Source of the DNA: Raillietiella orientalis
Lineage: Eukaryota
Assembly (NCBI GenBank): GCA_036172245.1
Contig: JAYWIR010000055.1
Coordinates: forward strand, 62,001-126,000
DNA length: 64,000 nt
Direction of reading: 5' to 3'
Under the pieces are notes generated by a model. It was given only the letters and a program-made list of their open reading frames with translations, was not told the DNA's origin and searched no databases. Below, in pieces: positions 1 to 64,000 of this stretch; the stretch's first letter is position 1, and every line of letters begins with the position of its first letter. Position numbers and translations under genes: made by a program.

Positions 1-1514
1 AGCGTGGACGGCTGTTGCTGCTTGCGTGTCAATCGGGATCGTCCTCACTCTTCGCGACGTGCTGCTTGCAAGGCGCGCCGTGAAACCATCGCGGTTTCAA
101 GGCGCCTCGGTTTCGACCCCAATCTGTCGCGTCCGCGTCAGGAGGGTGCATACGCGCGTACAACGGTGACCTCTTGACGCAAGACAAAGCGACTGGCGTT
201 CCAGGAGACTGTGCCTTTCTTTCGCAGACGGCTGCGGCGACACCGATCCTTTGCCCCGCAACGTTCGTGTCTGTCTTGCTGCCTTCCTCATCGCATCTTC
301 CCGCGAATCTGCCATGAGGAACGGAAGCGGTCCGCTCCTTGGCTCTCGTCCTCTAGCCCTCCATCACGAGAGGTTGGCCACTTGCCCCTTTTCAACACGG
401 GCTCTTAGCGACTCGGGAACAGCAGTCAGCGTGCGGGCATCGTCTCTTCCTCCTTGCACTGCTGCTCCCGCTTCGCAGGCAGAGGCGCCCATGCGGGAAG
501 CATCGCCAGTGCTTTCCGTTCTGCTGGACCCCAAACACGTGGAGCACCGTCGCGTTCCTCCGCATCCTGGGAAACGGAAAGCGCGGACGGAACGCGTCTC
601 CCGTTCCATGCGGTTGGCATCTCGCTCGTCTCTTCCTTCTTAGTCCTTGTCGTGTTCCCAGCACGGTTTCTATGCTTCTCCAGATCCGCCTTGGTTACAG
701 TCGCATCCGGGTGAGGGAGGAATGCGCAGGAAGCGGTTTCTTCGCATGCGTGGATTGGCCACTGCTGGTTCGCCCTCCTCCACGTCTCCTCTGAGGGCAC
801 GTCTTCTTTACACCACAACCCTGGTTTCCTTTCCCTGCCGCACCTTACGAGAGTCCGTCGCTCACCCCCCAGGATGGACGGGTGTTCTTCGTGTCGCAAA
901 CGGAAAACATCACGGAACGCACAATTCCTTGCGCGGGTGGCGAAGTAGCGTTTCGTGTTTTGAGAGGGAAAAAGTCTTTGTGGAACGTTGGCGAGGGCGC
1001 CGTGCCGCGAATCGCGTCTATCCTCGCAAGCGCCCGAAACTCCCTCAGCCGATTCCATGGAACCCGGGAATGCTGTCAGGGTCGTTGCGACGCCCCTTTC
1101 CCCGCTGCCGGTGCAAACCGCCCCACCACGCCCTCGTCGTTTGAAGAGGAACCGTGGCCAAGCAACGGACACTCCAGCGACCGAATTGCAGCGGATCGTC
1201 TGAGTGAGTGAAGAGTTTCTCGAATGTGAGGCTGCGCTCTTCCTTCGGTTGACGCCGTGCGGGCCCACCTCGCCGCCGGCCAGCTACCGTGGTGAGGAAT
1301 CGAAAGTTCGAGAATTCCGCGCGGAAGGCCGCGCACTTGGTATGCGGCTGACGACTTTCGGCTCGGAGACAACTGCGCTCGTCTCACTGGAACGAAATGA
1401 GCGCAGTTGTCGTGTTTTCGGGAGAGTCGCTGCAAAGGTTGGAATCTGCAAGTTGTTTTCGCGGTTTCTCTGCGTGCTGCACGACCCTCTTGCCGGTTGC
1501 TAATGGCCACCCTT
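1..1514. repeat. Direct repeat copy A (runs off the window start); appears identical to 19447-20960
   Basis: Sequence and ORF track match at offset 19446 up to 1514/20960. About 50 nt of partial similarity follows, then the copies diverge. Confidence 0.95.
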
Positions 1515-2099
1515 CAGCCGCCGCACGCGAGGTCCTAAGGAATCCAAAAATGTGTGAAGCGAATTAAAAATCTCGCACGTCCGGATAGTCAAAATGCCGC
1601 CGCATCGCATGGTCCTTCGAAATGTCTCTCTACACTTTGAAGTTTTCGTGTTCTTTCGCCATGACACCGTCTCCTGCGTCCTGTGTGAGGCGACTCCGAA
1701 ACCATCCGTGCTTCCTTTGCAGGTCTGAAAACGATTCCCAGGAGTCCCCAGGACTTCCAGATGCTCCAGGGAGTGGAGTGTTCCTGCAGCTGCTTTTGCA
1801 ACCCACTGCCATCCTATCAGCGCAGCTCAACAAGAACTCCGTTCCTGCTCCTCGTATAAGAAGTTGCCTTTTGGAGAAAGAATGTATCTTGATGTACTTC
1901 CTGCACAGAATGATTGTCTTTTGGTTATTACGGAAAATAATAAAAATACATTCTTGTGGTGGAACTGCTGGTTCTACCACGTGTTTGGAACCTGCCGAAG
2001 ACCGGCGCCCAGATCGGCGAGGTCCGCTGCGGTGGCGTGGGAGAGGGGAAAACAAAAACAAGAAAAAAAAAAACAAACAAAATACGGGTGGGGAAATTT

Positions 2100-5000
2100 T
2101 ACACGGGGATGGAGGATCACCGCACGCTGTTAAACGTCACCTGCATCTTGTCCAGGATGCTGGTCAGTTCCGTCCTTGTCTGCCCCAGGTGAAGTCAGCT
2201 CGAGGCGGTTTTCAGGAAGATCCGAGGCCAATGCATGACCTCTTCTTCCCGAGTTCCAGGCTGCCACGATTTCGCGGGCGTAGCAGAGAGCTTCTAGATA
2301 CGCGGCTGGCGGCAGTGCGGCACCACACGCGAAGAGGTGTCTGAAAAGTGTCCCAGAAGACGTCCGCTGGGATTTCTAGGATCATCGTGAGGCGATCCCA
2401 AAGGGGTGGGAGGGTGTCACAGTCCAACAGAAGGTGCGAGAGGGTCTCTTTCTCGCACCTGTCTCACTCTGATAGTCCATTCTCCCCCGTGCCCAATGGT
2501 GGAGGTGCTCTTTGCACGGGATTCCCCTATGCAAAACTAGCAACGCCAACTCCCGCCACTTGTGGAGAAGGGCATTACCGCTCCAGCACTCTGGAGACCA
2601 CTTCACCTGATCTGGAGGTATTCAGAGAGGCTTTCCTCAGTGTAGGAGTCATTTTGAAGGGACACTCGGGGTCGCAGCGTCAGTGACCTCCTGACTTGTC
2701 CTTACAAGTTTAATCTCTGCTATGCAGCACGTTACTTCACATATTGTTGAGATGGCTCTGTTCCTTGTTTCCCTTAGGGATGGCAGCACTGGGACAAGGA
2801 GGGTGAACGATGTCCACAGCAGTTGGCGTCATCGACTCTTCAAGTTATAGGGTAATTCTGGGGATTAGCCCGTAAGTTGAAAGGCTACTCGGGGAACGTT
2901 GGTTTGAGCGGAGAACATATGCACCGTGCCCACGAAACACCTGCACGGTTCGAAACACCCCTCTTGTTCCTAGCCGTTTGTCTCTAAAATGCAGATTTTA
3001 ACCCTCTTCCTCTTGGAGCAGTCGAGAAACATGAGGACTCGGTATCATCCATTGGTCACAAGGAAAAAGGCCGTCCTCCAACCCTCGGCTCCATGATTTA
3101 GAGATAGCGGAGCACAGGGATGCATCTTTGAAAGCATCGGCTGGCCAAATTCGTACCGAGGACGGCGCCTCGTTTCACCAGCTACAGAGAATAAGCAGGT
3201 TCATCTCTTAAACTCCTTCTCGCTTCTGTTGTAGCCTGCTGATGCCTCTTCTGTGCTTTCCATCACTCGCTCTCTCGGAAAGCGACGCTCTGTTGACCAT
3301 GGAGAGTCCTGAACTTAAGCAAGCAGCTGCACAGTGCCATTTTCTGCGGTCCTCACAACATCACGTCCGGAGCAGAGATCCCACTAGTTGCGTAGCGAGC
3401 AAGGCAAGAGGACACTCGGCCCGCATTATTTCTCACTTTCTCAAAAAAATGGGATGAACGACCGACCCGGCTGGGCAAGTTTTATTGCTCGCATCGCACT
3501 CGCACCTGTCTTGTGTCCACCTATGAAATTTCCCTGCCTTCTTTCTAGCCCAAGTTTTCGCCCCACAATCTTCCCGACATCCGGGAAGATATCTATGAAC
3601 GAGAAAACCTGATTTGAAGCCGTCGCCTCTTCGAACCTAGGCGCTTTCAGTCGATCCCGCAGCAGAGTACTTCCCAGCGTTCCACCGAAACTCTGAAGCC
3701 TTACAGGAAGCACCACTGGGAGTGTCTAACCGTATCTCATTCCGCAAACCTGGATGCGAAAGACCTGGAAAATGCTTCTCTTCTTTGATCCAAAGAATTC
3801 ACCCGCACTGGAAGCAGCTGCCTCATCAAACGGGTGTGGGGCAGTGGTGTCAATGAAAGCATCACTCCGTTTCAACACCTTAGCTGTCGCAACAGGTGAC
3901 CTTCTGCGTTCCTGTGCCGCCACTATCGCCGTCACTAGAGCTTCCTTCGGAAGGAGTGCTTCAGTGCAGGTAACCGCCGCGACTCTATTCTTTCTTCTCT
4001 GAGTTTCATTCCTTGGATTGACACCCGGTTACGCCGGGGTGTCTATTTATATGAAATAAACGTAGATGTCGGTGGCAGAATGTTTGGTCCTGCCACTTCA
4101 CAAATGTAACCATGGGAACCTGCCGAGAGCCAGCACGTACGCAGACCGGCGAAGTTCGCCTAGGCAGCGGAGGGAAAGGGGGAGCGACAAAAAAGAAAAG
4201 TGAAACCACAAATATATACAAAAAAATTGGGAGCGTTCTGCAAAGGATCGCCGGATGCTGGAGGGCGTCCTCTGCGTCCTTGCCAGGATGCCGGCAATTT
4301 GGCTTCCTCAGGATTCCCAGATGGGGCCATCTTGACGCTACCATCAAGAAGAGGAGCACCCAATAAATGGCGTCCCTGTCGCCCTGGCCTCCTCTCGCAT
4401 TGCTGCACGCAACCACGGTTCCGCCGTGGAGGTAGCAAGCAGAGGGCTGCTGGGGATGCGGCCGGCGTGGGGGAACGCGCCGCGCAGGAAGAAGCGTTTC
4501 GAAACTCCTCCGGGGTTGCCCTTGGGGATCTCCAGGCACTCGGCGAAGACGCCTTCTGCCGCAGAGGGCGTAGGGCAATGCAGTCCATGAGCAGGTGCGG
4601 AAGGGACTCTATCGCCGCAACTGCCGCAGTTGGGGCTCGCCTTCCCTCCCCTCCTGGGTCCAGTGGTGTCGGCGTTGCACAGGGGGCCCCCCATGCGACA
4701 TCAAGATCGCTTTCCCCTGCACTTGAGGGAGAGGGGAGCATTGCTTCGGAACGCTGGGGGTGACTGCACCTCCTCCGGAGGAATTTGTAGCAGCTCTCCC
4801 CAGCTTAGCAGTCTTTTGGGTGGGACAGTTGCGATCGCAGCGTCCGCCAGCTCTGAATTGCGTTTTCCTGGTGTTGATGGTACGCATTCCTTGGAAGATC
4901 TTTTGAGCCTGGTGTCACGGAAAGCTTACGGTCGTGGATTCTGCATCCGGGTTTCGAGTCCGTCCTCCAGCATCCGCGGGAAAACCCGAAGAATCCGCTC

Positions 5001-8000
5001 TTCGGTGTGGAGGCAGTGAGCGGTGTGCCGATTCGAGCCATGGTGGGCAGACGGCACTGATCGGATGTCAGGGCCCGCGCTGCGCTGTTCCCATTCCACT
5101 TCCGGTTTGGAAAAGCGTCGTGCGGAAGATCTCGACGTCACGTGATCGGTCCGAGTTGTCAAAGACTCTTTCGGAGGTCCCGTGGAGCGGGTCCACACGA
5201 GGCTTCCAGGTGTCCTCTTGAAAACGGAAGAGGATGAAATCTGTGATCTGAGCGTACCTGTTCTTGTCTGGCAGTCCTCTTGGGTCCACATCCGGAAGTC
5301 TCCTCAGTTCCTGAAGGCTCCGCGGCACAAGCTGCACAGGGGCAAATGCGTATGAGTCCAGATGAAAAAATCTTCTGCCGATCGTTGACCGCGCATCACC
5401 AGCAACAGCGAGGACGAGGGCGATCTGCTGGTGTGCGTAATCGCTCAGTGCCGGATCCTCAGGCTCGGCTCCGCCGCGGGCATCCCAGGCAGCAGGAGTC
5501 GCTGCCGACTCTTCCGAGTTGAAGCTCGCATCTCGTCGCAACCTTCACTGAGTCCCCAGGAAACCACTTGGGGCTTCCCTTGCCCTCCGGAAACGGGAGC
5601 GAGTAGGAGTTCGAGGAGTCTTCATCCGCTGCACGTCTTTCGACTTGACGGTTGGAGACGCCTGCAACAGTGTCATCGTGACTTCTGCTGTCTCGAACAG
5701 AGATCATTTTCTTTTTTCTTTCGGTCGCATCCTTATCAACAGGTGACTCAGAAGTCACCCGTGGAGACCGCGCAGATATTTTTTTCGCTCCTTTTTGGCA
5801 ACCAATCGCATCCATTTTCTGGTTTGCTCAAGTGCATGAGCTCTTACTCATACTAAAGTGAGACCATAGGAAGGGAATTGTCTTATGAAATGGTGATGGG
5901 GTCTCCCTTTGGGTCCATCACCCCTTGTCATGATTCTTTCTGAGTACAAATGTGACAGCAGCTCATAAGAACTGTTTTGAAGAATCAGTAGATGTTCCGG
6001 GTCTGCTTCGAATGGTTCAAACATGCTTACGAGGGACGTTGATTTTGAAAAAAAAAAAAAGGCAAACCACAAATGAGGGGGGGGGGGAAGGGTGTCCTCT
6101 CAAAAACGGGAAATGCCGAGAAAAATAGTTCATTCGGTATAACCGCCGGCGCGCAGGCCGGGTTCGAAAAGGTAGAGAGAGAACAGAGGGAAGGGGCAAA
6201 TAAATAAATAAAAAAAGGACGGAAGGGTAAGGACAGAAGTCTTGGTGAAGACGTTCCTTACTTTCTAGAATTGGATCTGGATGGTGGCGATCTCCCTGGC
6301 GATTTCTGGCAGATGAGACCACCTTGCTGCTGTCCTCCTGAGAGCTGCTGCTGCTATGTTGGTGGCCTTCCTTCTCCGCGAACCTGACTCCAGCACGTGG
6401 CGGGCTGTCGCTGAGGCGCAGATGCTACATCTCGTTACCATCACAGCGCCCAGCCTCAATCAAAGCGCTGTGCTGCGTGAGCGGTGTCGTCGCGGTGAAG
6501 CGCGACGCCGAGGGAGGCCAAAGCGACGGGGGGGCTGCCCTGCACGCTTTTTGCAGATAGCTTTGAGGTGGCCCCGCCAGGAAAGGGAGGAGCTCGCCGG
6601 CATTCTTCAACGGATGCAGAGGCCTCATCCGCCACGAAATGCAATCCCTTCCCTTCCCTTCAACTAATTTTGGTTTTTGCTTTGTTTTTTGTTGTCTGTT
6701 ATAGTTTTCATTTTCTTTTTTTTTTTTTTCATTCCCCTTCCCCTTCGTGGACGTCACAGACCTCTCCGCCCCCACGCCCCGTTTTTCTAGAAAGTAAGGA
6801 ACGTCTAAGGAAAGTAAGGAATAATTGGAATTGGTGGGTCATCGGCTCCATGGATTCCTGCAAGAGAATAAACGCTCCGGCGCACCCGGCTGTGAAATCA
6901 CAGCACCCTTCTTCAGACCGCCTCCATGGATGAAGCGTCGCTGCAAGTCCACAACGGGGGGTCCTGCGGCTGTCGGAGCGCCGGAGCGAGTCTGCGCCAC
7001 AAGTCCTACAGGGCACTCCAGTCCAACAGGAAATTCGGTAGCGATTCCATCGCCCCGCACCTCAGACAGCTTGGGGAGGCAACTCCCTCGGAAACCAGGT
7101 GTCTGCCCTGATGGCGCTGGGATCCCCAGTGCAGACATAGCAGGAAATCCTGTTTCCAGCATTCCAGGTGTCCATTCAAAGGGAAGGGACCACGAGTTCT
7201 TTGGGGAGCACACCAAGCAGGTCGCTCCACCGAAGGAGTCCCAACGCACGGAAACGGGGAGTGGCGGCTCCCACCAGCTCGCTCGTCCAGGAGTTTTTCC
7301 ATTCCTGTAATGTTGCAGGAGAACTCCTACCCCGTCGAGTGGCTGCCGTCGTTTCTTGGCCTGAGGGCAGACAGCGCTGCGGCAAGGAGTCTGACGGATA
7401 TCCGGAACTACTGCTTCCAATCCTGCAGGAGATTCCCCAGAAGTTTGCGCAGGAGATTGCAATGATCGCAGCTCCTCTGGGCGCACTTCCGAAGAAGTGA
7501 CTCCAGAGGCACCACGCGTTCGAGTTTATGGAGCGGAAGGACATCCCAGGGTGAACTACCTGTAATGAAAACAGAGACGCCTAAGGGATAGCGAAATCCG
7601 ATCCTTCGGCGTAGGTTGCAAGGCGGAAGCGAAGGAAGCCCTGCGCTCCGGATCTGGTGGTCAGTCTCAATTGCTGATGGCTTCCGTCGATCAATATGCT
7701 GACCTATGATGATGATGCGACAGTCTCCGTAGAAGCCATGGAGTCTTTTCTCGGTGGCTGTTCCAGAATGCAGGCAGGAATGCCCAAACGCCTGGGAGCG
7801 GCAGAGGATTCTACAGTGCCTGAGGCCCCGGAAGAGAATTTTCCGCGCGAGCCCGGAACAATCACCGGCCCTTGGTCTGCGGTGGATGTTTGGCGGAGGA
7901 ACCTCTTGCGGTGCACTGCGAGGGTAGGAGGAGCTCCTGTGAATTCGGAGCTGCTCGTGAGCGACTCGGAAGTGGTGGAAGGGAGCAAGGGGAGGGAGGG

Positions 8001-9500
8001 GGGAACGGCGCGGGATGCCATTCGACTTTCCTCTGGAAGTACTTGTCGAGAGAGGGCTGCAAGGCTGCTGTCGAGGAATGTCGGACACCCGCTGACCAAG
8101 GAATTCGATCCCTCATGACGAGTTCCAGAAAGGATTAGAAAGAAGAGACGCCGTGCCGTCTGTCACTGGCAGGCGTAGTCTAAGGAGTCGGCGGCGTCAA
8201 CGATGGTGCGAGGCGCGAACCTCGCACTCTCCCTTGCAGCTTGCTGTGGGATGCAGCTGCGAGTCCACTCCAGCCCGCTCCCACCTGCTGCAGACTGGTC
8301 TTCTGCAGCGGCAGAAGAGGTCGCAGAATTCCCGTGCCGCATCCTCCGAAGCCCCACCTGAAGAAGGTGTGGGCTGCGTAAAGTCCTCTGCAAGGAAGCA
8401 AGCATGGGCGTGCAGAAGGCTGGCCGAGCGGTGCGATGCTCCCGGGAAGCGCCAATGCCACCGAAGAAAACGAGGATCGAGCGAGAGCAGGAAGCCAGCT
8501 CCCTCGGCACCCGGCTTTCCCTGCTTCCCATTTCTCCAAAGGACAGGATCGGCCAGGAAGATCTCGTCCACGGCTGCATAAAAAAATAATGCGTTTTATT
8601 CATCTTCAAAAGCATGCGAAAGGAAATTGCTGGAGCAAAGGTCAGGCAAAACGTCGCATTGTGTGGTGGGATGGTAAGGAGATTCTCGCCGTCTTCCCGC
8701 ATTCCACGATAGTCGCCTCGGCTGCTCGCCTACAGCAGGTCATTGGCAGCGACCTATCCACCGTTCCCAGTGCATCCACTCTGCGACCACCGGATGCTGC
8801 TTTTCACCACCTCCTTCCTCAAGTGGTTCTGCTGGCCTCCGCGGGATCTCCAGCCACTTGAAGACCTCGCTTGTGGTTCAGCTGCATTCAGCACCGGGCA
8901 GGCACGTGTTACAGTGCGCGCTCCCTCCGGTTCCCGAAGGGAAGGAGCCAGCGACCCGCCCGCCTCCCGCCTTCTGGCTTCTGATGCTGTTCAGCCGCTC
9001 TTTTGCATCAGAAACTCGCTGCTCCCAGTGGTGCGACTCGCCCCTTCGCGCAGCAGCGGCCGCAACAGGCACGACAAGAGGGTGGAGTCGTCGGTCCCCG
9101 GGGAACAAAACCCTCAACCCTCAACCCTCAAGTTCTTCTTCCGTGCAAGCCCGCGAGCTCACCACGATGTTAAAGCCCGCGCCGCTGCCGCCCGTGTCGC
9201 GTGTCGCGCTCGCGTGCTGGAAAGTATTTTGGCCATTGTTCCGCAGGTGCGGTCGCGGTCACATCGAAAAAGGGTGGCTCGATGGTGCATCCCGGTGGTT
9301 CGTTTCTTAAATACTAAGAACTCTCTATGTTTTTTCTTCTTTCTTCTTTTTTCGAGTCAGATGCCACCCTGATTTCGCTTCGGAGATGCTTTACTTTTCG
9401 TGCTGGAGCAGAACAACCGGCTGCCGATGCAAGCAGGGTCCAGAAAGGACACAAAGACAAAAAGTTCCGCAAGGAGCGCCTCGTAGAGCGCACCTTTCAA
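2100..9500 (-). mobile_element. Patchwork of heavily decayed, probably non-LTR retrotransposon (R2/NeSL-like) fragments
   Basis: No coherent ORF. Scattered weak motifs: a C2H2-like CSLCRGAFRN near 5335-5305 and SATARHVLESG near 6415-6385. A/T-rich tracts separate the GC-rich blocks. Confidence 0.25.
6249..6806. repeat. Perfect 22-bp inverted repeat (arms 6249-6270 and 6785-6806)
   Basis: agacgttccttactttctagaa is the exact reverse complement of ttctagaaagtaaggaacgtct. Confidence 0.9.
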
Positions 9501-9749
9501 AAAAGAGAAGATTCCTGGAACATTCGCATACCCTTTTTCCAGGTCTGCATTAGGGGGGTGTAGTCTCTCTGGAGAGAAGTGGGTTGTCATGGGGTGAGCT
9601 GGTTGCTGAAGACACTTCTCTTTAAACTTTTCGCTCGTTAGTCATGGTTTCCAAATACATCAGCCTTTAGAAACCATCTGGTACGAGCATCTTCTGCACC
9701 ACTCCAGTATCCACGACATTCGCCTCGCCTTGCGGTTCCGAAAGAGAAC

Positions 9750-10750
9750 TGCACCGTGATTTCCAAGTCTTCCCGAGGACTCACTCCCGGGTACCAGTTC
9801 ACCGAGGGCTGTTGGAAAGGTATACGAGAAGCAGAGGAACCGATCCATCCTGACTCATGGGAACTCACCCTTCGCGAGAAGGAACGATACCTGCAACCAT
9901 GCCAAAACTGACCATCCCGCGCTGAGTCCAGAATGAAGAGCTCAAAGCAAAATACAAGGTCGAAATCTAGCTTCTCAGCTGAGGTGAGGAAGGACGGCAC
10001 TTTCTCTTCGTGAGTCATCAGCGGTCAGTCCCTGATCACGTGATGGTAATGGGGGTATCCGACCATCAGAGAAAAGACGACTCCGACGGCAGGTAACAAG
10101 CTGTCCCTTGAAACACTGAGCGCGTCACTGAGTGAAGATGCTGCTTCAACCCTGCTCCGACCAGCCTCCCACACGTCAAATTCATAAGAACCAACAAAAT
10201 TCTTTACGATATTTTCACGACGCTGATGCGAAACTGTTAACCAGAAGCTCATCATACTCCTTTCTTTCTTGCCAGGAAGCCCTAAAATACAGAAGGGTCA
10301 CTGGAAGACTTTTAGCAGTCGAGCCTTTCTTAGTGTATTCTGCATTAGTCCAACTTCACTGTCAAGAAACGAGCATCAGCATCAAAGTGATGCTGATGGT
10401 GGAGATCTTCAGTTGGTTCCATGGCAGTCAACACTCGATACGAAAGCAACGGCACCGCTCCGCAGAAATCGGCCGACCTAAATCCTCAACAGAGAAACCA
10501 CGAATCCACCCCACCAAAAACACCCATTCTCAATCCCTCCCCATCGAATTCCAAAAATCCACGCATTTCCAGCGTGATGCAAGGAGCTCCCATCCCCGTC
10601 AGAATACACGACTTCCAGAATGTGCTGCAGCCAATATCCTCAATGACGAAATGCCCAAATGCACAGTGGACATCATTTCCATCGAACCCACTGCACGGCT
10701 GAGAATTCTGACAGCTTTGAAAACAACTGAAGCCAAGGGAACGAGGTAGG
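9750..10750 (-). mobile_element. Decayed non-LTR retrotransposon reverse transcriptase remnant
   Basis: Frameshifted RT motifs occur in the expected order on the minus strand: AVG-DG (~10690), WKSCILTG..SRWK, GRPIS (~10470), KKG-D/ILGLPG (~10330-10270), VFQG-DSLLP (~10110), ADD (~10018), WYPGV (~9790). Confidence 0.55.
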
Positions 10751-11536
10751 GCGGAAAAAGTTGCCCGAAAGAAAAAAATTCACGTCTACAGCCTGATTCA
10801 ACCCGGATTTCAGGGAAGCAGGTCACACTGAGCCACAAACAGCAAAAGAACACAAAAAAGAGCGAAAACAATGGCCTCATAGCAAAATCCAAAAGGGACA
10901 GTCGATGGGTCCCTTCAATCAGTCATTCGATGCAGGAAGGACTTGCAGTGTAATAAACCGATTCTTTACATCTTCCACGGACATACCAGGAAGAGGCGGA
11001 AAGCGCAAACAGTGAGTGAAGATAAAACATCAGGGCTGAAAACCAGTCGATAAGATGTGCACGAAATTCCTTCACGAGAAACCACGGCAAAAGTAAATCA
11101 GAGAAACACAGCACCAACGCAAAGGACGCACGCCATTGACCCAACACCAAGACCACCTTGGGCGCCAACCAACCAACTACGGGCCCCAACCCACCAGCAG
11201 TACACGCGGCAGAGCACTCCCACAAGAACGAGCCACCCGAGCAGTCGAAAAGCAAACACCCACAAATGGGGAAAATACCTTACTTTCAGCAAAAGAACGG
11301 AAACCGAACACCCCAAACAACATCGGACGAAATAAACCCCTGCGGAAAACCACAATGCAAAAGACTAGATTTGATGCACACTCCTCTCTGAAAAACAGCA
11401 TAAATAGAAACGAAAAAGATATGCAAATAAAAACAACAACATAGAGACTTGCAAACCAATCAATTTCAAAAGACGACGCGGGACAATTGAAAAACACCCG
11501 AAAAACGAAAGTTCTTCACGATCCCAAAACAAGGGA

Positions 11537-12490
11537 TCAACGTTTCCGCGAAGCTCGGGGCGAACTATCCAGCAAGCGGTGGAAGAAACGCTTCTCCCGG
11601 ATACCCAGAGGACTATTCTTCTCGAAGCCGTTACCCCTGCAACGTTCACGAAGCTCCAGGGAACAGCCAGAAGCAGAGCAATCTGGAACAAACAACAGTA
11701 AACCAATAAACCGAACCAACAAATAGCAATACCTTCACACTTCCTTCCATCATGCTGACAACCGCTATCAGAAGATCGGGGACAACCCAATCGGCAATCA
11801 CCACCACAACCTCGGAACTTCTTACTCTTATGGCAACAGTGCGAACTGTGGGTACCATTCTTCTGTGAACAACAACAACAACAACAGCAACAGCAACATT
11901 CAGGGGCACCTGAAAGAAAACTGCAACAAAAAACCACCAACAAAAACCTCACCTGTACCAGTAGAACTTGCAATCTCCGTTGAAACAGCAGAAACCGACA
12001 CTTCAGAGACAACACTACTGCCGTGAGAACTCTTCGAAGTGGAACCTGAAAGCGAACTCAACAAAGTAGTAAGTGCTTTCGAAGATGAGGACATCAAAAC
12101 TGGCGTCCCTTCGGTCACGTTAGGGCGCTGAGAAGCCGTAGTCAATCCAACAGTAGAAGAAACAGAATCCTCCGGAATACTTGAACTCAAAGTGGCATCA
12201 GCTGGAGTAGACGAAGTCTTCACCGAATGAGACGGTAGCTTCGCCGAAACCGTAGTGCTACCATCAGAAGACACATCAAAGGTNNNNNNNNNNNNNNNNN
12301 NNNNNNNNNNNNNNNNNNNNNNNNNNNNNNNNNNNNNNNNNNNNNNNNNNNNNNNNNNNNNNNNNNNNNNNNNNNNNNNNNNGCGTTCGAGTCGGAGAAG
12401 CCGTCACCGTACGCGTCGGTCGCTTCGTCGGAACTTCCGTGCTCACCTCCACCGACGACTCAGGGGTTCGTCTTCCAGTCGTCGACGGAC

Positions 12491-12529
<39 letters not shown>

Positions 12530-12907
12530 ACACCGGCGACACGCTTCCCGGCGTAGGCACTTTCTCTCCTCCCGTGGTCGATGGTCCGGAAACCGGCTCA
12601 GTCGTCGACGAGGGCGTCGTTCCACTCGCCTTAGGGGACGACGAAACGCTCGCACTCTCCGTCTTGCTCTTCGTGGGTGTCGAAGGACCCGCTGCAGTGC
12701 TGCTGCCCCCGCCTCCGGGGACGTCGCGTTCGCAGAAACAGTGCTCGGTGCTCCCGTCGTAGGTTGCGCATCCTGGACCACTGCTCGTGCCCACACTTCC
12801 TGTTCGAGTCGGAGAAGCCATCACCGTACGCGTCGGTCGCTTCGTCGGAACTTCCGTGCTCACCTCCACCGACGACTCAGGGGTTCGTCTTCCAGTCGTC
12901 GACGGAC

Positions 12908-12946
<39 letters not shown>

Positions 12947-13325
12947 ACACCGGCGACACGCTTCCCGGCGTAGGCACTTTCTCTCCTCCCGTGGTCGATG
13001 GTCCGGAAACCGGCTCCGTCGTCGACGAGGGCGTCGTTCCACTCGCCTTAGGGGACGACGAAACGCTCACACTCTCCGTCTTGCTCTTCGTGGGTGTCGA
13101 AGGACCCGCTGCAGTGCTGCTGCTCCGCCACCTGGGGTATTGTCGCGTTCGCAGAAACAGTGCTCGGTGCTCCCGTCGTAGGCTGCGATCCTGACCACTG
13201 CTCGCCCACACTTCCCGGCGTTCGAGTCGGAGAAGCCGTCACCGTACGCGTCGGTCGCTTCGTCGGAACTTCCGTGCTCACCTCCACCGACGACTCAGGG
13301 GTTCGTCTTCCAGTCGTCGACGGAC

Positions 13326-13358
<33 letters not shown>

Positions 13359-13733
13359 ACACCGGCGACACGCTTCCCGGCGTAGGCACTTTCTCTCCTC
13401 CCGTGGTCGATGGTCCGGAAACCGGCTCCGTCGTCGACGAGGGCGTCGTTCCACTCGCCTTAGGACGACGAAACGCTCGCACACTCCGTCTTGCTCTTCG
13501 TGGGTGTCGAAGGACCCGCTGCAGTGCTGCTGCCCGCCTCCGGGGACGTCGCGTTCGCAGAAACAGTGCTCGGTGCTCCTGTCGTAGGCTGCGATCCTGA
13601 CCACCGTCGCCCACACTTCCCGGCGTTCGGAGTCGGAGAAGCCGTCACCGTACGCGTCGGTCGCTTCGTCGGAACTTCCGTGCTCACTTCCACTGACGAC
13701 TTCCAGGGGTTCGTCTTCCAGTCGTCGACGGAC

Positions 13734-13772
<39 letters not shown>

Positions 13773-14148
13773 ACACCGGCGACACGCTTCCCGGCGTAGG
13801 CACTTTCCCTCCTCCGGTCGATGGTCCGGAAACCGGCTCCGTCGTCGACGAGGGCGTCGTTCCACTCGCCTTAGGGGACGACGAAACGCTCGCACTCTCC
13901 GTCTTGCTCTTCGTGGGTGTCGAAGGACCCGCTGCAGCGCTGCTGCTCCGCCTCCGGGGACGTCGCGTTCGCAGAAACAGTGCTCGGTGCTCCCGTCGTA
14001 GGCTGCGATCCTGGACCACTGCTCGTGCCCACACTTCCCGGCGTTCGAGTCGGAGAAGCCGTCACCGTACGCGTCGGTCGCTTCGTCGGAACTTCCGTGC
14101 TCACCTCCACCGACGACTCAGGGGTTCGTCTTCCAGTCGTCGACGGAC

Positions 14149-14181
<33 letters not shown>

Positions 14182-14549
14182 ACACCGGCGACACGCTTCC
14201 CGGCGGTGGGCACTTTCTCTCCTCCCGTGGTCGATGGTCCGGAAACCGGCTCCGTCGTCGACGAGGGCGTCGTTCCACTCGCCTTAGGGGACGACGAAAC
14301 GCTCGCACTCTCCGTCTTGCTCTTCGCCGAAGGACCCGCTGCAGTGCTGCTGCCCGGCTCCGGGGACGTCGCGTTTCGCAGAAACAGTGCTCGGTGCTCC
14401 CGTCGTAGGCTGCGATCCTGACCACTGCTCGTGCCCACACTTCCCGGCGTCTGGAGAAGCCGTCACCGTACGCGTCGGTCGCTTCGTCGGAACTTCCGTG
14501 CTCACCTCCACCGACGACTCAGGGGTTCGTCTTCCAGTCGTCGACGGAC

Positions 14550-14588
<39 letters not shown>

Positions 14589-14967
14589 ACACCGGCGACA
14601 CGCTTCCCGGCGTAGGCACTTTCTCTCCTCCCGTGGTCGATGGTCCGGAAACCGGCTCCGTCGTCGACGAGGGCGTCGTTCCACTCGCCTTAGGGGACGA
14701 CGAAACGCTCGCACTCTCCGTCTTGCTCTTCGTGGGTGTCGAAGGACCCGCTGCAGTGCTGCTGCCCGCCTCCGGGGACGTCGCGTTCGCAGAAACAGTG
14801 CTCGGTGCTCCCGTCGTAGGCTGGTGATCCTGGACCACTGCTCGTGCCCACACTTCCCGGCGTTCGAGTCGGAGAAGCCGTCACCGTACGCGTCGGTCGC
14901 TTCGTCGGAACTTCCGTGCTCACCTCCACCGACGACTCAGGGGTTCGTCTTCCAGTCGTCGACGGAC

Positions 14968-15000
<33 letters not shown>

Positions 15001-15786
15001 ACACCGGCGACACGCTTCCCGGCGTAGGCACTTTCTCTCCTCCCGTGGTCGATGGTCCGGAAACCGGCTCCGTCGTCGACGAGGGCGTCGTTCCACTCGC
15101 CTTAGGGGACGACGAAACGCTCGCACTCTCCGTCTTGCTCTTCGTGGGTGTCGAAGGACCAGCTGCAGTGCTGCTGCCCGCCTCCGGACGTCGCGTTCGC
15201 AGAAACAGTGCTCGGTGCTCCCGTCGTAGGCTGCGATCCTGGACCACTGCTCGTGCCCACACTTCCCGGCGTTCGAGTCGGAGAAGCCGTCACCGTACGC
15301 GTAGGTCGCTTCGTCGGAACTTCCGTGCTCACCTCCACCGACGACTCCTCAGGGGTTCGTCTTCCAGTCGTCGACGGACGCGTGGTCGTGGTCGTGGTCG
15401 TGGTCGGGGCGACACCGGCGACACGCTTCCCGGCGTAGGCACTTTCCTCCCGTGGTCGATGGTCCGGAAACCGGCTCCGTCGTCGACGAGGGCGTCGTTC
15501 CACTCCGCCTTAGGGGACGACGAAACGCTCGCACTCTCCGTCTTGCTCTTCGTGGGTGTCGAAGGACCCGCTGCAGTGCTGCTGCCCGCCTCCGGGGACG
15601 TCGCGTTCGCAGAAACAGTGCTCGGTGCTCCCGTCGTAGGCTGCGATCCTGGACCACTGCTCGTGCCCACACTTCCCGGCGTTCGAGTCGGAGAAGCCGT
15701 CACCGTACGCGTCGGTCGCTTCGTCGGAACTTCCGTGCTCACCTCCACCGACGACTCAGGGGTTCGTCTTCCAGTCGTCGACGGAC

Positions 15787-15825
<39 letters not shown>

Positions 15826-16203
15826 ACACCGGCGACACGCTTCCCGGCGTAGGCACTTTCTCTCCTCCCGTGGTCGATGGTCCGGAAACCGGCTCCGTCG
15901 TCGACGAGGGCGTCGTTCCACTCGCCTTAGGGGACGACGAAAACGCTCGCACTCTCCGTCTTGCTCTTCGTGGTGTCGAAGGACCCGCTGCAGTGCTGCT
16001 GCCCGCCTCCGGGGACGTCGCGTTCGCAGAAACAGTGCTCGGTGCTCCCGTCGTAGGCTGCGATCCTGGACCACTGCTCGTGCCCACACTTCCCGGCGTT
16101 CGAGTCGGAGAAGCCGTCACCGTACGCGTCGGTCGCTTCGTCGGAACTTCCGTGCTCACCTCCACCGACGACTCAGGGGTTCGTCTTCCAGTCGTCGACG
16201 GAC

Positions 16204-16242
<39 letters not shown>

Positions 16243-16620
16243 ACACCGGCGACACGCTTCCCGGCGTAGGCACTTTCTCTCCTCCCGTGGTCGATGGTCC
16301 GGAAACCGGCTCCGTCGTCGACGAGGGCGTCGTTCCACTCGCCTTAGGGGACGACGAAACGCTCGCACTCTCCGTCTTGCTCTTCGTGGGTGTCGAAGGA
16401 CCCGTTGCAGTGCTGCTGCCCGCCTCCGGGGACGTCGCGTTCGCAGAAACAGTGCTCGGTGCTCCCGTCGTAGGCTGCGATCCTGGACCACTGCTCGTGC
16501 CCACACTTCCCGGCGTTCGAGTCGGAGAAGCCGTCACCGTACGCGTCGGTCGCTTCGTCGGAACTTCCGTGCTCACCTCCACCGACGACTCAGGGGTTCG
16601 TCTTCCAGTCGTCGACGGAC

Positions 16621-16659
<39 letters not shown>

Positions 16660-17039
16660 ACACCGGCGACACGCTTCCCGGCGTAGGCACTTTCTCTCCT
16701 CCCGTGGTCGATGGTCCGGAAACCGGCTCCGTCGTCGACGAGGGCGTCGTTCCACTCGCCTTAGGGGACGACGAAACGCTCGCACTCTCCGTCTTGCTCT
16801 TCAAAAGGTGTCGAAGGACCTGCTGCAGTGCTGCTGCCCGCCCTCCGGGGACGTCGCGTTCGCAGAAACAGTGCTCGGTGCTCCCGTCGTAGGCTGCGAT
16901 CCTGGACCACTGCTCGTGCCCACACTTCCCGGCGTTCGAGTCGGAGAAGCCGTCACCGTACGCGTCGGTCGCTTCGTCGGAACTTCCGTGCTCACCTCCA
17001 CCGACGACTCAGGGGTTCGTCTTCCAGTCGTCGACGGAC

Positions 17040-17078
<39 letters not shown>

Positions 17079-19168
17079 ACACCGGCGACACGCTTCCCGG
17101 CGTAGGCACTTTCTTCCTCCCGTGGTCGATGGTCCGGAAACCGGCTCCGTCGTCGACGAGGGCGTCGTTCCACTCGCCTTAGCGGACGACGAAACGCTCG
17201 CACTCTCCGTCTTGCTCTTCGTGGGTGTCGAAGGACCCGCTGCAGTGCTGCTGCCCGCCTCCGGGGACGTCGCGTTCGCAGAAACAGTGCTCGGTGCTCC
17301 CGTCGTAGGCTGCGATCCTGGACCACTGCTCGTGCCCACACTTCCCGGCGTTCGAGTCGGAGAAGCCGTCACCGTACGCGTCGGTCGCTTCGTCGGAACT
17401 TCCGTGCTCACCTCCACCGACGACTCAGGGTTTCGTCTTCCAGTCGTCTCGACGGACGCGTGGTCGTGGTCGTGGTCGTGGTCGACACCGGCGACACGCT
17501 TCCCGGCGTAGGCACTTTCTCTCCTCCCGTGGTCGATGGTCCGGAAACCGGCTCCGTCGTCGACGAGGGCGTCGTTCCACTCGCCTTAGGGGACGACGAA
17601 ACGCTCGCACTCTCCGTCTTGCTCTTCGTGGGTGTCGAAGGACCCGCTGCAGTGCTGCTGCCCGCCTCCGGGGACGTCGCGTTCGCAGAAACAGTGCTCG
17701 GTGCTCCCGTCGTAGGCTGCGATCCTGGACCACTGCTCGTGCCCACACTTCCCGGCGTTCGAGTCGGAGAAGCCGTCACCGTACGCGTCGGTCGCTTCGT
17801 GGGTGCTTCCGTGCTGATTTTCACCGTCGTACGATGGCTGGCAGTGGCAGTTGAGGGATGCTGGGTGATGTGAGTTGGTATCTTTGGCTTTGTGGGTGTT
17901 CCTGTGCAAGGTTTGGGTGAATTCGGTTTTGTGCATGGACACATTTTTTGTTTTTTCTTTTGTTTCTTTTTTTTTCTTCGCCGATGTTTTTTAGGTTTTT
18001 TAGTGGTTGTTGGTTTTTCGGTGGTTGTTGGTTTTTTGGTTGTTGTTGCTTTTTCGGTGGTTGTTGCTTTTTCGGTGGTTGTTGGTTTTTTGGTGGATGT
18101 TGATTTTTTAGTTGGGAGGAGGTATTCGTAGTAATAATTATTGTTTTCGTGCGCTCCTATTGTTTGTGATTGAGGTTCACCGTCGTCGTAATTCGTAGGT
18201 GGTCCATATTGTCCGTAGTGGTATGCTGGACCGTATTGGTCGTAATCGAAATTTCTTGATTTCTGATTATTTTGGCGTTGCTCGACGTTAGTGTCTTGTT
18301 TTTGCTCTTGGCTTTCCAGGTTTTGAATTGCAGTTTGTTTTTCTCTATATTGAAAGTTCTCTGATTGAATTTCTGTGTTTCTGGTATTTTGCAGAATTTC
18401 TTTTGCATTGATTTCTGTTAGTTTCTGATTATTCGTTTCCATTGGTTGGTTTATTTCTTTTTGCTTATTCATTGTTATGCCTTTTATTAAGTCTTCTGTG
18501 TGTTTTGCACTTTGTTCATATCGTTGTTTAATTCCGTTATATTGTTTTTGATCCTCCGTGTTTGGGTTCTTCTGTTTTTGCGCATCTCCGTCTGTTTGGA
18601 TTTCGTTTTCTGTACTTGTTGCTAGGCATGCTGTGGAAAGATCAATGAATATGCTGCCAATATTGCACGTGGTCATATTCTCGCTTTAGTGTTTTGACCT
18701 CCGATTTCCTTTCACAAGCATTTTCCCACCAATAGCATTCACGTGCCCATTACGTATCCCCGAGGCGACCACGACACGTTCCATCAAATCTTTTGCATCC
18801 CAAGCCCCTTTCATTTGTTCGTTGCTGCCATCGTTTTTTGCTCGTGTTCTCCGCGTACAATCGCGCGATCCGCAGCGATGGTCATGTTCCCCTTTCGGAA
18901 GGCCCCCTTTTCGCCCAGTTAATTTGACCTGGGTTTGTTGAGGCGGCATCCCCTCGAGCGGCTTGTCCGTTTCAAGTTCGTCCCAAGCCGTTCGTTTCGT
19001 TTTTTCGTCTTTCCGCGATGCTGAGGATCGCGCACGCCATCGATTGCCACGGATGCCTTTGGTGTCCGATTTCGCCACCACCCTGTTTTGCTTTCGTTTG
19101 CAGCTCCTCCCCTTTAACCTACCTGCCACCATGAGCAATGTCAGGGTTCCTTTCCAGATTTCCATCAT
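11537..19168 (-). CDS. Secreted mucin/glue-like protein (orphan); exons 19168-19123, 18630-11953 (spans the repeat array and gap), 11909-11733, 11682-11537
   Basis: The signal-peptide exon MMEIWKGTLTLLMVA splices G|GTAGG...CCACAG in frame to ACLATSTENE. A Q/N/K-rich region, YGQYGP, YYYEY, TTKKP/TTEK repeats, a polybasic run and CPC follow, then 139-aa S/T/P repeats. Phase-compatible 43- and 50-nt GT-AG introns lead to a Cys-rich tail. Indels within the array are probably assembly errors. Confidence 0.8.
12284..12382. other. Assembly gap (~100 N) at the edge of the tandem array
   Basis: Run of N. Confidence 0.99.
12383..17810 (-). repeat. Coding tandem array, 417-bp unit (139 aa), ~13 copies, each with an internal (ACCACG)n poly-Thr microsatellite
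   Basis: Equivalent positions recur at 15672/16089/16506 (417-bp period). Units are near-identical apart from small indels. Confidence 0.95.
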
Positions 19169-19446
19169 CCTCGAAGGGTTGTGGACAATATCTGTCTGGA
19201 TAGGTTGCTTGCCGTCCGCATCTTGCAAGTGGTGTGTTGTCCTAGGTGGAGCCCTTTAACTTTAAAGAGCCATCCACACCTGAGACAAACAAGTGTTCGG
19301 CTGTGGGCCCTGTCTGCGCTTTGGTTGTGCTGAACGGCTGGCGTCGGAGCAGCGCTGCAGCCACTCGTGTCAGCTGTCGTCAGCCCTGCTGCTGTCGAAG
19401 CGGTGCAGCCTAGCAGGAGCGGGGAGAGTTGGCTCCTTCCACTCGC

Positions 19447-20960
19447 AGCGTGGACGGCTGTTGCTGCTTGCGTGTCAATCGGGATCGTCCTCACTCTTCG
19501 CGACGTGCTGCTTGCAAGGCGCGCCGTGAAACCATCGCGGTTTCAAGGCGCCTCGGTTTCGACCCCAATCTGTCGCGTCCGCGTCAGGAGGGTGCATACG
19601 CGCGTACAACGGTGACCTCTTGACGCAAGACAAAGCGACTGGCGTTCCAGGAGACTGTGCCTTTCTTTCGCAGACGGCTGCGGCGACACCGATCCTTTGC
19701 CCCGCAACGTTCGTGTCTGTCTTGCTGCCTTCCTCATCGCATCTTCCCGCGAATCTGCCATGAGGAACGGAAGCGGTCCGCTCCTTGGCTCTCGTCCTCT
19801 AGCCCTCCATCACGAGAGGTTGGCCACTTGCCCCTTTTCAACACGGGCTCTTAGCGACTCGGGAACAGCAGTCAGCGTGCGGGCATCGTCTCTTCCTCCT
19901 TGCACTGCTGCTCCCGCTTCGCAGGCAGAGGCGCCCATGCGGGAAGCATCGCCAGTGCTTTCCGTTCTGCTGGACCCCAAACACGTGGAGCACCGTCGCG
20001 TTCCTCCGCATCCTGGGAAACGGAAAGCGCGGACGGAACGCGTCTCCCGTTCCATGCGGTTGGCATCTCGCTCGTCTCTTCCTTCTTAGTCCTTGTCGTG
20101 TTCCCAGCACGGTTTCTATGCTTCTCCAGATCCGCCTTGGTTACAGTCGCATCCGGGTGAGGGAGGAATGCGCAGGAAGCGGTTTCTTCGCATGCGTGGA
20201 TTGGCCACTGCTGGTTCGCCCTCCTCCACGTCTCCTCTGAGGGCACGTCTTCTTTACACCACAACCCTGGTTTCCTTTCCCTGCCGCACCTTACGAGAGT
20301 CCGTCGCTCACCCCCCAGGATGGACGGGTGTTCTTCGTGTCGCAAACGGAAAACATCACGGAACGCACAATTCCTTGCGCGGGTGGCGAAGTAGCGTTTC
20401 GTGTTTTGAGAGGGAAAAAGTCTTTGTGGAACGTTGGCGAGGGCGCCGTGCCGCGAATCGCGTCTATCCTCGCAAGCGCCCGAAACTCCCTCAGCCGATT
20501 CCATGGAACCCGGGAATGCTGTCAGGGTCGTTGCGACGCCCCTTTCCCCGCTGCCGGTGCAAACCGCCCCACCACGCCCTCGTCGTTTGAAGAGGAACCG
20601 TGGCCAAGCAACGGACACTCCAGCGACCGAATTGCAGCGGATCGTCTGAGTGAGTGAAGAGTTTCTCGAATGTGAGGCTGCGCTCTTCCTTCGGTTGACG
20701 CCGTGCGGGCCCACCTCGCCGCCGGCCAGCTACCGTGGTGAGGAATCGAAAGTTCGAGAATTCCGCGCGGAAGGCCGCGCACTTGGTATGCGGCTGACGA
20801 CTTTCGGCTCGGAGACAACTGCGCTCGTCTCACTGGAACGAAATGAGCGCAGTTGTCGTGTTTTCGGGAGAGTCGCTGCAAAGGTTGGAATCTGCAAGTT
20901 GTTTTCGCGGTTTCTCTGCGTGCTGCACGACCCTCTTGCCGGTTGCTAATGGCCACCCTT
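19447..20960. repeat. Direct repeat copy B, forming the upstream region of the mucin gene
   Basis: Appears identical to 1-1514. It begins ~280 nt upstream of the mucin ATG at 19168, but the true left edge cannot be defined because copy A is cut by the window. Confidence 0.95.
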
Positions 20961-22149
20961 TAGCAGCCGCACGCGACGTGCTAACTAATCGAAAAATGTG
21001 TGAAGCGATTTGGATGGCGTCAAGTCACGTCAACGTGTGACCGGAGTTGCACGTGTGTCGACATTTCTCTTGTTTTGCCTCCTGAAGAGTTTTTTGGATT
21101 CATTTGCTTTTTAGAGATGCATGAACTGCGTCGCATTTTGAGGATTATCACTGATTGTCTCGATGGAATGCTGAGATCTTTTGGTCTGTTCTTGTGGTAT
21201 TCTTGTGGTACTTTGAGCTCTGTACTATTTCTTTTAATATCACATGTATGGTACAGTAGTAGCAGTTCTTGGACTGTTTGTTTCTTCGGTTTCTGCTCCC
21301 TAGTTTTTCTCGAAAGATTCTTTCTTTGCACATAGCTTGTCGTATGGAAATTTTGTTTCTAGCAGAATATTTCTTGTTAGAGCATTCGTGATTTGGCGGA
21401 AGTTGATGGCATTTCTGGGTATGGGTAGTGCAGCCTTCCTGAAGATATGGATTTCGTTGTCTTTGAAAATGCGTTCGACTTGGCGTGCCAATGACAGTGT
21501 GAGGAAAATCCACTGTTTTTCATATCTGAAGCACGTTTCAATTTTTGTGTGTTTTAGTTCTTTTTCAAGCTGTAAAAGCCATTTTATTTATATTTAACAC
21601 TACTCGGTTTTATTGGGGGGACCTTAGTTTTTTCACTAATGATTCTGTCATTGGCTTGAATGCGTAGGCGCACATGAATGTGAGGTTTTTCCTGGCTGTG
21701 GCATGAGTTCACGACACTGACGGAAAATCGAGCTTTGCCTTATGTGTTTGTCTACCAAATGAGATATTTGTTCCCTCTTTCCAGGAATGAACTAGCAGCA
21801 TAGGTATTCAATATATTGAGCTTCGAGGATTGTCCGAGGTTGTCCGAGGTATAGGTTGTTCGTATTTGCTCCTTTTTTTATCAAGAAACCCTCGGTATAC
21901 TCGAACCGTATACAAAGGTTGTTCATAATGTTCCATTGACCCGGTTACCTCTGTTTGATTCTTCGCTATTTCAATATTTTCGTGGTAGAATATCCTTCAG
22001 ACCACGCTTTCAGTTTAACTTCTGCCCTCAGGGAATTCGTTGAGGAAAAACAAAAGAGCAAAACAGAAATCCAAGTATCAGCTTGCTGCGAAATACCTTC
22101 ACGAAGTGTCCTTCAGTTGATGAAGGACTGTACAGTGTTTATAGTCGCC

Positions 22150-22620
22150 ATCGTACCAATTGGCCTGTCATCATCTAGGATTGTCATATAGTTTTCGGTG
22201 CGGGGCAATCCATAAAGTGCATGTCGCACACAGGTTGTCTCCGATACCAGCAAAGACATGTTCGCGAATAGTGCAGGGCATTTTTCTGGAAACGATAGGA
22301 TGCGGAAGCATTTTTTCCATTTGCTTCAAGACGCTTGATTCTCGTACATCTTTCGAAAGAGGCCACACGTCCACGCTTTCGTTGGAATCGGCTGGCATCA
22401 ATAATCAAATCTGTTGCCAAGTTAATGAAGAAGATGACCATCACTGACACTGACTTCTCGAAAAGATGACTTCCTAATGGTTGGTGTATAAACGAGTGTA
22501 CAAAGTCCCAACTTTTCGTGTTTTTCTGATGCATGATTTGACCTAGTGGGAGGTGATATCTGTGAACTTTTGTCCTATAAAGGGGAAATCCGTCCAAGGC
22601 AACCAACCATTAGCGGAATT
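22150..22620 (-). mobile_element. Possible CMC-superfamily (EnSpm/Mirage-like) transposase remnant
   Basis: Fragments VALDGFPLYRT (cf. NxDGLPL) and VFAGIGDNL lie in different frames in the expected order. Confidence 0.3.
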
Positions 22621-23877
22621 GATTTTGCAAAGAGACTCCTCGATTTACGGAGTGAAGGCTTGATCATCGCTAGCGCCGGGTATCGAAATTCATGAAAGCT
22701 TTCCAAAGCCACAGCGAGAATCACGATGCTGCTGCAAGCAGCCAAGTTTCGTTCTTCTGGACACTTTTTTTAACAGAAGCAATCTCCGAGTAGGGGAATG
22801 AATCCCCATGCGCTGCTGTGGAAACAGGAGACCAAATGAGGACCACTTTGAAATGCAACGCCGCGGGTCCATGCACTTTGCTCCGGGGAAAGAGGGTACT
22901 TTTGAGCCCTTGACACCGTACTTCTCACCGGATGCTGTTTGCTTTAGGAATTCGAATCTACGACCATAATCTTGCACGTATCTCCATGAACGGTCGATCG
23001 CGCTGCTCCACATGATCACAATCTTCGACTCTCACGGAAAAAAATTAAGTAATGTAATTTCCAAGCTAAACTCAGTGTTTGACAGTAAAAGCTTTCACAG
23101 CAAACTTCTCAAATGAACTTGTTTGTGGTTTTATCGATGGAAATCTGGGGGTAAAAGTCGGGTTTGCTGATTCTTGATGGAAACGAAACTTTCCTAGAAA
23201 TTTTATTTGAAACAGAAGACTCATCGCTGCCTATCGTGGGTGCACCTAGTCTTTGGTGTTGAGTAAAAAAACGTTTCGTGAATGAACGCAGTTATCATGG
23301 TTGATCCGGAGTGCTTTTCCATGATGAAACCTTCGAGACAGATGTGTTGTTGCCTTGGTAAGCATTCTGAATACCATCCAAACAACGCTCCTTCTTGAAG
23401 ATGAAGAACGACATGAGCAGCTCCGAACCTTTCAGACAAACGAAACTTGACTGAGCGGACCCCGTCAAAACTTTAAGCATTGCAAACCTTAAAACGACCT
23501 TAAACGTAATCTCAAATTCAAATTTTGATGCAGGGACTGCCACGGAATACGTAAAACGGTTGCACAACGAGCCACGGCTATACGATAGTCAGCAGGGTGC
23601 ATGATGTACGGAAGGTGCACGTTTACGATACGTGGATTCTGAGGTTGCTACGAGAAAGGCATTGGCATTTTGAATTTTCGTGGGAAAGAGATCCTGGGAG
23701 AATTCTTCTCACGTGAACTTCAAACTTCTGAAGTTTCCGGCGCGGGTCAGTTTCAGTCACTGCAGAAGCCTTTTAACATTCAATGCAATTTAAAGAGCAA
23801 CATGTTCCACAGAGTCAAAGCGTATGTTTGAAATAGCAATAGCAGAATCCTTTGTGAGATGGCGACTGTAAACGACA

Positions 23878-23915
23878 ATCGCTTCTTGGCCTTTTGGCTA
23901 AGATCAAAGTGTAGT
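23878..23915 (+). pseudogene. U2: U2 snRNA 5' fragment (nt 1-38), 3'-truncated
   Basis: atcgcttcttggccttttggctaagatcaaagtgtagt matches the conserved U2 5' end with one CpG->TpG change. It stops in the branch-point recognition sequence; no stem-loop II or Sm site follows. Confidence 0.92.
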
Positions 23916-26265
23916 GGGAAATCTTTCCCTATTTTGATTCGGTGAAAGCCATGTGTCTCCAAGAAAGACCAAGTGTACCAGGGTGTGTGAGGATTGTTGG
24001 CAAGACAACTGCCCTGGCCAGAGTCGCCCTTCCTCTTTCTGCATTGATCATCTTGTGCGTGAAAACAGGATACACGCTCATTTGTTTTTGAGCAAGAGGT
24101 TGCAGACTTCCTCTCCCGCAACTGTGTGTGCTCCCAAGAGCTTTACCATCAATTTCTTTTTGTAGAATTCTGACCACATTGGGTAACCGTGCTAACTAAG
24201 TGGAGCATGTTGCTCTTCGAATTGCATCGAGCGTTAAAAGGTCTCTGCGGTGGCTGAGATGAGGAGCTGAACCTTTGCTTCTCAAAATAAATGCTTGCCC
24301 ACACTGAAAACTTCGACGTAATAGAGGGAAAGCAGACTGAAGAAGCAATCCTCATTATGGTTATGTTGGAACGATCAGATGTCTATTAAGCCAGAGACCT
24401 TGTGTGTTTGCAATTCTTGAGAGTTTTACACAGAACAAGGGCTTCACTATTCTTCCAGCTCACTTTAACACATCTTAACAAAACAAGAATTAAACTTTCC
24501 ACTTTCTTCACAGAGAACATCTGTATTGGTGGCAAGTGGAATTTTGATAAGAAAGTACAACTGATTGCAGTCTACATGAAGCATTAACTCAGCTAGCTAA
24601 ATAAATATATCAAGAATTCTACTTATCATTGATCAGACTTGCATGAGCAATGCAGAAACCATGCTCCTACTACTGTTTAATGAACACCAAAGCAATATAA
24701 AGTGAGAATTCATTTCAAAATCTGACAGATGTGTTCCTTCATCATTTTTTTCCTCTCGTTAACTTTGGTAAATAGATGACACATTATAAAACTATTACCG
24801 AGTTCATATGCTCGATAAGATTAAACATTTGCTTTTCATCAGGGAAAAAACTCTTCTCAAAACTCTTCTCCAAAATACCTTAGCAAGAAACACTTTCAAT
24901 CTTCAACTGTCTAAATACAGCTCTCGAAATCCTTACTAGTGACACACTAGGCCATGATCTCCAACACCAAAAAATGTAGCCATAAAAGACATTAGTTTTA
25001 GAAAAATTTTCAGGAGTCAAATAATTTGTGGGACTTTCTGGATTCTTTAAACATCAGAAATATCAACTAGTAATCTAATCAGAAACACTGTATACTCCAA
25101 ACTGATGCCCTGCTTGTCACAGCATTTGTACAATTTTTCTAACCCAGCTGCTAACTATTGATTACTTTATAGAGCATTCAATATGTAAGTGGGTTTACGT
25201 CTACCATTGGAACTGACAGTCTATGCCTATCAAAAAAATGACAGACATTTTCCAAGGGCTTCCTTTCTTTATTTATTTTGGTTACATCCAAAAATGAATA
25301 CTTTGTCTATAAGCGACAAATACCTTGCTAACAAGTTTTATAATTCATCTTTGGAGAAACAATCATTGCTTGAATCACAGAACTAGAGATGATCCACAAA
25401 TATCTACTATAAATATTATTGAATTTATAAATAATGAGCTCTATGAAAATGACAGCATTCTCAGCAGAACTTTTGGGGCACTGAACACAAAATTATCAAT
25501 GAATCTACTGACCTTGACATTAATATGAACACAATGAAGTGTTTGATAGTTTTTTCATTTGTACTGGGTAAATAAACATCCAACCACTCCTGTCTTACAA
25601 GTTATACTTTCAATCTTGCATTATATGATGTACATACCTATTCACTTTTTTGTTTTTGTTTTTGTTTTTGTTTTTCAAGTTATATGCTTTTTATACAGGA
25701 TGCCAGTGTGCTGTCTCCAAACACTATAATTCATCCATCCACAATATAAGCAGTGCCTTCCTGCAACTGAACTAGTTAATTTTTATTTCAATTTTTCATC
25801 ATTTGTCAGAAATACCATAAAGTCACTTTCGAATTAACAAAGCTTTCTTTTTGGTACATCATTATTTAAGTCTAAATACCAACATACATACATGCATCAC
25901 TGTGCTTGTTTTCATCTTTAGAGTTAAAAACTTCTTGAAACATTCACATATCTAAAGATTTACAAATAAGAATTGCTGAAAATAATGAATATGAGTCATG
26001 AAGATACTGATTCTGTAAAGAGGGAGGGAAAAAAAACTGATTATATTAAAATCCAAAGCTCACAGGACAAAGGAATTTTTTTTAATGTTGAAATACTGCA
26101 AAACCAGATATTTTCGTCATCACATTACAGTAACTGCATTGTCTCTCAACTATAACAAGTTTCATCACCAAAACAGTTAACTGAGATGTTAGCCTGAGGG
26201 ATTTAACTATTGATAATCTGGACTACAAAACTCGTCTTATAAAATTAATCTAAGGATTCAACAGT

Positions 26266-27409
26266 TTATTCCTCTTCAGCTGCTATTCCATTGATTTCAT
26301 CCCCCATTCCAAAATCATGTTCATCTGCATCCTCATCCTCATCTCCTGCAACCTCAGCATTTTCGGCTTCTGCTCTTTCCATTTGTTTTTGCAATTCCAC
26401 TTCATCGATATCTGTGACCACTTTTGGCTAATTGCATTGTCAGTAGGCTTCAAGAATATATACATTTTCCATACCGGCATTTCAATACTGAATTCTCCTC
26501 CTGCTTCTTGAATGCTCTCTTGTATCTCTGCAATGGCTGCATGAAGAGCTTTTACACCAAGAGTTCTTTCAGGTGTTGAGGTAGTCATAACTTCTGAAAA
26601 TCAGCTATCTTGTCTAGTTAGGTCTCCTTACCATATAATGGTGGTGCAATTAGATTAATGCGAATAGGGAAATCTTCAGTAGAACATGCAAGTCCTTTCC
26701 GGAGAGCATGTTTTATAGCATCTATGCCTTCATAGCTAAAGCATGTAAGCTTTATGTCTGCACGAATTTTGACAGCTTGGGATGTAAGCTTTCTCTTTAT
26801 ATTTGTCAATAAAACCTCACAAGTCTCTTCATCCAAATTGCACTCATTCAAGATTGCTGGATTGCTTTGAATCCTTAATGCCAAAACTGACAAAGTCAGT
26901 CTTACCTAACTCCAAGTTTAAAAACATCATATGCTGATCCTTTTCCTTTACTTTCAAAGTACCACGCAGTCTTCCTATATAAGTCCTCCAACTGTTCATC
27001 TGATTCATATTCTAATAATTCGGCCACATGTCGTAAAATAGAATTCACAGCTTTCGCTTTGGAAAATTTTTCCGTACACTTATCTACGTCTTCAGCTGAC
27101 ACACGGCGTTTGGACAAATCAATGTATCCTAAACCAAGGCATGTAGGTATATCTTTAATGAAGCAGCATACCTTTTTCCTGATCAACACGGATAACCACG
27201 ACTGGTTCTTGTTTCCCAACTTTAATCAATTTATTTACGGAACGAATTCGACGTCTTGACAGCTCGGACAGTAAAATCATTCCCTCTATGTTATTGTATT
27301 CTAAAAGTGAAACGTAGGCTCCTACATCGGCAATATCACGAACTTTGACCATAACAACATCATCTACTTCTGGATATTTTTGTTCGTAAAATCTACACGA
27401 TAACGGCAT
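26266..27409 (-). CDS. EIF2S1: Eukaryotic translation initiation factor 2 subunit alpha; 5 exons (introns 27129-27171, 26865-26905, 26591-26631, 26428-26474)
   Basis: MPLSCRFY..., [13 protein letters not shown] (Ser51 site), [27 protein letters not shown], acidic tail and TAA at 26266. Confidence 0.97.
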
Positions 27410-28864
27410 TTTGCTGCGGGCAAACTTCTTTTCCAAACAGATTTAGTAACTTCAACACCGTAATCAAAATTAAATGCTGCACGCAGCACTGCAGCCCAAA
27501 CCTCGTTGCATTCTTACCACTGCTAACTTTTGGAGTTGCATTTTCAATGACTAAATTACATAAATACCATTACGCGGTTCCTTTCAAATTTTGCTGCTAT
27601 TTTGCCTTACAGATTTAACAGTTTCCATTGTTCTGTCGCTTGTAACTCAGCTTCCAATGATATTCAATGCTTTCACCGACCCCCATAGCTTCAGTTGTTA
27701 ATTTACTCGTTGGTAAACATACTTACTTAACCTATATAAAAAAACCGAAAATGCATTTACTGACGATAACTTTTCAATGTAATAGATTCAATGGACATGT
27801 TATCAATAGATAGTACACTAATTTATAAACAGAAAATGTGTTGCTCGTAGTAAATGAAAACGGACTCATATAAATGAACATGTTCATGTAAATGAACTCA
27901 TATATCAGAAACACATATGAGATTGAAGATGAAACTGAGGTATCAAAAAAAAGTTTGCATAACACCAACTTTTTACAAAACAGTTTCAAACCATTTATCA
28001 ATGCATTGCTACTGCAAACTGTGAGAAGCTATACTCGTAGGCAAACTCGTGTGAGTCTCAGAGCTGTTTCATTTTCATACTTTTTTGCAGAAAACAATTT
28101 TAGAAAATCGTGAGAGAAGTCGTGTTTTTTATTTTGATCACTTTTAAATGTTTAGAATTCAGAGGCTTCTCGATTTTACGTGCATTAATATGGGTCGGTG
28201 TATCCTTTATCTTCAAACATCTCTTTCTCATTCGAGGTTACACATAAGTAAATTATCATTCACGTTTTTTAAAAATATTTCGTTCTTCATTAATCTAGAT
28301 GAATTCACTTTCTTAATAAATCCAAGATATAGAAAACTCCTATGATATCATAGCAATTACTGTAATCTCAGTCGCTCACAGCAGTTTACATTGAAAACTG
28401 GTGGGCCAGTGGTTTTTTGAAACTGCTGCACCGATTCCAAACTGATTAGCAGTACTCTGGAAAAAGACCGATATCCGTCTCTGGAAATAAGTTGTGTTGT
28501 CTGAATGGTATTTTGTAGTTTTAGGTGCAGTCCACAATGCATTGTTTTATTTCAAAAATCACTTTTTGCCTTGCTTCTACCTAAAAATCTGGTTAGCACA
28601 TTGGGATGCAAACCAGATTTTTTGATAGAAGCAAAGCAGAAAGTGATTTTTGAAACAAGACATTATAGCAAAATTGTTTTTCTGTTCTCCACATCTCTGT
28701 TCTTCTATTCCTTTCTATCTGTTCCTTTTTTTTCCTTTTTTGATCTCCTTCATTCGCGTCATTCTGTAGAATTTCTGCAACAAAATAAACTTTCGATGGT
28801 ATGATAATTTGCGCACATTAATTGCACGAAATTCCGTGTGCTGAGAGTGTTTGGTCAAAGCAAC

Positions 28865-28897
<33 letters not shown>
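28865..28897 (+). repeat. (GAT)11 microsatellite upstream of the DIPK-like gene
   Basis: Read directly from the sequence. Confidence 0.95.
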
Positions 28898-28900
<3 letters not shown>

Positions 28901-28950
28901 ATGTTTCAGTTGTGTTCCGTGCTTGCTTTAGGGCGGAGGTCCTGTGAAGT

Positions 28951-30369
28951 ATGCCCGTGCCTACAAATGCGTGGAAAACGTGCGCCCTTGTAATTCTGAT
29001 GATCATTTTCGTGGAACTGTATTTGTCGATGTTAAGTGGGAGCAGAAAAAGGAACTTTGTGGACAAGCCAGACTCAAATCCTGGAATTTTGAATGTGGGG
29101 AACAATTTGCTGTCGCCGATCTCCCGGGAGGATAAGTGCCCCGCGTGCCTCGGACGTGAATTCTGTGAAGAAATCAAAATGGGATTTATTCGCACAACGA
29201 ATGAGCAGCTCAAAGCATTCGAACAATCTAAAACGGCAAACGTGAACATCAAAGGATTTTACGGAAGATCATTACCTGTGATAGTAACTATAGTTAGCCC
29301 ATTTTTATTTGAGCAAGTAATTGTATACATGTGCGAAAATTTAATTAGAAAGTCAAATTGTGATTTAGAGATGATAACAAAGGAATTGTTTTCCTATGAT
29401 TCTGAAATAATGGTCGTTACTACTCTAACATCTATCTATCAGTTTTTATCCGTATCTGCCAAAGATGTACTGTAAGCAGACTGAGTAATTTGAATTTGCC
29501 TCATTTGATTTCTGTAGGCCTTTAGCCTGCGTAACACCAAACTTGGGAAGGCAATTTCAGACGCTGTTTGATGAAGATAGGAATGGACTTATCACTGATG
29601 ATGAAAGGACCATCTCATTTTTTACTGCCTTACTTAGCCCACAGTATTTGATCAGAAAAGTAAAGGAGGGCTACACTGAAAATTTTTTTTTCATTCTGAA
29701 ATAGTTTATCATTGCAGAAATGGGTCAAATTCCATTTCTGGATTTATATGGAGCATGTGGACAACTATATGTCAGTAGCGAGCCTGTTAATTCTTTAAAA
29801 CTTTTTTTGAACAGGACTTTTCCTGAGAGGGCTGCACTTGCTGTACAGCTGCTAAACTTTGTTAATTCTCTTGTATCAGATGTGAGATGGAAAATCCTGC
29901 TGTTAGATTTATCATTGAATAATTTTGCTCTATTTGATCAATCAGTAGTAATTGTGAATATGGAAACTGTGATGCTTCTGGATAACATGGAAATGGTGGG
30001 AAATGTTTCTAAAGATGCATGTGATTTAGTATGCTTGAAATCACTCCATTATCACATTTTGAATGGAAAAAAAATTCGATACAAACACCCAATATGTGAA
30101 AAAGTTTCACAATTTGCAATTGAACTTATGCTTCTTGAGCTGTGTTTGAATTCTTTGGATGAGTCAACAGGTATGCCAACTTCATACATTGTGATATTTC
30201 ACATTCATATTCAGGCTTATTACACCACATTCCTGAAGAACATGATTTTACGATTAAAAAATATTTGAAAGGATGCCATGCTGTTACAAGTCATTGGAAT
30301 ATTAAGAATGTAATGCTTGAGCTAAAAGATTATTTAGAAATACTGAGTAGTAATTATGAAGGCAACTAA
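28951..30369 (+). CDS. DIPK2A: Divergent protein kinase domain 2A-like (DIA1/C3orf58/FAM69 family) secretory-pathway kinase-like protein; 4 exons (introns 29472-29517, 29660-29704, 30171-30214)
   Basis: N-terminal signal/TM segment, KCPACLG..C, EF-hand-like DEDRNGLITDDE, LYGACG, DLSLNNF and GLLH. The spliced frame is open to TAA at 30369. Confidence 0.8.
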
Positions 30370-31400
30370 GTTCATAGGAATCACTGATTGCAATGGATTT
30401 GGATCTATTACTTGTTAGCATTTGCATACTGAAATGCATTTGAGTAGTGATTTTCAAAATTGATATTGACAGTGCCCAGAGTGGACCAAGAAATATTATC
30501 AGTTACATATTAAAGGAAAGTAGTGAAAATATAATGACAAGCATAACAATGTGGAAACTGAAGTTGACTATTATTTAAAATGAGTGGTATCAAAAACAAT
30601 TCCGGTTCCATTCTTCCAAAGAGCAATGAGCTGCCACCCAGGCAGATTCGTAAATGTGTCGAGCAGAGCATTGCTTTCCCCAAATTTACACTCTACTTTA
30701 AAGATCATATTGTTCATGCTGAGGCTGACTGTCAAATTCTGGTTGATAGTCTGTGAGTGATTCTTGTGTTGAAAGCAGATCTTTTTTTTTTTCCCCTGTA
30801 GTTTAGGAAAAGAATACTGAAATGAAGCTGAGGGAGCATCGAGCTAACGTGGTATCAGGAATTTGCAGGGTCACTTGGTAAACAAGGAGTTCACAATTGA
30901 AAGATTGAAGAACCCATGCAAGAATTTTGTGAGCATTCAGTTGAAATGCACAAGAAATTTTTGAATATGAATCACTTCCCAGTTTTTGAACACTAAGTTT
31001 TCCCTTTCACAATTTCAATTACACATGTGGGGATACATTAAAGGGCCCTAGAAAAAGGGACACACCTGCATGGCAAAAACAGAATACCAAGCAGTATTTA
31101 AATTGAACACATATTGACGTTAATGTTGAATTCAGGGAGCAAAACAAGCCACTCCACACTCGATGTCTCTGCAAAAAAATTCACAAGAGAAAAGTTTGTT
31201 AACACTGCCGAACCCTTGTCCCCATTTGATTTCATTGAAGGAAGTGGCCGTTAGGAGCTTTGCTCCAGATGAATAGGAGCTAATCTCTTCAGAAACACAC
31301 TGCAGGCTGTAAATATGAGACGTCAGGGAAAAGTATTCAAATGTCGTGCCACGTGTTGCAATCATTGCATGTTCGTGTTGGCAGGAAAGCATCCGATCCC

Positions 31401-32475
31401 TTAACCCTCAGCATCCTGGTGGTGTCCGATGGTCACTTTTTTCAAATTGACTTTCATACAAAATCGAAAAGTATTTATTTGATTGAGGACTTACTTTGTC
31501 CAATTTATCCTCACTGTTGAATTTGCATGATTATCTTAGCAAAATTTTCTCAAAAAAAGAAAAAAACATTCTTTTCTTTATTTTAACAATTTACCAAAAA
31601 TACAGCGTGGCGCCTCAAATTCGCACCTGCTTGAACCTGTTAAAAACTAAATCATGTGAAAATATTGCGTACCGTTACTGCTTTTGCTATCAATACTTGC
31701 TGACCTGTGCAGGCGCGAGGATTTTTTTGCAGATGTGGTGCCTCTGATAGTGAAAGTAACTTCCCGGAAGTAGCGTCTGAAGTCGATGATACGGTGATGA
31801 GGAAAAGACAAATGAAGAGGACGACCAAGAAAATAATTATAACAACCCGAGTGATGAATATGTAGGAAAAGATGGAGCCAAGCAAAACCGGCAAATATGA
31901 GAAGAAGAGGAACACGGCATAATAGAGTCCGGGACTGAGTTCGTGGGGTTGTTCTCCCACCAGAGAAAAGAATCCCATCGGCAGTTTCAGTTTATCTTTC
32001 GACCGGAATGTACTGCAGCTTGTTGTAAAACATCCCAATTCCGAAACTATAAGAGGATTGGGACATAAATCGCATTGCAAGCATTTATAGGTCTACCATG
32101 GACCACTGGTGTTGATAAACAGAGCGACTCAGACTGTGGGGAGCGTTGGGATCGGACATGGGGTGATCCCATATTCCGTGCCACCGTGGGGGCAAATCGA
32201 TTTGCATCCATTTCTACGTTTTCTAAGATTTGGCGGTGAAAATGCAGGGACACCTGAAAAGTCAACTAGCACGAAAAAGATAAGTTGTGTGAAATGGCTT
32301 CTTAAATGAATAGCAATAATATTAATGACTTATCTTATATGATAACAGTGAACTTTTTTGCATTATTTATTTCATTTTAATGTACTTAAGAGTAATGTGC
32401 CTATCGGACACTACGGGTCAGTTGCGTTAGGGGATGTTTTCATTTACTGGTTGCATATGGGATGTTAAGGGTGAC
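31401..32475 (+). mobile_element. Internally deleted, decayed piggyBac element
   Basis: The left end ttaa-ccctcagcatcctggtggtgtccgatggtcac is an imperfect inverted repeat of the right end gtgcctatcggacactac...gggatgttaagggt. Internal transposase relics include acidic SDSES, AFIGL and IPY..RFG. Confidence 0.65.
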
Positions 32476-33049
32476 GTATGAAACTGATACACTGGAGTGG
32501 CTCTGTCAGCAGGGATTATGGAACCAAATTGCACTCAAAAAGATACTTATGAAAAGTTGAACTGTCTCCAAAGGGCCGCGTGCCGTTTGTCGTGCGTGTT
32601 AAAGCGTCTCACATGCCCAGGCATGGGATTGTAACACAAATGGTCGCTCACTAGCAGCTAGGGAATGTGGGTGGCATTCTCATTTCTTCATTCTCATTCT
32701 CATTTCCCCTATCCCCACCCACCCCCACGCACACAGACATACGCACAATCCATTAGAAAAGTGAAACTTGCCGTAGACAGGCTTCAAAATGTGGATTGCA
32801 CGGCCTGCATCTGCTTGAAGAATAGGAATGTCCTAGATGGAGGTAGCAAGTAAATCGATAGCAAGAAAAACGAAACTTCACGTGGTTAAAGGAAATGAAC
32901 AGACGCTATTTAAAGTGAAATCGAAAGCCATTTCTGACTTTTAGAAACGATCTGTACTCGGTGACGAATATTTAAGCAATCCATTCCAAGGACTTGACAT
33001 GGTGTCGGGGGTCTTGTGTTCCCAACATGATTTCATCTTACTCGCAGCT

Positions 33050-33760
33050 TTAGTGGATGCTGCTCATCCTTTCGCAGGGTTTCGAGGGATCCCCGAAAAT
33101 GGCATCCGCGACCTCCTCTCGGTCATTGTCGCGTACAAAATACAAGGGACAGGGATGGTGGGGTGGCAGCACCGGCGGGCGTCGTCGTGCGCCGCTGAGA
33201 ACATCCACGCCTTCCCTCTGGAACGCTTCCTTTCCCTGACAAACCTCCCCAGTGCCCCTCACGCCTACTTCAGCCTCGCCCAGAGTGGGAGGTCGCCGAA
33301 ACTCCGGCAACCCCCGCTCCTCCTGAGGACTGTCTCCTTCCCCGGCATAGGGAGTCCACCCAGGCAGAGGAGACGGCCCGATCAAGGGCCAAGGCTGCTG
33401 CTGGTTGCCTTTTTTCCCCAATGTCCATCCGCTGCCATTTGACCAGGAGTGATACTGCGCTACTTAGGCGGCAGCAAAAAGAGGCTTTTCTCTTCGTGCG
33501 CCAGTGGCGTCCCGTGACCCCGGCGCTGCCATCGCCAGGTTCGAGAGGGGATGGGGGCGAATCTCGAACCTGCTGCTGGACGGAGCCGTCGCGGCGCCGC
33601 TACACAGGCGGAGCTGTGGAGGGCTGTGCCTTCCCGCGGTGCAGTCGGGACAGAGGGCTTCAGCAACTCGACGTTGGGGAGCGGGTGGAGTGTCCTTATC
33701 TGCAGCAACGGGCGAAGGATGGACGCTGCCCGCATCGCCCGTAGGCACGGCGGGCCCAGC
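33050..33760 (-). mobile_element. Decayed CR1/jockey-type RT remnant, GC-shifted
   Basis: PEFRRPPTL (cf. PENYRPISL) and DAIFGDPSKPCERM (cf. DAIFLDFSKAFDRV) in ORF 33050-33421, with GDAGSVHP upstream. Confidence 0.4.
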
Positions 33761-34149
33761 AACAGCTGCCACCCAGCCCCTCCCTTCTCCGCCATTATGG
33801 ATTCCTCCTTCCCGCCCCCTCCCTCGCCCTTTCCGTCCCCCGCTTCTGGCCGATCTGCAGGTCGGTCGATGGTTCGTCTTCCCTCTTCGCGGACTCCTGG
33901 AACTGAGAGACGGAAGTCTCGGTCCATTCCCACCTACACCTCCTTTCCGGGAAGACGCAAGCGGCGTCACTAGTCAACAGCGACGACCCTACCTGCATGG
34001 TGGCGCCGCAGGAGCAGGATGCACTGGCACACCTTTCGTAATGCGCACGCTGGCCTCGCTGTGGACGGCGGAGGCGACGGTTCGCGCCCAAACGATCAGC
34101 CACCCCACTCGGGTGCGCGCTCCTCCTCACAGACCTCTGGGCCCTCCGG

Positions 34150-34194
34150 GTACACTCTTCGGCTGTACATATACTAAAATTGGAACGATGCAGA
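34150..34194 (+). pseudogene. U6: U6 snRNA 5' fragment (~nt 1-45), 3'-truncated, with flanking direct repeat
   Basis: gtacactcttcggctgtacatatactaaaattggaacgatgcaga matches the U6 5' stem-loop and the invariant CATATACTAAAATTGGAACGAT. It ends in the ACAGAGA box, and cagacctctggg occurs at 34130 and 34191. Confidence 0.93.
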
Positions 34195-35521
34195 CCTCTG
34201 GGTCCGTCCTGGCCATCGTCCCCCAGGCACGTCTTGCGAGGAGGAGGATCGGCGTGGGTCGGATCGCTTCGGCTCTCTGTAGCACCGAGCGGCGCGCCCC
34301 GCAGCAGGGGTCACGGCCTCCTAGCTCCCCGGGGGGAATGCGGCGCCATCGCGACGACATTTACGCCGAAGTCTTCCGGGTCCTTCCCTCCTGAGAACCG
34401 CAGGCAACCGCCAGCAGGACGCGCGCGCAGGTTGTTGCAGAGGCTGGGATGGAAGCGCGCGCCCGTTCCCTGAAGCGCTCTTCCGTTCGCGAGGTCATAC
34501 AATCAGAGGAGGGGGACCTCGTGTCTTCCAGTTCCGCGAGAAGAAGCCCCTGAACTGCCGCCGAACCGGAAGCAGCACATGTGACCCGAGGAGCGCCATT
34601 GGAATGGCCGAATCCGTGTGACGGCTCCCAACGCGTCTCGAGCGCGCCTCCGCCGCCACTTATCGGATCCACAGCCCTCTTTCCAGGTAGGGGTAGGGGA
34701 CCGCGCTGGGACTACGTGACCAGCGGTGGAGGCGAGAGGGAAACGACGGCACGCACGCATGCCAGCCGCGCGCCCCGGAAACCTCCATGGAACCCGTTGT
34801 CATCATGACGGAGCAGGGGTGCGAAACCGAGGGAAAGGGCTTCTGCCCTCGCTGCCCGCCGTGTGAGCCGCGCGCGTGCTTATAGACCCGGACTGGGATG
34901 CCTCCCTTCCCGGCTGTTTTCCTTCCTCTTCCGCAGCGGCGTTGCGGTCTGCGTATGCTGCTGATGGAGGTCGCTGCTCTTCCTCGCAAGGAGGGCGCCG
35001 GGTTCGCTGGGGAGACCTTGGGACGGGCTGCGAGGCGTTCCCGGATCCCGGTGCGACGGGAGCTCGGAGGCCGTCCCCACCCCTGGAGGGAGAAGTCCCA
35101 CGCTGTCTGGAGGCGACGCGGTCTGTGGCTGCCTTCTCCTCTTCTTCCCCCCCTGCCCCTCCCTCCCCGCGGGGGAAGACCTTCGCTGGAGAGGGCACTT
35201 TCCCAGTCGCGTCGGAGCCTCTGCGGCCCCTGTGGTCCTTCTCGGCGCCGGGAAGGCTCCGTGACACCGGAATCTAAACGGAATCCTACCCCCACGCCTC
35301 CCGCGGGCCCGTGCGGGCGCGTCTTCTTCCGCAGCACGGGATGCTTCGCAGGCGGAGCTGCCCTTCCAGTCCGCTTCCTTCCGCCCTTCGATCCTCCCCC
35401 TCCTTTCCCGGCGGGAGGTCACGGTCCTCGGCAAGTGGGGCAGTGCCCGCCAGCGCGCCCCCAAAAGAGAAAGTGGAGTGGCAAGTAGTGAAAAGGGGGC
35501 GCCACGCCCACCTCTTCCTCC

Positions 35522-38500
35522 TCATCTATTGGCTTCCGGGGACTGCTTGGGACTGATCCAGGGAGGACTGGCGGAGTCCGGTGGCCCTGAGAGAACGAAG
35601 CCCAGAGACTCCTCGGTGCCGTGCAGCTCGTGGATGCGGTCCAGGAGCTCCTCATCCTGCACGCCGCCGTTCTGGAAAGGGGGAAGGGGGTTCCGTGGCC
35701 GGTGGCGCCATGAAGGCGCACCTGGACCATCCACTTGTAGGCTACGGCAGCCAGCCGCCTCTGGCCGGACTCCAGGGACAGTAAGCACAGGTACGCCCAG
35801 ACCTCGGGATCGGCGCTGTCTAGAGCGTTGGCCTCGCGGAAGGAGTCCTTTGCCTCCGGCAGGTCGCCCGCCTACGGTCGCCCGGAAGCAGCGCGAGTGA
35901 GTGCTCTCCCCCTCGGATGTGAGCGTCGGGCTCCTCTGCCCCCTTCCCAGGGTCGCGAGGTTGTCCCCGCACCTACCTGGTACAGGGCCTTGCCCAGGCC
36001 CTTCCAGGAGAGTGGGGAGGGATCGTTGCGGCAGGCCAGCGCGAAGGCGTTCCTGGCTTCTTGCAGGCACCCCTCTAGGGACAGGCACACCTCTCCCAGC
36101 CTGAGGCAACAATAGGGGCTAAGAGGAGGAAGGGAAGGGCCACGCCCGCCGCCCCTCCTCCTCCCTCTCCTGCTCTTTGAACTGCGCTCGGGAGCGAAGG
36201 CGAGAGCTCCGCAGGTCTCCGTGGGGCAGGGGGCCTAATGCGGAGCGGGAGGAAGGGTAGGGAAGTAGGTCGCGGGTCTCGCTGGCCTACCCAACCGGCC
36301 CCCAAGGACTATCCAGCGGAGCAAGAAGGAAGCAAGCGCCACGCCCATAGGGGACCACAGGAGAAGTCCACTTCGGATCCCTCCCATCCCCACAGCCCTC
36401 TTCCCCGTGACCAGCAGCATCTTGCCGCCGGGAGCGCTCCGGGCGGTGGCTCACCGAATCAGCAGGCCGTGGAGGTCCCGGATGGAGTCCACCGACGAAC
36501 CTCCCAGGACCAATGCCCTCTCGAAGAAGACTTTCGCGTTGCGGTAGTCCCTCCGTTCGTGGTGGACGTGCCCCAGGCAGGCCCACAGCTCGGGGTCCTG
36601 GAGGAGGAGATGCCGCCTGCTACCCCGGTACTTACCGCGAGGTCGGACCGGATGGAGTACTCCAGGACGCGCGCCGCTTCGTCGTGCAGGCCGAGGGCCA
36701 GGAAAGTTCTGGCGCAGAGCAGGGAGCGCCGCCGGGCGCAACCGCCGTGGACTTCCAGCTCAAAGGCGAGTGCCTGCTGCGCCAGCTGAAGCGGGAAGAG
36801 AGGGGTGAACGTGAGGAAAGTGGAGTGAGGAAGGAAGGCGGCGGTAAGGAGGAAAGTCGGTCGCCACAGCCCTGTCCAGCGTGACGGCGCTTTCGCCGCT
36901 TCACTCCCTCCACTCCCAGACCTCCTTCCTCCTCCTGCTCCCCTGATCGAGGCCCTCCGACGAGGCTGGCAGGGCTCATCGGATGTGTCTGGGAGGAATG
37001 AGCCGCAGGCTTAGGGGCACAATGTGATCGAGAACTCAAGACGACCGCAGCAGCCGAAGCGTATGACTGCCGGAATGGCCTCCGGCGCTCGCAGAGTGGA
37101 CGAGGTTCGCCCGCCGCCTATGAGCGGGATTTTCGTTTCGCGGCTCCCGAAGAGGGGTCCGACGGAGGGTCACCGTAGAAGGCGCGCTCTTTCGAGTCCC
37201 CGCGGGCACCCCCCTTCGGATCCAGAGGGATGAGGTGGGCGTGGCGCACCCTATCGAAGAGTCGTGCGCAGCTGCCAGGCTTTCCCTTTCGTCTTCGGCC
37301 TTCGCGAGGGCGCTCAGAGAACATGGCGCGACGATGGAGGGGGCCGGGCGCTCGCTACCGCTCCTTCGCGCAGCGCCCCCTGGGGCGCAGCCGCCGTCAC
37401 TACGACGAGAAGGAGGGGTAGGAAGAGAGAAAGAGGAGGAGGGGGGTGTAAGAGGAGGAAGGGAGGAGAACGCGGGTTGAGCAAGTCATCCTGCCCTCGG
37501 TTTCCGTAGTGATTTCCAGCCCCCCTCTGAAAACGGGCAGGCCAGCATCTCGGAGGCAGTGCTGCAGCAGTGTGACTTGCGCTGCGCGCTCACTGCGCAG
37601 AGCCTCAGGCGTCAACCGCGGATCCGTGCGTGAGCGCAACCCCTCCTCCCTTCCCGACCGTAGCGGTCCGCGGACGAGGCGGGAGGAAGGTAGCTTCCCC
37701 TACTTTTGTTTCGGAGTACGCGCGCCCGGGCTGCGCCGGAGCGAAAGGGGGGTGGGAGACGTGAAAGGAGGAACTCCCCACCGTGTAGGCGCATCTCTCC
37801 AGGAAGTATTCTCCTGCGTCGAGTAGGCACTGGTCCCAGGCTTCAGTCCTAGGAAGGGGCTCGGATGCCTTCAGGGCAGATGAAGCGCTTCCTTCGCTTC
37901 TTCCCGAGGAGACACTTTCCTTCGGGCGTCGCGAGGCACCTTCGGAAGGGAGAGAGGATGAAGGAGGCGCGCTCGCAAGGACCCCGCGAGTCCCCTTCCC
38001 ACCCCACCGATCCTCCCCTCGTTTCCTTACTCAGTCCGCCTTCCGGATCCCTTGCTGCCTCTGCCTCCACCCGACCTGGAGAGGTGTTCTCCGGGGGGAC
38101 GTCCTTGCGCCCCGTCTCGTCCGAGTGCGCGCCCGCGGCCTCGCGCTGGAGTCTCCACATCTGGCAACCTGCGGGAGAATGTCCGTCGGCCTGGGACGAC
38201 CCCTCCGCCCGAGCGCTACCTTTGCGCACTTCCACGTCGGACAGCACAGGCTGCCCCGCGCGGTGGTGAAACATTCCGAGCGTAATCCACGGCTCCCAGC
38301 GTCCCGGGTGAAGGAGGGCGCAGTACTGCAGGAGGTCTTCGCAGGTGGACGGCTCCTGGAGGCAGCACCGGCACCACGCGAGCAGCAGAAGCCTGCAAGG
38401 GTCCCGCAGTCCCAGGGGAAGGAAGAAAAGAGCATCTCCCGCTCTGCTGGGACCACCGCGTGCACGAGCATACTCTCCTCTCCCCCCTCTCATCCCTTCA

Positions 38501-41500
38501 GGGAGCTGAACGAGAGGGAGTCCGGGAGGTGACCGGGGGGCAGCTTTCCAGAGTCAGCCTCCCCTTCCTTCCCGTCGACGCCGCCCGTTGCCGGAAAGGA
38601 AAAAGGACGACCTTTGAAGGTGAGTGGGAAAGACCCCCGCGGGGACCAGTTCTTGCCCGGTGTTCGAAAGTGTTGGCGGCCTTACCGCCTATGCTTCCTC
38701 CGCAGCTCTGCATCTCTGGGCAGGGTCATACTCTGGTCCGCTCCAACACTCCCGCAAGGCGCCTACCTCCCACCCTCCCACCTGCGCAGCGGAAAGGATC
38801 GGGGAACCACGTGGCGTCATTCCTGAACTCTGGAATCTGGCCAGACTGCCCTTCTCTCGCTGGCCGCCAGGCACCCGCGGAGGAAGGGCAGCTCCGTTCG
38901 CAAGTGCACCCGTGTCGTCCGCCGGCGAATTGTCCGGGGCGAATCCGTGCCCCGATGCCGCCTACCAATGCTCCTCCCCATCGTCTGGAGAACGGAGGTG
39001 AAGGGAGAGAGAACTCAGCAGCATCCAGAATGCCGGAGGGGGCTCCCGGAGGAGTCGGGAGGGAGGGCACACTGCGGATGGGGTGCCAGGCACGGGTCGC
39101 GTTCGCAGGAATGATCCACACCTCCAGTTTCCAGCCAGCTTGATGACCCCGAGTTCGGCGAGCGGGTCCGTCCCGGTGCGGTCTCCCCAAGTCTTCGGCA
39201 GCGACCTCGGGTGGCGGCGCCTGCAGGCCCCATCCGCCGGTGGGAATTCGCCGCTTCCCTCCGGGACGTCTCGAAGGAGTGGGGGTGCTCGTTCCGGACT
39301 TGGACTGCGGATCGAGGAGGGAGAAGGGGCGCCTACGTTCGCTCGTCATCGGCACGGACGCGACACAGGGCACCCCCAAGCTTCCAGACCGTGAGGAGTC
39401 ACGGCATCTCTTGTTCTCTCACTGGCGATGGTGGCACGATCGCGGCCCACAGCACCCGTGTCCCGGAGCTTCGCTGGTTCACTCCTCCCCCTCCTTTCTC
39501 CCGTTTTTCCACGAGACCCGGAAGAACCGCCTCAGGAGAACGGGGTCCACCACTCCCTCCACCAACGAGACCCGGAGGCAGCGGCTGCTGCGGAGGGTGA
39601 TCTGCGGTGGCTGCTGCTACTGCTCCTCGCAGACTCGGGAACCGCCTGCACCACCGCTCCCTGCGGTCTCAAAGGGTGCGTGCAGGGTAACGCTGCTTAC
39701 GGCCTCCTCAGGGCAAGTCCCCACTCACCCGCCCGCCCTCGCTTTTATCCTTCTTTTTGCTTCGCTCTGCAGCGCAGGACTTCCCAGGGCGAGACCGCGT
39801 GTGCGCCCCGAAGGTCGTTGCTCTTCTGCACTCAGTGACCCCAGAAATCACCGAGACGCAGACCCTCCCCTATTCCGGGGAGCAAGCACCCTCCTTTTGT
39901 TCATCGCGGCTTATCTTGTCCGTCTCTCCCAACCCGGAGCTTAGGGCACCGCGGGAAGGTCGCCACCGGCGACCACCCGCCAGTTCGCCGGAGGCGCACT
40001 CTCCAAACAGCGCTGGAGGCGGGCCACAATGGCATCGCCACACCTACCTCGGGCCAGCAGAAGCCCCCACTCGTCCATCTCCGGTCCGTATTTCCCGACC
40101 CTTCTCGACCTCCTCCGGCCACCAAAAGTTCCCTGACCTCCGAAGTTGCCGCCCCGCTGGCGCGCGCCCGCGCGCGCACCTTGAGCATCGCGGGGGTTAC
40201 ACTGCTCTTTACCAGGTCCTTCCCGTAGGGTCCGATCCCAGGAAGCCGAGCCCGCGCACTCCGCCTCGAAGGGGCGTCGGACGATGCGGCAGCGTCTCGC
40301 GGGCGCCTCTGCTCCGCAGCCCCGAGGGAGGACCGTACCCGAAGGAGAGAACGGAAAAGATCCCGGAGGTCAGCCCCCTCCATGTCTCGCTGCCCTCCGC
40401 AATCCCTGAGGCAAGTGCGGGCGGGAAGTGCCGGACGACTCTTGGGAAAAGGAGGAGGAGGAGAGGGGAAGGAGCTGCCGTAGGGGGCGACACCGAGAGC
40501 GAAGTTCATCCCGTACTGAGCGGGCCAGGGTAACCGATGACCTCCCAGCCAACGACCTCTCTTCTGCTACCCCCCCATTCCCTCCCACACGCACGCGCGC
40601 GCGCACAGTCGAAGGAAAAAGCCCACCGGGGAGGTCTCGCGGAGACCACGCTCAGTCGTGGCAGGAGGACCCAAGGGGACGCGCGGGGGCATGCCTCCGG
40701 CGCCCCAGGAAGCGGTCAAGCGAGAAGGAAGGGGTTCTGTCCGGGGAGGACATCTCTTACCCGTCCAGGTGCGTTCGGTCCGAAGACAAAACCTGCAGGA
40801 AGCATCCGTCGGCCCTCTCGTATCGGCCGAGCCCCAGGCAGAAGACCCCGTAGTCGATCCACGCAAAGGGCTTGCCGCCTGTCAACAGGATCCGCTGGGC
40901 GCGGGAGAGACTCTTAGGAAATGCCGTGAGGGAAGGTCACCCACATGTCGGTGGAAGGCGTCCGCCTTGCCCGAGTGTCCGCACAGTGCCGCCTCTCTGG
41001 CAAAGTGGAGCAGCTGAGTCTCCGTGACGATGACCGGGGGCACTTCCTCCTCGCGCGCCTCCGGGCTTCCGTTCAGGACGTCATGCACGTGGCACATCAG
41101 GTGGGCGTACAGGTCGCCGAGGGGCTGCGCGGCGGCAGAGTGGGGAGGGGCCCCGGTCACGACTCCCACGCGCGGGCGCAGCTCACCTGCCGGAGGTCCT
41201 CCCGACCACCCCCCTCCACCTCCAGGAGCAGCCCGCTCCGGGCCACCTCCAGGGCGCTCTGCTTCAGGCGCTGCTTGAGGGCACAGAGGGTGCCGGACCG
41301 GCGCTGTACGTCCAGAAACTCGCGATGCTGCCGGGCGAATCCCTCCGCTACAAGAGGAGGGGGGATCAGAGGAGAGGGATGGAGGCGGTTTTGCAGGCGG
41401 GGTCACTCACGCGAGAGCTTCCTCCCATCACCGAACATCTGGCGGAACTCAGTCGCCAGGAACTCGGCCGCTTCCCCGACGAGTCGGCGGAAGTCCTCCA

Positions 41501-44500
41501 GAGACGTCGCGGTCGCGTCGACCGCCGGCGGCACCTCGCGGACGGGCAGGAGCTCGGAGACCCTGTCGGAGGGGGAAGAGAAAGAGACGGAAGGCGGTGT
41601 TAGCCCCTCCCCAAGTCTCGACCAGCCGGCAGGGAGAAGGGGAGGGGAAGAAAGAGGGGGCAGCAAGGAAGGATTTTCTCAGGCGCCAACGAGACCTGGC
41701 GGCTGCTATGCGTGTGGGGGGGGGGGGGGAAGAAGGAGTGAGGCTCCCTGTGCGCGCCCAGGTCGCAAAGGATCAAGGTCCAGCCTCCTACCCCTGGTTT
41801 TGTGTGCTGTTACGTGGAACCATCACAGCCGGATACCCTCAGGGAAGCCCGAGAAGGTCGCGACGGAGGGAGAGGGAGACCGGGGCAAAACCGGCAGGGG
41901 CAGAAGGGGGTTAGGGAGACTTTCCATCCCTCTTTCCCCACGGCAGCGAGTGGACGGTACCTGACGCCGAGCTGCTCCAGGCTGCTTCCCGTCACCAAGG
42001 GCTCGTCGGTGGCGACCTCCACTTCCAGGAACCCGGTCGGCCTCGACCTATCAGCCTCCGGCTGGTGCTCGGCATTGTTCTTGGGCGAGGACACGCTGTG
42101 GACCGTCCGGGGCGGAAGAGGGGATGCCTCACCGTGGCCTTGGAAGGCCGGTCCCTGGTCTCCCGCCTCTCCCTCCGCTCCGTCGAGGTCTTGGTCTGCA
42201 GGACACCCTGGGCGATCATGGACGAGGTCCTCCCAGTCCTCTCCAGCATCTCCCTCTCGCTAAACGGGTGCACCAGGAAGGTCCCGCGCATCCGGCGCAG
42301 CCTGGGCAGCAGCAGCGGGCCCAGGTCGACGTACGCAACCCCGTGGAGCGAGAAGGCGTCCGACTCGCTCTCCCTCCTGCCCTTCAAGTGGCTCCCTCCC
42401 TGGGCCACCTGTCCAATCTCGAAGGGGACGTGGCGGTACCTGAGGAAGCACAGAGAGAGACCGGTGAGAGCTGGAGAGGCGATGGCCGCACCCGCAGGCT
42501 GGACCCTGTCTGAGGAACCGGGGCTGGCTCTCGTCCCCTTCCGGGTCTTCGGGGAGCTGGCGAAGGGACGGTCGGAAGGCCACCTTTCTTTCCCCCTGGT
42601 CGCCGCCGCCATCACTCAGCAGGCAGACCAGCAAGGTGGGAGCGGGGAGGGATTGTTCCCCGTTCCTCCTGCTGTGCCTTCCGACCCGAGAGGGAGCTCT
42701 GTAGGGCTTGAGCCCTTCCCACCAGGCGATTATCCAGGCGTTCGGAGGGGGCAGGTGAGGAAAGGCCGCCCGGTTCCGGCCCCATCCGCGCCTTGAGGTC
42801 ACCGCGACGGGGTGTGGGACGAGCTCTTCTCCTCGAGGGTCCCGCGCGGGAACGCCCGAGGGAGGAGGAACTGCGCGTTTCCCCCCCTTCCTGCCACTCT
42901 CTCTTTCCAGTCCCCTTCCCGGCCCCCGTCGGCCTGAGAGATTAACGGGAAGGCTCTGGTTACCTCTGGATGTGGCTCCTGAGCTCGGCTGCCATGGCGA
43001 CGGGGAGGACGCACCTCTTCGTGACGTTCCACACGACCAGGAGTTTGTGCTCGCAAGCACCGAACCTTTTCAGGTGCTCCGCCCGCAGGTCGCTGAAGAA
43101 CTCCTCGCTCCCTCGGTCACCGGAGGGTCTCCTGGTCCAGATAAGAGTCGAGAAGGGCGGGAGAGATGCTAGGGGCGGTGTCGATGCCGGACGGACGTCA
43201 GCAGCAGCAGCAGTTCGTGAGAGACCGAGCTTGGAGGCCTCGGGGTAAGGGCCGCGTGCACGGATGGCCCCGCCGTCCTCCCTCGCGAGGCAGGGAGGGG
43301 GACCCACGCAGCCCTCCACCCAAAAGCTGGCAGCCTCTTGGAGCGCAGCGACCGCCAGCTGAGACACCCATCGCGCCACAAGACGTCAGACAGGCTGCGG
43401 GAGCACCGATCGTCCCGCCGTCAAGGGAACGGTCCCGTTTTCGGGCACCCCTTCCTCTTCCCCTTGGGTGCCAGCGGACCGATCGCCAAAAGGAGACGAC
43501 GGGGCCAAGTCCTGGCTGCTGACCGCTCGCGGAAGCGCGCGTTCCGAACGGCGAGCCGCGAAGGTGGAAAGATAGGGGGGCTCGGTCTACTCACGTCCGG
43601 GGGAGGAGGGAGAAGCTGCTGCGCCAACTGGCGCTCGCCTTGGAGTACATCCTGGGAGGATCCTTGGCTGGACCGGCAGACTCTGCCGCGAGCTCCCCGT
43701 GGAAGACGATGCGGGACTCCCTCTGCTGGAATCGGCGGTCCGCTGTGACCTCGGGAGGTGAAACGGACGGATGCCGCGAGCACATCGCCACTGCCGGCTC
43801 GCAAAACGCGGGGATGGGTGGCAAGGCGAGCTCGAGGGACGGGAGCGCTCGAGGAGCGAGGCGAGCGCGATGTGCGAAAGGTGCAGGTCACACCACGAGG
43901 CGGGCCGCGAGGGTGGGCGGAAAAGGTAAAGGGAGTGGCGAGGAATGACGATAAAGATGGGGTGGGGGGAAAGTTCGCTCTGCGGTAGCTGCTTGCCAGC
44001 ATCCGCCTCCTTTCAAGGCCACGTGGTTCCCCCACTCCCCGCCCCCCTTCACGCAGGGAGCCCTCCGCATCTTCCGCCTTTTCCCGGCTTTGCCCTTCCT
44101 CGTCGAAGAAGAGCCAGCGCGCGGAGGGGCTGGTCCACAGGTTCGGGAGGGGTGACCTGTCGGCGACCTGAGCCCGCGACCCCTCGCTCCGCACCGCTGT
44201 TGCGCAGATCCGGCGCGCGTCTGGCGGAATCCTCTCGGGAGAAGAGCGCGGACAGGCACGCGCCCTGCTTTGGCTCAAGCCGGACGGCGCCGTTCTTTTC
44301 CCGAGGCATTGACTTCCCACTCCTTTCTCGCGCGTCGCTTCCGACTTGATCCAGGCCGCAGCCCTAGAAAAGACTATGACCAGGAGCTTGTACGGCGACC
44401 CAGGGACCAGACCGCTCCCCACTTTCCCCTCGTCTGTGGACCGCGACCGCCGCCCTCGGCTGAGAATTCTCAACTGGACCCCACATGGTCCAGAATGGCC

Positions 44501-47500
44501 TTCGTCTGGAGAAGCGGAGAGGCTGAATAATCCCCTCCGAGAACTTGGATGAGATCATCACGGAAGGGAACTTCCCGCACGCGTGCCGCCTCCTTTCCGC
44601 ATCTCCCCTGCCTTCACTTTCCACGGCCTTCGCTCCTGGTAGGTCGTCCCGGGAGTTCATCTTCTCGCGGGTGCGACGCGGCCCCGGCGCCTTTTCCTCG
44701 GCTCGTCCCGGAGGGCCACTGAACGCCAACTGGTGCCCGGGGGCGACGCGAACGCCATGTGAGGTGACTTCCTCCGCGTAGGACTCGCGGCCCGCCCCAG
44801 GACGCAGGGCTCGCCGAGAGTCCGAGAAAGTGAATGACCTCTACGATGGCGGGAATTCTCGGTCCTAGAGACCCTGGCCCCCCGTTCCGCCTCCACGGGA
44901 GGGAGGAACTGAGCTCCTCCCACTCTCCCGAGAACTCCCGCGGCGCGACAGCAATCCCTCGGGCAATGCAGTTCGATCGGGAGATCACCCCTGCCTCCCC
45001 TGCCTCTCTGCGGCGGTCCCCGCCCAGGAACAGCGGAACGTCCGCGCCCCCTTCGCGGAGATCCCTCGGGACCTCGGGTGCGGCCCGGATGCCGCGCGAC
45101 GCGCCCTCCAGAAGAGGCGGCGTCGGCAGGGGCACTGCTCTTCTGAGTCCGGACAACCAGACAAGAGGGAGGCCTCCGAGAACGCGGTAAGCCGGAGGTC
45201 AACTCTTCCCCGGACGCTTTAGGTCAAGGGGCGGACAGGACACGGAGGAGTCTTTTTCAAGGGCACTCGATTGGCGCTCCTTGCCTCGTGGGAGGGAAAA
45301 ATTCCACGTAGGGGGGGCGGCCAGCGCCGCGATGACGCGCGCGCCACACCTCGGTCTGCTGGGGAAGCAGCTGAAGAGAGCAGATGAACTTGGGGTCTTG
45401 GACGTTGGTCGACAGCGTCTCCGGGAAGTAGTGGAAGCTTCTGCAGGTCAGATGGAGCACGTTGATCCCCCGGGAACGCTCCTCGGAGAGCAGCCTGCCT
45501 ATCAGCGTGATCCTGATGCTCAGAGTGCATGGTTGCCGAGCGTCCCCCTCTTGGGGGACGAAGGTCAGGGTCAGGTCTTCCCTGATTTCCGCGGCACCTG
45601 AGCGCCCTCGCACTCCCCCTTCCAGGAAGAACCCCGCCTCCCACCCCTCGTTACCTCTGAATAGGGGGAGGAGGTCGACGAACGCCTGAGCAAGCACGTC
45701 GTCGCCCGGATGCTGCTCCTTCTCCGCCGCCTTGATCCTCTTCTCCGACTTCCTCTTCTTCCCCGTGCTCGTGGAAGAGAGCGTGACTACAAAGAAGAAA
45801 CGGAATGCTGCGAGAGGAGTGCTGGCTCGCGCGTGCGCGGGAGAGAAAGGGACACCCGCAGTCCGCAGCGGCCGACGGATGCGTGGCAGCGGGTGCGAAG
45901 AAGCGGCCGCCGGGAGCCACGGTCGAGCAGGGAAGGTGCACCAGCTCTTCGCTCCGAGCGCTGCACTGGCGCGGCCGACGCGTCCTGATTCGCACGTGGA
46001 GCCACCCGCAACCGGGCGACCAACCGGCCGCCCCGGTTGCGGCTGTTCGATTCCTGGGTGAAGGGCCAGATGACGCTTCCTGGAGAGCGCCCGTCCCTAG
46101 TGTTCCCACGGTCGGTTTTAAATTCACGGCTGACGAGGTGGTCAGCAGCTGGACGACCCGGTGAAATGCTCGATTCCTGGAAGGATCCCGGAGGGTCCAC
46201 TTCCAATCCTGGCCACTCGACGGGGGCATCCGGGGTTTTCGGCTTGCACCAGTGCCGGCACACCCGAATGGGCCAACCAGCCTCATCCTGCGGACGGGGA
46301 CTCGCCCCCCACCTCCCACCCCAGCTCTCGGCGTCGACGCTTCCCTCCCACGGGCGGGATTCGAACCCTCGAGGCTCGATGGCGCCGCGCCCTGAGACCG
46401 CAGACGCACAGCCGCCAACGCGGGATGCTCTTTAGTGAGGCGAACGCAAGCATACAAAGATAGATGAGGAGTAGATTGGCCATTGGAAGATCCAGGAATG
46501 GACAGACGCAACCAGACCGTCAAGCGGAACGCAGAATGACGGGATCAAAAGTTGGTGATAGCTGCGAGATCAAACCAGCAGCCCCGCGTCCTTTTACGCA
46601 AATCAGTGGACGCAGCAAGCTGTAGGGACCAATGCCCTCGCTCTCCTCCAAGACTCGGAGCAGTCATTCCATTCCTGTTATCCTGCACGACGATGACCCC
46701 TCTTTCCCGCTTGAAAGTTTCTGGTTCGGTGCACCTTTGCAGCAGAAGGTCGGAGACAACCCATTTGTGGTGGTGGTTACCCAAGATGGAAGACCTTTTG
46801 TGGATCTTTCGAAATGCTCGACTTCTCCGGGAAGTTGAGGATCAAAGCAAAGTCCAGTGTGTAGGAGACTGGGACCTCCGACCTCCGAAGGCAAAGGCCA
46901 AATCTCACGGATCACACCTCGTGTTCCACTTGCCAACGAGTGCAAAGAGTTGGTGACAGGCGCTCGGTTCTTTTGAGAACAGCCACTTCAACGTCATCTC
47001 CCGCGATCTAATACCCATCAGCTTACGTTCAACTTTAAAAGGATACACAAAGGTAAGCAATCAAGGGCATCTAAGCCCTTCATTGCTTGCCAAGGGAACA
47101 ACTCTCTCCATCGCCTTCCGAATTCTCGAGAATGCGCTCACTCTTTGCTCCATGTCCATTGCAGACTGCCGGTAAACTAACCATAACTTCAATGTGAGTC
47201 CTTTATGGTGACTGACACATGAAACATAATGTCGGTCACAGAACGAATGACTACTACATGGCCACACTTCCAATTCCTTAGCTATGAAGATCCCAAACGA
47301 TCTCTCGAAACAGTGCAAAGTTCAGCTTTCGTATTCCTGCCCGCTTTTTGCGAAACGTCGCCTCCATCCCCCACCTTCGACCATATTCCACTCCACTCTG
47401 TAAACCATCTGATTCCAGATCTTAACAGAACGCAAAAGATCCTACTCAACAACCTCAAACCATCGGCTACAAGAATAGTGCGGTGTGTGTATCCGCTTTC

Positions 47501-49548
47501 TTGTATCCATCTAAGTGAAAGACTCCGTACAGACTGAGGGCATTTACGAACCACTTACCGAAGTCATTCATGATGGCCCTCATTGACCACAGCAATGCTA
47601 TCAACTATTTGATCGCCATCAGTGTTCAAACCTTTCTTTTTACAAGAACCATTCAAAAGCTCCTTCCCTTTCTTACTGGAACTACATAATTAGAAGCACT
47701 GGTTTACTTCACATCGCATTGCAATCGGGTAGGAATAGCAGTTGGTCGAGCAAGCCGCCTATAACGTGCCTTTGAATAAAAAAAAACTTTACACTTCATC
47801 GAGATGTCAAACTCTAACATCAGCTTGTCCTTTCGAAAAAGATCCTTGGATATCCGGAGGCAAGCTTTGCCGCTTTCAGTGAATAACATCCGTCCAGCAA
47901 CGAGACGCCAAACCATACGCCAAAGCATCTTCGAATCCGCGAGTCGTATGCATCGGCAGGCATGAAGATATGCATGCCTTTGGTATGTAAGAACAATCTG
48001 TGATTGAATCACCCACCACCCAAGTCGAACATTTCAGCCAGCCGGGCATTCTATGCCATGAGGCAGGGAGGGACTGGTGCCCGTAGCACGCGACCGGAAG
48101 AGGAATACATACGGCTACATGGTAGTTGCACAAATACAATCAGTTGTAGGTTAAACAGAAGGGGCAAACTTTCAAATGATGCATGAGGAGGAAAAAAAAT
48201 TTCAGCATGGACCTGGGCCAGAAACGCAGTGGAAGACCGTTCTTTTCGATCCGCGACATGCTGGGGATCCGCAAGGAATGCAAGAATTTCTGTGGCTCTT
48301 CGGTGTGCTCTCCGCGCACACCGAGCGACGCACACGCGTTGCACTGAACCGTAAAACATTACGTTGCTTTCCAACGATTTCCGCATCACGGAAAATTCCT
48401 ACAGCTCTTTCGATCCATGAGGTCTGCTGACCTGACTGCACAAGGAACAATCAAAAGATGGCCACAGGCTCTCCAGGCAATAAGCCACCTTGCCTTTGGG
48501 CGCTCTCATCACGAATTTGAAATGCAAAACTAAGTTTGTTACCTTGCTGAAAACGAAATGAGCCTTGCCGCCAGAAAGGGTTTGAAAGAAACACCACGGA
48601 GCTTTTGCACAATCTCAAGAATGACTTCATCCTCTAACCTTTGGCGCTTTGGAATCAAATCGCTCTTCATTTGGGATAAAAGCAGGGTAACTGCTCCTTG
48701 TTACAGCTTTCTTATATTTAGGCAAAGGAAACAGATGTAGAAAGTGATTTTAAAAGTGGAAAAAAAAATTGTTAAACAACATTTCTGGAACTTGGAAGGG
48801 AGCAGCAAACGATATTTCTCTCATAAACCGAATTCTCAACACATACACGTGATGTTTAACTTTGGTAAGTATACATTGATTTCACAAAATTTGGGAAATA
48901 TACAAGTATGTATTGATTATTGATTAATAAGTATAGACTGATTTTGTAAAATTTAGGAAATAAACTATTTTTTTTTTTCCTTTTTATAAGCAGTAGTTTG
49001 TCTGCATTTCATGCAAAAAAAATTGCACTTTGCTTAGAGCAGTACGTTTTTTCTCTCTCTCTCTCTTAGATTTGGCAAAGTGCATAAACATGAAACATAC
49101 TACACAAATGGATCATAGCAGTTCATGATAAGGTTGCATTTAATACGGACCTAAAGCAAACCCAAATACCTGCTTCTCGCAAAACCTCCAAATGAGTTGA
49201 TTATATGTGTTACATGTGTAATAGCTTAAACATATAAAGTCCACTTACAGGCCAAGGGTTCATTAACAAATTCATCTACAAAATGCATGTCATCTGTACA
49301 AAAGTCAAGCTGAAATTTTTCATTTATTACAACTGGATCACCATGTTGACTAATTAGATTGCGAGTATGCCCGACATTCAAATCTCCAAAATCAACTTTC
49401 ACATAAAGTTCCTCCTGGGGGCTCAAATTCTACAGGTGGATTATGAATTATACTTTATAGTAATTAGAAGTAACTGACAAACAATACATACCAAATTTAA
49501 AACATCATAAACAATAATAGACAGGTAACAATTCGTACTCTCTACCAT
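35522..49548 (-). CDS. CFAP70: Cilia- and flagella-associated protein 70 (TTC18, TPR protein), ~20 exons
   Basis: Phase-compatible exons: 49548-49492, 49429-49249, 45786-45655, 45597-45350, 43725-43595, 43131-42964, 42439-42133, ~42079-41961, 41562-41411, 41347-41187, 41124-40945, 40894-40761, 38392-38220, 38168-38031, 37939-37782, 36785-36636, 36597-36455, 36100-35977, 35871-35722, 35671-35522. Motifs QAFVDLLPL, HGVAYVDLGPLL, AWIDYGVFCL and EANALDSADPEVWAYL match the family. Confidence 0.88.
46346..46425 (-). pseudogene. tRNA-like relic (tRNA pseudogene or tRNA-derived SINE head) in CFAP70 intron 2
   Basis: B-box/T-loop GGGTTCGAATCCC and a 7-bp acceptor-like pairing TCCCGCG/CGTGGGA. The D and anticodon arms are degenerate. 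Confidence 0.4.
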
Positions 49549-49645
49549 TGTGAGTGCTTCAGGCTAAAGAACCAAGGAAATGACAACATAGAAAGAGTAA
49601 CAGTACGGTGGTAATTTCATTGCGTTACCAAATACTTAGTATCTT

Positions 49646-49683
49646 CCACCAAAAACCACGACATTTTTGAAATAAAATTTATT
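49646..49683 (-). terminator. GALNT7 polyadenylation signal with GU-rich downstream element
   Basis: AATAAA at 49683-49678, ~30 nt after the stop, followed by TGTCGTGGTTTTTGGTGG. Confidence 0.6.
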
Positions 49684-49715
49684 TTGAGAATTTACTTGAT
49701 ATATTCATCGTCATA

Positions 49716-51946
49716 TTAATGATTAGCATGCACTTCTCTGAATACCCACTTCTGATAGGTATTACTAGGATCACAGGGCAACAATAATGGCAGACTTTTT
49801 TGTGGATGAACTGAAAGGCATTTCTGCTGCCTCACATGATACAGCTGTGAATTCTTTTCTCGGATGAGTAAACAAATTCAATCAATTTTTCTGTACCTCT
49901 TTATGCTGCCAAGGTCCATCCACAGACCCCAATTTACAAAAGACCAGCTTGACTTCTCTAGCACTAGCATCAATGCAACGTTCGCCTATGCTTAACTGAC
50001 CCTGACTATTTAAACGTACCAACTAAAAAGATTCTATTTTCCTTTCAACAGTAACAGAATTCTACCTGAGAGCGACCACCATGATGACAAAAGGTAACAC
50101 CCATTCTGGATGGAGCTGCTTGACCCATTGTATCCAGACACTTTTCAGCAGCTACGTTTTTCAGCTAATAAAATGTCTTACAATGAACTCTGTTAGAATT
50201 AGTATATGTTTCCTCTACATACTTCACCCCAAAACAAATTTGGGGGTAGATGAGGAAAATCCTCAAGAACATTAGCTGCAACATTTTCCATGAACCATTG
50301 AAAACTCTTGCAATTTAATTTCTTTTTTAATTCCTTCTGCTTTGTGACATCACCTGCATCAATGTAACGAGCTAATGGTTCTCGTGTATAGAAAAATTCT
50401 TTGTACATCTCATCAAACCATACCTCTACAACACGTTTATAATTCTGAATTTAAATTTGATTAACACACCAAATGTTAACTAAACTTACAATAGTAATTA
50501 AAGGACCTTTCCTATTTTCTCCCAATTTACCAAAGTTATATGGCATAAAAGGTCGATAAACATGTCCCACTCGTGAGCATGGCACCCAAAGTATGCTACC
50601 ACCACATTGCCAGATCTATTTTTAGAGTCTATATTAAAAGCAATAACAAACAAATCTTACTCACTTTGAATGATAACTCAAAGTTCTCACCTCCCCAAAC
50701 CAGCAATCCAGGATCATATGCTCCCAATTCCAAAAAATACTTTCTATTTATAGCAAATAAACCTCCTGCATGGGTTGGTGATCTGACAAAACTCCAAATT
50801 ATTCTAAGCAAAGATAAACACAGCTACCTATATGGTTCACTTTGATACTTTCGTCTCACTTTTTCTTCTTCTGGGATTTCTTTTTCTTTGTATAGCATAC
50901 CCCACTCGAATATTCCATGTACTAAACGACCTGCTTGATATACAGGCCTGTATTCAAAAGTTTCAGACTCGATACCATCAATGATGGGCACTGTCATTAC
51001 TTTGCTAACACGCAAATCAGTCCCAATCCCTACAGTACTCACCGATCATAGTAGATAGGTGTTAACAATGGCACCAACCAGTTGTTGTTCACTTCACAAT
51101 GAGCATCTAAGAACACGATTACTTCTCCAATTGCTTCATGTGCCCCACGTGTACGACTTCCAATGAGTCCCTGTCTTTCAGGATTTCTGATCAGTCTGAC
51201 TTTATCAAACTTCTCAATATTCTTTTCCAACATGTGTTTAAGTGGTTCTGCAAATACAACTCACCAAAAAGGAATACAGGGATTTTGGCTCACCTTTTTC
51301 ACTGAAATCATCAACCAGCAAAATTTCTTCTAAAAACTGGGGTGGTGAAAATTTAAAGACACTGCTTATGGTTCTAAGTAATACTGAGAGGCCTTCGTTA
51401 TGGAAAACAATGATTACTGATGCACGAGGAAGGTTAGTAGGATAATTCCAGTATTTGCACCTACCAATTACCAATGTCTCATTGTTGTCAAAACAAAACC
51501 CTGATTCCCTTTATTTTCTTACTCCGTATCTCTGGTATCAGGAATAGTGCGCTCCAACGAAATTTCATCAGATGCCAACACATTCATGCCGTATTCTTCT
51601 GATGATCGCTTGGCTTCATTTCTATTTCTGGTGTGAACATAATGGGGTTTCCCATTCTCCCCAGGTCCATCAGCCCTCGACTGCACGACGTATTCAAAAT
51701 TTCCCAATTTACTCTTGTCTAAAAAGGTAGGTAACTACAACCTGCATAAGAACATGTGTGAGACATCTGAATGGAACATACCTTCGGCTCTTCTTGTTCA
51801 CTATGCTTAACATAATACTGCCCTGACACATCAGCGTTACCTGCACGTTTAAAATATAGGAGAAACAAAACAAAAAGTACGAAAACAGCGGTCACACCCA
51901 AAAATCGCAACCATGCTGTTCTCCTGCAAGAAAGCAAAGACCTCAT
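49716..51946 (-). CDS. GALNT7: Polypeptide N-acetylgalactosaminyltransferase 7 (Pgant7-like), 11 exons
   Basis: Type II TM anchor, [45 protein letters not shown] and a ricin-type lectin C-terminus. Ten GT-AG introns of ~38-62 nt; TAA at 49716. Confidence 0.95.
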
Positions 51947-52049
51947 TTGCAGGCTGTACGTTACTTCATGTAACGTTTGTAATTACAGTATTGGGCAGTA
52001 CCATCATGGAAACTGGTTACCATGCCTCACGTTTTATGTAGGGCATGAC

Positions 52050-52520
52050 CTGATAGTCACCTTTTTTGCACACCCATGACAACACGCACGCACATACCGC
52101 AGATACTCGGCGACACGCGTGCACTCGGCGACACGAAGAAGTTGCGCAAGGCGCAGAAATGGTGGCGCCGGGGGGGGGGCGCGGAAGCGGAAGCACTTCT
52201 TCTTTCCTCCCTCCCTTCTTTTTTCTTTCTTTCTTTCCCATTGTCGGCAACAATTGACCCGCGTCCACCCCGCGCGCGCGCGCGGGGGGGGGGAGCTGCT
52301 GCTGCTGCTGCTGCTGCAGCCGCAATTCGAAGGCTGCGTCACGTGGATCCGCTGCCGTCGCACGGCAACCCCTCTCTCTCTCCAGGGTGCAGGGTCCCGG
52401 AGAGACGAGCCCCGGCGGCGGCGGCGGCGGCGTGTTCCGGTGGGAGCACTTCCGGAAAAGGAACCCACCGGCCATCGTCACGTGCCGGTGGGATGGCAAA
52501 TCCGAACAGCATGAAGCTCT
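52050..52520. promoter_or_regulatory. CpG-rich island between the divergently oriented GALNT7 and PIGG; probable promoter
   Basis: Abrupt CpG/GC-rich patch with G-runs, (GCT)n, (GGC)n and CGGAAG (ETS-like) motifs ~100 nt upstream of the GALNT7 ATG. Confidence 0.45.
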
Positions 52521-53699
52521 GTGGCATGGGCAGTCCAAATGCTGGAGGATCTCTGTCGGTTACCTGGGAAATGCAAAAGGTAAAATGACAACTGGCGATC
52601 AGCACGGAAGTTTTATGGAGAAATATGAATACCTTCTTTGTTTGTTTGTTTTCCAGTTTCGCCTCGAATCCGCTGTTCCTAGGCATCCTTTTTGATTTCC
52701 CACACCCAAATCAAGGTGCTGAGAGCATCAAAAGTACTCGACCACCCTTTGCCGCCCTGGAGAAAGAAGGTGATCAATCGCTCGCCTCGTTCGCAAAATC
52801 TTCCGGAGGTGAATGACCAGCGAGATGTGGAGCACAGTTCGTACTCTGACCTGAGACCGAGCACGCGAAGTTGCATGCAGGAAGACCCCGTGCGGCGTCC
52901 CTCGCATCTCCCGTGACGCGAGGAGGCGTTTGGGCGATGGTTCGACATGGGAAGGGAGCAGCCTGTGCCAGCAGAAAGGGTGGGATGGGGCATCCGGTCA
53001 ACTGACTTCCGCTGGAGGGCGATCCACCGAGGAGAGCTCGCAAGGCACGAGCAGCGAAGAGGAAGGCAATTCTTCGCGACCTTTCAGTGGACATGTCGAA
53101 AATGATTCCCAGGGAAAAGTGGAGGAAGCCCATCTCGATAGAGGGGAAGCAACTTCACTGGCCAGAATCACGTCATGTGATTCTGGCAAGTGTCACGTGT
53201 CACTGCGAGGAGCATGCGGTTTTCCACACGTCTCCGGCAGTGGCAGCAAGGGAGCTGCACGAAGTGGTCTTCATTGCAAGGTCCACTCAGGCGCAGAAAC
53301 CACGGTTGATGAATAACAGTCGTCAGACTCGGATGCTTAGGCAAAAGTTTCGACTTCCTGACGAATTTGACCGCCGGTGGCTCTTGGTGTCAACTCCAGA
53401 CAAAACGAGGGGATGAGCCAGGTTGAACAGGCAGGCATTCTTTCTCTTTGCTTCCTGCCGGATGGAGATCCGAAAACTGTGTACGGCGCTGTCATGCGTG
53501 AGGAGGGACATCGGGGAATGGACCCCCTTCCCCCCCCCCCCTGCATCGAATGCTGTTCGAAATCCACTCCAAATGGGTGTGGAACGCGTATAGGAAAGTT
53601 CCGGAGACTACGTGGGACTCCTGCCCCTGCGCGCGCTTGCCGCGATGGGAGGCATTTCCTTCTGGCGCCTATGCCCAGACTGGCGCCAGCGACCGAAGC

Positions 53700-55400
53700 A
53701 CTCTAGCCGAACCGCTTTAGAGCAGACACGGGCATCACTAAGGAAAAGCCGGTGGTTGTGTTCTCCTGAGGGACAACCAGAATTTATCCATCCAAATTTC
53801 CTCCCGGGCAATGCTTTTGCTATCAGAGTGACCATGGGGTACATGTGCACGTCAGAGGCGTCACCCAGCCACTCTGGGGCGCTTATTTATTTATGTGTTT
53901 TTTTAGAAAAACATACAGAAACAGGGAACTTCGTTTTCTGTGAATTTAAAAAAAAAGAAATAACAAATCACATAGAGAAGTTCAGCTCAGAAGGTTCTCT
54001 GACTCGAAGATCAGCTAAAGGACTTGTTCGGAGAAGTGTTGGAATATGAAGGATAAATAAACAAGCAGTCGAAGGGCAGGGGGTAGGGAACAGGAATTGC
54101 TGCTCTCCTCAAGACATTGGCGATCTCCATAATCACTTTACTTTCCAAATTGAACCAATGCAAGCCTTCTTCTTCATGAAGGAAGTAGCTATGGAAGAGG
54201 CTTCCCTTTGGCACTGCTGCAGCTCCCGCGAATAACGGGCCTTTATTATGCCTAGGATGCAACATAAAGCTGCGATCATAGCAGCAGATGAGAGAACAAG
54301 AAGGAGCGACGCAGCAACGCAAGCATCGATCTTTAGAGTGCAGGAGCGCAGAAGCCAGCCTCTCTTACAACTGACGGTGGACGATGCTGTTCATCACCAG
54401 GTGCGAGGGCGACTCGATCGGTCCTCACCTGCTACACTCCGGAGACATGCCGCCCCTCGTAACGTGGTGCAAGCGCTCGTTGAAGATGACTCCAGTGAAG
54501 ACTCCGGTGTAAGAAGAGCATCAAGTCATTTTTGCCACCTAAAGGGGAGCACAGAACAGTTGAAACACGGGGCGGGGGGGGAAACAGTTCTTCCGGGGGC
54601 ACACTCAAAGTTTCCTCCCACTGGAGCAGTCTTTTTGCCTGGAAGCATTGCATCACGTGTCGACCAGAACTTTGGAGGTACACTCACGAAGGAGTTTCTC
54701 CACTCCTGCGAGGGTACGGAACTCCCACCTTGCCACTTGGTAACTGACGTTGCTATCCCGTGATGAAAGCACTGCGGCCAAAGGCGTGGCGGATAACCGG
54801 CTCCACTTCTTCGGCTCCTCAACGATCCTTTGTGAGAAGGTCCTGCCGAACCACTGGACCTGGACGCGATCTCCCGAGATGGTGCTGGTCAAGCGCACCT
54901 AGTTGTCCACTAATTCTTGCAGCCAAGACTGGAAGTTCAGAGGACAGCAGGAGGTTCACTCGTTAGACTCTAGCAGAGAGGCGAGCTGCTTTAGAGGAAA
55001 TCCATTTCCTGTTGTACGAGAAGAGCGACTTCTGGTTCAAAGCCCTCTCCATGAGGGCGAGTCTTCTGAAGTGAAACTGCAGACTTGTCTCTCTCAGCGT
55101 CAGTATGCCTAGCCCGGCATCCGTACGTGGAACAGCAATGTTCTTAAGAAGGACTCGGTACCGTAAAACTCTAAGAGTCTTCCCAAGTCTTCCAACAGTC
55201 CATTTTCCTTTTGTCTCACCTCATAGGGAGGAGAATGCACAAAAATAAGGTATAGGAAGAGGAGGCGACAAAAAAATTCCAGATCGAAGGCCGCTCCAGT
55301 AGGTGGAATCTGCCCCCGATGAACGAGCCACGCCTCTGTGCCGCAGAAGTCGCCTGACGGAATGCCAAGATACTTTAAATACTTGCCCCTGGGGATCCTC
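53700..55400 (-). mobile_element. Jumbled, decayed R2/RLE-type non-LTR retrotransposon fragments
   Basis: KYLGIP (~55370), GV*Q..LVMNSI (~54420), YFLHEEEGL (~54170), IPTLLRTS (~54040) and GCPSGE-H (~53770). Spacing is inconsistent with a single intact copy. Confidence 0.35.
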
Positions 55401-56049
55401 AAGCGGATTCAGTGTGTCAGCCTCTCCCACGATGCTCCCAACAGTTATGCAATTTTGTTCTTATGGGAACCTTGTACACGTCAGGGAATCACCCGATCTC
55501 CTTCGGAAGACTTAGAAAGCATTGATCTTGTTCGTGGATGGTAAATTTCTTTCTCCTGATCAGGTTGCTCCTCTCTGTCTCCTACTATTTGTTTGTCTGC
55601 CTTTCGCGAAGAGCTGTTGATGTCTTACGTAAAACCCCTTGGAGCTTGAGGATTTTAGAAATCACACGGAAAGACTTCGTGGCTCCACTGGAGACGATCA
55701 ACTCGGAATGCAGACGTCGGAGAGACGTAGATCAGAACTGAGAAACTGAGTCGCAATTATCCTCATCAAGTACCAGAGGAATATAAGCAGCTTTTTTTCA
55801 TTTCTCAGATACCGAGCTGACTAAATTATTTGCCATCTCGTCATTTATCTCAGATGCAGCATACAGATTGGAAATGTTACTTTTGAAATTCCGAAGAGAA
55901 AGAAATTCCCGAAACAAAGCAAATGAATTTAAGTACCCTCCTTACACATGCCTTTAAACGTATTGCTCTCCCCAAAACCATCCTGCTCAGTGGCAGACAG
56001 ACTCCTTTGTATAACTGGAAGTTTGACCCACTGAATTTCACTGTTTACG

Positions 56050-56640
56050 TCTAAATGAGTGAGACCGTGCTGAACGTATTGGTGAGGCGCAATGGGGAGG
56101 TTAATATCAGTTGCAAAAGAGTGTAGTGGGTCGAACAAAAAGACTCCACGGACCGCCGGTTGCCTGTTTCTGGTGTACACCGCCTAGCACCAGCTCCTCC
56201 GTACTTTGCCCGCAACCCCAAAGAGACCTGGATTCCATGAACTGCCCCCATTCTGGTGTGGGGGTTCGCCAAGGGTGCAGGGGTGTTTGATGCAGATGAA
56301 TTCCTTAACCATGCTAATAGCTCACTAACGCCTGCATTGCTCGTCTTTGGCAGATGTCAACTTTGGTGGGCTCAACGGGTGAACGCAAGTGCCGCTCTTT
56401 GGAGTAGGCATGGCCGATGGCGGTGAAGTGAGGGTGGTCAGCGCGGCCGCGGAATCGCAGTTCCATGAGAGCCCCTAAGGAATTGGTAAATTAGACCCCT
56501 TCAATCGTGAAGCACAGTTCCAGCTGATTGCAAGAGCATTCGTATGGTCCAGGTGGCAAAGACCGCCAGTAAAGATGGAAGGCCGCATTGAGAATGCCAT
56601 CAAGGAAGGTGACAAGAAAACATCTGCAAAGATGCCACAT
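56050..56640 (+). mobile_element. Decayed Ty3/gypsy RNase H-integrase remnant
   Basis: In order: STDRRL (cf. STxDRELL), FLVYTA*H (cf. FxxYTDH), KGA..DAD and QLIARAFVW..VAK..ECH..KVTR (integrase zinc-binding region). Confidence 0.5.
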
Positions 56641-56694
56641 ACAAACTGATGCTACACGAAATTTAATGTTTCATCTGTACCGAAACAAAAAGCA

Positions 56695-59600
56695 ATGACA
56701 CATTTGCGGAAGCCAGAATTATTCGTTTGGATGCTTGGCATCATTCTGCTGCTTATCTACTCCTTGGCATTTTCTCCTCTCAATTTGCCCACAAAAGGAC
56801 ACCAAGGATTCAGTACTAAGGAGTAAGTAACTTTGGCGAATAGAGATGAAACAGATATTGGAACTGACATTTTTGTGATATATGGCAACTTTTAGTTTAA
56901 GGTATATTGAGGAAAGCCTGAAAGATCAATTTTTTCTAGAAGTGATTGAGAGTCTGCTAAAACTTTGTTGTAAATTTTCAATGAAAAATCATTTCCAGCT
57001 GATAGAGCCCTTTAAAACTAAGTGTACTAGAAGTAAAAAAAATAGTGCAAAGAATAGTATTTCTGAACATACTTGAGATGAGAGATCTATAATAAGTTTA
57101 GAAATGTATATAACTAATAACAAGTATATTTAATCATTTGCTTCCATGTGTTATTATGTAAGTAATGTTATAGAGTAGTTTGGTACTGACATTGCAGTTA
57201 AATTTGCTGGATAAAGAGATGATGATGGTTTGGGTTTATGATAGGCTTGCTTACATATATGTCAAGAGACCTGCCCCATTTCTTAAACCCGTGTTCATTA
57301 TTTTAAGAGTAAAGAATGTATCATCTACTGGGATAAAGTTAGACAAACTAGTCATTCTGATTATTGATGCCTTAAGAATGGATTTTGTGGAATTTGGAAG
57401 AATGCCCACATTGGACACAATTCACTCCATGAATATGTCTCAGGTTTTTGTCTCAAGATGCCATCCTCCTACAGTTACAATGCCTCGAATCAAGGTACTA
57501 AAGTTTTTCGCTGCAGGATGTATTATTATACATCTTCCTATACATTCCTGTACGGCTTGGTTAAAATAGTAGTGAAATTTTAGGCCCTCACCTCTGGTGT
57601 TGTTCCAGGATTTACAGACATCATAAGTAATCTTAATACTACTGAGTTAAAAGTTGATAATATCATCTTAAATGCAAAAACTCATGGATTAAGAATTCAT
57701 TTTTATGGTGATGACACATGGTTGAAGTTGTTTCCTGATAGTTTCGCCAAATTTGAAGGCACAACATCATTTTTTGTTCGTGATTATACTGAGGTAAATT
57801 GTTAACAAGACAACTAGACATTAGCATTTTGACAGTGAAAACCTTTCTAGGAAAGGGAATGTTAAAACACTAAATTTGTTTGTTTGTTTTCACTTTCGTT
57901 GAGATTTTGTTATCTGATAGCATACTTCAATGAAAAATAATGAATGTGAACATTTCGTGAGCTTAGATATCTGAAAAGTGTTGTGTTTGTGGTTGTAACA
58001 AGTTTTCTGTTAATCCTATTTTTTTGTGTGGATGCTCTGTGAATATAATGGACTTTCAAGCTGCAAACATATGGAAGAGTTAAACACATAAATTTCATGT
58101 TATTTCAGGTTGATGCAAATGTTACCAGAAATGTGATCCTTGCCTTAAAAGAAAAGGATTGGGACATTCTCATCTTACATTATCTTGGATTGGATCACAT
58201 TGGTCATATAGAAAACCCATTTTCTAATTTAGTGGGTCCAAAGCTGTTGGAGATGGATGCTGTCATCAATAGGATAATCAGGAGTTTGAATTTGTTGGAT
58301 CCAGAAGATCAGGTAACATTTGTAGTAGTTTGGAGATGTGCAAAGACATCCTGAGATTCATTGATTCTCAGAGATTCATTTTGTTGATATGTAACTATTC
58401 TGAGGTTCCAATTGATTACCTTTATTCATCATTGAGAAGAAAGTTTATTCTATATGAATATGGAAAATTGATTCATAACTTGTGAAAGAATGGTATTGAG
58501 GTGGTACTTGTAGTTTGAAATATTTGTTTATTTGACAAGTAACATTGCCTGCTATTGTCTTGTGAAATTATTGTTGTGATTTTGTTTTGAAAGAGTCTTT
58601 CTGGTTATGTGCACATAATAGGCTAGCTGAAATGTAGTTTGAATTTTCTAAAAATTCTTCTAACAGTGCAAAAAGAATAAAGCAGTATCAACAGATGTTA
58701 GCAAATTTAGATTTTTATGAATTTATGGAATCGTAGATTTATGTGTATTAAAAAAAACACGAATAACAAATGCATTCAGCTGATGATTTTCTCTGAGATT
58801 TTTTGCAGAATCTAAGAACTCACGGAGATAATGTTTGCACTCATATGTCACTTCTTTAACAGTATTTATGAATAATTGATATGCACTGATTTTAAAGTGT
58901 TCCCCCCCCTCTCCTCCTGAAAACAGTACATTCATTGTTATTTCCACTTCAGATAAATATGACTCCTTTTTGTAATTCCCTTCCCTCTGTTGTTATTATA
59001 TCTGGAGATCATGGTATGGCTGACATAGGAGGTCATGGAGGATCATCAGCTGCTGAGACACATACTCCCTTCATTTTCATTACAGACAAATGTTTTTTGC
59101 AAGAGTAATTTCATTTTCTGTTGTCCCATTAATATTGTTTTCCTTAACAGAATCAAAAAAACTGTCAGCATTATCGATCAGATTGATATAGCTCCTACTT
59201 TGTCAGCAGTGTTGGGTTTACCTTTTCCAGAGAATAATATGGGCAGATTAATTCCATCTCTGTTGATAAATGCAGATATGAACAGCAAGGTATCAGCCAT
59301 GGAACTGAATTTAAGGCAGCTACTTAGAGTTGCAAAGTACTACAATATCCATCCTAAGTCTGGTAGGTGCAGCAAGCATGTAAATTGCTCTCATTTTGAA
59401 GATGTATTGTATGTGTAGGTTGGCAATTGTCTGATGGTTACCAGACCAAACCACTGTCTGTAAAAATGCAAATTTTGGATTCCTTATTAGATGAAGTCAA
59501 AACAGGCATTGTAGAGCAGGTCAAGCAGTTTGATATGTACACAATGACTCTATGCATTGGGGGATTATTGAAAGTAGGTACACAGTAAGCAAAAGGTTAC

Positions 59601-61131
59601 CCTAACTGTGTATGCTAAATGTAGTTAGTCAGCATTTTTTTCTACCTCATGCTTGGTGGATGCATCAGCTGCTCTTGGCAGAGAATGTTTGCCTTGGTGC
59701 CTGTAGTCACATGCGTGAATTTTTCTCTTTGCTTTTGGACTCCTTTAAACAGTTACTTGTGCGCCATTAGTTGGCAAGTAGCAGGCAAAATATTGGTACT
59801 GCTACTTGTAGGTGCAATCGTACCAGCTTCTCTTCAAACCCAGAGTGATTTTCATGTATCTGGTCATTGTTTTCTCCAATCAAAGATCAGGAATTTCAGG
59901 TGGCAGTTGTGGACATTTCCAGAATATAGCTTATTATTATTGTTAGCATTGCAATTCTTTAGTCTATATTCCACCAGTTTCATTGAAGAGGAACATCAGT
60001 CTTTATATTTTGCTAGTGTAAGTGTCATCCTGGCAGTGGTCGTTTCAAAATACATGCACGTAATGCCTTGGAAAGATACAAGTATTCTGAGATCTGCATG
60101 TATTGTGTTGTCCATAATGCGGATATCCCTTTCTTGGAATCAAACAGGCAATAAGTGGTTGCATATCTCGGATGTAGGAGACTGGCTCTGTCATTCAGAT
60201 AACTGGTTGTATCTGACATCAGCAATGTTTGGTAGTTCATTATGGTTGCTGATCAACTGTATCAGCTTCAATAAAAACTGTTTAACATTTTTTGCCATGA
60301 GTGTATCTGTTTTGTATCACTGGATTGACGTCTTTCCCCCACTTAGCTGGTTTGTCTCCAGGTGAGTAGATGCTGCTTGTCTTCTATTCTTATGTGAATC
60401 TCTAGTGAGGTAGCAGCAAGGATAAGTTACCTGCTAATTGGACTTTTGTTTCTTTGTGGGGTTGTCACTTTCAATGCAGTTTACTGCTATCATGCCTGGA
60501 TTGCATTGTGCATTCTTCTTTTTCGAGCTCATAACATACCACTATTGGCACTAACAGTTCTTAGTCAGAAATATACCAGAATTCTCATTCATCAATTTCG
60601 TGACCAAAGAATGCAGGCTCTGTACATTTTCCTCATGGCACGATCAAGTTTCTTTTTTCAGGTAACTCATCCATATTTTGATAGTATCCTTTTCTTACTA
60701 TCTAGATTGTTTTCAGGGCAACTCTAACATTTTATCCAGTCTTGACATACGATCCGGTTATGTAGGTGTGTCCCAGTTCTTGCCACTTATTGTGGGAAGT
60801 TTAATGGCGTGTCATACGTATGCCTTGTATGTTCTGTGGTTACTATACTTTGTGCAGGAGTTCAAAATAAGGTAAGAATCACGTACATGCTTATTATTTA
60901 CAAGGATCTAGGGACGCCAATGGAATCATTGCAACCATTGCATGTGCACACTGGTCAAAAGTCGTTATGTATTGCATCAATGTTCTCTTTCACTGCCACC
61001 ATCTTTTCATATGGTCAGTATTTGCCCCAAAGTTGCTATATGAATTGGCAGATTCCCTTATTCTTTTTCTTATATCCTTTTACATTAATTGGATGCAAGC
61101 ACACGAATCAAACTGTGCACATACTGTCTGA
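56695..61131 (+). CDS. PIGG: GPI ethanolamine phosphate transferase 2, ~11 exons
   Basis: IIDALRMDF, HPPTVTMPRIKAL, FYGDDTWLKLFP, LHYLGLDHIGH, GDHGMADIGGHGGSS, STSFIEEEHQ, FFFQGNSN and HLFIWSVFAPKLLYE; TGA at 61131. The exon 2 acceptor is ambiguous (57244 or 57307). Confidence 0.93.
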
Positions 61132-61399
61132 ATAAATGCACAAAAGGAATATCGTCGTTTTGTATCCTTGAATTTTTCTTGAATTCCTTCAATAAGATCA
61201 AGTACATGCATACACAACATGGCGGAATATTATCACAGCCCATTTCGCAATTGCAGCTGAGGAACTGGAATCAATTAGTTAAAGCACCTGATGCAAAAGT
61301 CCATCTGTTAGGAGGAAGAAATGACTGTGATGTTCAAATGTGTTTGAATATTTTAGAGACTGGGAAAGTGTAGAGAATTTCTGGTGATCATTCTTACTG

Positions 61400-62000
61400 A
61401 TCAGAGTTTTGGTGATTCAAGTTCTGTTAATAAGTTTAGAGTTTTTGGTTTTGATGATTTGTTGGGCCACCTGACGGTGAATTTTCTGATGCAGATAAGC
61501 ATATTATTCAGTAGTCATCCTCTTTGAGTAGGTTTCCCTTCGCTTCGCCAAAAACAGTACACAGTGGCATTTCTTCTGTCTTATTACCGAGTCCTGATGC
61601 AGAGTTCTGATACAACGGATCGAGTCTTTTTGTCATTAGTGCGGGGATTGAAAAATCAAGGATTTTGCAACATTCTTATGCGAATCAATAGCAAAGCATG
61701 CTGGTAGGATGTTTTTATAGTCCACTGGAAGAAAACTGTCGTGACGCACTACTACTCTGAACAGAAGTTTCGTGTTTCTCCTCGCAGCTTCAGCTGCTTC
61801 CTGTAGTGATGTTTTCCTTCCAGCATGCGGGGTTGTTACTTTCGTCTATTAATGGCAATTTTTCGAGTTCTCAAGCAGCTGCTGAGTCTTCATTGCCATG
61901 CAACATTGGTTTTTGCCTCATTCTCAACTGTATCACTTTGCATCGTCCGTTTTCATTTCGAAACGAAAGCAAAGCAACCGGTGCTATCAATTAGCGCCTG
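61400..62000 (-). mobile_element. Possible RTE-type retrotransposon remnant (pre-RT region)
   Basis: QEAAEAARRNTKLLFRVV and KGNLLKED resemble the RTE linker region; the frame is interrupted by stops. Confidence 0.3.
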
Positions 62001-62849
62001 CTTGCATCGCTAATGGTTGCAGGTATTTCATAAGATGAACGGTGTTCAACCAATAGTTCGTCCCGCGATTATCGGAAAGTTGCGATTTTACTTTTCCATG
62101 CAATAAAACTCTCTCAGCAGCACGCTTTTTGCTAGCAGCCCGTGCCACCATCCGCGTAAACGGCCGTGTGTGGTCGGCGGGCGTCCACGCGCGGCACCCG
62201 ACCGTCGCGACCGCGAATCCTCATGGGGGACCCACGACGTGGGTTTCCGCAGTCTTCGTAGTATGTTGAAGCTGAGACGCCTCAGGCTTCGCGTGTGCAC
62301 TGCTAGGATGACAAACCGGGAACAGCGGAAGCGGTGGGGTCTTTCTCACCGCTCCACGCACGCTTCCGGTGCGTGGTGGAGGAAGGAGCCTTGTGGGCGT
62401 TACCCCGCGTGACGGTGCGTTGCCCAGCCTCCGCGATGACCCGTCGGGTGCTTAAGTACTTAGCGGGCACAGCAGCGAAAACCAAAAGAGAAAAAACAAA
62501 AACAAGAAAACTGGAAGGACGTGAAAGACAGCGACAAGGGATCAGGATTTCCATCTTCCACTCTGTCCTTGGGCATCTGGATGTGACCGAGAGCGGGACT
62601 GCACTTCTGCGCTCGATTCGATCTAAAATTTCTTGGGAATACCTGATGTTTATGCTTGCATTTTTTTTTTTTTCCTTTTAAAGCCTGGAGTGCTTCCCAT
62701 TCCCGTGCCTCCTCTTCATCCGTTAGCATCGTCTGTCCATAGTCTTGTAGATTTCCGCGTTCGTGGTCACGTTGAACGTAACGACGTTTCCATGCCCTCC
62801 GTGACACCGTGGCGAGCACCTCCGAGCAAACGTGCTGTCCGCCGGCTTG

Positions 62850-63460
62850 CAGTTCCATTCCCCGGATTCGAAAACCGGGATGAAAACCGGGAACTCCTTG
62901 CGGAAGGGGTTGCAGGCGAGCTTTCTGCGCACCGCCCCACTTCCGCAAGTTTCCCGACCTCTCCGTCGACTGCTCGATCATCATCGAAGTTTTGCATCGT
63001 CCGAATTTCTCTCTGGGCACGCTCGTGTTTCTCTCCAGAGCTCCCGAGAGTTGTGCTCGAACGTGATGGATGGGTTCGCAATTCAGGAAGCCCTCTCGAA
63101 ATGGAAAGTCGATCGAAAACTTCGCATTCCCTGGGAACGCGTGGAGATCATTCAAATTAGAGAGGATCTTTCGGGAAATGAGGACGTACGGTCCCCCTCA
63201 TTATCCGCCGAATGCGGTATATCATCATCATCCTGGGTGAAATCAAAGGTGGTGATCACGCCGGGCCTTGTATGTGCCCTGACAAGTGTTTATACTTTGC
63301 GTTTAGGAGGTGTTCCGAACTCGTCGCTGGGCACAAGTGTTTCGTGAAACGGCGGGCTTCTTGCGGGTGCCAAGAGGAGCTCACGAGCAAAGCCCGAGGA
63401 CTGCTTCACAGAAAGGGCGTCGGTTTTGCGCCGTTGGTTTTCCAACTGACGTTGGCCGGA
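62850..63460 (-). mobile_element. Decayed RLE-type (NeSL/R4-like) RT remnant
   Basis: YKHLSG, EGFL..FEHN (cf. QKGF..GCxEHN) and QGVP occur in order across frames. Confidence 0.35.
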
Positions 63461-64000
63461 AAAAATTCCCAAAGAAACCGTACTTTAACCGTGCCTTTGC
63501 CACTCATTTTTGGAAAGAAAAAATAAAGCAGAAAAAAGTGAGCTCGCGTAAGTGAATATTCAGACGGTGCTCCAAGAAGATTCTGAAATATTTGTTGTAC
63601 AGCCCGTAATCACCTTCAGTGAAGAAGCGATGAGTTTCCAAACTGTCTGTCGTCCCTCGACAGTGTCTTAAGCGAGGTTAAACCGAAATCGAATTGCAAG
63701 ATATGCGAGGGTGTTCAGGGTCGAAAGTGAACACCGTGGAGTTTTTTGTAGTCGAGCAAAGGGGATTTTTTCAGCCGGGAGCCGAAAATCGGGAGGCAGC
63801 GTTCGTCTCACCCACAGCGCAGTTTCCATGTATGCGTTCCGTTTGACATCAGAGGAGCGTGCATACCAAAGTTGTGATTCTTTTTTTTTTTTTTTTCCTT
63901 TTTTTACACATAAATAAACACGGAAAACAGGTGCTCTCGCCGCGGTCTTACGATAACGTGGAAAACACGAACTGTGCTGATTCCGTGGGTATCGGAAACG

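Follow-up and report, generated by a model that had tools for sequence, protein, structure and literature searches.

Two spliceosomal snRNA 5' fragments in one 64-kb stretch of DNA: a U6 tailless retrocopy and an ambiguous U2 piece

The stretch of DNA that we analysed (the window, 64 kb in all) carries genes with introns of 32–43 nt, and among them is an eIF2alpha gene whose best matches are arthropod proteins, at no more than 79% identity. The window also holds a FAM69-like exon, for which membership of the FAM69 family was confirmed; a further protein search with this exon gave no hit. Within about 10 kb on the forward strand lie two short pieces of spliceosomal snRNA, one of U2 (23878..23915) and one of U6 (34150-34194). 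The preliminary description of this DNA had both fragments starting at nucleotide 1 of their RNAs and ending in the recognition motif, and our results agree with it on both counts: both pieces align in cmscan from the first model position onwards, and at the other end the U6 piece breaks off inside the ACAGAGA box and the U2 piece in the branch-point-recognition stretch. In the RNAs, the recognition segments where the two pieces end are single-stranded.

An Rfam scan of the window at gathering thresholds reported nothing; the U2 and U6 pieces score below the gathering scores of their families (46 and 44, respectively), which for U2 is expected of a stub. No other match to U1, U2, U4, U5 or U6 was found in the 64 kb at E <= 10, and a search for tRNA-derived stubs with ARAGORN gave 0 genes in the window. 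The flanks of either piece had no second copy within the window, and scans of window ORFs (partly overlapping sets of 12, 98, 44 and 76) gave no domain of a reverse transcriptase, endonuclease or transposase. A U6-like 14-mer at 24365-24380 was considered as a third piece, but a search of 231 nt gave no U6 match there and we treat the resemblance as chance.

The U6 piece (34150-34194, forward strand; snRNA nt 1-45) aligned with positions 1-43 of the 105-position U6 model at 25.4 bits, with E values of 0.042 over the whole window and 0.0092 in a 14-kb search. It had been described as a fragment of roughly nt 1-45 ending in CAGA, and we confirm this: its 3' end reads ...GATGCAGA, with G in place of the consensus A at position 41, where the ACAGAGA box begins. 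The unambiguous retro-inserted part, as judged from cmscan, uniqueness and GC contrast, is 34150..34190 on the same strand (nt 1-41), which corresponds to the U6 5' stem-loop and the single-stranded stretch as far as the ACAGAGA box. The 5' stem is unlike the Rfam consensus, yet all five of its five base pairs are standard. A 23-mer taken from the piece occurs only once in the window and was matched in 0 of 100 shuffles, and the GC content of the piece is 40%, as compared with 67% in the surrounding DNA. The piece has no A-tail and no A-run follows it on the 3' side; on the upstream flank, no TATA-like element was seen on reading. The window's U6 5' part had no match in the metagenome, prokaryote genome or viral contigs scanned.

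Of the two features that the preliminary description proposed to score across the assembly, target-site duplication and junction microhomology, the U6 piece has both, and the U2 piece has no duplication (see more below). At the U6 piece, repeat search and local alignment place the upstream copy of the duplication at 34130..34147 and the downstream copy at 34191..34209, both on the forward strand. The two share 12 exact nt (CAGACCTCTGGG), beyond which the upstream copy can be followed to 18 nt if a gap and a mismatch are allowed; 17 of the 19 alignment columns are identical, one column is a gap, and the copies diverge past the first 12 nt. The local alignment of the flanks scores 26, a value reached by 2 of 2000 shuffles, and the CAGACCTCTGGG pair at 34130 and 34191 is one of only two such pairs in the 64 kb (exact direct repeats of at least 12 nt at a spacing of 30-120 nt, with tandem arrays excluded). 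Reading the sequence together with the repeat coordinates, we find that CAGA (34191..34194, forward strand) is common to the 3' end of U6 and the start of the downstream copy, and we regard it as the priming microhomology. We take this CAGA to be nt 42-45 of U6 in human numbering. On the 5' side, two extra bases (GG, 34148-34149) separate the upstream copy from U6 nt 1, and on the 3' side the downstream copy closes directly after the snRNA part, with no body between.

Such an arrangement could have come about through a staggered break in GC-rich intergenic DNA, where the freed 3' end of the bottom strand (...GGTCTG-3') would have paired with CAGA in the exposed ACAGAGA box of a U6 RNA. A reverse transcriptase may then have worked along the RNA as far as nt 1 and appended two G, and repair of the stagger would have left the 12-19-nt duplication around the piece. 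Internal priming on the pairing motif, as put forward in the preliminary description for both pieces, is supported for U6 by the duplication, the CAGA common to both sequences and the copying as far as nt 1. The bottom-strand nick site, as deduced from the sequence, would be GGTCTG/TGAGG, which is unlike the L1-type TT/AAAA. The mismatch speaks against an L1-like enzyme but does not count against the mechanism; the enzyme was probably a LINE-type reverse transcriptase with a nick site of this other kind. We infer the order of these steps from the junctions, and any link between the U2 and U6 pieces is likewise inferential.

Retrocopies of snRNAs that are truncated at the 3' end were already said in the preliminary description to be known from mammals, which is correct, and the internal-priming mechanism is not new, having been published for mammalian 3'-truncated snRNA and tRNA pseudogenes. 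Schmitz reportedly described such copies in 2004, as tailless retropseudogenes or 3'-truncated snRNA pseudogenes of therian mammals. The same mechanism as proposed here, in which reverse transcription starts internally on the snRNA, is described for the mammalian 3'-truncated copies in both Doucet 2015 (PMC4476161) and Noll 2015 (PMC5322556). According to the former, 65% of the characterised human snRNA copies are 3'-truncated and 70-100% of these have duplications, the truncations fall in purine-rich segments that are single-stranded, and there is complementarity between the 3' junction and the target. The latter reports 2,402 human tailless copies, cut at single-stranded regions and with 2-18 nt of target complementarity, and gives TT/WAAAAWW as the nick-site consensus of tailless copies.

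Both of our pieces resemble these mammalian tailless retropseudogenes in that they start at nt 1, end in a single-stranded segment and have no A-tail, and the U6 piece additionally shares the flanking duplication and the few complementary bases at the 3' junction. At about 38 and 45 nt, both are also within the listed size classes. For cow, 23 of the first 24 rows of Table S6 part 3 in Noll 2015 (PMC5322556) are 30-41 nt long, and we take this part as the U2 list because the cow 5S list sits in part 1. For human U6, Table S2 part 7 of the same paper shows 62 rows, of which 45 are 30-41 nt and four are 46-48 nt; only 4 of the 62 listed human copies end in the ACAGAGA box, which is therefore no general hot spot. 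At the same time, our pieces differ from the mammalian ones in several respects: the U6 target is GC-rich and its nick is unlike TT/AAAA, the U2 piece has no duplication, and the host is a non-mammal, judging by its short introns and its arthropod-like eIF2alpha.

Two further kinds of U6-related insertion were compared with the U6 piece. In U6/L1 chimeric retrocopies, as in our reading of the U6 piece, a LINE reverse transcriptase copies U6 RNA and a duplication flanks the product; however, the chimeras as described, products of a template switch or of RNA ligation, combine the whole of U6 with the 3' part of a LINE or an mRNA and an A-tail, whereas the U6 of the window is cut at nt 41-45 with nothing after it. 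The Dada-U6 DNA transposons (PMC8869645) also leave split U6 genes behind, but their reported target, CTTGCGCAG, lies further 3' in U6 and their duplications are 6-7 bp, and neither property fits the U6 piece. As the piece ends before the CTTGCGCAG target, we rejected a Dada-U6 insertion.

The U2 piece (23878..23915, forward strand), characterised by cmscan, a uniqueness check and a duplication test, is similarly clear in its identity. The region 23878-23952 aligned on the forward strand with the U2 model, starting at its position 1 (39.8 bits, E of 1.6e-4 for the whole window), and within this alignment only the first 38 bases are a true U2 match. They span stem-loop I and the greater part of the branch-point-recognition stretch. 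Two differences set them apart from U2 nt 1-37: the run at 23906-23908 is longer by an A, and a single change lies in the bulge of stem I. The base that follows nt 37 differs from U2. The preliminary description was therefore right about the fragment but not about its end point, given as nt 38: the real end is nt 37, the piece being longer by the extra A. A 20-mer from the piece has a single occurrence in the window, and 0 of 100 shuffles matched it.

No tail follows the U2 piece, with no A-run seen after it, and no flanking duplication was found: the best alignment of its flanks has a score of 9, which was reached by 1890 of 2000 shuffles, and the upstream 50 nt share no exact word of at least 9 nt with the 2.4 kb that follow. 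Considering that the piece is almost undecayed, the missing duplication is not excusable as decay. For U2, internal priming on the pairing motif is not supported as it is for U6, both for want of a duplication and because the end of the piece is also a known target of the U2-specific LINEs (non-LTR retrotransposons) Utopia and Keno.

This target raises the possibility that a U2 gene once stood here and was split by Utopia or Keno, the U2 piece being its 5' stub after the element and the U2 3' part had been lost. In Utopia insertions the downstream U2 flank starts at nt 39, and Keno uses the same site (Kojima & Jurka 2015, PMC4640811); nt 1-38 would thus be expected upstream of the element, and our piece, with its end at nt 37, stops no more than one base from the break point at nt 38/39. 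The same paper describes the arthropod Utopia families as making no target-site duplication, in keeping with a U2 piece that has none and with an eIF2alpha that is closest to arthropods. The end point itself does not discriminate, since most truncations of mammalian U2 retrocopies fall in this zone too. What is missing is the rest of such a locus: neither LINE sequence nor the U2 3' half adjoins the piece, the U2 3' part is absent from the whole window at E <= 10, and the ORFs of at least 40 aa at 22.7-26.5 kb (n=44) gave no Pfam match at E <= 0.01, with no reverse transcriptase or endonuclease family even among the weak matches listed up to E 1. An extra deletion step is also required, and we consider a split U2 gene an unlikely origin of the piece.

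The U2 piece is enclosed by an inverted repeat, detected by BLAST, alignment and repeat finding, with a left arm of 63 nt at 23753..23815 and a right arm at 24195..24257; the arms are 81% complementary (that is, 19% diverged; BLAST E of 3.5e-11). We considered this repeat as a MITE and rejected it, as no duplication was seen at its outer ends on reading the flanks. The consensus pattern of the arms had no match in the metagenome contigs scanned. An inverted duplication of local sequence around the piece suggests a rearranged repair site, and one or both pieces could then be filler DNA, i.e. a patch templated by cDNA or RNA and caught in end-joining at a chromosome break, without an element endonuclease. 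The missing duplication at the U2 piece is compatible with this, as is the exact start of both pieces at the first base of the RNA, which points to an RNA template. On the other hand, the 12-19-nt duplication at the U6 piece needs a staggered cut, and the divergence of the arms far exceeds that of the U2 piece from its consensus, so that a single event is not required. Like the split gene, filler DNA strikes us as improbable.

Much less probable still is that each piece heads a short mobile element, a SINE that begins with snRNA-derived sequence and continues into a downstream part belonging to a repeated family. Heads derived from the 5' parts of U1 and U2 are known from the crocodilian SINEU, in which a short U2 5' part heads a retro-inserted unit (32 bp in SINEU-3; Kojima 2015, PMC4494074). 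However, no body, tail or duplication of this kind is recognisable at the U2 piece, the U6 duplication leaves no room for a body after the snRNA part, and neither flank is repeated in the window. The 80 nt on the 3' side of the U2 piece also lack any unusual fold (z +1.31, no better than shuffles), and for the same reason we rejected a mini-snRNA continuing past the piece. The idea that the pieces are functional genes encoding short RNAs similar to snRNAs, e.g. decoys showing the recognition motif for the branch point or the 5' splice site, has in its favour that the 5' stem-loop and the motif are nearly intact in both, but is hardly credible given that the sequence downstream of the U2 piece has no arrangement of Sm site and 3' hairpin that gives any fold signal, and that the U6 piece is flanked by the duplication copies, in GC-rich surroundings, with no TATA-like element seen upstream.

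We therefore favour, with a probability of roughly 60%, the reading in which the U6 piece is a tailless retropseudogene that arose by target-primed reverse transcription and the U2 piece is most likely an RNA-derived copy begun in the branch-point-recognition stretch. The U2 copy would have entered without a duplication, perhaps as a cDNA captured at a break or perhaps by an insertion with loss of target. Several observations weigh against this reading: the duplication missing at U2, the U6 nick site unlike that of the published class, the absence of reverse transcriptase, endonuclease and transposase domains from the scanned ORFs, the G at position 41 of U6, the divergence of the duplication copies past 12 nt, and the small number of listed human U6 copies that end in the ACAGAGA box. 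The finding is real but mostly ordinary, comprising one secure case (U6) and one ambiguous case (U2), and its wider point is a lead.

That wider point concerns the distribution of such copies. In Noll 2015 (PMC5322556), tailless retrocopies are tied to the relaxed L1 of therians and anole: among the 15 genomes covered there, none of which is an invertebrate, they were found in therians and anole only, plus 8 U2 copies in maize. Among the papers listed in our own literature searches, judged by title or listing, none concerned invertebrate, insect or arthropod snRNA retrocopies. Tailless retrocopies mark both the activity of LINE reverse transcriptases and their choice of template, and the U6 case in an invertebrate-looking genome suggests that internal priming on small RNAs is within the capacity of other reverse transcriptases. 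Internal priming beyond L1 bears in turn on the origin of processed pseudogenes outside mammals.

In the preliminary description, two copies in 64 kb were taken to suggest a large genome-wide family of internally primed insertions; the window itself holds just these two. A bolder extension, which we regard as doubtful, is that a non-L1-like, GC-site-nicking reverse transcriptase of this compact-gene invertebrate host routinely primes on exposed snRNA recognition stretches and has thereby produced a dense family of 5' stubs. If this were so, and if the window were typical, snRNA 5' stubs would be present at tens per megabase, and the family would be the first of its kind outside amniotes and maize. 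The density of human tailless copies, as we computed it from the counts in Noll 2015 (PMC5322556), is about 0.23 per megabase for U2 and 0.05 per megabase for U6.

Searched with Rfam covariance models, the 64-kb window yields two spliceosomal snRNA matches and no more, each lying on the + strand and aligning from model position 1: a U2 match (23878–23952, of which only 23878–23915 is true alignment; 39.8 bits) and a U6 match (34150–34194, model positions 1–43 of 105; 25.4 bits). Both scores lie below the curated gathering scores, as expected because the stubs are only about 40 nt long, and a default Rfam scan of the window is empty. The core word of each piece is unique within the window and absent from all 100 shuffles, which, together with the alignments, confirms the two snRNA 5' fragments reported in the preliminary description. 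There was no further match to U1, U2, U4, U5 or U6 at E ≤ 10 in the window, nor any tRNA gene. The U2 fragment had been described as nt 1–38; its start at nucleotide 1 holds, but its end does not, the alignment giving nt 1–37 plus one additional A. In the U6 piece, the ACAGAGA box opens with G rather than A.

At 40% GC, the U6 piece stands out as an island on the border of a block with 67% GC. Reading the sequence, we find an upstream repeat copy (34130–34141, CAGACCTCTGGG), eight bases separating it from U6, U6 nt 1–41 (34150–34190, +) and then the same repeat, CAGACCTCTGGG, at 34191–34202. Only two pairs of exact direct repeats of at least 12 nt, spaced 30–120 nt apart and outside tandem arrays, exist in the whole window, and the pair bracketing U6 is one of them. 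In a gapped local alignment the repeat extends to 34130–34147 versus 34191–34209 (17 of 19 columns identical; score matched by 2 of 2000 shuffles), leaving only GG as extra bases ahead of U6 nucleotide 1. CAGA is shared, being both the last four U6 bases and the first four of the downstream copy, and no A-rich sequence directly follows the piece.

With the RNA identified, the target-site duplication and junction microhomology in place and the copy running off at nucleotide 1, this layout is what target-primed reverse transcription leaves when it begins inside the RNA; the enzyme itself and the sequence of events we infer. The bottom-strand 3' end (...GGTCTG) would have paired with CAGA of the U6 ACAGAGA box, cDNA synthesis would have run off at the RNA 5' end, and fill-in of the staggered break would have produced the duplication. 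We therefore read the U6 piece, with a probability of about 0.8, as a secure tailless retropseudogene (a 3'-truncated small-RNA copy without an A-tail) that arose by internal priming where a GC-rich site, unlike that of L1, was nicked. Its source would fit a native U6 of this lineage, since the 5' stem of the stub, although different from the Rfam consensus, retains five standard pairs. Neither Dada-U6 transposons, whose described target is a different part of U6 (PMC8869645), nor U6/LINE chimeras, described as full-length U6 plus a tail, match the piece. The window's other exact 12-nt repeat (39511–39522 and 39565–39576, spacing 54 nt) brackets 42 nt of GC-rich sequence without an RNA-family match, and could represent a further small insertion or mere coincidence.

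Internal priming had been proposed for both pieces, and while duplication, CAGA and run-off bear it out for U6, the U2 piece shows no duplication: aligning the 40 nt before the piece with the 60 nt after it gave a best score of 9, reached by 1890 of 2000 shuffles, and the 50 nt upstream share no word of at least 9 nt with the following 2.4 kb. The piece is nearly undecayed and ends within the branch-point-recognition stretch. We regard it as an RNA-derived stub of uncertain route, with slightly under an even chance of belonging to the same tailless class as the U6 piece. Insertion of a captured cDNA during break repair, which we consider unlikely, fits both the absent duplication and the rearranged surroundings, where an inverted repeat with 63-nt arms (23753–23815 and 24195–24257; 81% complementary, BLAST E 3.5e-11) encloses the U2 piece, which starts 62 nt inward of the left arm. 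No duplication was seen on reading the flanks of the outer ends of this inverted repeat, and folding of the 80 nt that follow the U2 piece is no stronger than that of shuffled sequence (z +1.31).

Equally improbable, in our estimate, is that the piece is the 5' stub of a U2 gene split by a U2-specific LINE. Utopia and Keno insert in U2 genes, with nt 1–38 expected upstream of the insertion and the downstream flank beginning at nt 39, and the arthropod Utopia families are described as lacking duplications (Kojima & Jurka 2015, PMC4640811). The stub stops one base before that site and has no duplication; however, none of 44 ORFs of at least 40 aa at 22.7–26.5 kb (two overlapping the U2 piece excluded) matched a reverse transcriptase or endonuclease, and the snRNA search of the window found no U2 3' half, so that this origin needs a further deletion. 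A 14-mer at 24365–24380, 450 nt past the U2 piece, resembles the U6 stub end (TTGGAACGAT, then CAGA), but a 231-nt Rfam search there gave no U6 match and the likeness is probably chance.

The internal-priming mechanism of the preliminary description is already published. Among characterised human snRNA copies, 65% are 3'-truncated and 70–100% of those have duplications; truncation points concentrate in purine-rich single-stranded segments, the 3' junction being complementary to the target, and the L1 enzyme is proposed to initiate internally (Doucet et al. 2015, PMC4476161). Noll et al. 2015 (PMC5322556) describe 2,402 human tailless retropseudogenes ending at single-stranded regions with target complementarity of 2–18 nt. 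Their sample of 15 genomes, with no invertebrates listed, has the class in therian mammals, green anole and maize (8 U2 copies), and reports it absent from platypus, chicken, rice and Arabidopsis. In their Table S6 part 3, taken as the U2 list because the cow 5S list is in part 1, the initial 24 rows, on cow chromosomes 6 and 7, include 23 of 30–41 nt, most of the remaining rows looking similar by eye, uncounted; among the 62 human U6 rows displayed in Table S2 part 7, 45 are 30–41 nt, 4 are 46–48 nt and 13 are other sizes. From these lists, a U2 stub of 38 nt is the standard mammalian form, whereas U6 stubs that stop within the ACAGAGA box do occur in human but as a minority form. The overlap with pre-mRNA recognition motifs thus mostly reflects exposed single strands.

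Two stubs in 64 kb amount to about a hundred times the human tailless density for U2 and U6 (666 U2 and 143 U6 copies across 2,861 Mb; PMC5322556), a figure that is no evidence for a family because the window was picked for holding stubs. The U6 stub and the inverted-repeat pattern had no match in the public contig collections scanned, and no title in a limited literature collection was on invertebrate or arthropod snRNA retropseudogenes. This is a known mechanism in a new instance, perhaps without earlier record beyond amniotes and maize, and of modest significance unless a dense genome-wide family proves true.

Genes in the window lie in 35–39% GC DNA: eIF2alpha exons (26.3–27.4 kb, −), a FAM69/DIPK-type kinase exon (29.7–30.3 kb, +), a family-2 glycosyltransferase exon (51.2–51.5 kb, −) and a PIGO/PIGG-like gene (58–60 kb, +). 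The best protein matches of one eIF2alpha exon are arthropod, at no more than 79% identity, with none near-identical in the collection searched. Overall, the window has eukaryotic, animal-like content, and its host is probably an invertebrate that resembles arthropods on this single exon and whose proteome that collection lacks. The eIF2alpha introns readable at 26560–27200 (−) are 43, 32 and 38 nt with GT...AG ends, which is remarkably short by animal standards and hints at the host lineage. Between the divergent eIF2alpha and FAM69-like genes lies a hairpin, near-perfect over about 120 nt (28543–28662; −63.7 kcal/mol, z −12.45, 0 of 200 shuffles folding equally well), with weak miRNA-family matches on both strands, which could be a foldback/MITE-like element or a hairpin RNA gene.

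The gene-bearing DNA alternates with 65–67% GC blocks 10–12 kb long (34000–46500, also 12000–18000), whose scanned ORFs had no Pfam match and which hold no internal repeats apart from a tandem array; no ORF scanned in the window has a reverse transcriptase, endonuclease or transposase domain. The array (12383–17815; a 417-bp unit, 13 copies) continues a Thr/Ser/Pro-rich mucin-like ORF (17411–18685, −) and abuts a 99-N gap (12284–12382). Flanking it is a 1,565-bp duplication (1–1565 and 19447–21011, 99.5% identity), which arose recently or is an artefact of assembly.
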